Assembly: GCA_038883715.1 (NCBI GenBank) | Contig: JAVZLS010000007.1 | Span: 1 to 64,000 of the forward strand | From: Candidatus Bathyarchaeia archaeon | GTDB lineage: Archaea; Thermoproteota; Bathyarchaeia; Bathyarchaeales; Bathycorpusculaceae | Direction: 5' to 3' | DNA length: 64,000 nucleotides | Shown: one piece after another, positions 1 through 64,000 of the stretch | Numbering within the stretch: the first letter of the stretch is position 1 | How the letters are laid out: each line of letters opens with the position of its first letter | The notes under the pieces: generated by a model | What the model was told of the DNA's origin: nothing | The model's database searches: none | What the model saw: the letters and a program-made list of their open reading frames with translations, nothing else | Program-made: the position numbers and the translations under genes

Positions 1-37
1 AAATCCTCAGCATTTTTCTCCAAAATGCATCTCCAAA

Positions 38-379
38 CTATTTTTTAGCTTCGTACTTTGCTCTGTTTGCCATTAGCTCTTCTCTGCTACGTTGCACCAC
101 CTTGTTCTTCTTTATCAATTTGTGCAGATAGGACAATGATGGAAAACTTATCGCATGTTGTGGGCAAGTGTTTTGGCATGTTGTGCAGCCCACCATGCAG
201 TTCATTGGATTTGCAACAACAGCCACATTTTTCTCGTAGTCAAACTGGTAAACGTTTTTCCCGCAATTTAAGACGCATATACCGCATCCTATGCAAAGTT
301 CAGGATCCACGGTGGGATGCCAATTTATCTCCTCGCGTGGTATGCCACGCCAAGTCTGTTTGACAGCACCCTCTGACAC
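38..379 (-). CDS. 2x[4Fe-4S] ferredoxin-like protein
   Basis: CIGCGICVLNC and CMVGCTTCQNTCP motifs; probable GTG start at 379 overlaps the upstream stop. Confidence 0.85.
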   Translation of the reverse strand: MSEGAVKQTWRGIPREEINWHPTVDPELCIGCGICVLNCGKNVYQFDYEKNVAVVANPMNCMVGCTTCQNTCPQHAISFPSLSYLHKLIKKNKVVQRSREELMANRAKYEAKK

Positions 380-639
380 TATTGAACGCCTGCCTCTCTT
401 AATGCTTCTTTGAAGGTTTCCTCGCTTGGACAAACCCCTATTATGCGTATGTCCCTGTCGATGACTACGGCTGGACTTGCGTTTATGCCATACTCGCCCA
501 GTTTTGGATTCACTCCACGATAGATTTCAATCTCAATTTTGTTCTTGTACTCCTCTTTGATTTTCTCTACGAGTTTAAGGAGCAGTCTTCCGCCGGAGCA
601 TGGTGGTTCAGAAGTGAAAACTTCAACTTTTACTGGCAT
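379..639 (-). CDS. Small thioredoxin-fold protein (CSGG, single active-site Cys)
   Basis: Paralog of 643..915; YG..SPAVVI cis-Pro motif and GVCPS tail. Confidence 0.75.
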   Translation of the reverse strand: MPVKVEVFTSEPPCSGGRLLLKLVEKIKEEYKNKIEIEIYRGVNPKLGEYGINASPAVVIDRDIRIIGVCPSEETFKEALREAGVQ

Positions 640-642
640 GTT

Positions 643-915
643 CTATACCCCCATTTCTTTAAGCGCTGCTTCAATAGTTTGCATGCTTGGACAAACTCCC
701 ATAATCTTAATTTTTCCTTCGTTGAAAACTATGGCTGGCACCACTGTTAAGCCGTATTTGCCGAACTCTTCGCATGGTCCGATATGCTTTATAACTTCCA
801 CTCTGTCGCCATACTTCGCCTTAATCAAATCCGCATACTCCAGCAGTTTTAGGCAGCCCGCACATTGCGGTTCAGCCGTGAAAGTTTCAACCTTCACAAC
901 CATTTCGCGTTTCAC
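643..915 (-). CDS. Small thioredoxin-fold redox protein (CAGC)
   Basis: CxxC near the N-terminus; YGLTVVPAIV motif. Confidence 0.8.
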   Translation of the reverse strand: MKREMVVKVETFTAEPQCAGCLKLLEYADLIKAKYGDRVEVIKHIGPCEEFGKYGLTVVPAIVFNEGKIKIMGVCPSMQTIEAALKEMGV

Positions 916-921
916 CTTTCC

Positions 922-1245
922 CTAAACTATTTGCTCAACAACGTGCCTCACAAGTGCATCCACAAAACCTGCGTCAACAGCATCAATCACTCTGAAAACA
1001 GCCGAACTAGTCACCGAATAGAACCGCTTGTTTCCCTCTTTTCTGTCCTTTACAAGCCCGCACCGCTTTAGAATTGCCAAGTGCCTTGAAACCAGCGGCT
1101 GGGCTATTCCCACATAGGGAACGATTTCGCAGACGCATCGCTCGCCACCACGCAAGAACTCGAGAATCTTAAGCCTAACAGGGTCGGCAAGCGCGTTGAA
1201 GACTTTAGCCCTAAACTTGTCGAGGTTTTTCATTGTTGGATGCAC
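922..1245 (-). CDS. ArsR/SmtB family transcriptional regulator
   Basis: ALADPVRLKIL, CVCEI metal/arsenite box, SRHLAIL HTH. Confidence 0.9.
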   Translation of the reverse strand: MHPTMKNLDKFRAKVFNALADPVRLKILEFLRGGERCVCEIVPYVGIAQPLVSRHLAILKRCGLVKDRKEGNKRFYSVTSSAVFRVIDAVDAGFVDALVRHVVEQIV

Positions 1246-1317
1246 GTTTAAAGCAAACTCTATAGCAATATTTAAATATTGCTATATTCTCCCTCAATCT
1301 CCAAGGTGAAAAGGGGC

Positions 1318-1590
1318 ATGAAAGAAGTTAAAGTAGAAGTTATTGGGCCTGAGCCGCCTTGCATGCGGTGCCAAGCAGCGAAAAATGCTGTGGAAAAGGC
1401 GGCTGAAAAGCTTAGGCAGACTGGTGTTATGGTGCACGTTGAAAAAGCCAACATAATGTCAAAGGAAGTAGTTCAAAAATACGGTGTATTGGTTTCGCCA
1501 GCCATAGCCATAAACAACACAGTCAAAATCATGGGGCGGGTTCCAAGCCCAGAAGAAGTTGAAAAACTGATAACCGAAGCAGCCAAATAG
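1318..1590 (+). CDS. Small thioredoxin-fold protein (CMRC), MTH895-like
   Basis: PPCMRC, YGVLVSPAIAIN, GRVPS; ATG at 1318 follows an RBS-like aggtga. Confidence 0.8.
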   Translation: MKEVKVEVIGPEPPCMRCQAAKNAVEKAAEKLRQTGVMVHVEKANIMSKEVVQKYGVLVSPAIAINNTVKIMGRVPSPEEVEKLITEAAK

Positions 1591-1606
1591 AAGGCGAAAA
1601 AAGCCT

Positions 1607-2656
1607 ATGGAAGAAAAGACCAAAAGAGCCATCAGAGCTGGCGTAATCCTAGCCTTCATAGCCGTTGTAATAGGGCTTCTAATCTACAGCCGCATACAAG
1701 CATATTCGCTGGCACCCACCTCAACGCCAATCGAACTGCGCGGTTATCCCTTGTGGCAAATTCCATTTGTCTATCTATACGACTACTTCAGCCATGGAAC
1801 AATATGCCTACTTTTTGCCTTTACAACTGCAGGGTTAATATACGAGTTTGTACCAAAAGAGGCCATAACAAAATATATGGGAAGCAGCAAAGCCGTAGGC
1901 TATGGACTAGCCCTTGGAATGGCACCCTTTCTAACAGTTTGCTCATGCACCATGGTTCCGCTTTTCGGAGGAGTCCTATACGCCGGGGCTGGAATAGGCC
2001 CAGCCATAACCTTTCTGCTTATGGCACCGGCATCCAACATACTTGCAATCTTGCTGACAGGCGAACTCATCTCATGGGAGCTTGCAGGCGTAAGAATCAT
2101 AGCATCCATAACGGTGGCTCTCGTCGCTGGCATAGTAATATCCAAAACTCCTTGGGGAAAAGCCATTGAAAGGGAACATCAGGTAAACACTCCAGCCTCC
2201 GCATCAGCCAAAGTGGAAATTGTTAGACCACCATTAGATGAAAGACTTTGGGCGGCTTTAAAGTTTGGAGGATACTTAGCAAAGCAAATCCTACCCTTCT
2301 TCATTTTAGGCCTAATTATAGTTGGCTATTTGGAGGCATTTCTCCCAGAAGAGCTAATAAAGGAATACTTAACCGGGGTAAACGGTGTCCTCTTAGCCTC
2401 AGTTTTAGGCGGACCTCTCTACACACCAACACTGGTAGAAATAGTTCTCGGAAGAGGCATATGGGTCAAAGGAGGCATGATACTATCAAAAGGCGCGTTG
2501 CTCGCTTGGCTTATGGGTCAGCCCTACGACTTCGCCAACGCTCTAGCCGTCTCAAGAATAGCCAAATGGAAGATTGTAGCCATCTACATGCTTATAGCCT
2601 GGGCTGGAAGCGTAACCTTCGGACTATTATACGGCTTTTTAAGCGGGTCGCTATAA
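1607..2656 (+). CDS. ArsP/DUF318-family permease
   Basis: Multi-pass membrane protein with the TVCSCTMVP motif; in an ArsR/thioredoxin neighbourhood. Confidence 0.8.
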   Translation: MEEKTKRAIRAGVILAFIAVVIGLLIYSRIQAYSLAPTSTPIELRGYPLWQIPFVYLYDYFSHGTICLLFAFTTAGLIYEFVPKEAITKYMGSSKAVGYGLALGMAPFLTVCSCTMVPLFGGVLYAGAGIGPAITFLLMAPASNILAILLTGELISWELAGVRIIASITVALVAGIVISKTPWGKAIEREHQVNTPASASAKVEIVRPPLDERLWAALKFGGYLAKQILPFFILGLIIVGYLEAFLPEELIKEYLTGVNGVLLASVLGGPLYTPTLVEIVLGRGIWVKGGMILSKGALLAWLMGQPYDFANALAVSRIAKWKIVAIYMLIAWAGSVTFGLLYGFLSGSL

Positions 2657-2657
2657 C

Positions 2658-2852
2658 ATGACAAGCCAAGACGATTTCGGAGTAAAACGTCCCTGCCCAT
2701 GCGCCCAAGAAGCGGCAGAATCCCTAAAGGCTGTTCAGCCAATAAAAGAGGGCATGCTTAAAGAAGTGCGGTGCAAGGGCTGCGGCAAAACTTTCCTAAC
2801 AAACTTTGAAACGGAATACTGCTATGACTGCCGCAAGAAAATGAGGGGGTGA
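2658..2852 (+). CDS. Small Zn-ribbon protein
   Basis: CPC plus CKGC...CYDC; coupled within the operon. Confidence 0.6.
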   Translation: MTSQDDFGVKRPCPCAQEAAESLKAVQPIKEGMLKEVRCKGCGKTFLTNFETEYCYDCRKKMRG

Positions 2853-3208
2853 AATGCGTGGCTAGGGCTTGCACCCCATGGTATCCGACAGTCTTCCCAG
2901 AAAAGTGTGATGGCTGTGCGCCTTTTGGCAAGCCCCGCTGTGTGGAATACTGCCCAAACGGCGTATTCGCCTTCATAGACGGTAAGGCAGTCGTAGCCAA
3001 CCCTCACAAATGTGTTAACGGCTGCACGGCATGCGAACCCCTATGCCACAAAAAAGCTATAACCTTCCCAAAGCCACAATTCGCCTTTACACCAACAAAA
3101 ACAGAGGAAAAAGGCTTACTGCGGAAAACAACATGCAAGCGATGCGGCAAAGTCTTCTGGACAAACCGTGAAAACGACTTATGCTTCGAATGTGAAAGCA
3201 AACTTTAA
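2849..3208 (+). CDS. Ferredoxin-like protein with C-terminal Zn ribbon
   Basis: CDGC..CVEYCP and CVNGCTACEPLC, then CKRC...CFEC. Confidence 0.75.
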   Translation: MKCVARACTPWYPTVFPEKCDGCAPFGKPRCVEYCPNGVFAFIDGKAVVANPHKCVNGCTACEPLCHKKAITFPKPQFAFTPTKTEEKGLLRKTTCKRCGKVFWTNRENDLCFECESKL

Positions 3209-3218
3209 TGTGAAAAGC

Positions 3219-3641
3219 CTACATTTCTGGCAGTTTTGTTATGTCCCCTAATTTTTTAAAGTGTTTGTCGAAGGTGTAAATTTCGCTTATCCCATGAGCC
3301 TTCATGAATAAATAAGCCAAAGCATCATTGGCACCTATCTCTTTTTCTTTCGCCAATAGTAACGCTGCCTCATAGTCTTTTGCGCCAACCGAGTACACCT
3401 TCACATTCTCGCTTGTCACAACCCACGCCAAAAAGCCCAAAGATTCCTTAATGCCAAGTCCCGCCTCCACTACATTTACAACTTCTGAAAGGTGAACAAC
3501 TGTGATGGCGACCTCTTCACCCTCTTCTATCCTCTTCACAATGGCTTTGGCTTCGTCCTTAACTCTATGCTCATCTTTTGTTAGAGGTCTACGGGGGACC
3601 AAGTAAGCGTGAAGAAAAATGTTTGAATCTACAAACTTCAA
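3219..3641 (-). CDS. vapC: VapC PIN-domain toxin
   Basis: FVDSNIF, SEVV, NDAL and TFDKHF PIN motifs. Confidence 0.9.
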   Translation of the reverse strand: MKFVDSNIFLHAYLVPRRPLTKDEHRVKDEAKAIVKRIEEGEEVAITVVHLSEVVNVVEAGLGIKESLGFLAWVVTSENVKVYSVGAKDYEAALLLAKEKEIGANDALAYLFMKAHGISEIYTFDKHFKKLGDITKLPEM

Positions 3642-3880
3642 CGTTCCTTAAGCTCCGACAAAGCCTTCTTAAGAGCATGAGAATCAGTAAAATCCACATT
3701 TTCAGAAACTCTTATTGAGTCGAACAATGCGGAAGGTGGAAGTGCTTCCACAGAAACTATTTCTATCCTATTTCCCCGTTTTATCAGCGCCAGTTTACGA
3801 GATTTAAAATTCTTCCGCCAGCGTGCTGGAATCGACACTCTCCCTTGAGAGTCGATTTCTTTGACCACAATTTCTGCCAT
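3638..3880 (-). CDS. vapB: AbrB/MazE-type antitoxin
   Basis: IDSQGRVSIPARWR AbrB motif; overlaps the vapC start. Confidence 0.85.
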   Translation of the reverse strand: MAEIVVKEIDSQGRVSIPARWRKNFKSRKLALIKRGNRIEIVSVEALPPSALFDSIRVSENVDFTDSHALKKALSELKER

Positions 3881-3949
3881 TTATATCATCTTCACCAAAA
3901 ATATGAATATGGTGAAATATAAATATTCCCCAAAGAATTTATCATGCTG

Positions 3950-4603
3950 CTACCTTAGCTTGTAGCCCCACTTTTTATTTATTGCCTCAAGCTTTTCTGA
4001 AAGCCTCTTCGCCCTGTCTTCGGCTTCTTCGAAAAGGACAGCCCACTCCCGCCTCTTCACAAGGTTTGTCAGCTTCTCAATGTTTGATGGAATCTTTTCC
4101 ATGGCAGTCAGCCACTTCTTAGTTACAACATCGTCTCCGCTAACAAGTTCCAGGGCTTCTTCTGGACAAAACTCCACACATTGAGGTCCCTCTGGCTTAT
4201 CCTTGCATAGGTCACAGACCAAAACAGACGTCTTATCCGGGTGAAGAGAAATCCCACCATACGGGCAAGCCTGAATACACCAGCCGCATCGGTCACATTT
4301 AGCCTCATCAACAAGGATGAAGCCCTCCTCAGACTGGGTTAAGGCTTTCCTCGGACAAGCCCTAACACATGGGGCGTTCTCACAGAAGCGGCATGTCAAA
4401 GCCAGGTTAAAGGCTGGTGTTAGGCGTACAACCCTGATCCTAGACCTTAAAGGATTCCATAAAGGCTCATTCTTCTCCAAAACACAAACGTATTCGCATA
4501 GGCTGCAGCCCGTGCACTTGGCAGGGTCAACAGCCACAAACTTCCTCTGCACAGCCTTGGCCATCAACGCCATCTCCATCAATTTTGGGTTAAATTTTCT
4601 CAT
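3950..4603 (-). CDS. 4Fe-4S dicluster electron-transfer protein (HydN/CooF-like)
   Basis: Four Cys clusters including CRFCENAPCVRACP. Confidence 0.85.
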   Translation of the reverse strand: MRKFNPKLMEMALMAKAVQRKFVAVDPAKCTGCSLCEYVCVLEKNEPLWNPLRSRIRVVRLTPAFNLALTCRFCENAPCVRACPRKALTQSEEGFILVDEAKCDRCGWCIQACPYGGISLHPDKTSVLVCDLCKDKPEGPQCVEFCPEEALELVSGDDVVTKKWLTAMEKIPSNIEKLTNLVKRREWAVLFEEAEDRAKRLSEKLEAINKKWGYKLR

Positions 4604-4653
4604 GCAAAACCTATTTTTATAATTTCCCTTTTTAGCGGCTCAAATCAACATGG

Positions 4654-5361
4654 CTAAAGCAAAACCCTAACCCTTCCGTTAAGCCAAACCCTATTTTTGG
4701 CAAAACTCGCCGAGTAAGCATAAACCTCCACCCCCTGCCTATAGGCTTCCCGAAGAGCCCTGCCAAATTTTGGATCCGTCTCATCATTCGCTGTAAACCG
4801 GTAGGCATCGTCTCTTTGAATAACAAAAAGCACAGCAGCTCTATAACCATCCTTTAAGGCTTTAACAAGCTCAAAAAGTTGTCGCGTACCTCTCTCGGTT
4901 GGGGCGTCTGGAAACATTGCAATCCCGTAACGGACAAGAGTGCAAGACTTAACCTCTAAAAGGCATGATTTAAGCCCTAAACCTTCAAGGAGAAAGTCGA
5001 ACTTTGCACGCCCATAAGAGTGTTCAGGCTTAATGGCAGTATAACCGGAAAACTCCGGCAATTCCCCATTCCTTAAGGCTTTAAAAACAAGCTTGTTAGG
5101 TATGCGGGCATCAACAGAAACAACTCTGCCGCCATAATAAACGCCTACAAGGTCGTAAGCAGTTTTCCTATAACCGGTAATTCTCGCTTCCTTCAAAACA
5201 ACCTTAACGCCAGAAAACAGTAGCTCACCAAGCCTTCCTGGATTAGGCAAAAAGCACTCTACAATTTTCCCGTCAACCTCGACCTGTGCCGAGAAACGGG
5301 TCAGCCGTTTCCTAAAAACGCCTTCCACAATGTTTCCTTCAATTTCCAAGAAGGTGGGCAA
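4654..5361 (-). CDS. sfsA: SfsA sugar fermentation stimulation / PD-(D/E)xK nuclease-fold protein
   Basis: LPNPGRL, LEVKSCTL, FPDAPTERG motifs. Confidence 0.9.
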   Translation of the reverse strand: MPTFLEIEGNIVEGVFRKRLTRFSAQVEVDGKIVECFLPNPGRLGELLFSGVKVVLKEARITGYRKTAYDLVGVYYGGRVVSVDARIPNKLVFKALRNGELPEFSGYTAIKPEHSYGRAKFDFLLEGLGLKSCLLEVKSCTLVRYGIAMFPDAPTERGTRQLFELVKALKDGYRAAVLFVIQRDDAYRFTANDETDPKFGRALREAYRQGVEVYAYSASFAKNRVWLNGRVRVLL

Positions 5362-5417
5362 TCTTAACTCACAATTGGAATAGGCGCATTTTCGTGTTTA
5401 AATCTTATACTCAAAGT

Positions 5418-5490
5418 CTAGAGGGGGTAGCGAAAATAAAATTGTGAAGCTAGCGTATTTGTTAAATCCCAGCAGCCACAAATATGACCC
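5418..5490. repeat. Dispersed modular palindromic repeat, copy 1
   Basis: ctagagggggtagcgaaaataaa followed by gtatttgt-N15-acaaatat; modules shared with 16501-16620 and 52035-52196. Confidence 0.65.
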
Positions 5491-5497
5491 TACACTA

Positions 5498-6619
5498 CTA
5501 CGGAATTATCTCGCAACCAACATACTTTAAGAAGTTGAAATCCTCAACCCTTATCCTGCCAACTCTAATAAGCTCCCTAATTCTTGGCAGCTCAACCACT
5601 ATTGCGTCAATCATGTTCTCAACAGTCTTGCAAACAAGCCTATAGGCTTCGGGGCTCCAGCGTCTCGTGACATTTGCGTATAGGCATCTGCCGCCACAAA
5701 TGCCGAAAATTCCACAGCTTGTGCAAGGCTCGCCCACAAAAATCTTCCTAAGCCTCAATGGATGCGCAGTGCTAATATGCCCAACATAAAAGTCCCGCAT
5801 GCCCCACATGCTTGGACAAGGCACAATATGCCCATCCGTCTGAATAGCATAATTAATCCAACCAGCACCACAACGCAAAAGCGACTTTTCCTCACCAAGC
5901 AAAAGAGACTGCGCCACGTCCAAAAACGGGTAAAGCCTCAAAACAACGCCATGCTTCTCCATCTGGTCAACCCAAAACCTCACAAGGCGGCGAATTCCAG
6001 GATTATAACTTCTCTCAACCCATTCTTTGAAATTCCGCCTCTCAAAATCGTTCCAAAAGCCAGAGTTAAGCTGCCAATGAACAGAAGAAAAGGCAAAATC
6101 ACCATTGCCTAGAAGCCACAAAACCTGCCTATAAATGTCAGTTTCCTCCATAACAGTCATCCGAGCAATAACCTCACCATTAAAGCCATTACGCTTAATC
6201 TGCCTCAAATTCTCCACAACCCGACGGTAAACGCCCCTACCACGATAATAATCGGTTAGGGCCTCATCCCCATCAACAGACACCAGAATAACACTAAAAC
6301 GGTTGACATAGGCTGGTTCTAAACGGTTCAAATGCAAACCATTCGTCTGAACAGCAAAACCCCTAACTCCAACAAAATCCATAATCCGTCTAACATCATC
6401 CAAGCATAAAAGGGGCTCACCACCATAAAAAATCAAAAAACAATCAGAATCCAAACCACAAAAACGCCACAACGAGTCAACATCATAACTTAGACGCCTA
6501 GGCAGAGAATAATCAACATCAAAACCGCCAAAATTGTCAGCAAAATCTTCTAAGGCTTCACCAAAACAGTATCGGCAACGAAGATCACACTCAGTCGTCA
6601 ACATAACATGAAAGAACAT
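5498..6619 (-). CDS. Radical SAM/SPASM protein (resembles the AF0577/TIGR04084 putative peptide-modifying family)
   Basis: CDLRCRYC, YGGEPLL, RCGAG, CTSCGIFGICGGRC SPASM motif, GCEIIP C-terminus. Confidence 0.8.
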   Translation of the reverse strand: MFFHVMLTTECDLRCRYCFGEALEDFADNFGGFDVDYSLPRRLSYDVDSLWRFCGLDSDCFLIFYGGEPLLCLDDVRRIMDFVGVRGFAVQTNGLHLNRLEPAYVNRFSVILVSVDGDEALTDYYRGRGVYRRVVENLRQIKRNGFNGEVIARMTVMEETDIYRQVLWLLGNGDFAFSSVHWQLNSGFWNDFERRNFKEWVERSYNPGIRRLVRFWVDQMEKHGVVLRLYPFLDVAQSLLLGEEKSLLRCGAGWINYAIQTDGHIVPCPSMWGMRDFYVGHISTAHPLRLRKIFVGEPCTSCGIFGICGGRCLYANVTRRWSPEAYRLVCKTVENMIDAIVVELPRIRELIRVGRIRVEDFNFLKYVGCEIIP

Positions 6620-6646
6620 TCCAGCTCACCATCAAAGCAAAATCAA

Positions 6647-7870
6647 TTAGCCTTTGGTAAACTTTTCCTTAACCCGCTTAGCCTTCTCGATATAACTCCT
6701 AAGTTCACGCTCTTTAAGCGTTTTTTCAGGCAAAGTTTCAGGAGCAAACATTAAGGGAACAACGGCTAAAAATAGAAAGAGGGCGGCAAAGGAGAAAATG
6801 GCGTATTCGGGAATTATATCGGTTATAATTTGGCCAAGGGTCTCTCGGAGAAAATTTGAAACGAGGTACGGAATAATACCAATAGCATAGAACTTTTCAC
6901 TTGGCTTATCATGGGCGAGGTCTCCCCATATCGTAACTAAAAAAATCACGTAAAATATCCCCCAAGCAATCCCATCAACGATTGTATAAAATTGCCAAGC
7001 ATACACATTATAGGGATTAATCCCAAGTAGAGCATATCCAAGTCCAAAAATTATGAATCCAAAAATCAACGTTCGCTTACGCCCAACCTTATCTGCGGCG
7101 AAACCTGCCAACAAAGCAGAAATCCCTGCTATGACGTTCCCCGTAACTGTCAGAAAATTAACAAAATCCATGCTGTAAATTTTAGCGCTTATGGGCCAAC
7201 TTAAATAGTTGATTAAAGAAAACATTGCCCATGGAAAAAGGTAGAGAAACACTGAGCGACTTCGCAGAACAAGGATGAAGGATGGGCTTACTCCACGTTT
7301 CTCTTCCAAAAATCTCTTCAAGAGTATAAGACCAAAAATCTCGAGGGATCTCCAAAAAGCCAATACCACCGAATTTAAAAGCATATCTTCAGACATTAGA
7401 AATTTTAAGCTAAAAATCCCAAAAATTACCGAGAGCATAATGACTGAGCCCATCTTAGCACGGTTTTCCTCATTTGTTATGTCTTTAAAGCAAGAAATTA
7501 CTGTCGGTAAACTTATCCCAAAGGACATGCTAAACAAAATTGCAAGGATTACTATGCAATAAACTGGTAACGGCACCGCAAGCGTGAAGGAGGCAATCAC
7601 TCCAATTAAGACTGAAATTGACAGAAGACTTTTCAGTTTAGCAACTCTGCCAACAATAAAAGGTCCAAAAAGAATAGCCACAACAGTTTCAAAAAGCATT
7701 ATGCTGTAAATGGTTAATTTCACAGAATAGGCTAGATTAGCGATATCAACGGCGTTTTTAAGAATGGCGTACGCATATGTGTACCATGCTATTACACTAA
7801 CAGCTGCGATAATATTTCCTAAAAAAATCTTCAGCGAAATCCCTACCCTTGAAAAATGTATAGTAGTCAT
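6647..7870 (-). CDS. MFS transporter
   Basis: About 12 hydrophobic segments; GFAADKVGRKRT MFS motif A. Confidence 0.85.
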   Translation of the reverse strand: MTTIHFSRVGISLKIFLGNIIAAVSVIAWYTYAYAILKNAVDIANLAYSVKLTIYSIMLFETVVAILFGPFIVGRVAKLKSLLSISVLIGVIASFTLAVPLPVYCIVILAILFSMSFGISLPTVISCFKDITNEENRAKMGSVIMLSVIFGIFSLKFLMSEDMLLNSVVLAFWRSLEIFGLILLKRFLEEKRGVSPSFILVLRSRSVFLYLFPWAMFSLINYLSWPISAKIYSMDFVNFLTVTGNVIAGISALLAGFAADKVGRKRTLIFGFIIFGLGYALLGINPYNVYAWQFYTIVDGIAWGIFYVIFLVTIWGDLAHDKPSEKFYAIGIIPYLVSNFLRETLGQIITDIIPEYAIFSFAALFLFLAVVPLMFAPETLPEKTLKERELRSYIEKAKRVKEKFTKG

Positions 7871-7949
7871 TTTGTATCGTCATCTATTAATGCACTGCAA
7901 ACTGACCTAAAATAAGCTGTCGGATAAAAGGGTTTAGGATTTCAAAACT

Positions 7950-8020
7950 TGAGTTTTAATATATAATATAAAGCACAAAGCTTTTAAGTCGTAGTGTTGA
8001 ACAATAATACAGGAGAGGAG
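7950..8020 (+). promoter_or_regulatory. TATA-like region and strong RBS for the 18-aa ORF; divergent from the MFS gene
   Basis: ttttaatatataatata and cttttaagt boxes; aggagaggag at 8011-8020, 2 nt before the ATG. Confidence 0.55.
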
Positions 8021-8022
8021 AA

Positions 8023-8079
8023 ATGAAGACTCGTAAACGGAGGATACCAGCTAGGTATACTAACCTTGGCTGGTGGTAA
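8023..8079 (+). CDS. Putative precursor peptide MKTRKRRIPARYTNLGWW (18 aa)
   Basis: ATG 8023 to TAA 8079, strong RBS, C-terminal Trp-Trp; ends 3 bp from the prenyltransferase stop; too short for the ORF track. Confidence 0.65.
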   Translation: MKTRKRRIPARYTNLGWW

Positions 8080-8082
8080 AAG

Positions 8083-9069
8083 TTACAGATCTTCTAAAAC
8101 TGAACTTGCCATTTTTATAAGGGTATTTATGTTATTAGAATTATATTTCTTTAATTTTTGGCAAGTTTTATTTGCCAAATTCTGAATTTCGATTTCAAAT
8201 TCTTTGACAGTTTTCGTTTTTGAGACAATTTCAGCAACTTTAAAGGCGTCGTCCTCGCTTAATGTTTCCTTTTTAAGTATATCCAAAATTTTTACTCTCG
8301 AATCTTGGTCGCAAAGAGCATATAATATTGGCAAAGGTAGACATTCGTTGTCTCTTCTATTTTTTAGCTCTTCAACCTCAAAAATGTCAATGAATTCGTC
8401 TCTAAAACTCATTAACATACCCAATGATCTGCCAATTTTTCTCCAGTCTTTAATTTTTGGTTGTGTGGCATTCCCTATTATTGCGCCTGTCCATGCTGTA
8501 GCTTCAGAAACAGCCGCCTTTCTCCTGAGAACTTCCAAATATTTTTCTGGAGCGGTATTCCAATCACGTTTGAAGCTTGCCTCCATCGCTTCGGCCACTC
8601 CAAGTTCGGTGAACCCGTTCTCTATAATTTCCTTTATAGTCTCACCCTTTCTCTTCGGAAAATCTCTGCAAGCTACATCCAAAAGTCTAACACCCTCAAA
8701 TAATAATGCATCCCCTGTAAGAAGCGCGATGTCTACGCCGAATTTTCCGAAAATTGTGGCTTTTGAACCTTTATATCTTGATCCATCTATGATGTCGTCA
8801 TGAAGGTCAGCAGCACCTGTTAAGAGCACAAGTGCGGCGCCCACTATTGTTGTCTTTTCAGGTTTACCGCCTACAGCTTCACATGCTATAGCAAGAAGGG
8901 CTGGGTGATGAAAGTTGTGCCATGATTCTATGAAATATTTTATTGCTTCATTTATTTGGTTGCACTCTAAGTCTTTCTTCAGAATTGTTTCCTTCGCAAT
9001 TTCATAGGCTCTTCTTCCAAGCCGTTCACACTCTTCTATAATTTCTTCCGCAATTTTCCTGCTGTTCAT
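8083..9069 (-). CDS. Divergent polyprenyl-synthase-fold prenyltransferase (ComQ-like candidate)
   Basis: First DDIID motif intact; GKRxRP, RRG, GQ and KT motifs absent; second Asp motif degenerate (RDEFID); ATG at 9069 overlaps the upstream TGA. Confidence 0.8.
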   Translation of the reverse strand: MNSRKIAEEIIEECERLGRRAYEIAKETILKKDLECNQINEAIKYFIESWHNFHHPALLAIACEAVGGKPEKTTIVGAALVLLTGAADLHDDIIDGSRYKGSKATIFGKFGVDIALLTGDALLFEGVRLLDVACRDFPKRKGETIKEIIENGFTELGVAEAMEASFKRDWNTAPEKYLEVLRRKAAVSEATAWTGAIIGNATQPKIKDWRKIGRSLGMLMSFRDEFIDIFEVEELKNRRDNECLPLPILYALCDQDSRVKILDILKKETLSEDDAFKVAEIVSKTKTVKEFEIEIQNLANKTCQKLKKYNSNNINTLIKMASSVLEDL

Positions 9070-10103
9070 ATCGCCCACATCCAACCGCTTATGGCACTCC
9101 TGATTTTAATATATATGCAATAAACTTCTAAAATATGCCTTTTATACATCCATTTTCTTAGCTTAACACCCAGTAATAGATTTAGGCCGTAGGCACGTCT
9201 CCAAAGTTTTTCAAATAGCATCATATCATTTTCTGCTATTGCCTGAGCGGCTAGTTCTCCGCCCAAAAGCGCGTAGGGTATGCCTTCTCCATTTATAGGA
9301 TTAACATGTCCTGCCGCATCGCCTATAAGCACCCAATTTGGCCCGGCAACATGACTAAAAAGAGTGCCAGTTTCTTTTACATTTGGAATTAAAGCAGCCC
9401 ATTTCGAAATGATTTTGGTATTAGGACGATTTCTTTTGATGAACAAATCGAGCTCTTTTCTTAGATTTTTGGAATGCGTAGCTTCTGAGCAACCTATCCC
9501 GACGCATGTGTTATCTTTTCTTGGTATTATCCAAATGTAACCTTTTCTGTGGGGAAGAAAATGAAAAGAAATATCCTCGTTTTCAAGATTTTCCACGTAA
9601 TATCCACAACATACGCCTTTATCCGCATTTCTAAATGGGGTGGTGACCTTTTTTTTAACTATGCTGTTAACACCATCTGCACCCACTAACTTTTTAACTG
9701 GATAAATGCTTTTGGCAGTTATTATGTTCCATAATTTCCCTTTTCTCTGAACGTCTACAACCTTTTCCCTTTTAAGCTCAGCACCCTTATCCAAAGCCAT
9801 AGTCAGTAAATATTGGTCGAATTTTAATCTTGACACGCATATGGCTTCACTTTTCTTTAGGTTGACGGAAATTCTCCGTCCGTAAGGGGATACAAGGTAA
9901 ATCACTCTCCTTTTAATGGGATCTATGGGAAGTTTTCTTAAAAATGGGAAAAGCTCTTGGGCTAATGGCGATATTAATCCGCCACATGGTTTTTCTCTTG
10001 GATGCGAGTGATCAAATATGGTTGGGTATATGCCGTTTTCTGCAAGTTTGTACGCACAATAGGCTCCTGCTGGTCCTCCACCTACAATTCCTACTTCAAT
10101 CAT
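9066..10103 (-). CDS. Geranylgeranyl reductase family FAD oxidoreductase
   Basis: GGGPAG, KPCGG, GADG, GYIWIIP, GDAAGHVNPINGEGI motifs. Confidence 0.88.
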   Translation of the reverse strand: MIEVGIVGGGPAGAYCAYKLAENGIYPTIFDHSHPREKPCGGLISPLAQELFPFLRKLPIDPIKRRVIYLVSPYGRRISVNLKKSEAICVSRLKFDQYLLTMALDKGAELKREKVVDVQRKGKLWNIITAKSIYPVKKLVGADGVNSIVKKKVTTPFRNADKGVCCGYYVENLENEDISFHFLPHRKGYIWIIPRKDNTCVGIGCSEATHSKNLRKELDLFIKRNRPNTKIISKWAALIPNVKETGTLFSHVAGPNWVLIGDAAGHVNPINGEGIPYALLGGELAAQAIAENDMMLFEKLWRRAYGLNLLLGVKLRKWMYKRHILEVYCIYIKIRSAISGWMWAI

Positions 10104-10425
10104 TTCCAATCTTGTCTTGTATTAATCCTACTACTGTGTTGTAGCATGTTTCTATGTATGTTTTTCCTTTCTCTGTTATGGCGTATACTTTTCTTATGCG
10201 TTTTCCTTTTTGTTGTTTTTGGCTTGTTATTAGGCCTTTGTTTTCAAGCTTTTTTAGTAGTGGGTATAGGGCTCCGTGGCGTATTTTTAGCCCAGAGAAG
10301 GCTTCTATTTTCTTTTTTATTTTGTATCCCCATGCCGGCTCTTTGTTTATTAGTGCTAATATTTGGATGTCTAGTAGGTTTTTGGTTATGTGTTGAACAA
10401 TTTCTTTTTTGAGGTTTTCTTCCAT
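10096..10425 (-). CDS. PadR family regulator
   Basis: WGYKI, GALYPLLKKLE, RKVYAITEKG. Confidence 0.88.
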   Translation of the reverse strand: MEENLKKEIVQHITKNLLDIQILALINKEPAWGYKIKKKIEAFSGLKIRHGALYPLLKKLENKGLITSQKQQKGKRIRKVYAITEKGKTYIETCYNTVVGLIQDKIGND

Positions 10426-10590
10426 TTTGTTTTGCCTTTTTATGTTCTGTTTTTGACTTATTCTTGTTGGGTTTATATGGATTATGCATGTTTTGGAATA
10501 GCGTTTTGTTATGCCTTTGTTATGCTTTTTTATGTTTGTGGTAGGTGTGAACCTTTATATTTTTGTTTATGCTTTATAGAGTCTTGAGAT

Positions 10591-11076
10591 ATGTCTAAAA
10601 GTGGACATATCGTATTCGTGTCTAACAGAAATACAGGAAAGGTGGGAAAAGCCGTGGTGAACAGCTCGAAAGAGGTCCAAGTTAAACTTATGAAGGGCCT
10701 CCTAGACCTGATAGTGCTTCAGTTTTTAAGCTCTCAACCCATGCACGGCTATCAGATAATAACCAAGATCCGCAAAAACTTCGGTGTATACTTTGGCCCA
10801 AGCACAATTTACCCGCTTTTAAACGCCTTGGAAAAGAGCGGCTATGTCAAAAGTGAATGGGACATGTCAAACGAACGCCCCAGAAAAGTTTACAAGCTTA
10901 CGGCTGAGGGGCAAAACCTCCTGAACTTTACAGAGGATTCGCTTAACTTCATTTGCAAAAAGATTGGCGCCGCTGGAGTTCCGAAGGGACCAACCATAGG
11001 CGAGGACTTGACACAGCCAGCTTTGCACTCTCTCTTAAAGAGGGTGGAGAAGCATAACCACGGATTCAGCTTCTAA
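10591..11076 (+). CDS. PadR family regulator (true start probably GTG near 10654)
   Basis: MHGYQI, STIYPLLNALE, RKVYKLTAEG. Confidence 0.88.
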   Translation: MSKSGHIVFVSNRNTGKVGKAVVNSSKEVQVKLMKGLLDLIVLQFLSSQPMHGYQIITKIRKNFGVYFGPSTIYPLLNALEKSGYVKSEWDMSNERPRKVYKLTAEGQNLLNFTEDSLNFICKKIGAAGVPKGPTIGEDLTQPALHSLLKRVEKHNHGFSF

Positions 11077-11175
11077 AACCAGCCTAATGGGCTTTGCTTG
11101 CGGAAGGGAGAAGGCCCGGAAAATCAAGTAGCCAGCTAGCGCACTTTTTATTTTTCACGCACTCTTTTAGTTTTT

Positions 11176-12501
11176 GTGATGCTTGTGAAGGCTGACATCC
11201 TGATTTATGGATGCACAGTTTTACCTATGAAGGACGGCGGCGTAGACGCTATTGAGGATGGTGCCATAGCCATAAAGGATGAGGAGATAGTTTTTGTCGG
11301 AAAACGGGAGTCGGCGGTTGGCATTTCCGCAGATGAAAAGATAAACGCGAAAGGTAAAGCTGCACTGCCAGGGTTGATAAATTGTCACACTCATGTGGCC
11401 ATGGCTCTTTTTAGGGGGTTGGCCGAAGACAAACCTTTGGACGTATGGCTGCGGGAGACGATATGGCCTTTGGAGGCTAAGTTGACGCGGGACGATGTTT
11501 ATGTTGGGGCCCTTTTGGGCTGTTTGGAAATGCTGAAAAGTGGGACCACATGCTTTGCAGACATGTATTTCTATGAGGATGCGGTTGCCAAGGCTGTTTT
11601 TGAAAGCGGTTTAAGGGCTGTTTTGGCTGAAGGCATCATTGAAGCTGGGGATAAGGCACGAGGCGAGAAGATGCTAAACGCTAGCGTCAACTTCGCAAAG
11701 TCCTTTAATGGATATGCAGATGGAAGAGTGAAAACAATGCTTGGGCCTCATGCGGCTTACAGTTGCAGCCCAGAGCTGCTTGCCGAAGCTAGGGATAAAG
11801 CCCAAGAGCTTGGGATTGGCGTTCATATTCACTTAGCTGAGTCGGCGGAACTGTTCAAGGAATATGAGGAAAAGTACGGCTGTGGCGAAGTTGAATTCTT
11901 GGACAGACTTGGATTTTTTGGCGTTCATGTCCTATCGGCCCACTGCATTAACTTAACCGAGAAGGATATGCACATGTTGGCGAGGCGCAACGTGAACGTC
12001 GTTTATGTGCCAGTGGCCAACATGAAGCTTGGGTTAAACGCCGCAAAAGCCAAAGAACTCATAGAGTTAGGGGTTAATACTGCGCTGGGGACCGATGGGC
12101 CGGCAAGTAATAATTCCCTTGACATGTTTGAGACTATGAAGTTTGGGGCTTTGCTCCAAAAATTCGTTTATAAGAAGCCCGAAGTCTTATCCGCCTATGA
12201 AGTTTTGAAGATGGCAACAATAAATGGGGCCAAGGCGCTAGGGCTGGAAAAGATTGTAGGCTCGTTAGAGGTTGGGAAGAAGGCGGACATAATCCTTATA
12301 GACCTTTCGAAACCTCATTTGAGGCCGCTGCACAACATTTATTCGGGCATATTGTATTCAGCCAAAGGGAGCGACGTGGACACGGTAATAGTTGACGGCA
12401 AAATCCTAGTGGAGAATAGAATTGTCAAAACGTTAGATGAGCACACGGTTGTTGAAAAAGCTGAAAAGCATGCTTTTGAGTTGCTGTCACGTAATCTTTA
12501 A
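11176..12501 (+). CDS. mtaD: Amidohydrolase, MTA/SAH (5'-deoxyadenosine) deaminase-like
   Basis: PGLINCHTH, HIHLAES, LGTDGPASNN. Confidence 0.8.
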   Translation: MMLVKADILIYGCTVLPMKDGGVDAIEDGAIAIKDEEIVFVGKRESAVGISADEKINAKGKAALPGLINCHTHVAMALFRGLAEDKPLDVWLRETIWPLEAKLTRDDVYVGALLGCLEMLKSGTTCFADMYFYEDAVAKAVFESGLRAVLAEGIIEAGDKARGEKMLNASVNFAKSFNGYADGRVKTMLGPHAAYSCSPELLAEARDKAQELGIGVHIHLAESAELFKEYEEKYGCGEVEFLDRLGFFGVHVLSAHCINLTEKDMHMLARRNVNVVYVPVANMKLGLNAAKAKELIELGVNTALGTDGPASNNSLDMFETMKFGALLQKFVYKKPEVLSAYEVLKMATINGAKALGLEKIVGSLEVGKKADIILIDLSKPHLRPLHNIYSGILYSAKGSDVDTVIVDGKILVENRIVKTLDEHTVVEKAEKHAFELLSRNL

Positions 12502-12544
12502 GTAACAGCCAACAAACTGTGTCTATTTCACTAAGGAATAGGAA

Positions 12545-13501
12545 ATGGCGCCGATAATCCGCATAGTGAATCTCACAAAAAAGTTCGGCAATTTCACGGC
12601 AGTCGACCATCTAAACCTTGAGGTAGAAGAAGGCGAAATTCTCGGAATCCTTGGACCTAATGGGGCTGGGAAGACGACAACTTTGCTCATGCTCACAACC
12701 GTTATCAAGCCGACTGAGGGAACAGCATACATTGGATCTTATGACGTTACTAAAGAGCCGGATAAGGCCAGAACTCTCGTGGGGATGGCTTTCCAAGAGC
12801 CTAAGCTTTTGTGGGTTGACTCGCCTTGGGACATACTAAACTGGCACGCTAAGGTTTGTGGTTTATCACCGGACGAGCGTAGGAAGAGGGTGAGGTGGGC
12901 TCTTGAGGAGCTTGAGCTTTGGAACGACCGTTTCAAGAGCGTGCATGCCTTTTCTGGTGGCATGCGGAAGCGGGTGGAAATAGCCAAAATCCTGATTCAG
13001 AGACCTAAAATTGCCATTGTTGATGAACCGACCGCCCAAATAGATGTTGTGGGCAAGCATAGGATATGGAACATGCTACGGGACCTTAGAGATGAGGGTT
13101 CCACGATACTTTTGGCGACAAATGAGCTTTACGAGGCTGATGTGCTCTCGGACAGGGTGGCAATAATGCATAAAGGCAAACTGCTTGTCTGCGACGAGCC
13201 TAAAAAGTTGAAGGACAGCATACCCGGCGGAGACGTTGTGGAAATAACCCTTGAAAAGGACGCTTCGGAGAAGGTTCTTGAAAAGTTGAAGGAGGTTCCG
13301 CGGGTTGTCAATGTTTTGGCGATAAAGCAGAACCACTTGAAAATCTACTTGAATCAGGCTGAGGAGGTTTTGCCGAAAATCACAGAGTTCTTTATGAAGA
13401 TGCATGTACAGGTTAGGTCTATACGTATGAGTGAGCCCTCGCTGGACGACGTTTTCGCGCATTATACTGGCTTAACTATTGAAGAGGCCCAGAGGGAATG
13501 A
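12545..13501 (+). CDS. ABC-2 exporter ATP-binding subunit (DrrA-like)
   Basis: GPNGAGKTT, FSGGM, DEPT. Confidence 0.92.
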   Translation: MAPIIRIVNLTKKFGNFTAVDHLNLEVEEGEILGILGPNGAGKTTTLLMLTTVIKPTEGTAYIGSYDVTKEPDKARTLVGMAFQEPKLLWVDSPWDILNWHAKVCGLSPDERRKRVRWALEELELWNDRFKSVHAFSGGMRKRVEIAKILIQRPKIAIVDEPTAQIDVVGKHRIWNMLRDLRDEGSTILLATNELYEADVLSDRVAIMHKGKLLVCDEPKKLKDSIPGGDVVEITLEKDASEKVLEKLKEVPRVVNVLAIKQNHLKIYLNQAEEVLPKITEFFMKMHVQVRSIRMSEPSLDDVFAHYTGLTIEEAQRE

Positions 13502-14283
13502 TAAGCCTTCGAAAGGTCTGGATTGTCGCTGAAAGAGACATCAAGATGTTTTTACGTTACAAGTTTCTGCTAATAATGCGCGCCATATGGTTTGTTTCAC
13601 AAATAGCCCTCTTCGGCTTGGTTGTAAACCACATGTTTCGAGTTGACGTCCAAGCCGCTGTTGGAGGAAGCTACTTCAACTATTACGCTGCGGGAATAAT
13701 CATAACAATGCTTTATTCAACCACCGTCTTCATAGGTTATGACATTTACGAGGAGGCAGACCACGGCGTCATAGAATATTTGCTGAGCGTTCCTGTTTCA
13801 AGGAAAGAACTTGTTTTGGGCAGATCTATTGGAGGCGGCTTAAGAAGCTTCTTGTACGTCGGACCTATGATGCTTTTTATCCTCTACCTAATTGGAGTTT
13901 CAAACCTCCTTCAGCTTCTTGTGGCTTTACTATCCCTTTTTCTGTTTGCTTTTGGTGTGGCTGGCTTCAGCATCACTTTGGCTGTTAGCATAAAGTCTTC
14001 TGACCGGTTTGACATTTTGATGGGCGTCATTGACGCCTTAATAGTTAGGTTAAGCACAACGCTTTATCCAATAGCTTATATGCCACAATACTATCAAGGC
14101 ATTGCCTTAGTTAACCCATTAACATTTGCTGCCGACTTTTTCAGGTGGGGTGCCGGGCTAGAGTCAGCTGCTTCTGTCCCGCCTTTGTTGGCGGCTTTCG
14201 GCATAGTTGCCTTCTTCTCCATATTCACTTTTTTGGGCATTTTTTTGCATGAGCGTAGATTGGAGGGTGGAGGTTGGCAATAA
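13498..14283 (+). CDS. ABC-2 exporter permease
   Basis: Six TM segments, NPLT motif, follows the ATPase. Confidence 0.88.
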   Translation: MISLRKVWIVAERDIKMFLRYKFLLIMRAIWFVSQIALFGLVVNHMFRVDVQAAVGGSYFNYYAAGIIITMLYSTTVFIGYDIYEEADHGVIEYLLSVPVSRKELVLGRSIGGGLRSFLYVGPMMLFILYLIGVSNLLQLLVALLSLFLFAFGVAGFSITLAVSIKSSDRFDILMGVIDALIVRLSTTLYPIAYMPQYYQGIALVNPLTFAADFFRWGAGLESAASVPPLLAAFGIVAFFSIFTFLGIFLHERRLEGGGWQ

Positions 14284-15047
14284 AACCTATACTAACCATT
14301 GTGGAGAGGGATTTCAAGTACTTCTTCCGTTACAAGTGGTGGGTTGCCGGGATGGTCAGCATGAACCTCGCAGACCTCTTCATAATGGCAATAGTCTACA
14401 CGAGAATGGTTAAGCCGGACGTAATAACAGACTACTTTGTTTTCTTTGCTCCAGGCTTAACGATTACAGCGCTTTTTGCCGCAGCCTTCATGATTGGGCG
14501 AGAAATAAACATGGAGGTTAGACGTGAAATCTCCCATTACATGTTGAGCTTGCCAATAAAGCGGTGGGAGCTAGCTGTTGGAAGAGTTTTAGCTGGAGGT
14601 TTAAGAGGAGTAATTTATATGGCACCTCTTTTAGCCACAACGCTTGGCATAACCTACCTTTACACAGGAGTTTTTCCAGCATCGGTTGAGCTTCTAACAA
14701 TCTTAGTGGCTTTGTTTATGGTTTCTTTGGGAACTTCTGGCTTAAGCATAGCTTTAGCCGTTTCAACAACAAGCTTTGAGAAGTACATCACAGCCAGAGG
14801 CGTAGTTTATTATTTGCTTTTCTTCTGCAGCACCGTCTTCTATCCCATTGGGCTTATAGAGCGGGCACTTCCCCAGTTGACGCTGTTAGCCCGTTATAAT
14901 CCCCTAAGCTGCGGCGCAGACCTCTCAAGGGCGTTTCTTTTGGGGAACCCATCGTTTGCGCCCTACATGATTATTGACATAGCCCTTTATGCGCTGATTT
15001 TCTCATCGCTCGCTATGTTTGCGTATATGAAGGTGACTCAAAAGTAG
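14274..15047 (+). CDS. ABC-2 exporter permease
   Basis: Paralog of the previous gene, NPLS motif. Confidence 0.88.
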   Translation: MAIKPILTIVERDFKYFFRYKWWVAGMVSMNLADLFIMAIVYTRMVKPDVITDYFVFFAPGLTITALFAAAFMIGREINMEVRREISHYMLSLPIKRWELAVGRVLAGGLRGVIYMAPLLATTLGITYLYTGVFPASVELLTILVALFMVSLGTSGLSIALAVSTTSFEKYITARGVVYYLLFFCSTVFYPIGLIERALPQLTLLARYNPLSCGADLSRAFLLGNPSFAPYMIIDIALYALIFSSLAMFAYMKVTQK

Positions 15048-15115
15048 CCATAGCTAACATGGTTAAATTTATGAATATGAACCACGTATTTACTTCCTTC
15101 CATCATTAAACTGTC

Positions 15116-16504
15116 TTGAAGGCCAAATTTATGAGCGGAGTAGACGCCATCTTCGAGCCATCAAGCGTCGTTCTAATAGGCTCCAGTAAACTGCGGGAAA
15201 AGGTGGGCTTAAGTTCCCCTCAACTTTTCAAAAGCGTAATACACAACATGAAGAAGTTTTTCAAAGGAGAAGTCTACATAAGAGACATTGACGGAGAAAA
15301 GAGGCAAGATATAGAAGCGCTGCCAAAAGTTCCAGAACTTGCTGTCATTATGCTTCCTCCAGAAAAGTCAATAGCTGAGGCGGAAAAATGTGCGGAAATG
15401 GGCGTTGAAGCCTTCATTATGATTACTGGCGGGTATAAGGACGAGCAGCGGCAGAAGCTATTGAAGCTTAAGGAGAAGTACGGCGTTAGAATTTTGGGAC
15501 CAAACACTGTTATGGGCGTTATAAACACGGCTAATGGATTGAACACAACTTTTGAGAAGGACGTGATGCCCAAAAGAGGTAACATAGCGGTAATTTCTCA
15601 AAGCGGTGGAGTTGGTGCATGCCTCCTCGATTGGGCTTGCTACTACAGGATTGGTATAAGCAAGTTCGCCTTCATGGGAGACAAAATAGATGTGGACGAC
15701 ATTGACTTATTGCGTTATCTTGTCAAAGACAAAGAAACAAGGGTCCTATGCCTATACATGGAAGGCATCAAAAACGGCAGAAAATTCATAGAAGAAGCAA
15801 GAAAAATTGTTGTTAAAAAGCCGATTCTAACCTTAAAAGGCGGAATAACCCAAGAATCAGCCCACAGAGCCAAGTCCCACACGGCTTCAATGGCTGGCTC
15901 AGACGAAATTTTCAACGCCGCATTCAAAAAAGCTGGAATAATAAGGGTTGAAGACCCTGAAGAGCTTATGAACGCGGCCATAGCCCTGTCAAAACAGCCC
16001 CCAATGTTTGGCGACAACATAGCCATAGTAAGCAATGTTGGCGGACCAGCCATATTGGCAGCTGACGCTGTTGCAAGAAACAATCTAAAACTTGCGAGAC
16101 TTTCAGATGGCACTAAAAGGAAGATTGAAAGCCTTTATTCAGGGGTGGACGCCACCAATCCAATTGACATGATAGCCGACGCAAGAGCAGACAGATACGA
16201 GAAAGTACTGGAACTTGTTTTAGCGGACAAAAACGTCGACGGAGTTTTGGTTATAAACATGCTTAAGTCATGCTTCTTTGAGCCGGAAGACGCAAAAGTT
16301 ATCCCAAAAGTTACAGCAAAACACCCTAACAAGCCAGTTGTGGACGTGGCAGCCGGGGGCGAAGACTTCGAACTTGTTTATAAGGTCATTGGCGAAAGCA
16401 ACATACCCATCTACAACCTTCCAGAAAAGGGAGTTAAAGTTCTAAAAATCCTAAGAACTTATGGTAAAATCCTTGAGAGACTAGGCAAGGCTCCAAAAAA
16501 CTAG
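15116..16504 (+). CDS. acdA: ADP-forming acyl-CoA synthetase alpha subunit
   Basis: RILGPN, SQSGG, SHTASMAG phospho-His motif, NPID. Confidence 0.85.
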   Translation: MKAKFMSGVDAIFEPSSVVLIGSSKLREKVGLSSPQLFKSVIHNMKKFFKGEVYIRDIDGEKRQDIEALPKVPELAVIMLPPEKSIAEAEKCAEMGVEAFIMITGGYKDEQRQKLLKLKEKYGVRILGPNTVMGVINTANGLNTTFEKDVMPKRGNIAVISQSGGVGACLLDWACYYRIGISKFAFMGDKIDVDDIDLLRYLVKDKETRVLCLYMEGIKNGRKFIEEARKIVVKKPILTLKGGITQESAHRAKSHTASMAGSDEIFNAAFKKAGIIRVEDPEELMNAAIALSKQPPMFGDNIAIVSNVGGPAILAADAVARNNLKLARLSDGTKRKIESLYSGVDATNPIDMIADARADRYEKVLELVLADKNVDGVLVINMLKSCFFEPEDAKVIPKVTAKHPNKPVVDVAAGGEDFELVYKVIGESNIPIYNLPEKGVKVLKILRTYGKILERLGKAPKN

Positions 16505-16620
16505 AGAGAGGCATTGTATTTGTGGCTGTTTTCCAAGGACAAATATGACCTTGCCCGCCGAAATTCTAGAGGGGGCTATCAATTTTGCAACTGGTCACTA
16601 GCAGCAAAATTGACGTTTAA
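16501..16620. repeat. Dispersed modular palindromic repeat, copy 2
   Basis: Two ctagag-headed units: gtatttgt-N15-acaaatat (16516-16546) and tcaattttgc-N15-gcaaaattga (16579-16613). Confidence 0.7.
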
Positions 16621-16684
16621 ATAGGCCTTAAACTATATTTCACACAAGTTACAATTTTGTTCTGACGAGCCTAGCGGTGAAAAA

Positions 16685-18403
16685 TTGACTCAAAGCGGCG
16701 GACAACCAGCTGAAAACATAGAAAAGCATATTACAACATTCTGTAGACGTGTTGCCAACTCTTGTCCAATCACAAGCATTTGCCTATGTGGCGGTGCCTC
16801 GCTTGAAACTCTCAAAAAGAGGGTGGCATTAGAAGTTCTGCTCATAATCAACGGTTTTCAGCCAAAATTGATGAATTATGTTAAATTCTTCCACAACAAA
16901 TCGATAATCGTTTATGCAGTTGATAAATGGGTTTTTGAAAAGGATGTGGAGCGAGGCTTCCTCGGCGAAGCCCTAGCCGTCCAACTTGTTTTCCCATACA
17001 CGCCACTATTGAACGGTGAATATTTGAAGGCTGAAGAGCTTAAACTAAAAAAGCGCCTTATACTCGAGGCTTTAGAAAACCTTGTCATAGACTTTCCAGA
17101 ATTATGCTATGAAATCTACATTAAACCAGAATACTTCATGTACGAAGCCATACACAGCAGAGCGAAGATTTTCCCACCAATCCGTTATATGCTGGCAAAC
17201 TTTCAACGAGAAAATAATGAAAAGGAAAATTTGCAAACCGCCATGGAAGGTTTCCTCCAAGCATTAGAAATTGTGGAAAAAGAAAATGCAGTTACACATA
17301 CAAATGGCTACGTAAAAATTTCAAAAGATTTTGCCGATGCTGTAAAAAACCGAAAAATTCGTTTCACAAACCTCCTAAAAACTGCGCAGAAAACTCTATT
17401 TATGTCCCTTTTAGGGACTTTCCCCAAAATCTTTACGGCTTTAATGCAGAACAAGGACCTACTTCAAAGACTTAAAAATTTTAACTTGGAAACGTTGAAA
17501 GGCTCGTATCACATTGAAGACTCAAAGAGATATTTGTTTGTTCCAACCGTCAACGGGTTAACTCCTTTAGCCGCTGGGATAAGCATTGAGGAGTCAGCAA
17601 AGAGGATTCTATCAGTAAACAAAGACGCGAGCGTCACCATCGAAGAGATTGGCGGCGTTTTTAATGAGATATATCTAGTCAAGGTGCACGCAGACGGACA
17701 AGAGCATAAGGTTGCGGTTAAAACCTTCAAAGACTGGTCGAATTTAAAATGGCTTCCAATAAACATATGGGCTTTTGGAACAAGAACCTTCGCCCTTCTC
17801 GGACAATCAAGACTTGAAAGGGAATGCACCACAAACCAGTTCCTATATAAAAAAGGCTTTTCTGTTCCAAAGCTCCTAGCTATAGACCATAAAAAAAGGC
17901 TTGTCTTTATGGAATACATCAAGGGGGAAAGTCTAGAAAAAATCATTAGGGAAGCCGTAAACGCGAAAAATGAAAGGGAGATCAGAGAGGAATATTTGAA
18001 AATATTGCAGAAGGTTGGCGAGACATTCGCCCGTATCCACGCTTTAAATGTGACTTTGGGAGACACTAAACCGGAAAACATCTTGGTGGGCAAAGAAGGC
18101 GAAATTTACCTCCTAGATTTGGAGCAAGCCTCAAAAGGCGGTGACAAGGCATGGGATATAGCCGAATTTCTTTATTATGCTGGACATTACATGCCACTAT
18201 TTGCGGGCTCTTATTTAGCAGAGCTTATAGCCAAAGCTTTTATTAAGGGCTACTTAAAGGCTGGCGGAGACGTAAAAGCGGTGAAGGATGCTGGAAAAGC
18301 GAAATACACCAAAGTTTTCAGCGTTTTTGTGTTTCCCCACATAATTTTTGCGATATCAAATATTTGTAAAAGAGCGGATGAGCTGAGGTTAATAGATGGT
18401 TAA
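16685..18403 (+). CDS. Protein-kinase-like (Bud32/RIO-like) C-terminal domain with long N-terminal extension
   Basis: VAVK, MEYIKG, GDTKPENIL, LLDLEQ. Confidence 0.75.
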   Translation: MTQSGGQPAENIEKHITTFCRRVANSCPITSICLCGGASLETLKKRVALEVLLIINGFQPKLMNYVKFFHNKSIIVYAVDKWVFEKDVERGFLGEALAVQLVFPYTPLLNGEYLKAEELKLKKRLILEALENLVIDFPELCYEIYIKPEYFMYEAIHSRAKIFPPIRYMLANFQRENNEKENLQTAMEGFLQALEIVEKENAVTHTNGYVKISKDFADAVKNRKIRFTNLLKTAQKTLFMSLLGTFPKIFTALMQNKDLLQRLKNFNLETLKGSYHIEDSKRYLFVPTVNGLTPLAAGISIEESAKRILSVNKDASVTIEEIGGVFNEIYLVKVHADGQEHKVAVKTFKDWSNLKWLPINIWAFGTRTFALLGQSRLERECTTNQFLYKKGFSVPKLLAIDHKKRLVFMEYIKGESLEKIIREAVNAKNEREIREEYLKILQKVGETFARIHALNVTLGDTKPENILVGKEGEIYLLDLEQASKGGDKAWDIAEFLYYAGHYMPLFAGSYLAELIAKAFIKGYLKAGGDVKAVKDAGKAKYTKVFSVFVFPHIIFAISNICKRADELRLIDG

Positions 18404-19751
18404 AGGGAGAACCACCCTGACCTTTTATGGCGGAGTAAACGAGATAGGTGGAAACAAAATTCTGCTGAAAGATGGCGACGTGGAAGTCTTCTTTGATTTC
18501 GGCATGTCCTTCGCTCTAAGAAGGCGGTATTACTCTCCACCATTGCTTTCGCCGAAAAGCGAAAAAAGTCTGCAAGAACTTGGCGTACTCCCAAAAATTG
18601 ACGGCGTCTACAAGTTCGACGCTAAGCCAATAGAAGTTAACGCAATTTTCATCTCTCATGGGCACATGGACCATTCGGCTTATCTATCCTTCATTAAGAG
18701 GGAAATCCCAGTTTACTGCGGTGAAACAACAAGGATTATCCTACAGGCTTTCGGGGAAATCCGAAAAACAGATCTGGAATTCAATGTGGAGGGAATAGAC
18801 TTTAAGGATTTCAGAACAGGCAAAACTGTCAATGTGGGTGGCTTGCAAGTTGAGCCAATACATGTGGACCACTCAGTTCCCGGGGCGTATGGCTTCATAA
18901 TTCACACGTCCAGCGGCGCCGTCATCTACACTGGAGATTTTCGTGTTCATGGGGCAAAGCCTAAGATGACCCGCGATTTTGTTGAAGAGGCGAAAAGGGC
19001 GGAACCAGTAGCCATTATTACCGAAGCCACTAACATGACTGGGGCAACCGTTTCTTCAGAAGGCGAAGTTGAAAGAAAACTGAACCAGATTGTGGAGCAG
19101 ACAGACGGCATTGTGCTCGCAGAATTTGCCTCCACAGATGTTGATAGGCTGAACTCCTTCCATCGGGTAGCCAAGAAAAACAGACGCTGCCTCACCGTTT
19201 CACTGAGGCAAGCCTACTTGATGGACGCCCTCCGCAGTGACAAGAGGCTTAACATTCCCAGCCTAGAAGACGAGAACATTTTGATTTTTCGAAAATCGAA
19301 AAAATCTGCAGAAGGCAAGGAAAGGCTGCGCAGCTGGGAAAAACAACTATTGGAACAGTACCAAGACAAGGTTGTGGACTGCGAACAAGTCTCGAAGCAG
19401 CAGCGCAAAATAATCTTGACAATGTCCTTTTACGATCTAGAACAGCTTGTTGAAATAAAACCGCAGCCCGGAAGCTGCTACTTATCCTCATCCTCAGAGC
19501 CCTTTAACGAGGAAATGGAAATAGACTATGAAAAGCTTGTAAACTGGCTTAGGCACTATGGACTACCCCAATACCACATCCATGTTTCAGGGCACGTAAT
19601 GCCACTACAGTTAAAGGCTATTCTTGAAGAGATCGGAGCAAAAACAATTTTCCCAGTGCACACAGAAAACGCCGAACTCTTCGCCAGGTTCATGCAAGAC
19701 TCAAAAAGCAAAGTTTCACTCGCCGAGATAGGAAAAGAATACCAACTCTAA
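18396..19751 (+). CDS. Beta-CASP/RNase J-like metallo-beta-lactamase
   Basis: GGVNEIGGN, SHGHMDH, YTGDFR, HVSGH, PVHTE. Confidence 0.88.
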   Translation: MVKGRTTLTFYGGVNEIGGNKILLKDGDVEVFFDFGMSFALRRRYYSPPLLSPKSEKSLQELGVLPKIDGVYKFDAKPIEVNAIFISHGHMDHSAYLSFIKREIPVYCGETTRIILQAFGEIRKTDLEFNVEGIDFKDFRTGKTVNVGGLQVEPIHVDHSVPGAYGFIIHTSSGAVIYTGDFRVHGAKPKMTRDFVEEAKRAEPVAIITEATNMTGATVSSEGEVERKLNQIVEQTDGIVLAEFASTDVDRLNSFHRVAKKNRRCLTVSLRQAYLMDALRSDKRLNIPSLEDENILIFRKSKKSAEGKERLRSWEKQLLEQYQDKVVDCEQVSKQQRKIILTMSFYDLEQLVEIKPQPGSCYLSSSSEPFNEEMEIDYEKLVNWLRHYGLPQYHIHVSGHVMPLQLKAILEEIGAKTIFPVHTENAELFARFMQDSKSKVSLAEIGKEYQL

Positions 19752-19867
19752 ACCGAATTTACAGCGCACTCAATAGCAAACAGTATAGTCCTTCTATATT
19801 TCTGGTTCAAAGGTTTAATCATAAGGCTTTGTAGTGTTTTAGGGTTCATAACCTATAAGTTTTCACG

Positions 19868-20134
19868 TTGAATCTTAATACATGCGATAATGCCATGAAA
19901 GCCGCAGCGAAAATCCATCGACGCATACTAATACTCATCCACAGCCTAGGCTTAAGCTGCCTAGGAGGAGCCATATTCCTCCAAATCCTAGTGTTCATGG
20001 ACATACTACAACACGGCTACTTCATGGCTGTTGAAAACAACCCGGCGATCCTCACGTTCGAAATAATCCTGACATTTTTCGCCCTTATCTACTTCATATA
20101 CATGTACCAACGCTTCATCCGATCAATAAAATAA
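19868..20134 (+). CDS. Small 2-TM membrane protein
   Basis: Two hydrophobic helices. Confidence 0.6.
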   Translation: MNLNTCDNAMKAAAKIHRRILILIHSLGLSCLGGAIFLQILVFMDILQHGYFMAVENNPAILTFEIILTFFALIYFIYMYQRFIRSIK

Positions 20135-20248
20135 CCAGCTTTAAGCATCAAAATTTAAAAAACGGTTTTTAATGGCGGCTAAATAGTAAAAGAGGAATAA
20201 AAAACCGTTAAATAAACTTCGGAAATCCATCAGTAACCGTCAGCATAT

Positions 20249-20956
20249 GTGGTGTTAGAAGCTATGAAAGGATGTAAGGCTCTTACAGCATTAATACTCA
20301 TCTTGCTTGTGGTGGCCATAAGCGGCAAGGTTGCCGCAAACGCAGAGGTGCGCGTTTACAGATACTCCTTTGCCGGAATCGAAGTATTTCTTGAGAATCC
20401 ATCGGAAATCTACCCCAACCAAACTATAACTATTGATGTTGCAACAAAAGCCTTAACGAATTTGACGATTAGCTGGATGTGGATAGAATTTTACACGTTT
20501 CATAATTCAACAACGGAGGAAACAATGTTTTACAATATCACCCACATCCTCACAACGGTAACGCTTTCTTACAGTCAATGGGTGAATGGCACTTATGAAG
20601 TGCCTATTCCAGAGTACGCAGTTAATGTGGTTTATGGAAGAATGGTTTTAAAGTGGGCCGTCAGTGGAACAGAGGAGACAACAACATACGAAAGGAAGTT
20701 AACATTCATTATGGGTTATTTAAAGAGCTTGGAGCTTGAAAAATTAAGGAATGAAGTTGAAAGATTAGAAGGCGAAAATGCTCTGTTGAGGGAAAATTTG
20801 ACTGAGCTTCTCAACAATCTTGCTGAAATTAAAAATCGTTACGAAGGGGAATTAAACGGAACGCGGAGCACAGTGACTGTTTTAGCTATTACAACAATAT
20901 TCTTTTTGGCGACAACAGCCTATCTAGTTCTGCGGAAACCAAGGGAGTATTGGTAA
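20249..20956 (+). CDS. Surface protein: signal peptide, beta domain, coiled coil, C-terminal TM anchor
   Basis: Hydrophobic N- and C-termini; several NxS/T sequons. Confidence 0.7.
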   Translation: MVLEAMKGCKALTALILILLVVAISGKVAANAEVRVYRYSFAGIEVFLENPSEIYPNQTITIDVATKALTNLTISWMWIEFYTFHNSTTEETMFYNITHILTTVTLSYSQWVNGTYEVPIPEYAVNVVYGRMVLKWAVSGTEETTTYERKLTFIMGYLKSLELEKLRNEVERLEGENALLRENLTELLNNLAEIKNRYEGELNGTRSTVTVLAITTIFFLATTAYLVLRKPREYW

Positions 20957-20965
20957 CTTCAAACA

Positions 20966-22306
20966 CTACTTTTTATGTAGGTTTTGGGCCGCAATAAATG
21001 TTAAGCCTTTTTCTGTTAGGGCTTTTGCTGTTCTGTTTACGGCGTCGTGCTTGTCTAAGTAGTTTGCTAATAGTTTTGGCATGAGTCCCTTCTCTATTAT
21101 TTCCTTCTTTGGTATGAAGTAGTCAAGCAAGTCTGATGGATGTTCGCGGGTTTTCTCCACTTCTGGTATTCCGCCCTCGTGTTTGGCGCTTATGTTTTTC
21201 ACGTGATCTGCCAGTTCCAAAAGTTCGCCTAGTCGGTCGTAGGGTTGTCGGACAATGCTCTTGTAGGCTTCTGTTATATGGTGTTCTATGCGGACAATGT
21301 CCTCAAAACCAAAGGCTTTTCTAATGTAGGCTGAAAGCTCGATGGTGCGGTTGTCAACAGAGTTTGATAGGTTAAACCCGATGAGAGGCGTTGTTCCATC
21401 TTTCCGGCTGAAGAGCTTGGCGGCCATAAGCGTCCACAAAATCGAGTAGGGATTATCATTTCCGAGGAAAACTGAAATTTTGAATTCGATGTCTATTCCA
21501 AGTTTATGGAGTAGATAGCCAAGCAGAACAGTTCCGGAATTCGTGTTCAAAACTTGCTTAACGCCGTATTCCGTGTAGTAGTGCAGATACTCTTCAACCC
21601 ATTTTAGGGCATACTGGTTTGGAACACCAATGCCGCCGAAATATCCAGTTATCGTCTCCAGTCCACCTAAATGGACGTTCACTGGTTTTCCATCTGAACC
21701 CGGCATTGTTCCCTTTGTGTCAAGCGTCTGCACATAGGATGCTCCAATAATCTGCATTGCAGCGGCAAAAGCTAGAATGTCGCCGTCTTCAACCTGCTCT
21801 TTCATTGAACGTACTCGGATATATCGGGCTGGCATAAGGTCTTGCTGCTTAATTGCCTTCTTAGCCTCTTCAATAAGCCACGGGAAAAAGTTGCATGCGC
21901 TAATTTCAAGCGTCACGGCAAAGGACTCGTCGAAACGCATGGAATCCGCTTTTTCCCCGAGGATTTTTCTGCGGTACTCTGGTACGCTTATGAACACGCC
22001 TTTGTCCCGCTGCTTTATTAACCACTTAAGGTCTTTTATAAAAGGCGACTTTTTCTCTTCAAGACGCTTCATGAGATTTTCAAGTTTGCCATTTTCCTTA
22101 GCTTTTCTGTTTATCTCCTCAACTCCGCCATACTTGTCAATTATCTCGAGAACCCCGTTAATGAGTGGGTTGTCCTCCCGCAAAAGGAAAGCGTTAACCT
22201 CCTTCACATTTCTCTCGTCGATTAGCAATTTTTCTCTCAGCGCCTTCAAGCTGTTTCCTCCAACAGAATCTATAATTTGTAGTTCAAAGTTTAAATTGTT
22301 TAACAT
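20966..22306 (-). CDS. Hypothetical soluble protein, enzyme-like (start may be further downstream)
   Basis: 446-aa open frame with typical composition; family not recognised. Confidence 0.7.
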   Translation of the reverse strand: MLNNLNFELQIIDSVGGNSLKALREKLLIDERNVKEVNAFLLREDNPLINGVLEIIDKYGGVEEINRKAKENGKLENLMKRLEEKKSPFIKDLKWLIKQRDKGVFISVPEYRRKILGEKADSMRFDESFAVTLEISACNFFPWLIEEAKKAIKQQDLMPARYIRVRSMKEQVEDGDILAFAAAMQIIGASYVQTLDTKGTMPGSDGKPVNVHLGGLETITGYFGGIGVPNQYALKWVEEYLHYYTEYGVKQVLNTNSGTVLLGYLLHKLGIDIEFKISVFLGNDNPYSILWTLMAAKLFSRKDGTTPLIGFNLSNSVDNRTIELSAYIRKAFGFEDIVRIEHHITEAYKSIVRQPYDRLGELLELADHVKNISAKHEGGIPEVEKTREHPSDLLDYFIPKKEIIEKGLMPKLLANYLDKHDAVNRTAKALTEKGLTFIAAQNLHKK

Positions 22307-22330
22307 TTATGGTAATTCGAGAGGAAAAGC

Positions 22331-23809
22331 ATGTTCAAGCCTGAAGGAATTTTCCCAGCTCTTGTCACGCCCTTCACCGACGACGGAAAAGCCGTTGACA
22401 CGGAAAGACTGCGATTTCTGGTAAACCGCTGCATAGAGTTAGGCGTCCACGGCGTTGTTCCATGCGGCACAACAGGCGAATTCGTTAATATGACAGTTGA
22501 GGAGCGGAAACAAGTCATTAAAGTTGTTGTGGACGAGGTTAACGGATGCGTTCCAGTAATCGCCGGAACTGGTGCAAGCGGAACAGATCAAGCCCTAGAA
22601 ATGACGAAATACGCTAAGGATGTAGGCGCTGACGCCGCCCTAATTGTTACGCCATTTTATTTGAAGCCAGCAGACCGCGGGATATACGAGCACTTCGACA
22701 CCATAGCAAGCAAGGTTGACATGCCCATAATACTATACAACATTCCGCAGTGCACAGGTGTGCAACTGACATGGCAAATGGTTGAGGACTTGGCTCAAAT
22801 ACCCAACATTGTGGGCTTAAAGGACAGCAGCGGGCAACTGGGCTATATACTGGCTGTGCTGGAAAAAGTTAGAGACAAAATAAAAGTGCTGTGCGGACAC
22901 GATGAAGTTGTTGTGGCAGCATTGGCTGCAGGATGTTCAGGCGCCATACTTGCAAGCGCCAACGTAATACCGGACATATGGGTCCAAATATACAACCACA
23001 TAAAAAATGGCGAGTTACAAAAAGCCCGAGAGCTCCAATACAAAGTTCAGAAAATAGCCCGCATAATAGCTGGAAGTGGACCGGTTGGAGTTAAAGCCGC
23101 CCTAAACATGATGAAAATAAAGGTTGGCCCCGTAAGACAGCCCCTCAGCGTCGGGGGAGAATTAACCTACGAAGCTCGGGAAGAACTACGCCTAGATTTG
23201 GAGAAAATCGGCAAAATAGAGCCAAAACCAGTAATCTTCGAAATTGGAGAAAAACCCCTAGAGCAACGCTTCATGGCGGTTGACATAACCCCAGAAATAA
23301 TAAAAGACTTTAACCTCCGAGTAGGCGAGGCACTAGCTGGCTCAGGTGCAGAGGTAGCCCACATAGACCTAGTAATCGGCAGAAAAGATGGCCCGGTAGG
23401 CGCAGCCTTTGTCAAGGCTAAGGCTACTCCAACCCCGGGACATGAACCACTGTTAGCCATACTGGAACCAAACTTAACTGTTAAGCCCATAACCCTTATC
23501 GTTCCAACGGTTACGATAACCAGCATGCGTCAAGCAAGCCTCGTTTATGGGCCAGCCCAAACGGCGGTAGCCAAAGCCGTTGTGGACAGCGTTGCAGACG
23601 GCACAATTCCAAAAGAAGCCGTAGAGGACCTAATAATAATTGCGAATGTTTTTGTGCACCCGTCGGCAGTAGATAGACAACGTGTTTATATAAACAATTA
23701 TAAGGCTATGCGTCACGCCATAAGAAAAGCTATAGAGGGAAGACCAACAATAGACGAGCTAATAGAAAATAAGGAAAGGGCAAAGCATCCATTCAAATAC
23801 ACACCATAA
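22331..23809 (+). CDS. DapA-family aldolase fused to formaldehyde-activating enzyme (Fae)
   Basis: N-terminal GTTGE, YNIP, GLKDSS; C-terminal GEAL..EVAHIDL, GPAQTAVAKAV, VFVHP, NY.A, HPF. Confidence 0.88.
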   Translation: MFKPEGIFPALVTPFTDDGKAVDTERLRFLVNRCIELGVHGVVPCGTTGEFVNMTVEERKQVIKVVVDEVNGCVPVIAGTGASGTDQALEMTKYAKDVGADAALIVTPFYLKPADRGIYEHFDTIASKVDMPIILYNIPQCTGVQLTWQMVEDLAQIPNIVGLKDSSGQLGYILAVLEKVRDKIKVLCGHDEVVVAALAAGCSGAILASANVIPDIWVQIYNHIKNGELQKARELQYKVQKIARIIAGSGPVGVKAALNMMKIKVGPVRQPLSVGGELTYEAREELRLDLEKIGKIEPKPVIFEIGEKPLEQRFMAVDITPEIIKDFNLRVGEALAGSGAEVAHIDLVIGRKDGPVGAAFVKAKATPTPGHEPLLAILEPNLTVKPITLIVPTVTITSMRQASLVYGPAQTAVAKAVVDSVADGTIPKEAVEDLIIIANVFVHPSAVDRQRVYINNYKAMRHAIRKAIEGRPTIDELIENKERAKHPFKYTP

Positions 23810-23822
23810 GCGTGGAAAGGAT

Positions 23823-24632
23823 TTGCAAAATCAAAAAATAACGGAAGGCGACCACGTCCTCTTGTACTTGGACCAGAGGAGAACATACCTCGTAAAGGTT
23901 GAGGCTGGCAAAACCTTCCACACCCACAAAGGCTTCATAAAATTTGACGACATCATAGGCAAAGAGTACGGCTCAACCGTCATAAGCAGCCTCGGCGTAA
24001 AGTTCACGGCGCTAAAGCCCCTACTTCGCGACTACATAATGAAGGCTGTTAGAAGAACCCAAATCACGTATCCAAAAGACATAGCTCTAATCATAATCTT
24101 CAGCGGAATAGGCCCCGGAAGCCGCGTTGTGGAGGCTGGAACAGGAACAGGCGCATTAACAATGGCCCTAGCCCATTATGTAAGGCCAAACGGCCGCGTC
24201 TACAGCTACGAGGTCAGAAGCGAATTCCTTGAAACTGCGGAGAAAAACATTAAGCGGGCTGGCCTAGCGGATTTTGTGGAACTTAAAAACAAGGATATTA
24301 CTTCTGGCATAGACGAAGTCGACGTAGACGCCGTCATACTGGATATGGCGACGCCATGGCTTGTGGTCCCCCACGCCTATAGGGCGCTAAAACCTTGTGG
24401 TACACTGGTTTCCTTTAGCCCAACCATAGACCAAGCGGTTAAAACTGCGGAAGCCCTAGGGGAGAACAGCTTCATAGACATAGAAACCGTTGAATGTTTA
24501 ATGAGGGGAATGCAAACAGAAAGAGGCAAAACAAGACCCCAGACGCTTATGACGGCACACACGGGTTACATAACCTTCGCAAGAAAAGCCCTAAAAGCGT
24601 CACCAACAAAAATGGGCCAAAAAGAAGGATAG
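23823..24632 (+). CDS. trmI: tRNA m1A57/58 methyltransferase
   Basis: TQITYPKD, EAGTGTGAL, LDMATPW, HTGYITFARK. Confidence 0.92.
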   Translation: MQNQKITEGDHVLLYLDQRRTYLVKVEAGKTFHTHKGFIKFDDIIGKEYGSTVISSLGVKFTALKPLLRDYIMKAVRRTQITYPKDIALIIIFSGIGPGSRVVEAGTGTGALTMALAHYVRPNGRVYSYEVRSEFLETAEKNIKRAGLADFVELKNKDITSGIDEVDVDAVILDMATPWLVVPHAYRALKPCGTLVSFSPTIDQAVKTAEALGENSFIDIETVECLMRGMQTERGKTRPQTLMTAHTGYITFARKALKASPTKMGQKEG

Positions 24633-24638
24633 CTGGCG

Positions 24639-24791
24639 GTGATATCTGAAGAGGAAGCCATACAGCTTATCAAAAACACTAGCAAATGTGCCCACGCCCT
24701 ACTTGTCTCCGCTATTATGGCTGAAATGGCTGAGGAACTCAGCAAAGAAAGAAATCAAAGTTTAATGTTTATTCGGCAGAAGCTGTGGTAG
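24639..24791 (+). pseudogene. Truncated N-terminal fragment resembling an HDIG/HD-domain protein
   Basis: MISEEEAIQLIKN..HALLVSAIM..AEEL, then runs into the convergent gene before any HD motif. Confidence 0.45.
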
Positions 24792-25494
24792 TCACCTTTG
24801 GTTTTTTGAACAAGTTTTTCCAAATAGGCAGTAGACCCCTACTCACGAGCAGAATTACACCAAGCGAGGCGAAACATATTGGCAGACCAATCATGACGCC
24901 TTGGGCGATCAAAAGCAAACCCTTAGAGAGAAACTCGATAACAGGTACCAAAGAGGCTGGAATTCCATTTCCATTTTGAGGCTTTTCCTCTTTCAAGTTT
25001 ATGTATATTGTTGAGTAAACAGGTTCTTGAGGCTGCTGTTGGGTTTGTTCAATTTCTTCTATGCTTATGTTGATATATGTAACTGTGCCGTTTGCTTCGA
25101 TGATTTCTCTAACCTTGAAAGTAAAGGATGTCACATTTTCTGGAGGCAGCTTGCAGATTAGCTGGCCACTCCATGACCCGTCAACGTAAGTCATGCGTAG
25201 AGACTTAACATATCCACCTTTATGCTCCGTCATAGCTTGTAGGCTGCTGACAACATTTTCAAAGGCTCCTTTTTCAAGCTCGCCTTCAATAGTTTCGGTT
25301 ATGACTTGAGAGCGCTGGGATAGAGCAGAATCGCTGTTTTTCGGCGCTAAAGCCCACTCTGAAAGACTGCCTCCCCTATAAAATGTCCCATTTAATTCAC
25401 CCATCATACTTGGATAGCAAATGAGCAAAACTACAACAGCGCCGAGGATTATTGCCGCAAATATCTCTTTCTTTCTAATCCACATCTTTTCCAC
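24769..25494 (-). CDS. Membrane-anchored protein, DUF4349-like
   Basis: N- and C-terminal TM segments; GGYV and YSTIYINL motifs. Confidence 0.6.
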   Translation of the reverse strand: MEKMWIRKKEIFAAIILGAVVVLLICYPSMMGELNGTFYRGGSLSEWALAPKNSDSALSQRSQVITETIEGELEKGAFENVVSSLQAMTEHKGGYVKSLRMTYVDGSWSGQLICKLPPENVTSFTFKVREIIEANGTVTYINISIEEIEQTQQQPQEPVYSTIYINLKEEKPQNGNGIPASLVPVIEFLSKGLLLIAQGVMIGLPICFASLGVILLVSRGLLPIWKNLFKKPKVTTTASAE

Positions 25495-25570
25495 CGAAAA
25501 AATGTTGCGATGATTAGCCTATAATACCATGGTTTAGAACGTTATTGTACCAAAACTGGAACAAGAAGAA

Positions 25571-25843
25571 CTAATGAAAGAATATAGCCTTAACAATGGA
25601 GTAGGCAGCCACGGCGGCTAAGAAGCCAATTGCCACAGTTAATAATCCGACAAAGTAGCTTTGCGTTGGGGCCTCGCCGAGTCCATAATGCTCCTCAAGA
25701 CTTTTCATCCTCTCCGAGAGAGTTTGAGGGGCAAGCTCGGCTCCAAAACCCGTGTCTGTGGTTGGTGCAAGAAATAGCGGAACTACAATCGCCAGTACTC
25801 CGAGAATCACCGCAATTAAGGAGTAAGTCAAGCCTTTCCTCAA
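25571..25843 (-). CDS. Small 2-TM membrane protein
   Basis: Two hydrophobic helices. Confidence 0.6.
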   Translation of the reverse strand: MRKGLTYSLIAVILGVLAIVVPLFLAPTTDTGFGAELAPQTLSERMKSLEEHYGLGEAPTQSYFVGLLTVAIGFLAAVAAYSIVKAIFFH

Positions 25844-25919
25844 AGCGCCTCGCCTTTACGACTGCTAAGATTTTTCAGCCTTTTAAATCTAGATTTTAGA
25901 ACGGCTCTCGAACTCTTTT

Positions 25920-26387
25920 TCAAAACGGTTTCGCCCTCCAAACGCGAATTGTCTCAATCCAGAAGGCTACGGCGGCGATGAATCCAAACATGACAGCATA
26001 AAGGTTCGGCCAAACTTGGCCTAAAACGCACAACGCGATGTAAGTGGCTAACATAGTTGTAAATAGAACCGAATAGAACAAGAAGCGAGGAACCATGAGT
26101 CGTCCCACGCGAGCAAAGAAACGTAAAATTCCAATTTTAACTTCTTCCTTAAGCGTGTATTCGCCTGTCGGCTTTTTCCTAACGAGGCCCAACTCTTCCA
26201 GTTTTTCAAGGTGGTGAACCGCTATGCTTGGACTGGAAAACTTTAAGGCCCTTTGTACCTCGCGGACACCGACGGTGCGGTCTGGTTGCTGGAGCATGTA
26301 CCAGTAAACAATTAGCGTCTTCCCCTTTAAGGTGGATTCCAAAAGCGTTTGGTCAAGCTCTTTCGGTTTTTTAGAAGCCTTCGCCAA
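25920..26387 (-). CDS. Membrane-tethered winged-helix regulator
   Basis: VREVQRAL.FSSPS.A.HHLEKL HTH followed by two TM segments. Confidence 0.75.
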   Translation of the reverse strand: MAKASKKPKELDQTLLESTLKGKTLIVYWYMLQQPDRTVGVREVQRALKFSSPSIAVHHLEKLEELGLVRKKPTGEYTLKEEVKIGILRFFARVGRLMVPRFLFYSVLFTTMLATYIALCVLGQVWPNLYAVMFGFIAAVAFWIETIRVWRAKPF

Positions 26388-26501
26388 ATTTAACCGCCAA
26401 CTATCCTTTTATGATATGTGCTCTTAAAAGCCTAACTTTTTAGAAAAGCATTTAACCGCACCAGAAAATACAAGTCTTAAAGCAAAACGGAGAAACTGTT
26501 T

Positions 26502-27695
26502 GTGGAGCTTTCTATAAGCGAAAGCGAATATAAAAAGCGCATAGAAACTGTCAGAAAAGTTCTTCAGCGAAGAAGGCTTGACGCCCTATACTTAACAAAC
26601 GCCACAAGCATCTTCTATTTGACGGGATACTCCTTCATATCCACTGAGAGACCCGCAGCGCTGGTTATTCCGCTTGACGGAAAAATAACCTTCATGGGAC
26701 CACTGCTGGAAAAAGATCACGTCCCTTTAAAAACGAGGCTAATTGAGGAGGTTAAAACGTATCTTGACTATCCAGGCGAAAGGCATCCAATAGAACATTT
26801 TGCAGAATTCCTAAGAGAGATGGGATTAGCGAATAAACGCATAGGCATAGACAATAAAGCCGGAGCCACCGGCATATGGGGATACAAAGGGCCACCCATA
26901 ACGCGAAAACTGCCAGAGGCAAAATTTGTGGACATGGCTGATCTTGTGCCAAAAATGCGGCTTATTAAGTCTCCAGCCGAAATCGCCTTGATAAAAGAAA
27001 GCTCCAAGTGGGCGAATCTAGCGGTGTCCCTACTACAGGAGTACATTACAGAGGGTGCGTGGGACGTGGAAGTAGCTCTGGCCGCCTCGCTAGATGCATC
27101 CGGCATAATGAAGAAGACTTTAGGCGCTGATTTTGAACCTTTAAGAAATATTTTCCCAGTATCAGCAGGCTTTAGAGGGCAAATCGGTGAAATGAGCGCC
27201 ATACCCCACGCCATTGGAACAAGGCGTAGAATTAAAAGCGGAGATGTCGTAATAGCTGAGGCAAGCGTAGAAATAGGCGGTTACAGCTGCGAACTTGAAC
27301 GCACAATGATTGTCGGCAAACCTTCCGCTAAACAAAAACGCTACTTCCAAGTTATGGTAAAAGCCCAAGAAGCCGCCATCCAAAAAATAAGAGATGGCGC
27401 TGAATGCAGCGAAGTGGACAAAGCCTCAATAAACGTATTCAAAAAAGCCAACTTAACCCATCTCATAAGGCATCACACCGGACATGGCATAGGACTGGAA
27501 GGCCACGAACCCCCATGGCTAGACCTTGGCAATAAAGAAAAGTTAAGAGCCGGAATGGTAGTAAGTTGTGAGCCTGGAATATACGAAACAGGATTCGCCG
27601 GATTCCGCCACTCAGACACCATACTAGTGACAAAGGATGGCTGCGAACTCCTCACATACTACCCGCGAGACCTTGAATCACTAACAATAATTTAA
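26502..27695 (+). CDS. M24 family Xaa-Pro peptidase
   Basis: HHTGHGIGLEGHEPP, EPGIY, GFRHSDT. Confidence 0.9.
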   Translation: MELSISESEYKKRIETVRKVLQRRRLDALYLTNATSIFYLTGYSFISTERPAALVIPLDGKITFMGPLLEKDHVPLKTRLIEEVKTYLDYPGERHPIEHFAEFLREMGLANKRIGIDNKAGATGIWGYKGPPITRKLPEAKFVDMADLVPKMRLIKSPAEIALIKESSKWANLAVSLLQEYITEGAWDVEVALAASLDASGIMKKTLGADFEPLRNIFPVSAGFRGQIGEMSAIPHAIGTRRRIKSGDVVIAEASVEIGGYSCELERTMIVGKPSAKQKRYFQVMVKAQEAAIQKIRDGAECSEVDKASINVFKKANLTHLIRHHTGHGIGLEGHEPPWLDLGNKEKLRAGMVVSCEPGIYETGFAGFRHSDTILVTKDGCELLTYYPRDLESLTII

Positions 27696-27828
27696 GAGAT
27701 TGCCGTCCGAGTAACTCTGAAATTTCATCCAACAGTCAATCTAATGCCTTCTCATCATCCGGCAAAAACAATAAACGAAAACAAAAATAAAAACGTTCAC
27801 CAACACATCATTATGAAAGTCCAGCACA

Positions 27829-27905
27829 GGGCCGGTAGTTCAGCTGGTATGAACGCCCGACTTGCACTCGGGAGGTCGCGGGTTCAAATCCCGCCCGGTC
27901 CACCA
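27829..27905 (+). tRNA. tRNA-Ala(TGC)
   Basis: Cloverleaf; cccga-cttgcac-tcggg anticodon arm; GTTCAAATC; encoded CCA. Confidence 0.95.
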
Positions 27906-27989
27906 TTTTAGTTTTATTGCCAGAATCCGTTGCCATTTATAACAAAACTCGCAAAACTTCAAGGACTCGAACCGTAGGTTCCTATCAAG

Positions 27990-28007
27990 GTGCGGGGGGT
28001 GGGATTT
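27990..28007. repeat. Truncated third copy of the tRNA-Leu att sequence
   Basis: gtgcggggggtgggattt, identical to 28960-28977 and 36801-36818. Confidence 0.8.
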
Positions 28008-28052
28008 ACGCACAAATTTACCAGTAAATTTTGCTTTTTGATATGGAACAGT

Positions 28053-28217
28053 TCAAGCTTGGGCTTTAACTTTGCTTGTTATTTGCTCTATTCTTTTCAA
28101 GCTTTCAACTATGTTGTGGGCTTCTTTGAGCACTGTTTCTTGGTCTTTTATGCTTAAGCCTTTCAATATTTGGTCTACATCTTCATGTATTTGTTTGGCT
28201 ATTTCAGTGCTGCTCAT
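28053..28217 (-). CDS. 54-aa helical protein, possible antitoxin partner of the PIN protein
   Basis: MSSTEIAKQIHEDVDQ...KAQA; ATGA overlap with the PIN stop. Confidence 0.55.
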   Translation of the reverse strand: MSSTEIAKQIHEDVDQILKGLSIKDQETVLKEAHNIVESLKRIEQITSKVKAQA

Positions 28218-28693
28218 TTTAACCACTCTAAAATCATATTGGGCGTGCCCACTTTTATAGTTTTTAGGTTTTTCTTTTTGTTAACTTTGTTTATGATTTT
28301 CTCGTAGCGTGGGTTAAAGTCGTCTTTGTTCCATGAAGCAAGGTAATCTGCGTTCAAAAGGGTTGCTCCAGCATAGTGTAGTAAGTCACCAATCGTTAGG
28401 GATGTCCCCTCTAAATACTTGTTAACTAACAAAAGAAGGGTTCTCGAATGTGGAATCAGAAGCTTGATGCCGTAGACTTCTATGACTTCCAATACTCTAA
28501 GCGCGTCAGTAACTCTTAACGGTCTCTTAGCGACACCTATGGCTAAATCCATTTCGACAGCTTGTTTACATGATACCAACTCAAAGCCGAAGCGCTTTAC
28601 AATATCTAAAAACTCCCTTGTTTGATTATGAAATAGGTCAAACGGGTTAGCTAGGGCTATTAAAACGGAAAGCTCCAAATAAACTCGAACCAA
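28214..28693 (-). CDS. PIN-domain protein
   Basis: VYLELSVLIAL, GDLLHYA, SWNKDDF. Confidence 0.75.
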   Translation of the reverse strand: MVRVYLELSVLIALANPFDLFHNQTREFLDIVKRFGFELVSCKQAVEMDLAIGVAKRPLRVTDALRVLEVIEVYGIKLLIPHSRTLLLLVNKYLEGTSLTIGDLLHYAGATLLNADYLASWNKDDFNPRYEKIINKVNKKKNLKTIKVGTPNMILEWLK

Positions 28694-28957
28694 ATTGGAT
28701 ACATCCGATCTTGATCACTGCGTTTCTATTTTATGTTTCTAGCTTTTATATCTTAAGCAGACTAGGATTGTTAAGTTAACTTAAGTTTATGGGCAAAAAT
28801 GACTGTAATCATAACATGATAGAAAATGCATTTCTATGCAATTTACTGTTCCTATAAAACTTTTACCGGTAAATTTGTGTTGAAATTTCAGCCCCCGCCA
28901 ACAACTCCTTAAATCAGGATTATTTCGCTAAAATACGCTTTTATAGGGCTTTATTTT

Positions 28958-28999
28958 AAGTGCGGGGGGTGGGATTTGAACCCACGAACCCCTACGGGA
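28958..28999. repeat. att site (copy of the tRNA-Leu 3' half)
   Basis: aagtgcggggggtgggatttgaacccacgaacccctacggga. Confidence 0.95.
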
Positions 29000-29895
29000 A
29001 TGTGCTTGGAAGGTTTTTGGCTTTTCTTTTAAGCAGGAGGGTTTTGAAGGCTTCTACGGTTGAGCGGAAGGTTAGAGCTTTGAAAAGTTTGCTTAGGCAT
29101 AATGTTGCTTTAACGCCTGAGGCGGTTGTCAGCTTTTTGAATACGGTTAATTGGAGTTGTGGAACAAAGGATTTGGTGCTTGACGCTTTCAAGGATTATT
29201 TGAGGATGGAAGGGTTAACTGTTGATTTGCCTAGAATTAAGGCGGAGGAGAAGCTTCCGTTTATTCCAAGCGAGGCGGAGCTTGAAGCTTTAATTGCGGT
29301 TTCAAGGGGGAAAACTGCGGCTTTTCTGAGGCTTTTGAAGGAAACGGGGCTTCGCCCCATTGAGGCTTGGCGTTTAAAGTGGAGTGATTTAGACTTTGCC
29401 AATTTAACGGTTACCGTTACGCCTGCCAAGTTTGGGAGGGCGCGGAAGTTGAAGGTTTCAAGGGAAACAATGGATTTTTTAATGAGGCTTCCAAGGGTTA
29501 ACGCTTACGTGTTCAGTTCAAGCGGAAAACCTGAAAAGTTCAACGTTGAGCTTGAACATTTCACGCGGAACTTTCAGAAGGTTAAGAGGCGCTTGGCTGA
29601 GAGAACTGGGAACCCGCATTTCCGCCTTGTAAGCCTTAAAACGTTTAGGCATTGGCGCGCTACAATGGCGTATTTGAAGACGCGTGACATTCTCTATGTG
29701 AAGGAGTTTCTTGGACATAGAAGCCTTTCAAGCACCATGCGTTACGTGCATTTGGCAAACGCTTTAACAAGGGAAACGGGCGAGTGGATTTGTAAAACCG
29801 CCAAGACAGTTGAGGAAGCTAAAAGCCTCATTGAACAGGGTTTTGAATATGTAACGGAAATGGACGGAGTTAAGCTTTTCAGAAAACCCAAGTGA
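28960..29895 (+). CDS. Tyrosine integrase, C-terminal fragment Int(C)
   Basis: TGLRPIE, KTFRHW, LGHRS, TMRY catalytic motifs; frame begins inside the att repeat. Confidence 0.9.
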   Translation: MRGVGFEPTNPYGNVLGRFLAFLLSRRVLKASTVERKVRALKSLLRHNVALTPEAVVSFLNTVNWSCGTKDLVLDAFKDYLRMEGLTVDLPRIKAEEKLPFIPSEAELEALIAVSRGKTAAFLRLLKETGLRPIEAWRLKWSDLDFANLTVTVTPAKFGRARKLKVSRETMDFLMRLPRVNAYVFSSSGKPEKFNVELEHFTRNFQKVKRRLAERTGNPHFRLVSLKTFRHWRATMAYLKTRDILYVKEFLGHRSLSSTMRYVHLANALTRETGEWICKTAKTVEEAKSLIEQGFEYVTEMDGVKLFRKPK

Positions 29896-29905
29896 AGTTA
29901 AACCT

Positions 29906-30460
29906 TTAACCATTTTCTAGGATGCGGGCGGCTTCTTTAAGCAGAACAGCTGAAGCCCTTTTATAGCGTGGATAAAGCTGCATGGCGCCTTCTAAAAATT
30001 CTTGGAATAAGCCGTCATCGTTGGGGATGTTTTCAACGTTTGGCTTAGGCTTTGATTCAGCTTTCAGCTTCCTAGCTATTGTTATATGGTGTGCTTTAAA
30101 CCCTAAATCGCGGATTTTCCGCTCTATCGCCCTGAAGCTTAAGCCTTGAGCCCTCAGGCGTTTTACAAACTCCAAGTTTTCAGCCGTCCATTTGAACGGT
30201 TTAAGTTCAGGTTGAGGTTTTGAATTTGAAGGTGTAGGTGTAGGTTCAACTTTAACGGTTTGGCTTTGATTGTTGCCATCCGCTTTTTTCAGGAAAAAGA
30301 AAAGTTTCCCATTATAACTTTGCTGGAAAATTTTGACGCCTTCCGCTTTAAGCTGGCTTTCCCATTCAGGCTTGAAGGCGTTATGCGGAACAAGAAGGCA
30401 AACACCGAAAACTGTCTGCTCCTCTGGGAAGGATAAGCTTAACTGCTCGTATAAACCCAT
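29906..30460 (-). CDS. HTH-containing element protein
   Basis: RAQGLSFRAIERKI HTH-like segment. Confidence 0.6.
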   Translation of the reverse strand: MGLYEQLSLSFPEEQTVFGVCLLVPHNAFKPEWESQLKAEGVKIFQQSYNGKLFFFLKKADGNNQSQTVKVEPTPTPSNSKPQPELKPFKWTAENLEFVKRLRAQGLSFRAIERKIRDLGFKAHHITIARKLKAESKPKPNVENIPNDDGLFQEFLEGAMQLYPRYKRASAVLLKEAARILENG

Positions 30461-30761
30461 TTTTGCCCAACTGAATTTTAGCCGTGTTTAAACATAAACG
30501 TTTTTCTCTAAAGAAATGAAAATGGTTTAGTCTAGGCTAAACTAACTCTGTTTTTGCTCCTCTGTTGGACATTACTAGCGTATATATTTATATTAATCAA
30601 TTGGAACCCAAAAAGGAGCTTTTTTCTGCCTTCTTTTTGTGTTAAGACTTATTAAGTAAACCTTATATGCCTAACGTTTACTTCACGTTGAATCCATTTA
30701 CTTACTTTTAGTTGCGTATAGTTGTGGTTTAGAGCGTAGTATATAATTAAACGGTAAGCGT

Positions 30762-31037
30762 TTAAAAGCGTTGTTTAAGCTCTTTTCGCAGAACCAAGTC
30801 TGTTATGGGCGTTGATGTGCACCAGCTGCCTTCACCATAACGTTTAAGGCTGATTTGAAGCTTCAAGCGTAATTCTCTTATGGCGGCTATGGTTCTTTCA
30901 AGGGCGAAAACCCTCTGCCAAGAAAGGCTGTTCCTGTTTTGAATGAGGAGCCGGGTGGCTTCCTCTTCCCTCAACTGTAAGCTGTCAATTATTATCGAGA
31001 GTTGAACCTCGCTTAACCTAACGCGCATGGCTTCCAA
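30762..31037 (-). CDS. Hypothetical element protein
   Basis: ORF within the minus-strand operon. Confidence 0.55.
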   Translation of the reverse strand: MEAMRVRLSEVQLSIIIDSLQLREEEATRLLIQNRNSLSWQRVFALERTIAAIRELRLKLQISLKRYGEGSWCTSTPITDLVLRKELKQRF

Positions 31038-31779
31038 CCTCCAACATTTTAACGGCTAAACCTTTCCAGCCTTTCCGCGAATAGGTTAAGGCGGTTCCCA
31101 GATGCTCCCAAGAGAAAAAGTCTAGCAAGTCGTGCAACCCGAAGCCGTAGTCTGCTACAAGCTGGCTTGCCCGCTGCGCCCTGAACCAATGCAGCCACAA
31201 GTGAAGCCTATCCGCTATCCTCTTTCCATCCTTTACAAAAGCCTTGTCTAAGCCTAGCCTATGCCTTAAACCGTCTGGAACAGCCGCGTCTAAGCTTCTT
31301 ATGAGCTTGTAAGCCCAGAAGCGGCTTAAAGGCTTGCCAGCCTTGCGGGGGCTTGGAAATAGAAGCCCTTCACGTGTGGCTTCTAACAGTTGAAGCAGGT
31401 ATGGGACGAGGGGCTCGTTTAAGGGTATGGGGAAGGGTTTGCGGGTTTTCTCTAGGCGTTCGGTTATCCATTTTCGCCTTCCAACAGCCGGCTGCTCCGC
31501 GATTTTCCTATACCGCTTGTAGAGGGGCATTCCGCGGACAATGATTAAACCCTCAGTTTTGCGAACTTCAAAGTTTTCAGCTTTAAGCGCCAAAACCTCG
31601 CTTACACGTCCGCCTGTCAGGAAAAGTGCAGCTATGAAGCCGCGTTCCAGAATCCACGTTTCAGGCATAAGCTCGACAAGCTCGACAAGCGGCTTCCAGC
31701 CAACCCACTCTTCGACAAACTCGGCTACGCTTAGCCTGTGGTAGGGTTTAAGATGCCAAAATCCAGCCTTAGACAACAT
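31018..31779 (-). CDS. Second, compact tyrosine recombinase
   Basis: LTGGRVSEVLAL, HWFR, FSW and ALTY match R-HxxR-(H/W)-Y. Confidence 0.8.
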   Translation of the reverse strand: MLSKAGFWHLKPYHRLSVAEFVEEWVGWKPLVELVELMPETWILERGFIAALFLTGGRVSEVLALKAENFEVRKTEGLIIVRGMPLYKRYRKIAEQPAVGRRKWITERLEKTRKPFPIPLNEPLVPYLLQLLEATREGLLFPSPRKAGKPLSRFWAYKLIRSLDAAVPDGLRHRLGLDKAFVKDGKRIADRLHLWLHWFRAQRASQLVADYGFGLHDLLDFFSWEHLGTALTYSRKGWKGLAVKMLEVGSHAR

Positions 31780-31948
31780 AAGCCTTCCATCCTTTACGCT
31801 TGTGGATTAGCCTTTGAAGCTTCAAACGCCTCTTAAACTCAGCCAACTCGAGGCGTTCACGCTCCAAAGTTAAAAGTTCAAGCTTTCCTTCCAGAAGCTT
31901 GCTTAACATGAAGGCTTCAAGCTTTTTCCTTGTCTTTTTTTCGCTCAT
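31769..31948 (-). CDS. 59-aa basic coiled-coil protein
   Basis: MSEKKTRKKLEAFML...; overlaps its neighbours in the operon. Confidence 0.45.
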   Translation of the reverse strand: MSEKKTRKKLEAFMLSKLLEGKLELLTLERERLELAEFKRRLKLQRLIHKRKGWKAYVV

Positions 31949-32057
31949 ACGCTTTCCTCTCCAGCCAACTTAACAGCCAAACAAGTTTAGGGTAAAACCA
32001 CAACCCAAGCAGGAAGCCGCTAATCAAGCCTAAAACCATGATTGAAATTTCACGCAT
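31917..32057 (-). CDS. 46-aa single-TM protein
   Basis: MREISIMVLGLISGFLLGLWFYPKLVWLLSWLERK... Confidence 0.45.
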   Translation of the reverse strand: MREISIMVLGLISGFLLGLWFYPKLVWLLSWLERKAYERKKDKEKA

Positions 32058-32319
32058 TAAAACTTCCTCCCCTCTTCAACTTGTATTTTTGGAGAACCTT
32101 TTCAAGGGGGATTCCGCTGTAAACGTCTATAATTGCCTTCAAAAGCATGGCGCGTCCCTCTTTGCCTTGACTTATCGGATAATTCGAGTCTTCCGACTCA
32201 AAAAACACTTGTAAAAGGCGAAGTAAATCTTCAACCGAGAACACTTCGCCATAACTATACACTTTAACAAGCTTGTCGTTTCCGCTTTTCCTTCCCCTAA
32301 CAAGTTCAAAGTAAACCAT
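32050..32319 (-). CDS. Hypothetical element protein
   Basis: Abuts its neighbours in the operon. Confidence 0.6.
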   Translation of the reverse strand: MVYFELVRGRKSGNDKLVKVYSYGEVFSVEDLLRLLQVFFESEDSNYPISQGKEGRAMLLKAIIDVYSGIPLEKVLQKYKLKRGGSFNA

Positions 32320-32646
32320 TTAGGCTTTCACCCGAGATTTAGGCTTACGCCCCACGGTTGAACCGTTCTTGTAAGTCCAGTAGAACCAGCCGTCACGGGT
32401 TAAACGTCCGCCATGCTCGGCTAAATCCTTCAACATAGCTTTAAACTCAGGGTTGTTGACATCCTCGCTTTTCTCAAACTCTCCTTTCGCGCCCTGAGCC
32501 TTCTCCCATTTAATATTGTCTGGATTCCACTTTTCTGCAACGCCAACCAGCTTGGCGATTTCCCCTTTCAACTGTTTAACCGCCTCTTCCTCCGCATTTA
32601 GGTAGTCTAGAAGCGTTTTAACAAGCCTCTCCAAAGCCTCATCCAT
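32320..32646 (-). CDS. Hypothetical element protein (coiled coil plus small domain)
   Basis: Abuts the primase stop. Confidence 0.65.
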   Translation of the reverse strand: MDEALERLVKTLLDYLNAEEEAVKQLKGEIAKLVGVAEKWNPDNIKWEKAQGAKGEFEKSEDVNNPEFKAMLKDLAEHGGRLTRDGWFYWTYKNGSTVGRKPKSRVKA

Positions 32647-35118
32647 TTAAACCCACCTCCAAACGCCTTGGTAGGTAGAGAAAACTTCGCCTCGTTCAAC
32701 CAGCTGTTTAAGGACGGATTCAGCCTCTTCAGCTTTCAAGCCTTTACGGGTGAACCAAGCGTAAAACTCAACGTTGTTGAAGCTTTCAGGGTAAACCCGC
32801 CTAAACTCGCCAAGAAGCTCGCCAATGCTCAGGCTTGGGTGAACATAGTGAACGTTTTGAACGTCCTTATTATGAGAGCCCCCCTCCCCGTTCTCCGCAA
32901 GTGAAGTTTGTGAAGTTTGTGTAGAAGTGAAGTTTGGTGGGAAAGACTCTTCCAACTCAACAACTCCAAGCCTTTCAGCTAAATCCCTAACAGTTTCAGG
33001 GCTAAGCCTATATTCAACGCCTGTGCCAACGCGCCTTTTATCCATGAAACCAAGGCGTTTCATGGCTCTTCCAACCCATTGAATATTCAGCCATTCAGGT
33101 TTCTCATCGAACTCGCGCACCATCGCGTTTAGAATATCCTTAGTCTTGTAGAAGCCTTCACTCTTCACTAAATCCTTCACTAAAACCTTCACTAGGATAA
33201 GTTCGCCTGCTTCAGTTAAATTTTCAGTTTCCTTTTCCCTAAATTTCTCTTCAAAGAAAGCCATTATTTCCTCAACAAGGTTTTCCTCTGGGACAAACTT
33301 ATGGAAAAACTGAGCAAGCGTTAAAATGGGTTTAGCAAGCTCAGCCTCTCTTCCAGAGGCCTTCCCACCTACCTTCACTTCTTCACTAACTACACAAACT
33401 TCACTAAAACGGGTTAAGTAGAAAATGTAAAGTTTATCCCTTATCGTTTGCCATAAAGCATCATTTTCCTTCGGCTCCCTGTTCATGATGGCTTTACTTC
33501 TTCCCCGTTTCGTAACAATTAGGAAGCCTCTATCCTCTAAAATATCCTCATAGCCGCTTATACTTGCAAGCATTTTAGGCGAGTAAACTTCAAAGCTTTC
33601 GGGAACAAGCCTTTCCTTCCCCGTTTTCTCCGTGCGGTAAACTTTCGCGCCTTTCTTGTAGCCTGAAAGCAGCAGGTTGCGGATTTCCTGAGCCCTCTCC
33701 TTCGTGGAAAACTTTTCCGCCTCATCAAGCAGCAAAGTGCATCTTCCACTTTGAATAAGCCTGAAAATAGCTGAAGTGCTCATGTTATTGCTGAAAATAG
33801 CGTTGAAACAGATTAGGCTTGCAACCGTGAGGATTTTAGTTTTCCCCGACTTTTTAACGCCTTGCAGGAAAACGTAGGGATAAGCGTTAAACAAATGGAA
33901 AAAGTATGTTCCAATACACCATAAGGTTAGAAACTTGTAAACTCGCTCGTCTGGAAACTCAAGGTATGTTAGCCAAGCGTTTTTAACTGAAAAATAGACA
34001 TCTTCAGGGTTCACGGTTTCGCCATTCAAAAAACTTTGAATGCTGCTTAAACTCCAACGGTTTTCAAAATTCACAACTTTATATTCAAGCTTCCATTTTA
34101 ACCCAGCTAAAACTTTAGGATGGCATAAAATTTTACGCCTGTCGCTTGTAATTAGGAAAGGCATTTCCCTTTCGCTGGAGCCTCCCTCTGTTTGAACAAG
34201 GCATGGCAAGCTTACGTTGACATAAGCCGTTCCATCGGCTACGCCAATAGCTGGATGAATCCTTCTGCTTAAACCGTTAAACAACGGCTGAACCTGAATC
34301 TCGCCTAAATCTATAACATCTTTTCTTTCGCCTTCAAGCTGGACGCCAAGGGCTTCAGCCAACTCTTTAAGCGAGTAAACCTTGCAGTCGTGGTAGTCCA
34401 CCGCGTAAAACTTCAACTTGTTAATGGCGAAGGAAGGGTTGTTGTCGGGCGGATGGAAGGGACAATGGCAATAAACGTATTGGCTGCCTTCACCTTTAAC
34501 CTTCAAATATTGTTTAAGGCGGCTGAGCCATTTTTCAAGAACCTCCCTTTCCTCACCCTCCTCTGCTTTAACCCGCCTGTCTTCAACGCCTAAAACTTCA
34601 TAGAAAAGGCTTTCAACGTCCTCGACAACCCTTGGCGGATTATCATTTAACCGCTTGTAGCCCTTGGAGGGCGCCATAACGCAAAGCTTGCCTGTGGCGA
34701 TAAGCTCTAAGGCGTGGGAACCGTGGAACTCGCTTATACTCCGTGAGGGTTTAACGCGGCTCAGGTAAACAAGGTGGATTCCGCCTGAAACCGTCTGCTC
34801 CATCTGGGTTATCGGAAACCTTGATAAAAGGGTTTTACCCTTTGCCTTAGCCTCCTCAGTTACTCCCTTTATATCATAATCTATAACCGTTAGGAACAAA
34901 CCGTCCTTGTTTGGATAACTGCAAACCACGCCAAAACCGTCCGCCCGTTCCCAAGGCTGACTGTTAAACTCCTCTTCGGTTTGACGTTCCCTATGCCATT
35001 TACCCCACTCGACAAAAGCCCGCTTCTCAACCTTCCCACTTTTATCCTCAAAAAAGAGGGCGACAACGTTGAAGCCCATCTGCCAATAACGGGCGGCTTC
35101 AGCCTTCAAATCCGCCAT
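32647..35118 (-). CDS. Prim-Pol primase/polymerase, Zn finger and P-loop ATPase/helicase replication protein
   Basis: IDYD and QTVSGGIHL AEP motifs; CHCPFH Zn finger; GVKKSGKT Walker A; LLLDE Walker B. Confidence 0.85.
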   Translation of the reverse strand: MADLKAEAARYWQMGFNVVALFFEDKSGKVEKRAFVEWGKWHRERQTEEEFNSQPWERADGFGVVCSYPNKDGLFLTVIDYDIKGVTEEAKAKGKTLLSRFPITQMEQTVSGGIHLVYLSRVKPSRSISEFHGSHALELIATGKLCVMAPSKGYKRLNDNPPRVVEDVESLFYEVLGVEDRRVKAEEGEEREVLEKWLSRLKQYLKVKGEGSQYVYCHCPFHPPDNNPSFAINKLKFYAVDYHDCKVYSLKELAEALGVQLEGERKDVIDLGEIQVQPLFNGLSRRIHPAIGVADGTAYVNVSLPCLVQTEGGSSEREMPFLITSDRRKILCHPKVLAGLKWKLEYKVVNFENRWSLSSIQSFLNGETVNPEDVYFSVKNAWLTYLEFPDERVYKFLTLWCIGTYFFHLFNAYPYVFLQGVKKSGKTKILTVASLICFNAIFSNNMSTSAIFRLIQSGRCTLLLDEAEKFSTKERAQEIRNLLLSGYKKGAKVYRTEKTGKERLVPESFEVYSPKMLASISGYEDILEDRGFLIVTKRGRSKAIMNREPKENDALWQTIRDKLYIFYLTRFSEVCVVSEEVKVGGKASGREAELAKPILTLAQFFHKFVPEENLVEEIMAFFEEKFREKETENLTEAGELILVKVLVKDLVKSEGFYKTKDILNAMVREFDEKPEWLNIQWVGRAMKRLGFMDKRRVGTGVEYRLSPETVRDLAERLGVVELEESFPPNFTSTQTSQTSLAENGEGGSHNKDVQNVHYVHPSLSIGELLGEFRRVYPESFNNVEFYAWFTRKGLKAEEAESVLKQLVERGEVFSTYQGVWRWV

Positions 35119-35128
35119 AACTTAAACC

Positions 35129-35572
35129 TCACCTTTTAACACGTTTCAACTTCAAAGGCGGCTTTTCAAACGAAACAACAACCGAACCTTGAGATTCAAG
35201 CCCAAGCTTACCAGCGCATTCCTCTAAAAACCTGTGCAGCCGCTTTAAATCCTCAAAGCTTTGCACGCCATATTTTTTGAAATGTTTCAACTCCGCCCTG
35301 TTATAGGGACATTTAAGGTTTAAACACCATTGGCTGTCATCACATCCATCTTCACCCTTCCATTTTCCGTAAAGCACATCTTTAACAGCAACGAGTTTAA
35401 GCCATTCCTGAGTTATAGGCTCGTTTGGGTTGTAAACCGCTATAAACGCTACGCCCCCGCCATAACCGCAAAAACCCAAAGCTAAAACCCGTTTACGCCC
35501 AATTTTCACCGCGTTGTCAAACCACGTTACAGGAGCCCTCTGTATGCCTAAGCCTTCCAAAACATCACGCAT
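35129..35572 (-). CDS. Hypothetical Cys-containing element protein
   Basis: ORF in the operon; C..C..C.CP cluster. Confidence 0.6.
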   Translation of the reverse strand: MRDVLEGLGIQRAPVTWFDNAVKIGRKRVLALGFCGYGGGVAFIAVYNPNEPITQEWLKLVAVKDVLYGKWKGEDGCDDSQWCLNLKCPYNRAELKHFKKYGVQSFEDLKRLHRFLEECAGKLGLESQGSVVVSFEKPPLKLKRVKR

Positions 35573-35575
35573 ATC

Positions 35576-35830
35576 TCAGCCCCGCTTTAAATCGCCCTTT
35601 TTCCGCCTGCTACCGTTGCCAACGTTGACAAGCCTCAAACAGTAGGGACAAACAATGATGATGTGCTCTGCAGGCTTAGTCTTGAATATTTCTCCCCCGC
35701 TTGAAACTTCAACGGTTTCAGGCAGCTCGGCAAAAACTGTGAACTGTTTGCCGCAACGACAGAAACCGCTTAAATAAAGCCCCGTAAAACTTTTAGCCTC
35801 GTTTATGCTTATTTTTTCATGCCTTAACAT
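35576..35830 (-). CDS. Zn-ribbon protein
   Basis: CRCG and CPYC. Confidence 0.6.
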   Translation of the reverse strand: MLRHEKISINEAKSFTGLYLSGFCRCGKQFTVFAELPETVEVSSGGEIFKTKPAEHIIIVCPYCLRLVNVGNGSRRKKGDLKRG

Positions 35831-35850
35831 TCTTTTCCCCTCGTTTTTGC

Positions 35851-36072
35851 TTAATTCTTGTTAATTTTTTGCGTTAAGTTTAAGCGGTGTTGCAAGTCAG
35901 CTTCGATAACCCTTAAGCTTCCTAGAACATCTTCGTATGATGCGTTTGCTGGAAAAATCAGAACAGCGAGCGCGTTGCTGATAAGTTTCAACTCGCGAGT
36001 GAAAGCTTGTCTAATTTCTTTCGGAAGATATAAGTTTCCGCCTTGTGTTAGTTTTAGTTTGATTTCAACCAT
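35851..36072 (-). CDS. AbrB-like DNA-binding protein
   Basis: LTQGGNLYLPKEIR. Confidence 0.7.
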   Translation of the reverse strand: MVEIKLKLTQGGNLYLPKEIRQAFTRELKLISNALAVLIFPANASYEDVLGSLRVIEADLQHRLNLTQKINKN

Positions 36073-36162
36073 ATTATGTTACACCTCATATAAATTCTAG
36101 AAAAATTTATATATTAAGCTTACCATGGTATACCATAATTAAAACAAAAATGGGTGAACTAA

Positions 36163-36726
36163 ATGGCGTGGAAAACAATTCCCTCTTTACAAAAAGACAT
36201 AATCCTCCTATTAGCCAAGGAGGGCGCTAAAACAAAAAACGAGATTTCAGAAGCCCTTGGAAAAACGTATAAAAACGTTCTTTTTGCTATCAAAAGCCTG
36301 CAAGATAAAGGGTTAATCTCAGAACATGGAACTAAAAATTATCGAACGCAAAAGTTCAAGAAATATTGGCTAACTCGGCTTGGAGTTTTCCAAGCATACG
36401 CCTTAGGCGCTAACCCTACAACCCTAAAAAGCCAATACATCAAACATCAAGGCGATTTAACCCAAGAAGAACTTGAAGCCATAGAAGCCGTCTTTTCGTT
36501 CATGCAACTTTTTGGACGAGAACGTGTAAACCTGTTTATTGAATGCGTGGATTTATCAGCGCCCACACCCAAAATAAAATATTTGCCTGCCAACCTAGCC
36601 AACCCAGAGGAACTTCAAAAAATCCTGAAAACTCTCGCAAAGTATAAGCCCGTCAGGGAAAGGATAAAAGCTTCATGGCAAGAAATCAACAAAATTTTCC
36701 AAGAAACGTTGGGGGTTAAAGCATGA
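36163..36726 (+). CDS. Winged-helix regulator (probable element repressor)
   Basis: TKNEISEALGKTYKNV HTH; YWLTRLG wing; divergent from the replication operon. Confidence 0.75.
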   Translation: MAWKTIPSLQKDIILLLAKEGAKTKNEISEALGKTYKNVLFAIKSLQDKGLISEHGTKNYRTQKFKKYWLTRLGVFQAYALGANPTTLKSQYIKHQGDLTQEELEAIEAVFSFMQLFGRERVNLFIECVDLSAPTPKIKYLPANLANPEELQKILKTLAKYKPVRERIKASWQEINKIFQETLGVKA

Positions 36727-36851
36727 GTGAGGATTATTCTAAAAACTCAGGCTCTGGGGGAGGTATCGGAACCCCCAAAGAGTTCGGGGGTTCCGATAAA
36801 GTGCGGGGGGTGGGATTTGAACCCACGAACCCCTACGGGACAAGGTCCTAA
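36723..36851 (+). CDS. Integrase N-terminal fragment Int(N)
   Basis: MSEDYSKNSGSGGGIGTPKEFGGSDK reads in frame into the att-encoded VRGVGFEPTNPYG; ATGA-coupled to the regulator. Confidence 0.7.
   Translation: MSEDYSKNSGSGGGIGTPKEFGGSDKVRGVGFEPTNPYGTRS
36764..36798. repeat. Perfect 13-bp inverted repeat abutting att (terminator or recombinase site)
   Basis: tatcggaaccccc-N9-gggggttccgata. Confidence 0.8.
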
Positions 36852-36886
36852 GCCTTGCGCCTTTGACCAGGCTTGGCGACCCCCGC
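36802..36886 (-). tRNA. tRNA-Leu(TAG), integration target
   Basis: caagg-cttagga-ccttg anticodon arm; long variable arm. Confidence 0.95.
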
Positions 36887-36991
36887 CCTTCATAGTGCTT
36901 GGACGAATTTCAAGATTATAAATTGTTTGTTTTGTTTGGAGCACGAAATCCTTTAAAACGTTTATGCGTCTATGTTGTGTTGGAGATTAGA

Positions 36992-37084
36992 GCCTCGGTA
37001 GCCTAGCCTGGTGGGGCACCGCCTTGGTAAAGCTATAAAGCTGCAAAGAGGCGGTGGTCGCGGGTTCAAATCCCGCCCGAGGCT
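36992..37084 (+). tRNA. tRNA-Thr(GGT) with 19-nt intron (about 37030-37048)
   Basis: ccgcc-ttggta[intron]a-ggcgg; acceptor stem gcctcgg/ccgaggc. Confidence 0.88.
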
Positions 37085-37128
37085 TTCATTAACTGTTGCC
37101 TTTAAGTGTTTGAGGTTCAGCGTTTAGG

Positions 37129-40100
37129 GTGGTGGTTGCTTTGAGGGGGATTTATCACGGGTTATGTGTGAATTGTAGAGGTGCTGTGTCTGATGAGCGT
37201 CTTTTACATTTTGGGATTTGTGAAAATTGCCTTGAAAGCGTTGAGAATATTAGGTCTTGGAAGCAGGCATTGAAGGCTCTTGAGGAGAAGGGAAAATTAT
37301 ATTTTGCTGGCGAGGTTTTCGATTTTTATAGGAAGTTTGGCGAGGTTTCCAAGTTTTTTAAGAGGGCTGTTGGGCAGAGGATGTGGTCTCTTCAGGAGGC
37401 GTGGGCGAGGAGGATTCTTTTAAAGAGGAACTTTTCAATAGTTGCGCCTACCGGTGTTGGAAAAACAGTTTTGGGAACGGTTGCAGCTCTTTATTTTGCT
37501 TTTAATGGGAAGAAGAGCTACATTATAGTGCCAACAGCCCTCCTTGTGCAGCAAGTCGCCGAAAAAATAGATACTTTTTCAGAAAGGCTTGGAATACATC
37601 CTAGAAAAGTTTGTTATTATGCGGCTTTAGGCGAGGAAGAAAAAAGAGGATCTTTGGAAAGGTTGGTCAATGGTGATTTCGACATTCTCGTAACAACTGA
37701 AAGGTTCTTGATAAGCCACTTTAAAGTTTTGAAGGGCAAAAATTTTGATTTTGTGTTTGTGGATGATGTGGACTCTTTCTTGAAATCTCCGAGAAATATA
37801 GATAGGGTTTTGGCGATTTTAGGCTTTGACGATGCCATAATAGAATTAGCCTTTCAGCTCATAAACCTTCGAAGGGAGGCAAGCAGGCTAAGAAGGATGG
37901 GTAAAAGCCCTTCGGAGGTTCTGCAGCAAATTGAATCTATGAGGAATAAGATTGAGGATTATAAGAGTCGAAACAATATCGGTTTGCTGGTTGTTTCTGG
38001 AGCAACAGTAAAGGCGAAAAGGACAAGGAGAATAAAACTCTTCGAGGAACTTCTAAAGTTTCAGATAGGCTTTAAACCTGAGTTTTTGAGGAATATAAAA
38101 GATTTTTATCTTGAGGCAAGCGGTGATGTTGAAAGTCAAGTGTTATCCTTAATTAAGAGTTTTGGTTCCGGATGCTTGATTTTTGTTCCATCAGTTTTTG
38201 GCAGAGGCCGTGCGCTTAAGCTTAGCGATTTTTTAAACGCAAATGGTGTGAAGACACATGCCTATGTGAAGATGGATGAGGAGATTTTGGAGAAGTTCGA
38301 GAAGGGTGAGTATGACGCCTTAATAGGGGTTGCAAGCTTCAGAAGCCCCCTAGCGCGGGGTATAGACCTTCCGGAGAGGGTCCGCTATGTAATATTCGCC
38401 GGCGTGCCGAGAATGGAGATTAAGCTAAGCTGGGAAGAATGCAACCCGACAAAAATTCTTACACTTCTTAAAAACATTAGGGAGTTTCTAGGGAAAAACC
38501 AGCAGGACAAGGCGAGCCAAATAATCAATAACCTTCGCAGAATAACCCCTACAGACAAGCAGACGCTGGAGAAAATAAAAGCATCTATAGAAGCTGGTGT
38601 ACCGCTTAGCGGTTATGAAGACTACGTTAAAAGGCTTGTTTTAGATGCTAGGGGCTTTCTAAAGAGTGCCATCACGCCTGAGGTTATAGAGAGGATCATG
38701 CAAAGCAGGGAAGTTTCTCTAAAAAAGAGGGATGGAGAATTTTACCTTATCGTTGCAGATCCAGTAGCTTATGTTCAAGCTTCTGGAAGAGCCTCGAGAA
38801 TGTTTGCTGGAGGCATAACGCGCGGTGCGAGCCTCTTGCTTGTGGACGATGAGAAGGCGTTCTATTCGCTCAGGCGTAAACTTGAGTTCATGCTTGGGGA
38901 AGCCACATGGACACGATTCAACGCAAAAACAGCCGAGAAATGGTTCAAAAAGGTGGATGAGGATAGAACGATTCTACGAGAGATTCGGGAGGGCAGAATA
39001 GTCAAGAGAATTAAGGACTTTATTAAGGCAACTCTTTTGATTGTTGAGTCGCCGACAAAAGCCAGAACTATATCGAGGTTCTTTGGAAAGCCCTACAAGA
39101 GGAAAATTGGAAACATCACAGTTTTTGAGGTTAGCACGGGAGAATTCGTGCTTAACGTTGTGGCAAGTATGGGGCACATCTACGACCTAGTGATTAATGA
39201 GGGTTTCCATGGCGTGAAGATTCAAAATGGAAATTTTATACCCATCTATGACTTTATAAAAATGTGTAAGAAATGCGGAGAGCAGTTCACCGGCTTTGAG
39301 TTTTGTCCAAAGTGTAAGAGCCAAGAATTTTACTCAAAAAGCGAGCTAATAGATGCCATGCGGAGTATCGCCTTGGAAGTAAACAGTGTTCTCATAGCTA
39401 CAGACCCGGATATTGAGGGGGAGAAGATAGCCTACGACGTTTACTGTTCGCTTTATCCCATGAACAACAAAGTTGAGCGGCTGGAGTTTCACGAAATTAC
39501 CAAGAAAGCATTTCTCCAAGCAGTAAGGAATAGGCGAGAAATCAATTTGAGAATGGTTGAAGCCCAACTGGTTAGACGGATAGAAGACCGCTGGATAGGC
39601 TTTGAGCTAAGCCAGAAGCTTTGGCGAAGATTCCAGAATTATAGACTCTCCGCTGGGAGAGTTCAAACTCCGGTGCTAGGATGGATAATAGAGAGAGTTA
39701 GCGAATCGAGAAAAAAGAAGAAAATTTTGTCGGCGGTGCTTTCAAATGGCTTAAAGGTTTCTATTGAAAATCCGATCCTCAAATTTCCAGCGGAACAGCT
39801 TGAAAAACGTATCAGTGAACTTAAAGCGAGAATAATTGACTTAAAAACTGAAGAGAGGAGTATAAGCCCACCTCCGCCATACACCACTGATGCTTTGCTC
39901 CGCGACGCTTCAGTAAAGCTTGGCTTTTCAGCTACAAAAACTATGATGATTGCCCAAGACTTGTTTGAAATAGGCTTGTGCACATACCACAGAACAGACT
40001 CAACAACGGTTTCCGCCACGGGAATTGGTATAGCGAAAGACTATATTCAAGAAAAGTATCCGTCGCTTTTTGTTCCGCGAAGGTATTTTATGGAAGGCGC

Positions 40101-40749
40101 ACATGAGTGCATTAGACCCACAAGACCTTTAGATGTGGAACAGCTGAAAAACCTAATCTCTATGGGAATACTGAGGTTTCCGAAAAGGCTTACAAGCGAC
40201 CATTTCCAGCTTTACGACTTGATATTTAAGCGTTTTATTGCAAGCCAAATGAGGGAGGCTAAACTCCTTTACCAACAATTTAAGGTTCTTATAGATGAAA
40301 ACCAAACGTTTGTCGAGAACCCCGTCAGCATCCTAAGCGACGGCTTTAACGCAATATTGCCCATAAAAACTGTGAACGCTGTTCAAGAAGGCGAGTACAC
40401 GTTAACGCTTGCGAAGCTGCTATACTTGCCAGCGGCGAGACCATTCACCCAGGGCGAAATAATCGCATTAATGAAAGAGAGGGGTGTTGGAAGACCAAGC
40501 ACCTATGCCAAGACGGTTGCAACAATTTTGGAAAGGCGCTATGCCATTGAAAGAGGGAATAGGCTCATAAGCACAACATTAGGCTTCAAGGTCTACAAAT
40601 ACCTAAATTCAACGTTTGGAGAATACACTTCTGAGGAGGCGACGCGAAAACTCGAGTCGATAATGGATATGATAGAGCAAGGGAAGGCAGACTACAAGGA
40701 AATCCTCAAAGAGCTGTATGAGGAAATCTTGGAAATTAGGAAGGTTTAG
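37129..40749 (+). CDS. rgy: Reverse gyrase
   Basis: N-terminal Zn finger, APTGVGKT, DDVD, QASGRASR, VESPTKA, SAGRVQ, TYHRTDS, GRPSTY. Confidence 0.97.
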   Translation: MVVALRGIYHGLCVNCRGAVSDERLLHFGICENCLESVENIRSWKQALKALEEKGKLYFAGEVFDFYRKFGEVSKFFKRAVGQRMWSLQEAWARRILLKRNFSIVAPTGVGKTVLGTVAALYFAFNGKKSYIIVPTALLVQQVAEKIDTFSERLGIHPRKVCYYAALGEEEKRGSLERLVNGDFDILVTTERFLISHFKVLKGKNFDFVFVDDVDSFLKSPRNIDRVLAILGFDDAIIELAFQLINLRREASRLRRMGKSPSEVLQQIESMRNKIEDYKSRNNIGLLVVSGATVKAKRTRRIKLFEELLKFQIGFKPEFLRNIKDFYLEASGDVESQVLSLIKSFGSGCLIFVPSVFGRGRALKLSDFLNANGVKTHAYVKMDEEILEKFEKGEYDALIGVASFRSPLARGIDLPERVRYVIFAGVPRMEIKLSWEECNPTKILTLLKNIREFLGKNQQDKASQIINNLRRITPTDKQTLEKIKASIEAGVPLSGYEDYVKRLVLDARGFLKSAITPEVIERIMQSREVSLKKRDGEFYLIVADPVAYVQASGRASRMFAGGITRGASLLLVDDEKAFYSLRRKLEFMLGEATWTRFNAKTAEKWFKKVDEDRTILREIREGRIVKRIKDFIKATLLIVESPTKARTISRFFGKPYKRKIGNITVFEVSTGEFVLNVVASMGHIYDLVINEGFHGVKIQNGNFIPIYDFIKMCKKCGEQFTGFEFCPKCKSQEFYSKSELIDAMRSIALEVNSVLIATDPDIEGEKIAYDVYCSLYPMNNKVERLEFHEITKKAFLQAVRNRREINLRMVEAQLVRRIEDRWIGFELSQKLWRRFQNYRLSAGRVQTPVLGWIIERVSESRKKKKILSAVLSNGLKVSIENPILKFPAEQLEKRISELKARIIDLKTEERSISPPPPYTTDALLRDASVKLGFSATKTMMIAQDLFEIGLCTYHRTDSTTVSATGIGIAKDYIQEKYPSLFVPRRYFMEGAHECIRPTRPLDVEQLKNLISMGILRFPKRLTSDHFQLYDLIFKRFIASQMREAKLLYQQFKVLIDENQTFVENPVSILSDGFNAILPIKTVNAVQEGEYTLTLAKLLYLPAARPFTQGEIIALMKERGVGRPSTYAKTVATILERRYAIERGNRLISTTLGFKVYKYLNSTFGEYTSEEATRKLESIMDMIEQGKADYKEILKELYEEILEIRKV

Positions 40750-40776
40750 CCCTTGGAAAATCACTAAGCGCTTAGT

Positions 40777-41355
40777 ATGGTGGAAAATATGCGCGAGTTC
40801 GTTCTGTATTCGCGGATGGGTCGGACAGATGCAAGATGGGAAAACTTGCATGATGCTGGGCGCCTAGACATAGTTTACGAATGCGCTGTGGCAAGCCTTT
40901 TCCTCTCCCATGCTATACGAAGGGATACAATTTTCCATGCCATACTAAATGGTCCACCACAACCACCACTACATTTGAAGGTTGAGGGCTTAACACTTTA
41001 TGATGTAAGAACCGACGTGGGCACATGGACTCAAATAATGAAAAAAGTTTTGTCTGGAAAGCCGCATCCAGGCATAAGCCTTTCCAAGGCGAGCTTTGAG
41101 GGTTTGATAAGGGAGAAGGCGGAAAAAGCCAAAATATATGTTCTTGAGGAAGGTGGAAAAGACATTTTTGAAGTTGATATTGGAGAAAATCCAGTTTTTG
41201 TTTTAGGGGACCATGTGGGCTTACCCAAGAAGGTTGAAGCTTTCGCCTTGCGCTATGGGGAAAAAATATCCCTTGGAAAAAAGCCTTACTTAGCTGCCAC
41301 ATGCATAACAGTTCTAAATTACTTGCTGGATAGAAGGGAAATGGGCGGAAAATAA
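40777..41355 (+). CDS. trmY: tRNA pseudouridine-54 N1-methyltransferase
   Basis: AGRLD, LSHAIRRD, FVLGDHVG SPOUT motifs. Confidence 0.88.
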   Translation: MVENMREFVLYSRMGRTDARWENLHDAGRLDIVYECAVASLFLSHAIRRDTIFHAILNGPPQPPLHLKVEGLTLYDVRTDVGTWTQIMKKVLSGKPHPGISLSKASFEGLIREKAEKAKIYVLEEGGKDIFEVDIGENPVFVLGDHVGLPKKVEAFALRYGEKISLGKKPYLAATCITVLNYLLDRREMGGK

Positions 41356-41433
41356 GCGCTAAATTTTTATCCTTGTGATTTCTGGTTTAAAATCTTGTTA
41401 CTATTAAAGGTGTTTTAAACCCTTTAATGTGGG

Positions 41434-42819
41434 GTGACCTTTATGGCGGCCATCAGGGAGCTGCCAACAACACCAGTTTCAAAATTCGAGAGAATAGGCG
41501 CTCACACGCACATAAAAGGTTTAGGCTTAGATGAAAATCTGAAAGCTGTAAAAATAAAGGATGGAATGGTTGGGCAGGAAAAGGCTAGAGAAGCTGCGGG
41601 CTTAGTTGTGAAGATGATTAAGGAAGGAAAGCTTAGCGGAAAATGCATTATCTTGGCTGGTCCACCCGGGACTGGAAAAACCGCCATAGCCGTGGCCATT
41701 TCAAAGGAGCTTGGCGAAAACGTTCCATTCATACAAATGAGTGGAAGCGAGATCTACAGCACTGAGCGAAAGAAAACAGAGGTTCTTATTGAAGCTATAA
41801 GAAAATGCATAGGCGTCGAAATTCATGAAATGCGGAAGGTCTATGAAGGCGAAGTCACAATGGTGGACATCCGAACGGCGCCACACCCCTACAATCCCTA
41901 CCAGAAGATTCCGGAAAGCGTTAGGTTAGCGCTGAAAACAAGGGAGGAGGAGAAGACCATTGAGGCTGGCGCCTCCATAGCCCAACAAATAATTGCCGAG
42001 GGAATATCAGAGGGGCATGTCATCCAAATTGACGCTGAAACTGGAAGGGTTGTTGATCTCGGGCTCTGTCTTGAAAGTCAGAAGGGGAAAACTTACGATG
42101 TTGATACTCGGAGGAAGATTCCCCGTCCAAATGGCAAGGTTTTGAAGGAGAAAGAGTTTGTTTACATGCTTACCTTGGCGGATTTGGACGAATTAAATGC
42201 CAGGCAACGTTCAGGCGGATTGTTCTCACTGTTTTTCGGCGGCTCCGAATCGAAGGAGATAGACACCGAAGTGCGGATGGCTGTTGATCAACAAGTGAAA
42301 GAGTGGGTGGACAGCGGCAAAGCCTTCATCCATCCAGGCGTGCTCTTCATAGACGACGCCCACCTACTGGACTTGGAAGCTTTCAGCTTCCTCGGAAGAG
42401 CCATGGAAAGTGAGCTTGTTCCAATAATAATTCTAGCCACAAACCGCGGAGTAGCAAGAATCCGTGGAACAGACATAAGGAGTCCGCTGGGCTTCCCAGT
42501 TGACCTCATAGACCGCGCAGTTATAATTGCCACACAACCCTACGACCTAGAAAGCATTAAGGAGATCCTAAGGATTCGCGCTTCTGAGGAGAAGATTAAG
42601 TTGGATAAGGATGCGCTTGAAAAGCTCGCTGAAGTCGGGGCGAAAAGCTCTATGAGATACGCTGTTCAACTGTTAAGCCTGGCAGCGCAAAACGCCAAAT
42701 CAGCCAATAGGGATAAGGTAACCGTTGAAGACGTGCAGCGGGTTGACGACTTGTTCATGGATGTGGGTGAGGCTGCCGAGTACTTGAGAAAGTATGAAGA
42801 GAAGCTGCTGGTGCACTGA
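41434..42819 (+). CDS. TIP49/RuvB-like AAA+ ATPase
   Basis: HTHIKGLGL, GPPGTGKT, GVLFIDD, ATNRG. Confidence 0.93.
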   Translation: MTFMAAIRELPTTPVSKFERIGAHTHIKGLGLDENLKAVKIKDGMVGQEKAREAAGLVVKMIKEGKLSGKCIILAGPPGTGKTAIAVAISKELGENVPFIQMSGSEIYSTERKKTEVLIEAIRKCIGVEIHEMRKVYEGEVTMVDIRTAPHPYNPYQKIPESVRLALKTREEEKTIEAGASIAQQIIAEGISEGHVIQIDAETGRVVDLGLCLESQKGKTYDVDTRRKIPRPNGKVLKEKEFVYMLTLADLDELNARQRSGGLFSLFFGGSESKEIDTEVRMAVDQQVKEWVDSGKAFIHPGVLFIDDAHLLDLEAFSFLGRAMESELVPIIILATNRGVARIRGTDIRSPLGFPVDLIDRAVIIATQPYDLESIKEILRIRASEEKIKLDKDALEKLAEVGAKSSMRYAVQLLSLAAQNAKSANRDKVTVEDVQRVDDLFMDVGEAAEYLRKYEEKLLVH

Positions 42820-42906
42820 ACCATTTTACCACACTGTAAAAATAATCCTTATTCTGGAATAGCAATCCTTTAAATTCTCTTATACTTTCCTTTAAGCGGT
42901 GGTTTA

Positions 42907-43212
42907 ATGGCTGAAAAGAGGCATAAGCGTGAAACTGCAAGTCCTGTTAAATTGGATTTGGCTGAAGATTTGGGCTTCATTTTAGAACCAGCAAAAATTG
43001 AGATAGGCTCTGGATATGCTGTGTCTTTAAGCTATGATGAAGAGGGCAATCCTGTCGTTGACGTTAAAACGTATGGAGATGTAGACCTGTCCAAAATTAG
43101 AAGGGATATTGAACGGCTATACCCTAACGCCCAAATCCGGCAGCTAAACCAAGAGTCAACAGTAGCTGTTGTCAGAAAGCGGAAGGGTAAGCGAAAGACT
43201 GGAAGAAAGTAG
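42907..43212 (+). CDS. Hypothetical protein
   Basis: ORF with RBS-like upstream sequence. Confidence 0.6.
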   Translation: MAEKRHKRETASPVKLDLAEDLGFILEPAKIEIGSGYAVSLSYDEEGNPVVDVKTYGDVDLSKIRRDIERLYPNAQIRQLNQESTVAVVRKRKGKRKTGRK

Positions 43213-43433
43213 TTTCTCGCCCAGAAATCTGACTTTAGAAATGAGATTGAAATAGAACCAAATTTACCCTCATATAAATTTTCCCTTGAGAAATGGAAAT
43301 TTCAACATGGTTTTTCAATTTTCAGAAATGGCTCATGTAATAGGGAGAAAGGTCTAAAAAGGGTTGAACCGAACCGTTTAGCTTTTAAGCCTCTCCTTAA
43401 ACATGATGTGAATTCAATAGAAAGCAGACCACC

Positions 43434-44678
43434 ATGTCAGAAAGTGACGAACTGTCCAAGAATAAGAGGGAACTGAAAATAGTCTATGTTCGTTCGGTAG
43501 CGAACTCCCTCGGAACAGGTATGATGAACCCTTTTGTCGGTCCATACGCGGTTAAGGAGTTAGGCGCCTCCTCCTCTGAGATGGGCTGGTTACAGTCAAT
43601 GAGCAACATATCAAATAATGTTATGCAGGTTTTCTGGGGGAGACTAAGCGACAGGCTTAGACGAAGAATGCCCTTCATTGTTTTTGGCGGTTTGATTGTT
43701 GCCTTGCTTTGGCTTCCAATGTTGTTTATTAAGACTGCAAGCCAACTAATAATTCTAATAAGTTTGCAGGCGCTTCTTGGCTCAATGGCTGTTCCAGCGT
43801 GGACCGCCCTCATAGGCGACCTAGTTCCATCTTCACGCTTGGGAAGAATAAACGCCACTGTTAATTTATGGGCTTCTGTAGGAAGCATCCTAGCCACAAT
43901 GGCTTCTGGAGCCATCATGACAGCCATTGGAGGTTCTGTCAGAGAGCAAATCATAATTCCCATAATTGTTGCAACCGCATGCGGGCTACTTTCATCATTT
44001 GTCATGTTTTACGTTAAGGAAAACGCCAATAAAAATGGAAGTAAAGAGGTGGAGAAAAATTTTGCGAGGGATTTGTTTGATGTTGTGAAGGTTGCAAAGG
44101 GGTCTCCAGATTTTATTAAATATTGCACTTGCAGCGCGGTCTTCAACTTCTTCATGTCGATTGCTTGGCCGCTGTTCGCCATAACTCAAGTCAAAATCTT
44201 GAAGGCTTCAATGTTGGAGATAGCGTTGCTTAGCGTAGTTCAAGGGATTTTCACGATATTTTTTATTAGGTGGGCTGGGAGGCTCGCCGACACCGTAGGC
44301 AGAAAGCCACTGCTCATCTTCGTTAGATTCAGCTATGTTTCAGTCCCATTAGCTTACGCTTTTTCTCCAAACATTTACGTTCTAACCGCTATAGGTGCCT
44401 TTTGGGGTGCTGTTGCAGCTTTTGAGCAAGCAAGCGTTACAACCTATCTGCTTGATGTTTCCCCAGAAATGCATAGGGGAAGCTTCACAGCCTTCTACAA
44501 TTTACTGATAGGAACTGTGACATTTTTCGGCTCTCTTATAGGCGGCTACTTATCCGACTTAACTATTAGCGTATACGGTTTAGTTTTAGGCTTGCAGATA
44601 GTTTACATAGTCTCAGCCGTGGGAAGATTCATTGGAGCTGCAACATATTTTAGGCTGAAGGAAACCCTCAAAGGGTAG
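43434..44678 (+). CDS. MFS transporter
   Basis: GRLSDRLRRR and GRLADTVGRK motifs. Confidence 0.9.
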   Translation: MSESDELSKNKRELKIVYVRSVANSLGTGMMNPFVGPYAVKELGASSSEMGWLQSMSNISNNVMQVFWGRLSDRLRRRMPFIVFGGLIVALLWLPMLFIKTASQLIILISLQALLGSMAVPAWTALIGDLVPSSRLGRINATVNLWASVGSILATMASGAIMTAIGGSVREQIIIPIIVATACGLLSSFVMFYVKENANKNGSKEVEKNFARDLFDVVKVAKGSPDFIKYCTCSAVFNFFMSIAWPLFAITQVKILKASMLEIALLSVVQGIFTIFFIRWAGRLADTVGRKPLLIFVRFSYVSVPLAYAFSPNIYVLTAIGAFWGAVAAFEQASVTTYLLDVSPEMHRGSFTAFYNLLIGTVTFFGSLIGGYLSDLTISVYGLVLGLQIVYIVSAVGRFIGAATYFRLKETLKG

Positions 44679-44697
44679 AAAATCCTAGTCTAACATG

Positions 44698-45750
44698 TCA
44701 TCTTCTAAGATAATGTCCGGTTATGGGAATTCTGGTTCTACACTTTGGGCACTTCTTATTCTCAGTAATAGTATATTTTAAAACATAATATCCATATCGC
44801 TTGATAAGCACCTCTCCACAGTTTGGGCAGTAAGTGTTTTCATACTTGTGTCCCGTAAAGTTCCCAATGTATGGGTATAGGACTCCAGCCTTTCTAGCCA
44901 TCTCGTAAGCCTTCTCCAAAGTCTCAACCCTTGTGGGCGGATTGTGAAACTTGTAGGCTGGGAAATACCTTGTAAAATGCAGCGGTGTTTCTGGTCCCAC
45001 GTGTTTTAAATGTTTTTCAATAACCCAGCGTAAAGTGTTTTCGCTGTCGTTGACACTGCTAACAACGAGGTTTACAATCTCAACATGCAAACCCAAACGT
45101 TTTGCTTCTGCAGCGTTTCTCCAAACTTTTTCCACGTCAGCACCGCCACAGTATCTCATGTAGGTTTCATGGTCGCCCTTAACGTCTATTTTAAGCCCAT
45201 CCATGCCAGCATCGCGAAGGGCTTTTAGGGCTTCAAGGGTCATGTAGCCATTCGAAACATAACAACAATATTTTATTCCCTTGCTTTTTCCAAGATTGAA
45301 GGCTTGAATAGCCCATTCAGTCGAAAGTGTGGGTTCCTGGAAACTTGCGCATAAGCCAGCATCCCCATAAGTAAGAGCTAATTCAACAATCTTCTCTGGA
45401 TGGAAATAGACTGCCTTGGCCGGATTTGGGGTATTTTTTGACAAGTGATAGTTTTGACACCAAACGCAGTCAAAGTTGCACGACCACGTTGAAAAGGTTA
45501 GGGATGTTGAACCCGGCCAATAATGGAAGAAGGGCTTTATCTCTATTGGGCGGCTTTCAACGGCACTTATGTCGCCATACACAAGCGTGTAGAGTTTGCC
45601 GCCAAAATTCCTCCTTGTCCTGCAGAATCCAACACCGCCTTCTGCAATTTCGCATCTCCTCTCGCAGAGGCTACACCTAACCTTATTGTCGCTTAGCCTT
45701 TCATAGAATATTGCCTCTTTAACAGTTGAGTAAACTGGAAAAGCCTTCAT
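44698..45750 (-). CDS. amrS: AmmeMemoRadiSam system radical SAM enzyme
   Basis: CSLCERRC, PIEIKP, CNFDCVWCQN, LHFTRYFP, NTYCPNC. Confidence 0.85.
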   Translation of the reverse strand: MKAFPVYSTVKEAIFYERLSDNKVRCSLCERRCEIAEGGVGFCRTRRNFGGKLYTLVYGDISAVESRPIEIKPFFHYWPGSTSLTFSTWSCNFDCVWCQNYHLSKNTPNPAKAVYFHPEKIVELALTYGDAGLCASFQEPTLSTEWAIQAFNLGKSKGIKYCCYVSNGYMTLEALKALRDAGMDGLKIDVKGDHETYMRYCGGADVEKVWRNAAEAKRLGLHVEIVNLVVSSVNDSENTLRWVIEKHLKHVGPETPLHFTRYFPAYKFHNPPTRVETLEKAYEMARKAGVLYPYIGNFTGHKYENTYCPNCGEVLIKRYGYYVLKYTITENKKCPKCRTRIPITGHYLRR

Positions 45751-45751
45751 C

Positions 45752-46738
45752 TCATTGTCCTTTGAAATGTTCCCAACCCCTAGGCTCAATAACCCGTCTT
45801 TCGCCATCAACTTCAAGAACTATCTTTTTATCAGCAGTCGCCCTCCCTATTTTGATGAGGTTTCCACCAACACTTTTAACGGCTTTTTCAGCCTTATCCC
45901 AAAGGCTAGGCTTTATAGTTAAAACGAGTTCGTACTCTTCGCCTCCGTAAAGGGCCAAATCCAATAGGTCCAAACCATTTATCTCAGCAAATTTGATAGC
46001 TTCATGGGCTACTGGAATATCTTCTATTAGAAAGCCAACATTGCTAGCCTTTGAAAGCTCGTGGAGACTCCAAGCTAAGCCGTCACTAGAATCAATAGCG
46101 GATGTGACGGCTTTCGTAGCGCTTAAGGCTAAACCCTCCTTTAAACGAGCTTTGGGCATGTAAACAGCCTCTAAAAGAGAACTGCGAATGTCCTTTGGTG
46201 CCTCACATTTTTCGAGAAGAATTTTTAACCCAGCTGAAGTTTTCCCAAAAGAACCAGTGACAGCCACCGTGTCTCCTGGTTTAGCTCCGCTCCGCAACAT
46301 CACGCCATCTCTCCTTGCCAAACCGAAGACTGAAAGGCTTACTATAAGGTCTGAAGCTTCATTCGTGTCTCCGCCAATAATGTAAGCGCCGTATTCGCGG
46401 GCTCCAGCGTTTAAGCCCTCTGCGATTTCCTTAACCTCCCTTTCCTTTGTATTTCTCGGCATTCCAAGAGAGACCAGCATAACAAGAGGTTTAACGCCCT
46501 TCGCGGCAAAATCGCTTACGTTCATAACTACAGCTTTACGGGCTGCTTGCCAAAAACTCATACCTTTTGGGACATCTGTCTCGCCAACCAACATGTCAGT
46601 CTTCAAAACAATAAGCTGTTCATTATCCAATGGATAGGCGGAGACATCATCGCCGAAGGGGATGGGCATTTGCGGCATCTTCTCTAATTTCTCTAAGATA
46701 AGCTCAATGGCCTTTCTCTCGCCAATATCCCTTAGCAT
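45752..46738 (-). CDS. thiL: Thiamine-monophosphate kinase
   Basis: GDD, NVSDFAAKG, GGDT, DSSDGL, GGEEYEL, GWEHF. Confidence 0.93.
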   Translation of the reverse strand: MLRDIGERKAIELILEKLEKMPQMPIPFGDDVSAYPLDNEQLIVLKTDMLVGETDVPKGMSFWQAARKAVVMNVSDFAAKGVKPLVMLVSLGMPRNTKEREVKEIAEGLNAGAREYGAYIIGGDTNEASDLIVSLSVFGLARRDGVMLRSGAKPGDTVAVTGSFGKTSAGLKILLEKCEAPKDIRSSLLEAVYMPKARLKEGLALSATKAVTSAIDSSDGLAWSLHELSKASNVGFLIEDIPVAHEAIKFAEINGLDLLDLALYGGEEYELVLTIKPSLWDKAEKAVKSVGGNLIKIGRATADKKIVLEVDGERRVIEPRGWEHFKGQ

Positions 46739-46861
46739 ACTCAAAATTCGGACACCATTCAAAATATTTTGAATGCCCGTCTTAAAAGTTCTTACATTTA
46801 TCCATTCAATGCTTCCGAACATCTTAAAAGTGGGCTTTTCTCAAAATATCATAGTCCATAC

Positions 46862-46938
46862 GCCTCGGTGGCTCAGCCTGGTAGAGCAGCGGCCTCGTAA
46901 GCCGCAGGTCCCGGGATCGAAGCCCGGCCGAGGCTCCA
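46862..46938 (+). tRNA. tRNA-Thr(CGT)
   Basis: gcggc-ctcgtaa-gccgc anticodon arm; encoded CCA. Confidence 0.93.
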
Positions 46939-47041
46939 TATTATATGTGACTTGTATTTGTGTTGTGCTTGTGAGCAGAAATGTTTATTAAATATCAATA
47001 TTACAGATAAACTTGAAATTCGCTACTGGAGATGAAATTAC

Positions 47042-47371
47042 ATGCGCTTCCTTCATCACGAGGAAAAACTTAAATGTCCGTATAAGGGGTGCGGAAAGAC
47101 CTTTGGCAAGCCTGCTGTTTTGACGGATAATTCGACGCTGCCTAGGCAGACTTATTATGCTTGTCCTTATTGCATGTCGAAGATTGACATTGTCGTCGAG
47201 AACATGCGTATAGTTGATGTTAGGCCGGCTGAATATCCAAAGGTTCTTGATTCGCCTGCGAAATGTGCCCATTATTTTGGTTTCTTAAACTCCATTCCGA
47301 GGGATATGCCAATCCCAGACGAGTGTCTAGTTTGTCCAAAAGTCCTTCAGTGCAGCGTCAGAAAACGTTGA
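47042..47371 (+). CDS. Small Cys-rich Zn-finger protein
   Basis: CPYKGC, CPYC, CAH, CLVC..C. Confidence 0.7.
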   Translation: MRFLHHEEKLKCPYKGCGKTFGKPAVLTDNSTLPRQTYYACPYCMSKIDIVVENMRIVDVRPAEYPKVLDSPAKCAHYFGFLNSIPRDMPIPDECLVCPKVLQCSVRKR

Positions 47372-47449
47372 GAACAGCCCTCAATAATATTTTTGACAAA
47401 GAGAAACATTTTAAATCCTCTGTTAAAATTTTACCTTATGATTGCTAGC

Positions 47450-47527
47450 GGGGCTGTCGGCTAGCTTGGTCTAGGCTTGGAGACTTGGGCTCTCTAGACC
47501 CCGGTTCAAATCCGGGCAGCCCCACCA
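47450..47527 (+). tRNA. tRNA-Pro(TGG)
   Basis: ggaga-cttgggc-tctct anticodon arm; ggggctg/cagcccc acceptor; CCA. Confidence 0.93.
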
Positions 47528-47601
47528 CACTTTTTAATAATTGTGTGGCATGCGCGAAAGTGTTAATTGTGCAGCGCAAAATTATGATTTTAGGTTTTGC
47601 C

Positions 47602-48039
47602 ATGTCCCGTGTTAAGGTTAGACGTGCCAAGGAAAATGATGTTTTAAAGTTGTTGCTGCTTGCTAGGGATTTCATGCGCGGAGCTGCAACTGCTAAGAAG
47701 CGCTTATCTATTCTGAAAAGCTCTCTTAAGGATCCAGATTACGAGTTGTGGCTTGCAGAAATAGATGACGAGGTTGTTGGTTTTATAGACTTGTGGACTA
47801 TAAACGATTTTTGTCACGGTGGAAGACTGACCTACATACAGAACTTGTATGTTGCGCCTAAATATAGACGATTAGGCATTGGGAGCAAGCTTCTACAAAG
47901 AATCATTGGGAGGGCTGAAGGGAAGGGAGCTTTAGAGATTCATGTGGTGACGGGGTTTGATAATGAGGAGGCAATTAGGCTTTATAAGAAGCATGGTTTA
48001 GAAAAGGAATCATTACAGCTTGAGAAAGAGTTCCAATAG
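47602..48039 (+). CDS. GNAT acetyltransferase
   Basis: LYVAPKYRRLGIGSKLL, NEEAIRLYKKHG. Confidence 0.88.
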   Translation: MSRVKVRRAKENDVLKLLLLARDFMRGAATAKKRLSILKSSLKDPDYELWLAEIDDEVVGFIDLWTINDFCHGGRLTYIQNLYVAPKYRRLGIGSKLLQRIIGRAEGKGALEIHVVTGFDNEEAIRLYKKHGLEKESLQLEKEFQ

Positions 48040-48066
48040 CTGATTCCAGCTGAAACTTGCATTCAA

Positions 48067-49254
48067 CTATACTGGTGGTGGGGGTCTCACACTCAATTGT
48101 ATGTGAACTCTTATTTGTCGCCATGAGTTGCCAGTCTTTCGCCAGATTGTTACTTCAAGCCAATCTCCTGGAATTGTGTTTGCCTCAAGGTAGCTTGCTA
48201 GATCGTCTCCGTTTCTTATGCGGGTGCCGTTTAAGGCTACTATAACATCGTTAGGATATAGTTTGTTCTTTGAAGGGCCATCTTCTATAATCTCCAATAT
48301 AAGCCAGCCGTAAGTTACTGAGAGGTTCATGTTTTTTGCTGTTTCGTAGTCCATATCCCGTCCTTTAATGCCCATGTAAGAGTGCCCCGTGTAATTTCCG
48401 TACTTAACAAGCGCGTATATTTCTCTGCGAAGCGTGTCTGATGGGATTGCGAAGCCTAGTCCTTGGGAGTCTGCAACTATGGCTGTTGTTATTCCAACAA
48501 CATTACCGCAGTAGTTTAGTAATGGGCCGCCGGAGTTTCCGGGGTTTATGGGTGCGCTTATTTGGATTATGTTGGCTATTGCAAATCCTCCAGCGTACTC
48601 TTCTTCAGTAATGGTTCTATTAAGGGCACTTACGATGCCTGTTGTCATTGAACCCATTAAGCCGTAAGGGTTTCCTATGGCTATTACTGGATCGCCCACC
48701 TTTAATGTTGAGGAGCTGACAACTATGAGTGGTTTAAATTTCTCTACTGGAGCGCCTATGACTTCGAGCACTGCCAAGTCCGCGTATGGGTCTTTGCCCA
48801 ATACTCTGGCTTCGTAGGCTTCTCCGTCAAAAAAGGTGACACTTATGCTTCTTGCGCCGTGGATAACGTGATAGTTTGTTATTACAACCATTTGGCTGGT
48901 GCTATTGTCGGTGAAGTTGTAGACGAAGCCTGAGCCCTGAACCGTTCCGCTCCAAGTTTGAACACGGATTAGCACCACGGAATCCTTCACTTTCTCGTAA
49001 ATATTGGATAGTGTTGTCAAGTTTTGGACGACTGTGAGGTTTTGGCATGGAATGTTTTTGAGGCCCCAGAGCACGGAGACTTGAGCCCTTAATCTTGAAA
49101 CTTCTGCTTTCAAGTTGTTGATTTGTGGAGTTGTTATATAGGTGGTTATTGCTCCGCCAACCATTAATCCAACAATTAGCACTAGGACGAATAGGCCTGC
49201 TGAAAAGTGCGTAACAGAATATGCGCCCATACCGTTCACCTTTAGAAGAATCAA
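48067..49254 (-). CDS. htrA: HtrA/DegP-like serine protease with PDZ domain
   Basis: TNYHV, DLAVL, GNSGGPL; N-terminal TM segment. Confidence 0.9.
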   Translation of the reverse strand: MILLKVNGMGAYSVTHFSAGLFVLVLIVGLMVGGAITTYITTPQINNLKAEVSRLRAQVSVLWGLKNIPCQNLTVVQNLTTLSNIYEKVKDSVVLIRVQTWSGTVQGSGFVYNFTDNSTSQMVVITNYHVIHGARSISVTFFDGEAYEARVLGKDPYADLAVLEVIGAPVEKFKPLIVVSSSTLKVGDPVIAIGNPYGLMGSMTTGIVSALNRTITEEEYAGGFAIANIIQISAPINPGNSGGPLLNYCGNVVGITTAIVADSQGLGFAIPSDTLRREIYALVKYGNYTGHSYMGIKGRDMDYETAKNMNLSVTYGWLILEIIEDGPSKNKLYPNDVIVALNGTRIRNGDDLASYLEANTIPGDWLEVTIWRKTGNSWRQIRVHIQLSVRPPPPV

Positions 49255-49302
49255 GCATTTGGTTAGATAAAACTTCTGGAGGCTGAGCGCTTTCTCTTTG
49301 GA

Positions 49303-50487
49303 TTATGGAGTCTGTGGGAGGCTGATTATGGCGAGTATTAATGATGCGCTTATTGCCACTATGAAAGGGTGATAGATTGTAATTTCGTATATGATTCCAC
49401 CAATGTATGGTGCTATTGTGGAGGCGAACATGCTTATTGTCTGGGGTATGGATATCCATTTGGCCCTTATGTGTTCTGGTGCTTGTGGTCCTATTATCGC
49501 GCTCATTAGAGACCATGTTATGTAGGATGCTCCTGCAAGGAAAAATGCCGCCATGAGCACGTATAGGTCGCCCGTTAGAAGCATTATGGTTAGGGATATG
49601 CCGCACGACACCATCGACGCCGCAAGCGCATATTCCTTTCCCCATCTGTCTCCAACTTTGCCCAGTATTATGCCTAAAACTGCTGAGCCGAAGAAGGCTA
49701 TTGAGCCTAAAACCCCTATTTCGAAGTCTCCGTAGTGATATGCGTCTGCTAGGAACTGGGGGACGAGTGGGCGGAACATAATCATGACAAACATTATGGA
49801 GGCGAAGAAGGCGGACATTCTAATCAGTTTTCTATCCTTTAAGAGTTCTATTGTTGATGGGTCTGCCGATGTTTTTTGTTGGCTGGTTGGCGCGTGTTGG
49901 CTTCTTATGAGGGCTAAAATGAGGGCTGCTAAAGCGTATAGGAGGAAGGACGCATAGAAGACTGTTTGCATTCCTACTTTTCCAGCCATGTATCCGCCTA
50001 GGGCTGGCGAGAAAATGTAGCCAAAAGACCATGATGAGGATATAACTGTAAAGGTTAATGTTAGCCTATTTTTGTCGGCTGATGTTACTATGTAGGCTGT
50101 GCTTGTTGGTCCTCCAAGCCAAAAACCCCAAAGAACCATTCCAGGGAGCATTTGAACCCAGTCCTTTGCTATGGAGAAGATTATTGGGGCTGGAGCCCAC
50201 GCGAGCCATCCGGCAATCATGATTTTCTTTCGGTCGTATTTGTCGGCGATGGCTCCCGCTAGGAGAAGGGTGAGGGCTGCTGTTAGACTTGTGAGGGCGT
50301 ATAAAATGCCTATTTCAACGGAACTAGCCTTAAGAGTTTCTTTCATATAGTACGGGAGGAGGTAAGCGTACAAGCCGTCTCCGAAAGAGCCTATGAGGTT
50401 TGATGTGAAAATCAGTTTTAGGTCTCTGTTTAGAACTTCGACTGGGAAGCCAATGCGCATGAGCTTTCTGTACGCTTTTTTTGGCAA
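49303..50487 (-). CDS. MFS transporter
   Basis: GAIADKYDRK and GKVGDRWGK motifs. Confidence 0.88.
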   Translation of the reverse strand: MPKKAYRKLMRIGFPVEVLNRDLKLIFTSNLIGSFGDGLYAYLLPYYMKETLKASSVEIGILYALTSLTAALTLLLAGAIADKYDRKKIMIAGWLAWAPAPIIFSIAKDWVQMLPGMVLWGFWLGGPTSTAYIVTSADKNRLTLTFTVISSSWSFGYIFSPALGGYMAGKVGMQTVFYASFLLYALAALILALIRSQHAPTSQQKTSADPSTIELLKDRKLIRMSAFFASIMFVMIMFRPLVPQFLADAYHYGDFEIGVLGSIAFFGSAVLGIILGKVGDRWGKEYALAASMVSCGISLTIMLLTGDLYVLMAAFFLAGASYITWSLMSAIIGPQAPEHIRAKWISIPQTISMFASTIAPYIGGIIYEITIYHPFIVAISASLILAIISLPQTP

Positions 50488-50612
50488 GCGTTAGCCGCAC
50501 CATGTCGTGTTATCATCGTATTTCGCAGAGCCCACTATTATCCTTAATGCTGTAGTGTTACCTGATGAAACAAGAATAACCGTACAATGAAGTTTGCAGA
50601 TTTGCGAATGTG

Positions 50613-51620
50613 CTAAGTTCTTCTGTCCACTATGTCTAAGACTTCTTGTCCCGTGCCGATTAAAACCACTGGTATGCCCAGTTGCCGTTCAATTTCTCTT
50701 ACAAACTCTTTAGCCTCTGGAGTCAACGCATCATATTTTCTCACGCCTTTGCATTTTGGGTAGACGACGTCAAGCTTTGTTAGGGCTATTTGTGTCGCTC
50801 CATTTAACATTACAGCCCTTTTCGCTATTTCAAAGTTGAAGGGGGCTGAGCGTCTTTCCCTTCCTGTTCCGGCGGCAACCTCGAACCATCCGCGTTTTAT
50901 AGCCTCCTCTCTTTGGAGTTCTCCAGGCAATGGTCCGGCGCCGACGCGGGTCATGAAGGATTTGAAGACTATTAGGACCTCGTCAACCTTTGTTGGTCCA
51001 ACACCCGCTTCTGAGCATATTGCCGAAGCACTTGTGTCTCTTCCAGTAACATATGGGTAAGTGCCGTAAAAAAGCGAGAGCATGACGCCCTGTGTTCCTT
51101 CCAATAGAACCTTCTTGCCAGCGTCTATAGCGTTGTTTGCCTCTGCCGCAACATCCGTTAGGTAGGGCTTTAGTTCCGCTATGTCCTTTGCAAGCTTTGC
51201 CGTTCTGCGAACACGTTCCTCTATGGCTGGTCCAACACCCCAGCCAGTGGTGCCTAAGCCCTTCAAATGAGCGCTTGTCCTGTCCTGTTCGGAGTGTTTC
51301 TCCTCAATTATTGAGGCTTGGTGGTCTACGCCGATGCGATTTTTGACATTTGTAAGCTCCACTTCCTCGAGGAATTTTGCCACATGAATATTTGCGCCTG
51401 CACCGATCAGGAGGCGGCACTTTTCATACACGAAGGCTGACGGAACCATGTGGAGCGCATAACGTTTTCCTTCAACCCAGACGGTGTGCGCCGCATTAAC
51501 AGAACCTGTTCTAACGCAAACATCCACTTTGTCTTTTAAAGCCAAGTAGGAGACTATCTTGCCCTTACCCTCGTCCCCCCAGAAGCCTCCAACTATGACT
51601 GTGCATGGCAATTGACTCAC
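50613..51620 (-). CDS. purA: Adenylosuccinate synthetase (short archaeal type)
   Basis: WGDEGKGK, EGTQG, GTYPYVT, TKLD. Confidence 0.95.
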   Translation of the reverse strand: MSQLPCTVIVGGFWGDEGKGKIVSYLALKDKVDVCVRTGSVNAAHTVWVEGKRYALHMVPSAFVYEKCRLLIGAGANIHVAKFLEEVELTNVKNRIGVDHQASIIEEKHSEQDRTSAHLKGLGTTGWGVGPAIEERVRRTAKLAKDIAELKPYLTDVAAEANNAIDAGKKVLLEGTQGVMLSLFYGTYPYVTGRDTSASAICSEAGVGPTKVDEVLIVFKSFMTRVGAGPLPGELQREEAIKRGWFEVAAGTGRERRSAPFNFEIAKRAVMLNGATQIALTKLDVVYPKCKGVRKYDALTPEAKEFVREIERQLGIPVVLIGTGQEVLDIVDRRT

Positions 51621-51828
51621 CGCTCACAAAATCTGTCGTGGACTATTTAAAATTGTTTTAAGCATTCTTGTCAAAACTTTGACGCGTTTTCAGAGTAGAC
51701 TGGAAACTGCCGATTTAGCGAATTCTTTATGTTTTATCATCCTAACCTCTGTCAAATTTACGTTGATTTGCATTAATTTTATATAGAGGTTTTTTCTAGA
51801 GCAAAGTTCCACCGAGGGGTGAAGGTTT

Positions 51829-51987
51829 TTGAAAACCAACCTTTACCTCTTGAAGGTGGCTCTCGCCCTTAAACTTTCAGGGCTTGGCTTTAATGTGGGC
51901 ATATGCCACCGCTGCGGGAAAATTTTTGACAGAACAGAGGAAAGCGAAACCCTATGCAAAGAATGCAAAACACACCAAAAATATTAA
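51829..51987 (+). CDS. 52-aa Zn-ribbon microprotein
   Basis: TTG start after ggggtga RBS; CHRC...CKEC. Confidence 0.55.
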   Translation: MKTNLYLLKVALALKLSGLGFNVGICHRCGKIFDRTEESETLCKECKTHQKY

Positions 51988-52034
51988 AAACCTCCATCCT
52001 TTTTCTAACCAGGAAGCATCAATTTAGAACTTTG

Positions 52035-52196
52035 TTAAATGTCAATTTTGCTTGGTTCTCGAAATTGCAAAATTGACTAGTCCCCTCTCTAGTTTTCTGG
52101 TGGAAAATGGCTTTTGGTGAGGTTTATTTTCGCTACTCCTTCCCCTCTAGCCATTTTGCGCTTGCTGTTAAGTCACAAATACGCTACCTTCTATAG
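52035..52196. repeat. Dispersed modular palindromic repeat, copy 3 (inverted, three units)
   Basis: gtcaattttgc-N15-gcaaaattgac (52041-52077), tttattttcgctac, cattttgc-N15-acaaatac (52152-52182), cccctct(ct)ag heads. Confidence 0.7.
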
Positions 52197-52215
52197 TTTT
52201 TACTGTTAGTGTGGG

Positions 52216-52464
52216 CTAGCCGACGGTCTCTCTCATTTCAACAATGTTTAAGTCCACAAGCTTCGCCCATGCAATATTTCTTAGAGGTATTTGGAGCGTG
52301 TTGCCCTTCCCGTATGATATGCATCTAAGGAAGACTTCTTTCCGCATTTCATCCTTTTTAATTTCAGCTAACTGAACGTTCACTATTACCGAGCCGTCTT
52401 TCAGGTGAAGGTTAACATTCTTTCCAAGAAAGGATTTGGCAACATTCAAGTTAAAGCCGTTCAT
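52216..52464 (-). CDS. Small beta-barrel protein (Sm/SH3-like)
   Basis: LGKNVNLHLKDGSVIVN and IPLRNI resemble Sm motifs. Confidence 0.55.
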   Translation of the reverse strand: MNGFNLNVAKSFLGKNVNLHLKDGSVIVNVQLAEIKKDEMRKEVFLRCISYGKGNTLQIPLRNIAWAKLVDLNIVEMRETVG

Positions 52465-52470
52465 GCTCTT

Positions 52471-52608
52471 TCACCATTCCAAGTCCTTTTCTGCTATTTT
52501 GCTCCAGCATCGCCTGCATATGGGGAGCTTATCACCCTTGAAGACTATGTAAACCTCGATGTCTTCGTTTCTGCATTCCTTATTCCAAGGGTTTCTACAA
52601 CGCTCCAT
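52471..52608 (-). CDS. 45-aa Cys4 microprotein
   Basis: MERCRNPWNKEC...ICRRCWSKIAEKDLEW; ggtgag RBS. Confidence 0.6.
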   Translation of the reverse strand: MERCRNPWNKECRNEDIEVYIVFKGDKLPICRRCWSKIAEKDLEW

Positions 52609-52728
52609 AGAGGCTCACCACTTTCACGCGACTGGTTAGGGTGTTCTGCCACAATCCCCTTTTAAGGCATACCATGAAACGACTTTTCCAGCAAGGGGAG
52701 AGAGATAAGTTAAAGTGAAAACTCTGTC

Positions 52729-53268
52729 CTACAAAGTTATGATTTCAGGATGAATCTTCTCCTTTGTAATCTTTAGCAGAGCCACCGTCGGTTTCGCCAC
52801 AAATGGCGGAAGAGGGTTTGTTGGACTTCCAGGGTTTATGAAGAGGACTTCGCCTTCCCACTTTACGCTTGGGTGATGCGTGTGTCCATAAACAAGCACA
52901 TTAAAGCCATTCTGTTTGGCTATTTCCCGCATCTTCCCCATGCCAAAAAGGGTCCCCGGGTCGTGCATAACGCCAATCTTCCAATCAAAAACCTTAACAG
53001 AATTCATTTTAGGAAGCTTTCCACGAATTTCAGGGCCATCCATGTTGCCGTAAACAGCCAAAACAGGGGCAAGCTGCTCCAACCTGTCTATAACCGACAG
53101 GTCAACTAGATCGCCAGCATGCACAATGTAATCAACTTTTTCGAAAATTTCAAAAACACGCCTCGGAATTTCTCTAGCTCGGGCTGGCACATGCGTGTCA
53201 GAAATCAACCCAACAATTTTCGTTGGTGGTGTCTCCCGAATTTGGCGTAAGGCTTCTTGACTCAGCAT
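52729..53268 (-). CDS. YfcE/MJ0936-family metallophosphoesterase
   Basis: SDTH, HAGD, GNMD, GHTH, NPGS. Confidence 0.92.
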   Translation of the reverse strand: MLSQEALRQIRETPPTKIVGLISDTHVPARAREIPRRVFEIFEKVDYIVHAGDLVDLSVIDRLEQLAPVLAVYGNMDGPEIRGKLPKMNSVKVFDWKIGVMHDPGTLFGMGKMREIAKQNGFNVLVYGHTHHPSVKWEGEVLFINPGSPTNPLPPFVAKPTVALLKITKEKIHPEIITL

Positions 53269-53317
53269 CCACGGCGCCTTCTACAAACAGTTAAACGTTC
53301 ATTTTGTAGATAAATTT

Positions 53318-53896
53318 TCACGGCTTTGAAACAAACTTGTTCCCTTTAATGTAGAACCTTAACTCTTGCGGAAGATCTCTTTTAACGCCTATCCTATGAG
53401 AAGTGCAGATTTCAAATTCCTCTGCCGCGGCTTCAAAAATCGCTATTTCGTTTTCAGCCTTTGTAATGTCTAGGCCGTTTTGCTCCTTCGTTATGCCCAT
53501 CGCCTTCGTAAGCCTTCCAGGACCGCTTGTAAGGGCATAAATGTTCTTAGCCCTCCTATTTTTCTTCATAACCTCTATTCCTTGGAGAGGTTCTATAGCT
53601 CTTATTAGGACGGCGCCCACACCGACTTTTGGGTGGGCAACGACGTTTAGGAGCCAGTTTCCATGAACCATGTAAATGAAGGTTTTCCCAACATCTAAAA
53701 ACATGAGTTCGTTGAAGGCTTTTCTTCCCTTATAGGCTTTTGAGGCTGGATCTTTCTCACCGTAGTAGGCTTCGGTTTCAACGATTTTCCCGCTTAAAGT
53801 TTGACTGTTAAGCCTTCTAACAAGCACTTTTCCAAGAAGTTCTCTTGCAACAGTGGCGGGGTCTCTCTCATAAAAGCTTTTGGGGAGAGGCTTCAT
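53318..53896 (-). CDS. mpg: 3-methyladenine DNA glycosylase (AAG/MPG family)
   Basis: IVETEAY, AVLIRAIEP, GPGRL, RIGV. Confidence 0.92.
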   Translation of the reverse strand: MKPLPKSFYERDPATVARELLGKVLVRRLNSQTLSGKIVETEAYYGEKDPASKAYKGRKAFNELMFLDVGKTFIYMVHGNWLLNVVAHPKVGVGAVLIRAIEPLQGIEVMKKNRRAKNIYALTSGPGRLTKAMGITKEQNGLDITKAENEIAIFEAAAEEFEICTSHRIGVKRDLPQELRFYIKGNKFVSKP

Positions 53897-53966
53897 GGCT
53901 AAAAGTGATTTTGGCGTTAGGCTTTAAATCCTTTAAACCTTTAAAAAGAATATTAGGTGAACGTAG

Positions 53967-54314
53967 ATGATAGACTCTTATGATTTCGGCGTCATGGTTA
54001 TAGATGGTAAACGCTACACAGGCGACGTCATAGTCTTTCCAGACAAAGTCATGAGCGGATGGTGGAGAAAGGAAGGCCACAGAATCTACATTGAAGACTT
54101 AAAAGAGGTTTTTAGCCACAAACCGCTCCCAGAGGTTCTAGTGGTTGGCACCGGCTATTCTGGACTTGTTAAGGTTATGCCGGAAGTCAACGAAGCCCTA
54201 AAAGAGAGGGGAATAAAGCTTATCGCCCAACCGACCGGCGAGACCTATAAGACTTTCAACGAGCTTTTGAAGGCTGGGAAGGCGGTTGCCGGCGCCTTCC
54301 ACCTAACATGCTGA
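53967..54314 (+). CDS. Mth938/DUF498-like protein
   Basis: FG...IDG, VVGTG, FHLTC. Confidence 0.85.
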   Translation: MIDSYDFGVMVIDGKRYTGDVIVFPDKVMSGWWRKEGHRIYIEDLKEVFSHKPLPEVLVVGTGYSGLVKVMPEVNEALKERGIKLIAQPTGETYKTFNELLKAGKAVAGAFHLTC

Positions 54315-54373
54315 AGGGCTTTTCTACAAAATCTTAAATGTTTTCTGGCCTATTATCCTTGAGCTAAAGTGAT

Positions 54374-55738
54374 GTGCATATGAAAGCGGAACTATTAACA
54401 GAAATTGAGAATGAAATTACCGCACTCTTAAGCGATTTAATTCGGATAAACACGACAAACCCGCCTGGAAACGAGACGCAAGCCGCAAAATACTTGGCGG
54501 AAAACTTGGAAAAGGAAGGCTTCAAATGTGAAGTTTTGGAGTCTGCCCCCGGAAGGGGAAACGTTATAACCCGCCTTAAAGGAACAGGCGAGAAGCCAAG
54601 CCTTTTACTGCTTTCCCATCTGGACGTGGTGGCTGCAAACCCAAAAGAGTGGAGTGTAGACCCCTTCTCAGGCTTGGTTAAGGACGGCTTCGTTTGGGGT
54701 AGGGGTGCCATGGACATGAAATCCATGACAGCCATGGAAGTCATGGTCATGAAGCTTCTGAAACGCAACAACGTTAAGCTTAAAGGAGACGTCATATTGG
54801 CTGCAACAGCCGACGAGGAGAAAGGCGGAGAATACGGCGCCGGATGGATCGTCCGCAATCACCCAGAAAAGGTTAGAACCGACTACGTCATAAACGAGGG
54901 CGGCGGACAAGCCATCCCAGTGGACGGCAAAAACGTTTTTACCATTCAAACAGCCGAGAAAGGCATTTTATGGTTCAAAGTTAAGGCGAAAGGGAGACCG
55001 GGACACGGCTCAGTACCAGGCACCGCTGATAATGCTATTTTGCGTATGAACCGCGTTGTGGAAAAGTTGGGTAACTATCGTGCACCGATGGTTTTGACCC
55101 CTACTGTTAAGCAGTTTTTGGCTGTGATGGCTGAGGAAAACGCCGAGGCGAGGCAAGCACTCAACATTTTGCTTCAAAACCCAAACAAGGGTGATGAGAT
55201 TTTGGACATGCTTGCCCAGAAGGATAAGGCAATGGCTGAAGAGCTCCGTGCAATGTTAAGGATGACCATTGCACCAACAATTATCCACGGTGGTGTTAAG
55301 GAGAACATAATCCCATCGGAATGTGAAGCCGTTTTCGACTGCCGAATCCTTCCTGGTCAGAACACAGCTGAAGCCCTAAGCCGCATAAAGGAGCTTCTGA
55401 GGGATGTGGGCTTGGAAAAGCTTGAGTTTGAAGTTATTCAAGCTAATGAGCCATCAGAATCTCCGTTAAACACGCCTTTGTATGGGCTTATGGTGGAAAC
55501 CCTGAAAAAGTTTGAGCCCAACTGCACCGTAGCCCCAATATTGCTGACTGGCGGAACAGACTCCCGCTTCTTTAGGAGCCTAGGCGCAGCATGTTATGGC
55601 TTTCAACCGGCGCTTTCAGACTTGCCCTATGGTGAAATATTGAAAATGGTGCACGGTATAGACGAGCGAATATCAGTTAAGAACCTAATCTTCGGAACAA
55701 GCGTACTATACAATGTTGTAGAAAAATTCATGACCTAA
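54374..55738 (+). CDS. M20 family peptidase/deacylase
   Basis: SHLDVV, GRGAMDMK, DEE, GGTD, HGIDE. Confidence 0.9.
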   Translation: MHMKAELLTEIENEITALLSDLIRINTTNPPGNETQAAKYLAENLEKEGFKCEVLESAPGRGNVITRLKGTGEKPSLLLLSHLDVVAANPKEWSVDPFSGLVKDGFVWGRGAMDMKSMTAMEVMVMKLLKRNNVKLKGDVILAATADEEKGGEYGAGWIVRNHPEKVRTDYVINEGGGQAIPVDGKNVFTIQTAEKGILWFKVKAKGRPGHGSVPGTADNAILRMNRVVEKLGNYRAPMVLTPTVKQFLAVMAEENAEARQALNILLQNPNKGDEILDMLAQKDKAMAEELRAMLRMTIAPTIIHGGVKENIIPSECEAVFDCRILPGQNTAEALSRIKELLRDVGLEKLEFEVIQANEPSESPLNTPLYGLMVETLKKFEPNCTVAPILLTGGTDSRFFRSLGAACYGFQPALSDLPYGEILKMVHGIDERISVKNLIFGTSVLYNVVEKFMT

Positions 55739-55745
55739 AAAGGGT

Positions 55746-56419
55746 TCAAGAACCCACCAAACTTTTCAATACACATCCCAATAGCGCCTGTGGTAGAAGA
55801 ACAGGCTTGCCAGTTAATCTTCTAAAAATCTCTTTAGCCTCAAGTGTGAAGCCTATGCAGTCAAGCACCGTCAAGTCAACATTTTCCTCGGCAAATAGTA
55901 GGGCGGCTTTTTCCAAGGCTTCGGTGTCGCTGTAAGGGTTTGCACTTGTCACAACCACTGAAACCCCTACTCTTTTCCATCTTCGAATCGCACCGGAGGT
56001 CTGCCCCTTCTCTGGGACAACCACGCCTATTTTCCCGCCCCTAACGCACCGTACAAGGCTTGTGATTAGGGCTTCAGGCATTATCAACGGCTTTTTGGCT
56101 TTTAAACCGGGAAACTCTCCAGTGCATAGAAGCACATTTAGGTCAACTCCTAAGCCCTCAAGCTCTTCTATGCACCTCTGAATTTTCGGCACAATCAGTC
56201 GCCTAGCTACCTTGACCGATGTCCCATCCCTTAGCCGCGTGACCAGCACATGGTCCCCAGCCTTGGAGCCAACCTATTAACTTCATCCTTTGTTAAATTG
56301 TCTAGGGCTCCTTTCTCCACAAGCTGGACTGCTTGACCGAGCATCGCTTTTAGCATGGGAGTCACGTCGTTTCTGGGCGATTGCCCAATAGTTATTAAGC
56401 CTATTTTAGCCGTCTCCAA
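55746..56419 (-). pseudogene. aroM: AroM family protein, frameshifted near 56263
   Basis: TIGQSPR in one frame; LVTRLRDG, LLCTGEF and LDCIG in another. Confidence 0.75.
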
Positions 56420-56509
56420 ACACCCTCAAGCCGTCAAATCTAGAATTTAAAGGGCTGAAATTATAAATATGAGCGTTTACGCTTATGCCTTAAAAAGGGA
56501 GGGTCTAAC

Positions 56510-56800
56510 TTGCCGGCGGTCGAGGTTGGCAGGATATGCGTCAAAATCTGTGGAAGGGAGGCTGGAAAAAAGTGCGTAATAGTTGACATGATTGACAAAA
56601 GCTTTGTGCTGGTGACTGGACCGAGAAGTGTCACTGGCGTTAAGAGGCGAAGGGCAAACATTAACCACTTGGAGCCGCTAGCCGAAAAAATTGACATAAA
56701 GCGGGGCGCCTCAGATGAAGAAGTAATTGAAGCATTAAAAAAGAAAGGACTTTTGGAGGTCATGGCTCAACCCGTCAAACCAGCCTTGGCTCCAGCTTAA
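56510..56800 (+). CDS. rpl14e: 50S ribosomal protein L14e
   Basis: [26 protein letters not shown]. Confidence 0.93.
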
Positions 56801-56858
56801 CAAACTATTATTTAACTCCCTACTCATATTTTCTAACGTTAGAGGTGTTTTATTCAAA

Positions 56859-57884
56859 ATGCCTAGAAGTGTTCCGCCTTGGGAGATTAAACGCGAGCTA
56901 ATTGTTAAGGCTGAGGGAGAAACAGACCCAAAATATGGCTGTAAACCGGAAGAACGCCCAGCAAAAGAATACATAAGATTCGGCGTCGTAAACCTTGACA
57001 AGCCGGCTGGACCCACAAGCCACGAAGTAGCCGCATGGGTTAAACGCATACTGGGCGTTCAGAACGTCGGTCACGGCGGGACCCTAGAAGCCTAAAAGGG
57101 TTGGGGAAACCCCAACGTGACCGGCGTCCTGCCGGTAACCCTAGAAGAGTCTAGGAAGATTGTCCAAGCACTGCTTCTAAGCGGCAAAGAATACGTATGC
57201 CTCATGAAGCTTCACGGAGACGTAAGCGAGGCACGTGTGAAGGACGTGCTAAAAGAGTTTGAAGACACAATCTATCAGAGACCACCATTAAGGGCTTCTG
57301 TCAAGCGGCAGCTCCGCACTAGGCGAATTTACTACATTGACTTTCTTGAAATGGATGGGAGAAACGTGCTCTTTAAGGTTGGCTGCGAAGGCGGCACATA
57401 CATCCGCAAACTGTGCTTCGACATCGGCGAGGTTCTAGGCTGTGGGGCGCACATGCAGGAACTCCGCAGAACAAGAGCCGGACCCTTCGTTGAAGAAGAA
57501 GGCATGGTGACACTGCATGATGTAGCCTACTGGTTCATGGAGTGGCAAAAAAGTGGAGACGAAGCAATCCTAAAAAAGATTATTCAGCCCATGGAGAAAG
57601 CCCTAGCGCTTGTGCCAAAAATTTACATTAGGGACTCGGCTGTTGACGCCATATGCCACGGGGCAAACCTAACCGCTCCAGGCGTCTTATCCCTCGAAAC
57701 TGGAATAAGCGCCGGCTCGGTGGTGACGATTTTCACCTTAAAAGGTGAGGCAGTAGCCCTAGCGATGGCTGAAGCGTCTACAGAGGAAATCTTAAACATG
57801 GAGCATGGCGTGGTTGCCAAAGTAAAAAGGGTTTTAATGCCAAGGGGTACATATCCAAAGTGTTGGAAAAGCGGCGGAATATAA
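56859..57884 (+). CDS. cbf5: H/ACA pseudouridine synthase Cbf5, two exons (56859-57087 and 57109-57884)
   Basis: [12 protein letters not shown], spliced [28 protein letters not shown] domain. Confidence 0.92.
57088..57108 (+). other. 21-nt bulge-helix-bulge mRNA intron in cbf5
   Basis: Contains an in-frame TAA; removal restores the catalytic Asp codon; 3-4-3 BHB fold. Confidence 0.85.
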
Positions 57885-58528
57885 TGCCCAACGGCAAGAA
57901 CAGCCAAACAAACCATTATTTTTCGCCTAAACCAAAGGCAAAGCCGAAATTTGGAATAATCCAAACAAGATTAAGAGGTATACCCTTCAAATTTCTAACA
58001 GCCTCAGGAGTCTTCTCAAAAAAGCGTGTAGACCTAGGCACAAGACTATTAATAGAGGCTATGATTCTCCCAGAAAACGGCTACGTTTTGGACATGGGAT
58101 GCGGCTATGGAGCCGTCGGAATAGCCGCCGCAAAACTAAACCCAAAACTCCATGTAGTCATGGTGGACATAAACGAAAGAGCCGTAAGACTGGCAAGACA
58201 AAACATAAGGCTGAACAATGTCTACAACGCCGAGGTTAAGAAGGGACACCTATACCAACCAGTCGAAGACATACACTTTAACTGCATACTATCAAACCCA
58301 CCAGTAAGCGCCGGACTAGCCACAGTGAAAGCCATAATAACAGAAGCCCCAAAACACATGGCTGAAAAGGCTACACTGCAGATGGTTGTGAAGTCTAAAA
58401 TCGGCGGAAAAAGGCTCCAACAAGTCTTTGAAGAGGCGTTTGGCAACTGCACAATACTGGCGAGGGAAAGCGGCTATCGAGTGCTAATGGCAGAGAAAAA
58501 TAAAGTCAACCAACTTATCCCCAAATAG
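57884..58528 (+). CDS. RsmC-like class I SAM methyltransferase
   Basis: GVFS..VD.GT, LDMGCGYG, SNPP. Confidence 0.88.
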   Translation: MPNGKNSQTNHYFSPKPKAKPKFGIIQTRLRGIPFKFLTASGVFSKKRVDLGTRLLIEAMILPENGYVLDMGCGYGAVGIAAAKLNPKLHVVMVDINERAVRLARQNIRLNNVYNAEVKKGHLYQPVEDIHFNCILSNPPVSAGLATVKAIITEAPKHMAEKATLQMVVKSKIGGKRLQQVFEEAFGNCTILARESGYRVLMAEKNKVNQLIPK

Positions 58529-58624
58529 AATGTTCCTCAAATATTTCTCGCTAAACCCATAGGAAACACCAGAAAAGGGATAATTATAAGGCAAATAAAT
58601 ATGCATATAATAGCGCGGAAAAGC

Positions 58625-58729
58625 GCCGGGGTCTCCTAGTCAGGTAGGGAGCAGGCCTGGAGACACGCATAAACGCCACTAAGCCTGTGGCCCATTTGGG
58701 CCGCGTGGGTTCAAATCCCACCCCCGGCG
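58625..58729 (+). tRNA. tRNA-Ser(GGA) with 19-nt intron (about 58663-58681)
   Basis: caggc-ctggag[intron]a-gcctg; long variable arm; G73. Confidence 0.88.
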
Positions 58730-58758
58730 CCTCCAACATTGTTTTTAATGAACCCCCG

Positions 58759-59946
58759 CTACTTGCGTTTTCTGAAAAGCCTTGCGCCTTCAATTTCGCA
58801 TACATATTCAAATCCCGCCTCAACCAGTTTTTGAGCTTCCTCTAAAGTCCATGCAGCTCTGCTTATGTATTCATCCTCGTTGAAGTTTACCAAGTGCGTG
58901 TAGACAAGCGTGTTCTGGATGTTTTTGTGTCCAAGCAGCTTCATTACGTGTAGAATGTCTCTTGTTTTGGCATATTCCATGGTAGCCTTCCAATGTCTTA
59001 AAGTTACGAATGTTATCTTCAGCAGTCTTGGATTCTTGAGTTTGGCAGCTAAACGTTTACGTTGTTCTTGGAACCGTTTCTGTATAGATTTAAGTTTGAC
59101 GCCTCCGAAAACCCACTGGTTTAGATGGGGAAGTGATGTTAACCGTTCCATGAGGCTTCTGGAAATTTTGAATATGCGTGGGTTGCTGCTTTTTTCAGGC
59201 GTGATTCTAACCGTGCAATTCACCGGATCAAGGTCAATCCATTGAAGCTTTACAGCCTCACCTGGTCTTATAGCGGTTTCCTTGAGCAATTGAAGGAAGG
59301 CGCCTATTTTGCGGCTGCAGCCAGCGATAAGCATGTCGATTTCGCTTTCCAAGGGTATGAAGGGCAACTTTTCAACACGTCTATATCTTGGTGGATTCCA
59401 GGTTTTTCCAAGAGTTGAAAGGAAGCTTGTGTAGGCGTCTACGGCAAATTCTTTTCGCCCTTCACTCCAAGAATCTTGTTTGGCAATCACTTCTTTGACG
59501 CTTTCAGGATCCCTGAGGTTTGCGCCGCGGTTCACCATAGTCTTCAATATTTTGCAGCGGTCCCTAATTGTTTGCTCAGAGTAGCCCTGCTTTTTCAACT
59601 GCCAGGCAAAGTTTAATATGAGGCTTTTAACGTCAGGCTTCTCTGCGGCTCCCGCGTCCCGCTTTTCGTTTTGCTTTTCCACCGTGGCCAAGGTGTGCAC
59701 CGCCCGGCCAAGGGCGGTGGAATCTCCCCATGAAGGCTCATCGTTCCCTTGGCAATTATAGTCTAAGCTGTTTGGCGGATTTAAGCTGAATGGAGGATTC
59801 TTCCATTGTTTCCGCTTTTTACGGTTTAGGTCTGAGAAGCGGTATCCACAATCCCTGCAAAGCCAACGTTGGACGCTTATTCCGTCTGCTAAATAACGGA
59901 GTCCGTCCCTGAAAAGCTTTTGAGAGCCACATTGGGGACAGTGCAT
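58759..59946 (-). CDS. Tyrosine integrase with N-terminal Zn ribbon
   Basis: CPQC...CRDC; TAIRPGE, TLRHW, LGHK, TLVY. Confidence 0.92.
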   Translation of the reverse strand: MHCPQCGSQKLFRDGLRYLADGISVQRWLCRDCGYRFSDLNRKKRKQWKNPPFSLNPPNSLDYNCQGNDEPSWGDSTALGRAVHTLATVEKQNEKRDAGAAEKPDVKSLILNFAWQLKKQGYSEQTIRDRCKILKTMVNRGANLRDPESVKEVIAKQDSWSEGRKEFAVDAYTSFLSTLGKTWNPPRYRRVEKLPFIPLESEIDMLIAGCSRKIGAFLQLLKETAIRPGEAVKLQWIDLDPVNCTVRITPEKSSNPRIFKISRSLMERLTSLPHLNQWVFGGVKLKSIQKRFQEQRKRLAAKLKNPRLLKITFVTLRHWKATMEYAKTRDILHVMKLLGHKNIQNTLVYTHLVNFNEDEYISRAAWTLEEAQKLVEAGFEYVCEIEGARLFRKRK

Positions 59947-62565
59947 TTAATCCAGGACCTCTTCATCAGGTTTTTGATGAACGTTGTGCAGCCTTTCTAA
60001 GTGTAATTGGAGGTCGTGTTCTGAAGCAAAGAATATGCGGCCTCCCTCTAAACAATAGGGGCACTCAAACCAAATTTCGCCAGTTTTAAGGTGGACTACG
60101 CTACCTTTCCGATCCATTATCCAATTCTCATCCGGCCTGTTTTCTCTTGTCCTTTCCGTTTTTACAAGCTGTTTATGGCAGTTTTGGGATAAGAAGTCAG
60201 CAAACTGCTCTGATGGCACCTTATCACTTTTTCTCTGAGGAGTGTAGAAAGGTTCGTCTCCAAAATTGGCTAAACTAAGCTCTGTTTCGGTTTTAGGCAT
60301 CGTTTCTTGTTTTATTATACTGAATTGTGTTGTGTTTTGCTCCTCTAATTTGTAAATGGTTGTTTTTTGTTTACTTTCTTGAAGGGAGCTTGTTTCAGGT
60401 TTTTCTGTGAATACACCGCTCACTACCAGTTTGTGACAGGATGATAAGATATGTTTTAGGAAGTACTCGAGCTCCTTTTGGTAAAAGGCTTTATATTCGC
60501 TTATCTTTTCAAGAAGGATCAGATTTTTAGGCTTCTCCCTATCTTGGATAGGCTGATATGAGTATGGTCGAGTAGTTTGAATTTCCTTAAGATACCCTAG
60601 GTTGGCTAAGGTTTTTAATATTCGGGCAGCCGTAATCGTGGAAACTCCTAATTTCTCTGCCAGTTTGTTTTTATCCCAATACTCTTCAGAGCTCTTCTCG
60701 ATGATTTCTACTGCCTCAGCCTGTCTTCGTTCAACTCGGCTGACGGTTTCAAGGATTGTTGGCGCCAAAATTTTAATGGCCCTTTCGAAGTCTTCAACAT
60801 CTGCAACAACATATTTAGAGCCTCCATCTAAGTCTTCGATTAACAGCCGCTGCCTCTGGTGTAAGATGGCTAATACGCGTATGAAGTTCAGTATTCTCTC
60901 TATTTGGCTTCTCAGGGCTACTTTCTGCTCCTTCTTTTGTGCGAGTCTTTCAAGCTCTAGTAGGCTTGCTGGAGGGAATAAGATAACCTCAACCTTCCAG
61001 TCTAGAAGCCTTAAGGCGTTCTGAAAATCCTTCTCAGAATAGGGCAAGTCATCATACATTTTTAATTTTTTGCGCAAGCTTTCAGGAAGCATAGCATCCC
61101 TAAGCTTTTTGGCTATCACCCTTCTGGTAAGGACGTCAGAGTGATTCAAGCTTAGCTTTAAAACCCTACGATAAAGGTCTGGGTGGACGCCAATATCCGA
61201 CTCTGTTGTCAGAAAGTTTCTGGCGTTTGTTTTGGCCCTCCCTAAGATCATCTTACCAGTTTCTTCATCCCGTATAGGATAGATGGTTTCAATAGATTCG
61301 CCTTCACCGACGCTTCTCAATCCAAGAGTTCCAGTCTTAGACTCTAAGCCTGCAATCTCATAAATGATCAGTGTTCCAGCGAACTCTTCTGGAATGTATT
61401 TTACGGCTTCGGGGGTGCTTGTAGTAAACTCGAAAAGCCACTCTGGTGGAATTAGCGGCTTAACAGCTCTAATACTCTCATTTTTACCGCTACCACTAAA
61501 ACCCGAGAGGATTCCGCTTACAGGATATTTGGTCTGCCCGCTACAAAGTATTATAAAGTTCGTTAAAAGCACGTTGTCTTCCCCGATAAGCCTTCGCCTT
61601 CCAAACTTGACAACGTAGTCAAGCAGTTTAGGGTCAACTAAAAGTTTTTCAGCCCTTTCACGCTCTATCGGAGCTAACAGTTTAACAGCATTCTTGGGCG
61701 CTAAAGGACATTTTTCACTCTTACATTGGCTCTTCAAGATTGGATCCGTGCAGCCATAAACATACTTGCCCTGAACAGCGGACTTAACGATAGCGTCAAG
61801 CTCTCTAGACGGAAGCTCCGGATTGTTTAGCTTATTCCAGCTTTTTAAAATATCTTCTCTAACAGTTTTTGGGCTATACTGCTTGAAGTTTACGAAGTAG
61901 GATGCAAGCCTAATCCCATACTCGTTGCGCAATCCCTCACTAGTACCTCTTAACAGCGCTTGAATGCATGGAGGATCCCTACCCCTATAAGGCTGTTTAG
62001 CTAAATCCTCGTTGTCAAACCAGACTCTCGCCGGCTTTTCGGTTCTAATTCCCACCTTCTCGAGGGCTTCATAGAAAATGGCTTCCAAATCCTGGACTAT
62101 GGTTGGCGAGTTATCGTTAAGCCTTCTATAGCCAGGGGAAGGAGCCATTATGCAGAGTTTGCCTTCGCCAAGAAGCTCTAAACCGCAGATGTTATGGTAT
62201 GCGTTTACACTTTTGGACTTTGTGTGGCTCAGATATATCCAGTGCCGTCCTCCGCTTGGAGTTTGCTCAATCAGCGTTATCGGAAGATGCTTCAAAACTT
62301 CCCTACCCTTTTCAACAACGTCTGATGGCAAGTTTTTAACGTCGAAGTCTATGGCGCCAATATATAGTTCATTGTAGAGTTGCTGCCCGCAGATTACTGC
62401 GAAACTGTCAGCCTCATTCCATGGCAAAGCCTCAAAAGCCAATTCATTTTGCCTTTCAGTTTGCCACCTCTGCCACTTATGAAGGGGCTCCTTGCCTCTT
62501 AGCAAAACAATGTTGCAGCCTTCAAGCCAATATTGTCTGGCAGCGGCTTTCAAGGATTCAGCCAT
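59947..62565 (-). CDS. Prim-Pol, PriCT/PriL-like domain, P-loop ATPase, wHTH replication protein
   Basis: IDFD, QTPSGGRH; PPCI..EGLRN..YGC..C..CP; GFSGSGKN; C-terminal C2H2-like motif. Confidence 0.85.
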   Translation of the reverse strand: MAESLKAAARQYWLEGCNIVLLRGKEPLHKWQRWQTERQNELAFEALPWNEADSFAVICGQQLYNELYIGAIDFDVKNLPSDVVEKGREVLKHLPITLIEQTPSGGRHWIYLSHTKSKSVNAYHNICGLELLGEGKLCIMAPSPGYRRLNDNSPTIVQDLEAIFYEALEKVGIRTEKPARVWFDNEDLAKQPYRGRDPPCIQALLRGTSEGLRNEYGIRLASYFVNFKQYSPKTVREDILKSWNKLNNPELPSRELDAIVKSAVQGKYVYGCTDPILKSQCKSEKCPLAPKNAVKLLAPIERERAEKLLVDPKLLDYVVKFGRRRLIGEDNVLLTNFIILCSGQTKYPVSGILSGFSGSGKNESIRAVKPLIPPEWLFEFTTSTPEAVKYIPEEFAGTLIIYEIAGLESKTGTLGLRSVGEGESIETIYPIRDEETGKMILGRAKTNARNFLTTESDIGVHPDLYRRVLKLSLNHSDVLTRRVIAKKLRDAMLPESLRKKLKMYDDLPYSEKDFQNALRLLDWKVEVILFPPASLLELERLAQKKEQKVALRSQIERILNFIRVLAILHQRQRLLIEDLDGGSKYVVADVEDFERAIKILAPTILETVSRVERRQAEAVEIIEKSSEEYWDKNKLAEKLGVSTITAARILKTLANLGYLKEIQTTRPYSYQPIQDREKPKNLILLEKISEYKAFYQKELEYFLKHILSSCHKLVVSGVFTEKPETSSLQESKQKTTIYKLEEQNTTQFSIIKQETMPKTETELSLANFGDEPFYTPQRKSDKVPSEQFADFLSQNCHKQLVKTERTRENRPDENWIMDRKGSVVHLKTGEIWFECPYCLEGGRIFFASEHDLQLHLERLHNVHQKPDEEVLD

Positions 62566-62728
62566 TTAAAGTGGCTCCTGATTCTGATTTCTTGGCACTC
62601 TAAGCCAATTATGCTGGTTGCTAATGCTAAGATTGCCTTTAGTCATCTATGGTGTTTCCTATTACCACTTAAGGGTGATGAGAGTTTTTGGGATATTTTC
62701 GCCATCTTTCATTTGCCAAGGTTCTCCA

Positions 62729-63151
62729 TTAGTAACTTATTTTAAGTGGTATTCGAAAGTGGGATTGCTTCCCGTTTGAGATATATTCACCGCCCGCTCC
62801 GCGGACGACATCGGCGATTTTAGCGAAGTTCTCAGAGCCCAAAAACTGGCGTGGCTTAATTATAAGGAATCCCTCTTTCTCTTCAAACGTTAGTAGTTGC
62901 CTTAAGTCTTCAGAGAATATTTCAGGTCCTGGTTTTGCCCTCTTTTGTTCTTGGGGCTTAGCCACCAGCAGGTTTGAGAGCCAGCCGTCAATTAAACCTT
63001 CAATGTGAGATTTAGCCTCTGCTAGTTCAACATCGTCATCAATTTCTGCCTTGACACTGAACTCGAGCTTCAACCATTCTTCTCTGTCTGCGGTTTTAAC
63101 AGTTTTTCCCTTCGTAACAATAACCTCAGTAATCTTACCCACATCATTCAC
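62729..63151 (-). CDS. Hypothetical element protein
   Basis: ORF in the operon, with RBS. Confidence 0.65.
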   Translation of the reverse strand: MNDVGKITEVIVTKGKTVKTADREEWLKLEFSVKAEIDDDVELAEAKSHIEGLIDGWLSNLLVAKPQEQKRAKPGPEIFSEDLRQLLTFEEKEGFLIIKPRQFLGSENFAKIADVVRGAGGEYISNGKQSHFRIPLKISY

Positions 63152-63404
63152 CCTCCGAAAGGCCCTTACTTGTAATTGGCCCCTCTTGCGGGTTTAATGG
63201 CTCATAGATGAGTCTTCCCTTTCTGTCAACTTTAACCAGAAATTTTTGGCCTTTCTCAATGTTAGCCTCAACCACGAGTCTTCTTGGTATCGTCACTATG
63301 AGTGAGTTTCTCCCTCCACTTTTGTAGGCGGTTACTATGTCAATAAATCTTTCAGCCATAGCCATCCAAGTTTTAACTATAATCACAAGGCTTATATATA
63401 TCAT
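63144..63404 (-). CDS. AbrB-like DNA-binding protein (true start probably near 63359)
   Basis: GRNSLIVTIPR, GRLIYEP. Confidence 0.75.
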   Translation of the reverse strand: MIYISLVIIVKTWMAMAERFIDIVTAYKSGGRNSLIVTIPRRLVVEANIEKGQKFLVKVDRKGRLIYEPLNPQEGPITSKGLSEGE

Positions 63405-63414
63405 TATGTAATGT

Positions 63415-63438
63415 TAGTATCATTAAAAAGTGATACTA
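63415..63438. promoter_or_regulatory. Candidate operator between the divergent AbrB and wHTH genes
   Basis: tagtatca-N8-tgatacta perfect 8-bp inverted repeat. Confidence 0.5.
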
Positions 63439-63439
63439 T

Positions 63440-64000
63440 ATGAAAATAAGACTAGGAAATATAACCCTTACGAGAAGGCAGGTTGATGTGCTTATATACC
63501 TGGCTAAAAATGGAAAGGCTAACATATATAACATAATGAAGGGCGCAGGTTTAACTTACTCAACGGTTCATAAATCAGTTAAACAGTTAAGTGAACTATA
63601 TCTCATAAGGCAAACTGCGGAGGTCAAAAATGAGAAGGGTGTAACGGCAAAAGTTTATGAAATTACCACAAGTGGCTTAGTAGCAGCTTTAGCTTCAGGA
63701 AAAATTTGGAAAGAAGCTGAACAAGTAATAAGCCTATGGAGTAAAAAGGCTCCACTAACCATGAAGAAGTGGAAACACTTCACAGAGTATGGGCTTGGAG
63801 AAGCAATCAAGCAAATTATAACTCGAATTGCAAATGAAACCCTCGGCAGAATAGTGATTGGAGGGAAAAGCGAGCCAGCCGACATGCTTTTCGCCAAAAT
63901 CTTCGATGACTTTTTCTTTGATGTTGTAATTGAAATGCCTAAGGGCTATGGAAAAGAGCTCTGTAGAGCAGTATGGTCAGACCCAGAACTTAAAACCTGG
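63440..64000 (+). CDS. Winged-helix regulator, 3'-partial
   Basis: NIYNIMKGAGLTYSTVHKSVKQL HTH; YEITTSG wing; open to the window end. Confidence 0.75.
   Translation, partial: MKIRLGNITLTRRQVDVLIYLAKNGKANIYNIMKGAGLTYSTVHKSVKQLSELYLIRQTAEVKNEKGVTAKVYEITTSGLVAALASGKIWKEAEQVISLWSKKAPLTMKKWKHFTEYGLGEAIKQIITRIANETLGRIVIGGKSEPADMLFAKIFDDFFFDVVIEMPKGYGKELCRAVWSDPELKTW

What the first reader, a model, noticed from the sequence alone, without database searches (positions are those of the whole stretch)
5498..11076. Candidate archaeal Trp-prenylated peptide (ComQ/ComX-like) signalling or RiPP system
Seen: an AT-rich-looking block holds an MFS transporter, an unannotated 18-aa peptide ending GWW, and a translationally coupled PadR / geranylgeranyl reductase / prenyltransferase operon converging on the peptide gene. 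A second PadR is divergent, and a SPASM radical SAM gene lies downstream of the MFS. Known: Bacillus ComQ is a polyprenyl-synthase homolog that prenylates a Trp near the C-terminus of the adjacently encoded ComX pheromone precursor. Inference: this locus prenylates the peptide Trp, the reductase may saturate the chain to a phytanyl-like lipid, the MFS exports it, and PadR proteins replace ComP/ComA. I know of no described system like this in archaea.
Basis: partly seen in the sequence, partly recalled or inferred. Interest (0 to 1): 0.92.

Follow-up and report, generated by a model that had tools for sequence, protein, structure and literature searches.

The report
Archaeal micro-peptide, prenyltransferase-like enzyme and exporter cassette
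A tiny, very basic, usually tryptophan-ended peptide gene sits tail-to-tail with a remodelled prenyl-synthase gene and next to a transporter gene in many Bathyarchaeia, and this trio is swapped between close relatives much like bacterial pheromone loci, which suggests an undescribed archaeal lipopeptide system.

Summary
The 18-codon ORF (window 8023-8079, +) ends 3 nt from the stop of a polyprenyl-synthase-like gene (PT). A matching micro-ORF lies at the same convergent place in most of 80 related loci. It has a Lys/Arg-rich start, a K-P-x-R core and a hydrophobic end that usually holds Trp. Its conserved Arg uses all six codons, so selection acts on the peptide. It has its own TATA-like box and a 17-nt operator-like motif, which also precedes the divergent PadR gene.

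PT keeps the first Asp-rich motif. It has lost the basic residues and the intact second motif that the genome's canonical synthase keeps, so it probably does not elongate with IPP.

PT, the peptide and most of the MFS gene form a hypervariable cassette inside a conserved frame. Flanks are 92-96% identical at the DNA level while the cassette shows no detectable similarity. This recalls comQXP pherotypes.

The reductase is not conserved (5 of 81 rows). The SPASM radical SAM gene belongs to the conserved frame and occurs widely without PT. PadR does not co-vary with the peptide.

My best reading is a dedicated lipidation of the peptide's C-terminal aromatic residue followed by export. No chemistry or expression was shown, and I found no archaeal precedent in the literature searched.

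The parts
8023..8079 (+). Micro-ORF: 18 codons plus stop. Very basic, ends Gly-Trp-Trp. Proposed precursor or substrate peptide.
   Evidence: The same kind of ORF sits at the same convergent position in most related loci. The conserved Arg uses six codons and the conserved Pro four.
7980..8020 (+). Micro-ORF promoter region: TATA-like GCTTTTAAG (7980-7988), operator-like TGTnnnACAnnAATACA (7995-8011), SD-like GGAGAGGAG (8012-8020).
   Evidence: The region matches L020 (window 7965-8018, 80%) inside otherwise diverged DNA.
8083..9069 (-). PT: a divergent polyprenyl-synthase-like enzyme (328 aa from ATG 9069). FARM DDIID is kept, SARM is degenerate (DEFID), and a family-specific NECLPLP motif is present.
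6647..7870 (-). MFS transporter. It is the most constant neighbour, and most of it lies in the hypervariable segment. Proposed exporter.
   Evidence: (75 of 81 rows).
10096..10425 (-). PadR1, first gene of the PadR-(GGR)-PT operon. It belongs to the conserved frame except its last ~19 codons.
   Evidence: (36 of 81 rows).
10643..11076 (+). PadR2, divergent regulator. The probable start is GTG 10643.
10619..10635 (+). Second copy of the operator-like motif, just upstream of PadR2.
   Evidence: 2 mismatches to the typed pattern. In 9 rows the ORF that follows the motif is the PadR2 homologue.
9066..10109 (-). GGR-family flavoprotein, translationally coupled between PadR1 and PT. It is an accessory of this allele, not part of the conserved cassette.
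   Evidence: 5 of 81 rows; no GGR hit in L020; a second GGR-family gene elsewhere in the genome.
5498..6619 (-). Radical SAM/SPASM gene (TIGR04084) downstream of MFS. It is conserved-frame DNA, and its link to the peptide is unproven.
   Evidence: (51 of 81 rows).
6810..10153 (.). Segment without DNA similarity to the closest relative by flanks (L020), apart from three short patches. This is the hypervariable cassette.
   Evidence: Coordinates were converted from the reverse-complemented window 1-16000.

Best explanation
The core is a three-gene module: the micro-ORF, the PT gene that converges on it, and the MFS gene.

Inferred mechanism:
- The micro-ORF is translated into an 11-23 aa cationic peptide.
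- PT has given up IPP elongation but still binds an allylic prenyl diphosphate. It transfers the prenyl chain to the aromatic residue at or next to the peptide's C-terminus, which is Trp in most alleles.
- The allele-matched MFS exports the resulting lipopeptide.
- In this window's allele, a co-translated GGR-family reductase may saturate the chain.
- PadR repressors act on a shared operator at the micro-ORF and at padR2, and in some loci at the MFS promoter.
- Because the trio is exchanged as a block between close relatives, the product probably acts between cells, either as a strain-specific signal or as an antagonistic peptide.

Shown: conservation, coding signature, motif losses in PT, shared cis-motif, cassette hypervariability.

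Inferred: translation, prenyl transfer, the acceptor residue, export, repression, biological role.
For: 1. Micro-ORF conservation. 37 of 79 loci pass a strict post-hoc rule against ~0.004 expected per locus. An automated pick finds a candidate in 69 of 80 rows, and 49 of these have W in the last four residues. The last W is terminal in 19 and penultimate in 29.
2. Coding signature. Across 54 peptides the conserved Arg is coded AGA 21, CGA 11, CGC 8, AGG 6, CGG 4, CGT 3, and the conserved Pro by four codons. The start is ATG in 51 of 54.
3. Own promoter. Of 50 rows used, 38 have an SD-like stretch, 33 a TATA-like box and 33 the operator.
4. PT against the canonical IPPS of the same genome. GGKRWRP, His, RRG, DDVLD and GKRT in the canonical enzyme are replaced by WxNFxHP, Thr, KGS, DEFID and NECLPLP. 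FARM DDxxD is found in 78 of 80 rows. No NCBIfam synthase cut-off is reached; the best is 96 bits against 468.
5. Fold. The model is confident (pLDDT 95) and has a trans-IPPS fold. The Trp farnesyltransferase Ord1 is among the matches.
6. Peptide follows PT. Sister PTs carry near-identical peptides.
7. Hypervariability. L005 and L013 share 96% and 92% DNA identity on the two flanks. No similarity is detectable across PT, the micro-ORF and most of MFS. AU tests reject congruence of PT and rSAM histories, with p of 4e-54, 1e-46 and 4e-9.
8. Precedent. Trans-IDS-like PTs (ComQ, PalQ, StheQ, ChrPC-P) prenylate Trp near the C-terminus of an adjacently encoded peptide. PalQ prefers a terminal Trp preceded by Gly (PMC10853753, section 2 part 1 read; PMC13290415, section 2.4 read; preprint 10.64898/2026.08.29.745113, passages). 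Here Gly-Trp lies in the last five residues of 15 of 69 peptides.
9. Control. No such ORF lies behind the genome's canonical IPPS.
Against: - No chemistry and no expression data were obtained.
- Trp is missing in 19 of 69 automated picks, though at least seven picks are doubtful. Four clear alleles have no aromatic residue in the last five (L028, L040, L056, L065).
- The Gln before SARM, described as shared by known Trp prenyltransferases, is Arg here.
- SARM keeps two of its three acidic positions, so the ComQ-type ND pseudo-SARM is not reproduced. N stands at position 1 in 4 of 46 rows.
- PT is nearest to archaeal GGPP synthase (1wy0, TM 0.84) and not to Ord1 (rank 13, TM 0.69).
- The peptides are far shorter than known precursors and have no leader. 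ComX is 52-73 aa (PMC4008528, passages).
- A seven-row PT clade has no such micro-ORF.
Confidence: 0.5

Rival explanations
1. The micro-peptide acts unmodified, or modified by something other than PT. It would be a secreted cationic Trp/Arg/Pro-rich membrane-active or antimicrobial peptide, with the MFS as exporter and immunity. PT would make a separate prenylated small molecule or lipid.
For: Peptide make-up: median net charge +5 and a hydrophobic or Trp end. The cassette is hypervariable, as in bacteriocin/immunity loci. MFS is the most constant neighbour (75 of 81 rows).
Against: PT and the micro-ORF are locked tail to tail, with a gap of -11 to +64 nt in the automated picks. The peptide tracks the PT tree. 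PT has lost what it would need for ordinary isoprenoid elongation.
Confidence: 0.17
2. The peptide is the substrate of the neighbouring SPASM radical SAM enzyme, for example an Arg/Lys-to-Trp cross-link. PT would be a secondary tailoring enzyme or unrelated.
For: rSAM lies downstream of MFS in 51 of 81 rows. It has weak similarity to peptide maturases such as PapB, the DynA family and the YhhB family. Known rSAM enzymes join Trp to Arg or Lys (PMC11851443, abstract only). The 13-row PT clade that lacks a nearby rSAM mostly carries Tyr instead of Trp.
Against: rSAM is in the conserved frame at 59-86% identity, while PT is at 33-60%. It passes its cut-off in 39 of 101 class genomes against 12 of 101 for PT. 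In 5 of 12 PT-positive genomes it lies elsewhere, and one has none over the cut-off. Six rSAM loci taken away from any PT gene have no PT, MFS or PadR within about 5 kb. It has no N-terminal extension ahead of the CxxxCxxC motif.
Confidence: 0.1
3. The micro-ORF is mainly a regulatory device. Its transcript would run antisense into the 3' end of PT, or the peptide would be a stalling leader that sets PT or MFS expression.
For: The genes converge with almost no gap. The micro-ORF has a conserved promoter and operator. Poly-basic and Pro-Arg stretches can slow ribosomes (recalled, from no call).
Against: Selection acts at the amino-acid level along the whole peptide, including the C-terminal aromatic end. 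The peptide changes together with PT and MFS alleles, which a generic leader would not need. No known RNA family matches.
Confidence: 0.08
4. PT is an ordinary or regulatory subunit of isoprenoid chain synthesis for membrane lipids, and the micro-ORF is incidental.
For: Pfam places it in polyprenyl_synt. The best structural match is GGPP synthase. A GGR-family gene is co-translated in this window.
Against: The genome has a canonical synthase elsewhere at 222 bits, against 77 bits for PT. The residues that the canonical paralogue keeps are replaced. PT is found in only 12 of 101 class genomes. The gene is hypervariable, which is unlike a housekeeping gene. The micro-ORF statistics argue against an incidental ORF.
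Confidence: 0.04

Closest known systems
ComQ/ComX of Bacillus, part of the ComQXPA quorum-sensing locus
   Same: A polyprenyl-synthase-fold enzyme sits next to a short peptide gene with Trp near the C-terminus. FARM is kept and SARM is degenerate. Enzyme, peptide and the membrane partner's N-terminal part are polymorphic inside a conserved frame (PMC5331326 and PMC4008528, passages). The census also reports some com-like loci with the hypothetical comX on the opposite strand (PMC4008528, passages).
   Different: The host is archaeal. The peptide is 11-23 aa with no leader, against 52-73 aa for ComX. No ComP/ComA-type kinase or regulator appears among the ORFs and domains of the locus. The co-varying membrane protein is an MFS transporter. 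The regulators are PadR and do not co-vary. The pseudo-SARM is not ND. PT is an independent offshoot of archaeal GGPP synthase.
PalQ/PalX of Paenibacillus alvei, a C-terminal Trp prenyltransferase
   Same: The acceptor is Trp at the very C-terminus, and a Gly before Trp is favoured (PMC10853753; PMC13290415 section 2.4). The window peptide ends Gly-Trp-Trp. The last Trp is terminal in 19 and penultimate in 29 of 69 picks.
   Different: PalX has an NHLP leader domain and a histidine kinase neighbour. The Gln before SARM is absent here. No activity was shown here.
StheQ/StheX of Sphaerobacter thermophilus and Ord1 (free-Trp farnesyltransferase)
   Same: All have the IPPS fold with FARM and a pseudo-SARM. 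StheQ has an adjacent Trp-containing ORF and prenylates the Trp second from the C-terminus (preprint 10.64898/2026.08.29.745113, passages). Ord1 chains are among the fold matches.
   Different: Ord1 ranks 13th at TM 0.69, behind a dozen true synthases. StheX is 69 aa.
Canonical archaeal GGPP synthase (e.g. PDB 1wy0)
   Same: It is the best sequence-profile and fold match, and both fall in Pfam PF00348.
   Different: The GGKRxR, His, RRG, DDxxD (SARM) and GK..K.T positions kept by this genome's own synthase are replaced in PT. PT reaches no NCBIfam equivalog cut-off.

Membership tests
trans-IDS-like peptide Trp prenyltransferases (ComQ, PalQ, StheQ, ChrPC-P; Ord1 as relative) | All-alpha trans-isoprenyl-diphosphate-synthase fold | tested here: met
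   AF2 model with pLDDT 95.0 and pTM 0.92. Foldseek matches are all trans-IPPS-fold chains.
trans-IDS-like peptide Trp prenyltransferases | First Asp-rich motif DDxxD retained | tested here: met
   Invariant D91, D92 and D95 in A1. The motif is found in 78 of 80 rows.
trans-IDS-like peptide Trp prenyltransferases | SARM replaced by a pseudo-SARM (NDxxx or GDxxx in ComQ; N-D-x-x-D in StheQ) | tested here: inconclusive
   Position 1 is free (D, E, N, H, K, A or S), but positions 2 and 5 stay acidic. N stands at position 1 in 4 of 46 rows where the motif was read; 34 of 80 rows were not read by the pattern. Literature criteria come from PMC5331326 and the StheQ preprint (passages).
trans-IDS-like peptide Trp prenyltransferases | Conserved Gln immediately upstream of SARM (PMC13290415, section 2.4) | tested here: not met
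   Arg at that position: nearly invariant R223 in A1, 45 of the 46 rows read, and the alignment to the canonical Gln.
trans-IDS-like peptide Trp prenyltransferases | Adjacent short ORF with Trp near its C-terminus | tested here: met
   Present in the window. 49 of 69 automated picks have W in the last four residues. Trp is absent in two derived clades.
trans-IDS-like peptide Trp prenyltransferases | Closer to known members than to chain-elongating synthases | tested here: not met
   The best PDB profile hit is GGPPS 1wy0 at 105.7 bits, against about 71 bits for Ord1. By fold, 1wy0 has TM 0.84 and Ord1 0.69. A tree with ComQ itself could not be made because no tool supplied a ComQ sequence.
trans-IDS-like peptide Trp prenyltransferases | Transfers a prenyl group to peptide Trp | not testable with these tools
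   Needs an enzyme assay or mass spectrometry.
chain-elongating trans-IPPS (FPP/GGPP synthases) | The conserved basic and His residues and both DDxxD motifs that the genome's canonical paralogue shows | tested here: not met
   (A2). That these residues bind IPP and the diphosphates is recalled textbook knowledge, from no call.
chain-elongating trans-IPPS (FPP/GGPP synthases) | Reaches an NCBIfam equivalog cut-off | tested here: not met
   The best is IdsA_Meth at 96.1 bits against a cut-off of 468.
ComQXPA quorum sensing | ComP-type histidine kinase and ComA-type response regulator in the locus | tested here: not met
   None among the ORFs and Pfam or NCBIfam hits of 3500-14000.
rSAM/SPASM peptide-maturase system | The maturase co-occurs and co-varies with its precursor | tested here: inconclusive
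   Adjacent in 51 of 81 rows. But it passes its cut-off in 39 of 101 genomes against 12 of 101 for PT, it stands alone in L083-L088, and it lies in the conserved frame.
Geranylgeranyl reductase family (TIGR02032) | Score over the curated cut-off | tested here: met
   175.8 bits against 158.8. It is a second paralogue beside one on contig C5. It is not a conserved cassette member, being found in 5 of 81 rows.
PadR transcription regulators (PF03551) | Score over the curated cut-off | tested here: met
   77.6 and 69.9 bits against 27.

The most novel reading that the evidence does not exclude
Bathyarchaeia, and a few other archaeal MAGs, carry a pherotype-like locus. A leaderless 11-23 aa ribosomal peptide is prenylated on its C-terminal Trp or other aromatic residue by an enzyme that arose independently from archaeal GGPP synthase. 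An allele-matched MFS exports it, and the whole trio is swapped between near-identical genomes. This would be the first peptide prenylation and the first strain-specific peptide signalling or antagonism system described in Archaea. Its precursors would be among the shortest known for a modified ribosomal peptide.
Probability: 0.35. Interest if true: 0.92.

Novelty: new variant of a known kind. Interest (0 to 1): 0.85.

Why it matters
- Peptide-based cell-to-cell chemistry is almost unknown in archaea. The papers on archaeal ribosomal peptides and on peptide prenylation that I could read name no archaeal prenylated peptide (PMC12144867 passages; PMC13290415 section 2.4 and passages).
- The cassette would give a testable entry point. 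It has three small genes, a one-step predicted chemistry, and natural allele pairs in near-identical backgrounds (L005/L013) for specificity swaps.
- It would show convergent recruitment of the isoprenoid-synthase fold for peptide lipidation in a second domain of life.
- A thermophile-derived enzyme acting on very short cationic peptides could be useful for enzymatic peptide lipidation.
- The micro-ORF is below gene-caller size limits, so the system is invisible in current annotation.

Tried and rejected
**Expression.** No RNA holder was listed. Laying four runs gave nothing usable. X1 and X2 are labelled metatranscriptomic but are probably DNA contigs. The raw RNA run X3 and run X4 laid 0 reads or contigs. 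This says nothing about expression.

**Known RNA.** No Rfam match in 7700-8300 at E up to 1.

**Complex prediction.** I did not run it. The tool asks for chains of 30 residues or more and the peptide has 18.

**ComQ tree.** I used PDB profile and fold comparisons instead.

**TIGR04084 literature.** A search for TIGR04084, AF0577 and rSAM_AF0577 listed 29 papers, 10 of them shown. By title these were unrelated accession-like strings (listing only). A search for the paper that defined SPASM families gave only citing papers.

**rSAM as the peptide's maturase.** I considered this and downgraded it.

**PadR as allele-specific receptor.** I considered this and downgraded it. PadR1 identity tracks rSAM identity (rho 0.94, n=16), while PT does not (rho 0.41-0.49). 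Kin are not independent, so these figures are descriptive only.

**GGR as a core part.** Rejected: 5 of 81 rows.

**Trees.** The careful tree of 79 PT rows did not finish, so a quick tree was used. The trees are also quick trees. The groups tested by AU were named after I had seen the identity table and the other gene's tree.

**Automated peptide picks.** They contain errors. In one search, L022 and L082 were picked in the wrong frame, and L036, L051, L061, L063 and L067 are weak. In one search, L073 was mis-picked. Counts include these rows.

**Rows dropped.** One search used 50 of 63 rows. Thirteen were dropped because the chosen start was non-ATG or uncertain or the ORF was wrong.

**Supplements.** These were closed. 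Figure S1 of the StheQ preprint and the supplementary figures of the PalQ paper may hold alignments that bear on the motif comparison.

Full report
**What is in the window.**
- On the minus strand: a PadR gene (10096-10425), a geranylgeranyl-reductase-family gene (9066-10103/10109; TIGR02032 at 175.8 bits against a cut-off of 158.8), a polyprenyl-synthase-like gene here called PT (8083-9069; PF00348 at 76.6 bits), an MFS transporter (6647-7870) and a radical SAM/SPASM gene (5498-6619; TIGR04084 at 299.1 bits against 225).
- On the plus strand: a second PadR gene, divergent, ending at 11076.
- PadR/GGR and GGR/PT overlap by 8 and 4 nt.
- On the plus strand at 8023-8079 lies an 18-codon ORF with six basic and no acidic residues, ending Gly-Trp-Trp. 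It has a GGAGAGGAG stretch just before its ATG, and its stop is 3 nt from the PT stop.
- GC is 0.34-0.43 across 7001-10500, lower than most neighbouring bins.
- The genome is a 1.33-Mb, 41-contig assembly. Named relatives of PT are almost all Bathyarchaeia MAGs.

**The micro-ORF is a conserved gene.**
I fetched 80 loci encoding PT relatives at 33-60% identity.
- In most of them a tiny ORF lies at the same place, antisense and immediately after the PT stop. The plan is the same: Met, a Lys/Arg-rich stretch, a Lys/Arg-Pro-(Ile/Val/Met)-Arg core, then a few hydrophobic residues that usually include Trp.
- By a rule set after seeing the data, 37 of 79 loci qualify. The rule asked for an ATG start, at most 25 aa, at least 3 K/R in the first ten residues, W in the last four and an aliphatic-Arg pair. 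The same rule hits 50 times in 828,164 bp elsewhere in these loci, about 0.004 per comparable stretch.
- An automated pick finds a candidate in 69 of 80 rows that have a PT stop, though at least seven picks are doubtful or wrong. Of these 69, 49 have W in the last four residues and 63 have an aromatic residue in the last five. The last W is terminal in 19 and penultimate in 29. Lengths are 11-23 aa (median 15) and the median net charge is +5.
- Selection acts on the protein. Across 54 peptides the conserved Arg is written with all six codons and the Pro with four. The start is ATG in 51 of 54.
- No such ORF follows the genome's canonical synthase gene.
- No Rfam family matches the region.

**The micro-ORF has its own promoter and a shared cis-motif.**
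- Upstream of the micro-ORF lie a TATA-like CTTTTAAG, then TGTnnnACAnnAATACA, then a purine-rich SD-like stretch and the ATG. Of 50 rows used, 38 have the SD-like stretch, 33 the TATA-like box and 33 the motif.
- A pattern for the motif matches in 51 of 81 rows, almost always 39-138 nt beyond the PT stop on the opposite strand.
- In nine rows, including the window (10619-10635), a second copy lies 6-17 nt before the start of the divergent PadR gene. That corrects the PadR start in the window to about 10643.
- In four rows a copy faces the MFS gene.
- In the 64-kb window the pattern has 5 matches at up to 2 mismatches, against 0.4 expected. Two of the five are the sites in this locus, and I did not examine the other three.
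- I read the motif as the operator of one or both PadR proteins. That is inference.

**PT is a remodelled synthase.**
- The genome has a canonical polyprenyl synthase elsewhere at 222 bits, against 77 bits for PT.
- Aligned with it, the PT family keeps the first Asp-rich motif. D91, D92 and D95 are invariant, and DDxxD is found in 78 of 80 rows.
- It replaces GGKRxRP by W-x-N-F-x-H-P, the His before FARM by Thr, RRG by K-G-S, and DDxxD (SARM) by x-(E/D)-(F/Y)-x-D with a free first position. It replaces the GK..K.T stretch by an invariant N-E-C-L-P-L-P.
- From recalled textbook knowledge of trans-IPPS, the lost residues hold IPP and the diphosphates. Their loss argues against chain elongation.
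- No NCBIfam synthase model comes near its cut-off.
- The model is confident (pLDDT 95) and has the trans-IPPS fold. It is nearest to archaeal GGPP synthase 1wy0 (TM 0.84). The Trp farnesyltransferase Ord1 ranks 13th at TM 0.69 (the profile search agrees).

**What is and is not part of the system.**
Counts are rows out of 81, meaning 80 loci plus the window. Many loci are cut by contig ends, so these are lower bounds.
- MFS follows PT in 75 rows.
- rSAM is nearby in 51 rows.
- Each PadR is found in 36 rows.
- GGR is found in 5 rows, and at the window's position only in L077.
- The reductase is therefore an accessory of this allele. The genome has another GGR-family gene.
- TIGR04084 passes its cut-off in 39 of 101 sampled genomes of the class, while PT (E up to 1e-40) is found in 12 of 101.
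- Among those 12, rSAM is adjacent in 6, elsewhere in 5, and absent over the cut-off in 1.
- Six rSAM loci taken away from any PT gene have no PT, MFS or PadR within about 5 kb.
- rSAM is also much more conserved (59-86% identity to the window's) than PT (33-60%) or MFS (27-52%).

**The cassette is hypervariable.**
- The loci closest to the window by flanking genes have PT at only 37-48% and MFS at 39-52%. These are L020, L077, L014, L019 and L013, with rSAM at 78-86% and PadR1 at 74-84%.
- The loci with the most similar PT have less similar flanks (L003, L063 and L009 at 59-60%).
- At the DNA level, L005 and L013 are 96% identical up to the end of PadR1 and 92% identical from the last third of MFS onward. 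Across PT, the micro-ORF and most of MFS there is no detectable similarity.
- The window and L020 show the same pattern: 84% and 78% flanks, with the diverged segment at window 6810-10153. One of the three short surviving patches covers the micro-ORF promoter and operator.
- AU tests reject the PT clade on rSAM data (p 4e-54). They also reject the flank-defined groups on PT data (p 1e-46 and 4e-9). These are quick trees, and the groups were named after I saw the other gene's data.
- Peptides follow PT. L013 and L019 are PT sisters with near-identical peptides, whereas L005 and L013 are rSAM sisters with different peptides.

**Mechanism I commit to (confidence 0.5).**
- The micro-ORF is translated.
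- PT binds an allylic prenyl diphosphate through FARM and transfers the chain to the aromatic residue at or next to the peptide's C-terminus.
- The matched MFS exports the lipopeptide.
- PadR proteins repress the micro-ORF and padR2 through the shared motif.
- In this allele the reductase may saturate the chain.
- The block-wise exchange suggests a role between cells, as a signal or as an antagonist. I cannot tell which.

Points against this reading:
- Trp is absent from two derived clades: a 13-row clade without a nearby rSAM that mostly has Tyr, and a 5-row clade with Phe or none.
- The Gln before SARM that is described for known Trp prenyltransferases is Arg here.
- No expression or chemistry is available.

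The rivals are listed in their own section: an unmodified cationic peptide, an rSAM substrate, a regulatory antisense or leader device, and ordinary lipid synthesis.

**Comparison with what is known.**
- The closest systems are the bacterial trans-IDS-like prenyltransferases with their adjacent peptides. These are ComQ/ComX, PalQ/PalX, StheQ/StheX and the P domain of ChrPC. As far as characterised, all act on Trp. PalQ prefers a terminal Trp after Gly (PMC13290415, section 2.4 read in full and passages; PMC10853753, outline and the first part of section 2; PMC5331326, one passage; preprint 10.64898/2026.08.29.745113, passages).
- The polymorphism of comQ, comX and the N-terminal part of comP, and com-like loci with an opposite-strand comX, are described in PMC4008528 (passages).
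- This cassette works like these systems in outline but is not a member. It fails the Gln test and the closeness test. It has no kinase or response regulator. Its peptides are leaderless and three to five times shorter. Its co-varying membrane partner is a transporter.

**Novelty.**
- Searches for archaeal or Bathyarchaeia RiPPs, prenylated peptides and trans-IDS-like enzymes gave no archaeal case (listings).
- The archaeal RiPP survey PMC12144867 has no occurrence of 'prenyl', 'Bathyarchae' or 'tryptophan' in its main text.
- PMC4008528 has no occurrence of 'archaea'.
- Subscription papers and supplements were not searchable.

**Limits.**
- Everything about function is inferred from sequence and context.
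- The loci are MAG contigs and kin are not independent.
- The micro-ORF rule was set after seeing the data.
- Some micro-ORFs lack a standard start codon in frame (L027, L030, L037, L038, L048).

Noticed in passing
window 10591-10643: The mechanically listed start of the divergent PadR (ATG 10591) lies upstream of the operator-like motif. In eight related loci the PadR homologue starts 13-17 nt after the motif, so the real start here is probably GTG 10643.
   Followed up: partly
P0044, P0052, P0086, P0090 (and P0067, P0097 by length only): About 500-aa relatives of PT at 37-41% identity carry a roughly 200-aa N-terminal extension. Pfam reports two polyprenyl_synt stretches in each of the four that were scanned, which may mean a partial tandem duplication.
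   Followed up: partly
L090 4988-7034 (from G077): Two PT paralogues lie in tandem, followed by a single basic micro-ORF and an MFS gene.
   Followed up: partly
L036, L045, L051, L059, L061, L067, L070: A well-supported seven-row PT clade lacks the typical micro-ORF. In five of its rows (L045, L051, L059, L061, L067, L070 less L036, which has no MFS hit) an MFS gene lies about 2.4 kb upstream on the other strand. Two of its members come from records that also hold a standard cassette (CP170178.1; the Bathy6-F86 assembly).
   Followed up: no
L075: A PT relative at 35% identity lies on a contig labelled Candidatus Limnocylindrales bacterium (Chloroflexota), with an MFS but no micro-ORF of this type. 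It could be a transfer or a binning error.
   Followed up: no
L027, L030, L037, L038, L048: The conserved peptide frame has no ATG, GTG or TTG at the expected place, and the frame runs on from the conserved upstream motif. It could be a non-standard start or a decaying gene.
   Followed up: no
window 6670-10110: Contigs of two public runs (X1, X2) hold a strain variant with 19 substitutions and a 5-nt deletion at 7961. No difference is listed between 7853 and 8169 other than that deletion, so the micro-ORF, its TATA-like box and the operator are unchanged.
   Followed up: partly
L021, about 3.3 kb downstream of the PT stop: A second copy of the operator-like motif is followed by a short frame ending in a Gly-Trp-containing tail, near a second MFS gene. 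It may be a second peptide gene.
   Followed up: no
window 3219-3880: Two small overlapping minus-strand ORFs of 140 and 80 aa look like a toxin-antitoxin pair. This is judged by eye from the translations, and no family search was run.
   Followed up: no
L077 against the window: L077 has a GGR-family gene at the same position between PadR1 and PT. Identities to the window are 63% for GGR, 84% for PadR1 and 83% for rSAM, but only 37% for PT and 39% for MFS. The reductase is therefore not tied to one PT allele.
   Followed up: partly

What the first reader, a model, noticed from the sequence alone, without database searches (positions are those of the whole stretch)
8011..8079. Hidden 18-aa ORF MKTRKRRIPARYTNLGWW with its own promoter and RBS
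Seen: aggagaggag directly before the ATG, TATA-like boxes upstream, a basic N-terminal half and a YTNLGWW tail. It is the only plus-strand ORF I found in the gap and stops 3 bp from the convergent prenyltransferase. Inference: leader (basic, with possible Arg cleavage sites) plus core architecture. It is much shorter than Bacillus ComX precursors.
Basis: partly seen in the sequence, partly recalled or inferred. Interest (0 to 1): 0.85.

Follow-up and report, generated by a model that had tools for sequence, protein, structure and literature searches.

The report
Conserved archaeal mini-peptide beside prenyltransferase-like enzyme
The 18-codon reading frame is a real, conserved mini-gene of Bathyarchaeia that travels with a remodelled prenyl-synthase-like enzyme and a membrane transporter in a swappable gene cassette, and it may be the first archaeal counterpart of bacterial lipid-tagged signalling peptides.

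Summary
The ORF is at 8023-8079 (+), with GGAGAGGAG before the ATG, a BRE/TATA upstream, and a stop 3 nt from the stop of a convergent polyprenyl-synthetase-like gene (PPS2). It is not chance. The same arrangement recurs at nearly every PPS2 locus examined in Bathyarchaeia, giving 89 distinct peptides of 12-21 aa. Each has a Lys/Arg-rich leader ending in P-[IVM]-R and a 3-9 aa hydrophobic tail. The tail holds Trp in 69 of 89, mostly last or second to last. Arg codons switch between AGR and CGN. In close pairs the leader changes mostly synonymously (32 vs 17 codons), the tail does not (10 vs 20). The promoter is conserved and carries a palindromic operator that recurs only 5' of the neighbouring PadR2 gene. 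PPS2 keeps the first Asp-rich motif but has lost the IPP-binding residues of the housekeeping GGPP synthases. PPS2, the mini-gene and an MFS transporter form a 3.4-kb cassette replaced wholesale between strains whose flanks are 91% identical. Best reading (about 0.45): a ComQ/ComX- or PalQ/PalX-like prenylated, exported peptide. No chemistry or expression is shown, and 20 of 89 tails lack Trp.

The parts
8023..8079 (+). Mini-gene of 18 codons plus stop. The leader is MKTRKRRIPAR and the tail is YTNLGWW.
   Evidence: Family conservation.
8012..8020 (+). Shine-Dalgarno-like GGAGAGGAG, 2 nt before the ATG.
   Evidence: Purine-rich GGAG-type boxes stand at the same place in the aligned loci. The anti-SD of the genome's 16S rRNA 3' end was found.
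7976..7989 (+). BRE/TATA element CAAAGCTTTTAAGT. The family consensus is AAnnCTTtTAAG.
   Evidence: 70 sequences. The start of transcription is inferred at about 8007-8011. It was not measured.
7988..8010 (.). Palindromic operator-like site (GTAnnn-TGT-NNN-ACA-nnATAC) between the TATA box and the inferred start of transcription.
   Evidence: It is the only significant promoter match in the genome (nhmmer E 7e-7).
8083..9084 (-). PPS2, a trans-isoprenyl-diphosphate-synthase-like protein. It keeps the FARM (HDDIID), has a degenerate second motif (RDEFID) and lacks the IPP-binding residues.
6647..7870 (-). MFS transporter, divergent from the mini-gene. It is part of the variable cassette except for its last ~40 codons.
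9066..10109 (-). Geranylgeranyl-reductase-family flavoprotein, an accessory member of this allele of the cassette.
   Evidence: TIGR02032, 175.8 bits, cut-off 158.8. It stands between PadR1 and PPS2 in only a few loci.
10096..10425 (-). PadR1, a PadR-family regulator and first gene of the PadR1-(GGR)-PPS2 string.
10591..11076 (+). PadR2, a PadR-family regulator divergent from PadR1. Its true start is probably downstream of 10637.
   Evidence: Relatives align only from about residue 10-27. A GTG stands at 10654 and an ATG at 10690.
10612..10634 (.). Second copy of the operator, a near-perfect 23-bp palindrome 5' of PadR2.
   Evidence: (3 matches in the window, 0.04 expected).
6773..10152 (.). 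Hypervariable cassette, replaced as a block between same-genus genomes.
   Evidence: flanks 91% identical to L044, no nucleotide match inside. (a contig joins 6750 to 10137 in runs X2 and X4).
5498..6619 (-). Radical SAM/SPASM protein of the TIGR04084 family. It is a conserved flank and only a possible partner.
   Evidence: 299 bits, cut-off 225..

Best explanation
The frame at 8023-8079 is a genuine protein-coding mini-gene. It belongs to a family of 12-21-aa peptides in Bathyarchaeia that always sits tail-to-tail with a remodelled isoprenyl-diphosphate-synthase-like enzyme (PPS2) and head-to-head with an MFS transporter.

The peptide has a conserved cationic leader ending in P-[IVM]-R. After it comes a short, fast-changing, hydrophobic and mostly Trp-rich core.

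Proposed mechanism:
- PPS2 still binds an allylic prenyl diphosphate through its first Asp-rich motif. It can no longer bind IPP. It therefore transfers the prenyl chain to the peptide core, to the last or second-to-last Trp in most alleles.
- In this allele a geranylgeranyl-reductase-like enzyme may then saturate the chain.
- The MFS protein exports the lipopeptide.
- A PadR-type repressor, most likely PadR2, sits on a palindrome between the TATA box and the start of transcription and keeps the mini-gene off until a signal arrives.
- Enzyme, peptide and transporter diversify together as one cassette that is swapped between strains, as comQ-comX-comP is in Bacillus. This points to a strain-specific signal or an antagonistic peptide.

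Shown here: the ORF, its conservation and amino-acid-level selection, the promoter and operator, the synteny, the cassette replacement, and the loss of IPP-site residues in PPS2.

Inferred: translation in vivo, prenyl transfer, processing at Arg, export, PadR binding, and the biological role.
For: 1. Recurrence.
- A convergent mini-ORF lies at the PPS2 3' end in every relatives' locus with sequence downstream.
- In the genome-contig loci it was found in 62 of 79 by a strict peptide pattern and in 14 more by looking downstream of the promoter. Only L086, L099 and L117 lack it, and these three also lack the downstream MFS gene.
- There are 89 distinct peptides.

2. Coding signature.
- The invariant Arg uses AGA 34, CGA 16, AGG 12, CGT 5, CGC 4, CGG 3. 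The Pro before it uses all four codons (74 sequences).
- In 14 non-overlapping close pairs, leader codon changes are 32 synonymous to 17 non-synonymous. Tail changes are 10 to 20 (Fisher p 0.01).

3. Promoter.
- The consensus of 70 sequences is caacAAancTTtTAAGtatatnTGTtcaACAnatATACAg.
- The strict operator 16-mer occurs 3 times in the window against 0.04 expected.
- It occurs 25 times in 282.6 kb of relatives' loci, always at the mini-gene promoter or 5' of PadR2.

4. PPS2 is not a normal synthase. Compared with the housekeeping GGPPS paralogues of the same genomes it has lost:
- GGKRWRP (now W-x-[DN]-x-x-x-P),
- the RRG after the FARM,
- GQxxD,
- the FQ before the second motif,
- the EGK of the last region.
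It keeps D96, D97 and D100 invariant. The fold is a confident trans-IDS fold (pLDDT 94.3; 1wy0 TM 0.83, Ord1 TM 0.69).

5. Precedent. ComQ, PalQ and StheQ are trans-IDS-like enzymes with a FARM and a degenerate second motif. They prenylate a Trp at or near the C-terminus of a peptide encoded next door. Here the last Trp is second to last in 46 peptides and last in 15, out of 69 Trp-bearing tails. The window's tail ends in GWW, and (passages of the review PMC13290415) reports that a Gly before the acceptor Trp helps PalQ.

6. Cassette.
- Flanks are 91% identical in DNA to L044, but nothing aligns between window 6772 and 10153.
- Across same-genus loci PPS2 is 33-47% and MFS 35-52% identical, while the flanking proteins are about 65-98% identical (82-98% in L042 and L044).
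- In two metagenome runs a contig joins 6750 to 10137.
- Tail type follows the PPS2 tree: 20 of the 26 rows of one clade have Trp-less tails.

7. Predicted complex. The L065 enzyme was run with the 30-aa ORF form of its peptide. The verdict was weak support, score 0.52 against a best control of 0.02 (3 controls).
- The mark was reached by 58 of 80 solved complexes and 2 of 110 mismatched pairs. At 0.60 or under it was reached by only 7 of those 80 and by both mismatches that passed.
- The runs agree in at least 53% of contacts, and the partner's pLDDT is at least 48.
Against: - No transcript, peptide or modified product has been seen.
- 20 of 89 tails have no Trp, 11 have neither Trp nor Tyr, and 6 have no aromatic residue at all, such as AGP, AGM, VML, LCL and LSI. 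All characterised trans-IDS-like peptide prenyltransferases are Trp-specific.
- PPS2 lacks the Gln upstream of the second motif that the review links to Trp recognition. Its second motif is [DEN][DE]xxD, not the NDxxx pseudo-SARM of ComQ and StheQ.
- Its closest sequence and structure relatives are ordinary GGPP synthases.
- The precursor is far shorter than StheX (69 aa) or PalX (cleaved after residue 72). No protease gene is in the cassette.
- The genes converge, so enzyme and substrate are not co-transcribed.
- Part of the peptide set was picked with a pattern that demands basic residues and x-x-R, so the motif statistics are partly circular. The promoter-anchored count is the less biased one.
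- All sequences are from metagenome-assembled genomes.
Confidence: 0.45

Rival explanations
1. The peptide is a micro-subunit or cofactor of PPS2, not its substrate. Its Lys/Arg-rich segment with the invariant Arg supplies in trans the diphosphate-binding basic residues that PPS2 has lost, or it gates the active site. The enzyme then works only when the mini-gene is derepressed.
For: PPS2 has lost every basic residue of the IPP/diphosphate sites (GGKRxRP, RRG, EGK). The peptide's conserved part is exactly a K/R-rich stretch ending in P-[IVM]-R, in several alleles K-P-I-R-P. The two genes co-occur strictly. The complex prediction gave weak support: 0.52 against a best control of 0.02. The mark was reached by 58 of 80 solved complexes and 2 of 110 mismatches; at 0.60 or under by only 7 of 80 and by both mismatches that passed. 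Contact agreement was at least 53% and the partner's pLDDT at least 48. Heteromeric prenyl synthases with a small second subunit exist among the structural neighbours (3aqb, 9kp1).
Against: The tail is free to vary and changes mostly non-synonymously, which is odd for a structural subunit. The constant link to an MFS transporter and the wholesale cassette replacement are not explained. The genes converge and have separate promoters. Known small subunits are proteins of over 100 aa (recalled), not 12-21 aa.
Confidence: 0.12
2. The peptide acts unmodified as a cationic, Trp-rich, membrane-active peptide (an archaeocin-like weapon or membrane effector). The MFS protein is its exporter or immunity pump. 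PPS2 makes a separate lipid product.
For: The composition is that of Arg/Trp-rich antimicrobial peptides (recalled): the leader's median net charge is +5, W is the commonest tail residue, and only 1 of 89 tails holds an acidic residue. Hypervariable cassettes fit an arms race. Pairing of a PadR regulator with an MFS efflux pump is common (recalled).
Against: It does not explain why a remodelled synthase that cannot bind IPP is the most constant neighbour and co-diversifies with the tail. Peptides of 12-14 aa with tails such as AGP or VML are unlikely to disrupt membranes.
Confidence: 0.12
3. The peptide is the substrate of the neighbouring radical SAM/SPASM enzyme (TIGR04084), which would cross-link the Arg/Lys part to the aromatic tail, with or without later prenylation.
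For: The enzyme scores above the family cut-off (299 bits against 225) and resembles peptide maturases such as PapB, DynA, YhhB and FxsB at E 1e-10 to 1e-25. It lies next to the MFS gene in all f1-family loci and in 51 of 80 genome-contig loci. Within family f1 it was found in exactly the genomes that have PPS2.
Against: It lies outside the variable cassette. It was not found in G030 and G032, which have the cassette. It is unlinked in G025, G026, G031 and G040. Orthologues at 55-64% identity sit in other gene contexts, without MFS or operator, in G027, G029, G033, G034 and G037, which lack a PPS2-type gene. No link between its presence and tail type is visible.
Confidence: 0.08
4. The unit works as RNA. 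Convergent transcription or an antisense 3' overlap controls PPS2 and the MFS gene, and the short frame is incidental.
For: The stops lie -41 to +20 nt apart in 62 of 94 loci, so the transcripts must overlap. The promoter is strong-looking and tightly operated, and it fires against the PPS2-to-MFS direction.
Against: Arg and Pro codon switching, a fixed frame, a fixed start with an SD box, and the excess of synonymous change in the leader show selection on the amino-acid sequence. Rfam finds no RNA family here.
Confidence: 0.03

Closest known systems
ComQ/ComX of Bacillus, and StheQ/StheX of Sphaerobacter
   Same: An enzyme with a trans-IDS fold, an intact first Asp-rich motif and a degenerate second one stands beside a small gene whose product has Trp within the last three residues. 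The enzyme, the peptide and a membrane partner are polymorphic as a block; the Bacillus comQXP polymorphism is recalled, not read here.
   Different: PPS2 is nearest to archaeal GGPP synthases, not to ComQ, and has no NDxxx pseudo-SARM. The precursor is 12-21 aa against 69 aa for StheX. The genes converge. The membrane partner is an MFS transporter, not the ComP kinase. The regulators are PadR-type. 20 of 89 tails lack Trp. The host is an archaeon.
PalQ/PalX of Paenibacillus alvei
   Same: PalQ prenylates a C-terminal Trp and prefers Gly before the acceptor Trp. The proposed core DNVRRFFW is short, basic and aromatic. The window's peptide ends in LGWW.
   Different: PalX has a long NHLP leader and is cleaved after residue 72. 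PalQ keeps a Gln before the second motif, and PPS2 has none. The PalQ cluster holds a histidine kinase.
Canonical archaeal GGPP synthase (IdsA type; 1wy0)
   Same: It is the best sequence and structure match (E 3e-40 with the family profile; TM 0.83). The FARM is the same.
   Different: PPS2 lacks GGKRxRP, RRG, GQxxD, FQ and EGK, and its second motif is relaxed. All NCBIfam synthase models score far below their cut-offs (best 96 bits against 468). The genome has a separate housekeeping copy at C4:52995-53735.
Microcin C type clusters (tiny precursor, modifying enzyme, MFS exporter)
   Same: The architecture is alike: a ribosomal peptide of very few residues, one tailoring enzyme and an MFS pump (recalled, no call).
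   Different: The chemistry differs (adenylation against presumed prenylation), the proteins are unrelated, and those clusters are bacterial.
PadR-controlled efflux systems such as LmrR or LadR
   Same: A PadR-family regulator stands beside a transporter, with a palindromic operator over the promoter (the operator is seen here; the comparison is recalled).
   Different: Here the operated promoter drives a mini-gene, not the pump. Binding has not been tested.

Membership tests
ComQ-family / trans-IDS-like peptide prenyltransferase | All-alpha trans-isoprenyl-diphosphate-synthase fold | tested here: met
   AlphaFold2 model with pLDDT 94.3. Foldseek: 1wy0 TM 0.83, Ord1 9v4h TM 0.69.
ComQ-family / trans-IDS-like peptide prenyltransferase | Intact first Asp-rich motif DDxxD | tested here: met
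   D96, D97 and D100 are invariant in 21 sequences and in 39 sequences.
ComQ-family / trans-IDS-like peptide prenyltransferase | Pseudo-SARM NDxxx, as stated for ComQ and StheQ | tested here: not met
   PPS2 has [DENH][DE]xxD with only the last Asp invariant. The motif is relaxed, but it is not N-D.
ComQ-family / trans-IDS-like peptide prenyltransferase | Gln just upstream of the second motif, linked to Trp recognition | tested here: not met
   The position of the canonical FQ holds S, N, T, A, G, I, L or V in PPS2, followed by a nearly invariant Arg.
ComQ-family / trans-IDS-like peptide prenyltransferase | Adjacent gene for a peptide with Trp at or near the C-terminus | tested here: met
   69 of 89 distinct peptides have Trp in the tail, and in 64 of them the last Trp is within the last 3 residues. 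20 of 89 have none.
ComQ-family / trans-IDS-like peptide prenyltransferase | Prenyl transfer to the peptide demonstrated | not testable with these tools
   Needs an enzyme assay and mass spectrometry.
Chain-elongating trans-isoprenyl diphosphate synthase | IPP-binding basic residues (GGKRxRP, RRG after the FARM, EGK in the last region) | tested here: not met
   Alignment with five housekeeping paralogues and with 1wy0.
Chain-elongating trans-isoprenyl diphosphate synthase | FQ plus a strict DDxxD second motif | tested here: not met
   Every NCBIfam synthase model scores below its cut-off.
RiPP-type precursor peptide | Conserved leader and variable core | tested here: met
   Leader 32 synonymous to 17 non-synonymous codon changes; tail 10 to 20. 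The Arg at the junction is invariant.
RiPP-type precursor peptide | Tailoring enzyme and exporter encoded alongside | tested here: met
   PPS2 is convergent at all but three loci, and MFS lies downstream in 75 of 80 loci.
RiPP-type precursor peptide | Leader protease, and detection of the mature product | not tested
   The cassette holds no protease gene. No peptidomics data were available.
TIGR04084 radical SAM/SPASM family (flanking gene) | Score above the curated cut-off | tested here: met
   299.1 bits against 225.
PadR regulon | The same palindromic operator at the regulator's own gene and at the target | tested here: met
   Sites at 7995-8010 and 10612-10634. In relatives the motif occurs only at these two kinds of place. 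Protein binding was not tested.

The most novel reading that the evidence does not exclude
Bathyarchaeia carry a strain-specific chemical language or weapon. A 12-21-aa ribosomal peptide is lipidated by an independently evolved, archaeal, IDS-derived peptide prenyltransferase and then exported by its own MFS pump. It exists in many mutually exclusive 'pherotype' alleles that recombine between strains. In the Trp-less alleles the enzyme would have to modify a residue other than Trp, which no characterised enzyme of this fold does. This would be the first peptide-pheromone-like system and the first prenylated RiPP of Archaea, with the smallest precursors known for this chemistry.
Probability: 0.3. 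Interest if true: 0.92.

Novelty: new variant of a known kind. Interest (0 to 1): 0.8.

Why it matters
Peptide-based signalling and prenylated ribosomal peptides are known only from bacteria in what I could read. Cell-to-cell communication and antagonism in uncultured archaea are largely unknown. Here a gene too small for gene callers turns out to be the fixed centre of a conserved, tightly regulated and hypervariable cassette in a widespread sediment and hot-spring lineage.

The idea can be tested directly with one synthetic peptide, one recombinant enzyme and prenyl diphosphates.

- If the enzyme works as proposed, it is a thermophile-derived peptide lipidation catalyst with very short recognition sequences.
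- The Trp-less alleles would widen the known chemistry of this fold.
- If instead the peptide completes the enzyme's active site, that would be a new kind of micro-subunit.

Tried and rejected
Rfam at gathering thresholds and ARAGORN found only tRNAs in the window and nothing at 7900-8100. I therefore dropped a structured-RNA or C/D-box reading.

A SecM-like arrest peptide crossed my mind because the L043 peptide ends in IRAGP (motif recalled). I dropped it because no gene lies downstream on the same strand and the tail is otherwise variable.

I first took the radical SAM/SPASM gene for the likely maturase. Searches show that it is a conserved flank that also occurs without the cassette, so it is now a minor rival.

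Presence or absence of the cassette within the genus cannot be trusted. In G010 and G012, which gave no PPS2 hit, the contig ends right at the neighbouring amidohydrolase gene, so the cassette may simply be unassembled.

The look-up of sequencing runs listed no RNA holder. Two runs labelled metatranscriptomic are probably DNA and are kept as contigs. This says nothing about expression.

In read laying the low contig depth over the cassette in runs X7 and X8, and the depth contrast between cassette and flanks in X2 and X4, cannot rank genes. I do not use them as evidence. Only the contig that joins 6750 to 10137 and the 3438-nt contig spanning 6670-10110 are used.

The Atlas search only returned 'polyprenyl synthetase' clusters of Bathyarchaeota. 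The searches for TIGR04084 and AF0577 found nothing relevant.

Supplementary files of the PalQ and StheQ papers (motif alignments, cluster figures) were not open to me. They could sharpen or weaken the motif comparison.

The treekit tree is the quick tree, because the careful search did not finish. It is midpoint-rooted for drawing only. Linked genes share ancestry, so clustering of tail types on it does not prove co-evolution.
Full report
**What is there.** The window comes from an archaeon. It has intron-bearing tRNAs, and relatives' records are titled Bathyarchaeia or Bathyarchaeota. The genome held is 1.33 Mb in 41 contigs, and the window is C7:1-64000.

It is preceded by GGAGAGGAG at 8012-8020, which pairs in part with the 16S rRNA 3' end found at C1:54393. 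The stop lies 3 nt from the stop codon (8083-8085) of a convergent gene with the Pfam polyprenyl_synt domain. I call that gene PPS2.

On the minus strand the order of transcription is:
- PadR1 (10096-10425),
- a geranylgeranyl-reductase-family gene (9066-10109),
- PPS2 (8083-9084),
- the gap that holds the mini-ORF on the opposite strand,
- an MFS transporter (6647-7870),
- a radical SAM/SPASM gene (5498-6619).

A second PadR gene, PadR2, diverges from PadR1.

**Is it more than chance?** PPS2 is a second, divergent copy. The housekeeping GGPP synthase lies at C4:52995-53735. PPS2-type genes (E 2e-42 or better) were found in 21 of 41 genomes of the order, the window's own included.

In every relatives' locus with sequence beyond the PPS2 stop there is a convergent mini-ORF of the same build. 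A scan of one genome per species found 210 further loci, of which 80 were fetched.
- 79 of the 80 had enough downstream sequence.
- 62 of those showed the mini-ORF by a strict peptide pattern.
- Looking downstream of the conserved promoter in the remaining 17 found it in 14 more, with P-M-R, S-V-R or P-F-R in place of P-[IV]-R.
- Five loci (L073, L078, L087, L089, L107) have no ATG, GTG or TTG in frame, so they probably use ACG or ATT as start.
- Only L086, L099 and L117 have none, and these three also lack the downstream MFS gene.

A count that does not start from the peptide gives the same answer. Of 68 distinct operator+TATA sites, 56 are followed within 10-55 nt by a qualifying mini-ORF, against 184 of 5000 random positions.

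**The peptide family.** There are 89 distinct peptides of 12-21 aa, median 16.
- The leader is Lys/Arg-rich with a median net charge of +5. It ends in P-I-R (40), P-V-R (24), P-M-R (7) or close variants.
- The tail has 3-9 residues. W is its commonest residue, and 1 of 89 tails holds an acidic residue.
- Trp occurs in 69 of 89 tails. The last Trp is second to last in 46 and last in 15.
- 78 tails have W or Y, and 83 have W, Y or F. Six have no aromatic residue at all (AGP, AGM, VML, LCL, LSI and the like).

**Selection acts on the amino acids.**
- The invariant Arg is written with six codons from both codon families (AGA 34, CGA 16, AGG 12, CGT 5, CGC 4, CGG 3).
- The Pro before it uses all four codons.
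- Third positions carry little information (74 sequences). That set was partly chosen by the motif.
- In 14 non-overlapping pairs of close alleles, the leader shows 32 synonymous and 17 non-synonymous codon changes. The tail shows 10 and 20 (Fisher p 0.01).

So the leader is under purifying selection and the tail is not.

**Promoter and operator.** Seventy upstream regions align to caacAAancTTtTAAGtatatnTGTtcaACAnatATACAg, followed by a purine-rich box and the start codon.

The BRE/TATA element is at 7976-7989 in the window. A palindrome of about 23 bp (GTAnnn-TGT-NNN-ACA-nnATAC) lies between it and the inferred start of transcription. The arms mirror each other at 466 of 680 positions, of which the inner three are fixed by the search pattern. 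Many loci carry a second copy just upstream of the TATA box.

In the window's genome this promoter is unique (nhmmer E 7e-7). The next best hit (E 0.19) lies 5' of PadR2. There the sequence GTATTCGTGTCTAACAGAAATAC is an almost perfect palindrome.

The strict 16-mer occurs 3 times in the window against 0.04 expected. It occurs 25 times in 282.6 kb of relatives' loci, always at the mini-gene promoter or 5' of PadR2.

I infer a PadR-type repressor, most likely the autoregulated PadR2, that covers the start site of the mini-gene. Binding was not tested.

**PPS2 is not an ordinary synthase.** Its model has a confident trans-IDS fold (pLDDT 94.3). The best match is the Pyrococcus GGPP synthase 1wy0 (TM 0.83). 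The free-tryptophan farnesyltransferase Ord1 comes at rank 20 (TM 0.69).

The first Asp-rich motif is invariant. Compared with five housekeeping paralogues and with 1wy0, PPS2 shows these replacements:
- GGKRWRP becomes W-x-[DN]-x-x-x-P.
- RRG after the FARM becomes K-x-x.
- GQxxD becomes A-E-A-x-E.
- The FQ before the second motif becomes x-R.
- EGK(R/T) becomes N-E-C-L, with a six-residue deletion.
- In the second motif only the last Asp is invariant.

From established knowledge of this family these are the residues that hold IPP, so chain elongation is unlikely. All NCBIfam synthase models score far below their cut-offs (best 96 bits against 468).

What remains is a site for an allylic diphosphate plus a free acceptor site. 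This is the situation described for ComQ, PalQ and StheQ. PPS2 nevertheless lacks their NDxxx pseudo-SARM and the Gln implicated in Trp recognition. I therefore read it as an independent, archaeal offshoot of GGPP synthase and not as a member of the ComQ family.

**Synteny and the cassette.** PPS2, the mini-gene and MFS are the constant core.
- MFS follows on the PPS2 strand in all relatives' loci with room.
- It does so in 75 of 80 genome-contig loci. Two of the exceptions end at a contig border, and three are the loci without a mini-gene.
- PadR1 precedes PPS2 in 40 of 80 loci, and the rSAM gene follows MFS in 51 of 80.
- The reductase stands between PadR1 and PPS2 only in the window, three relatives (L036, L042, L043), and L072 and L088.

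Within the window's own genus the flanking proteins (ABC protein, amidohydrolase, PadR2, rSAM, SfsA-like, Fe-S protein) are about 65-98% identical to the window's, and 82-98% in L042 and L044. PPS2 is 33-47% identical and MFS 35-52%.

At the DNA level the match to L044 is 91% up to window 6772 and again from 10153, with nothing alignable between. Four other same-genus loci break at the same places. The replaced block thus holds most of MFS, the mini-gene, PPS2, the reductase and the C-terminal tip of PadR1.

In two metagenome runs from a study other than the likely source, one 3438-nt contig spans 6670-10110. Another contig joins 6750 to 10137, skipping 3386 nt, with the content between not known and a side of 41 letters. 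This fits other alleles on the same flanks in the same community.

On the quick PPS2 tree, genomes of one genus fall in distant clades. Trp-less tails concentrate in one clade (20 of its 26 rows). Linked genes share ancestry, so this shows joint inheritance and not proven co-adaptation.

**The rSAM/SPASM gene.** It belongs to TIGR04084. In family f1 it was found in exactly the genomes with PPS2. Against a dedicated role:
- It lies outside the replaced block.
- It was not found in G030 and G032, which have the cassette.
- It is unlinked in G025, G026, G031 and G040.
- It occurs in other contexts, without MFS or operator, in five genomes without a PPS2-type gene.

I treat it as a flank and keep it as a minor rival.

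**Mechanism proposed.** The peptide is made from its own repressed promoter. PPS2 binds the cationic leader and lipidates the core. The MFS protein exports the product. The allele-specific triad gives strain-specific signals or weapons.

The one test of binding that I could run used the L065 enzyme and the 30-aa ORF form of its peptide. The verdict was weak support:
- The score was 0.52 against a best control of 0.02 (3 controls).
- The mark was reached by 58 of 80 solved complexes and 2 of 110 mismatched pairs.
- At 0.60 or under it was reached by only 7 of those 80 and by both mismatches that passed.
- The runs agree in at least 53% of contacts, and the partner's pLDDT is at least 48.
- No interface was given.

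**Weak points.**
- There is no expression or product evidence.
- A fifth of the tails lack Trp, while all characterised enzymes of this kind are Trp-specific.
- No protease is present.
- The genes converge.
- The data are from MAGs only.
- The peptide selection is partly circular.

**Comparison with print.** I read passages and section 2.1 of the PalQ paper (PMC10853753). I read passages and section 2.4 of a 2026 review (PMC13290415). I read the abstract and passages of the StheQ preprint (10.64898/2026.08.29.745113). The examples whose hosts I saw named are bacterial: Bacillus, Paenibacillus and Sphaerobacter.

Four full-text searches found no archaeal case and nothing on this cassette. The library does not hold most subscription journals, and supplements were closed, so this is no proof of absence from print.

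**Verdict.** The mini-gene is real and conserved. It is the fixed partner of a neofunctionalised IDS-like enzyme and an MFS transporter, in a recombining hypervariable cassette under a PadR-type operator. The ComX-like reading is the best-supported mechanism, at a confidence of about 0.45. The system is not a member of the ComQ family by sequence features.

Noticed in passing
L073, L078, L087, L089, L107 (mini-ORF region downstream of PPS2): Five related loci keep the promoter, the SD box and the frame (for example ...KPIRPIRSWWM) but have no ATG, GTG or TTG. The frame would have to start at ACG or ATT, about 5-8 nt after GGAGG.
   Followed up: partly
window 10605-10637: A near-perfect 23-bp palindrome lies inside the annotated 5' end of PadR2. 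The true PadR2 start is probably the GTG at 10654 or the ATG at 10690, since relatives align only from residue 10-27 on.
   Followed up: partly
L049 (G001:C22) 7875-8109: A second cassette copy exists in one same-genus genome. Its PadR1 gene is matched in three pieces in different frames, so it looks like a pseudogene. The mini-ORF there (tail NMCWWWT) overlaps the PPS2 3' end by 41 nt.
   Followed up: no
L034 (G030:C13) and L128; also L067, L078, L098: These loci hold two PPS2-type genes. In L034 they are tandem, and only the downstream one is followed by a mini-ORF.
   Followed up: no
G010:C5 end at 67567; G012:C83 end at 17823: In same-genus MAGs without a PPS2 hit, the contigs stop right next to the amidohydrolase that flanks the cassette. 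The hypervariable block probably breaks assemblies, so cassette absence in MAGs is unreliable.
   Followed up: partly
L032 (G001:C30) 3393-4738: The rSAM/SPASM gene is matched in two overlapping pieces (residues 1-351 and 310-373). This suggests a frameshift or a small duplication near its 3' end.
   Followed up: no
window 36992-37084 and 58625-58729: Rfam calls tRNAs of 93 and 105 nt, probably with introns. ARAGORN leaves the first without an assigned amino acid and misses the second.
   Followed up: no
PPS2 C-terminus (window 8086-8097 and relatives): Many PPS2 proteins end in the acidic motif [LI]-E-D-L. A possible docking role for the cationic leader is pure speculation.
   Followed up: no
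L072, L117, L120 record titles: Three PPS2 loci sit in records labelled Caldiserica, Actinomycetota and Nanoarchaeia. L072 and L120 carry the full Bathyarchaeia-type cassette, so mis-binning seems more likely than transfer.
   Followed up: no
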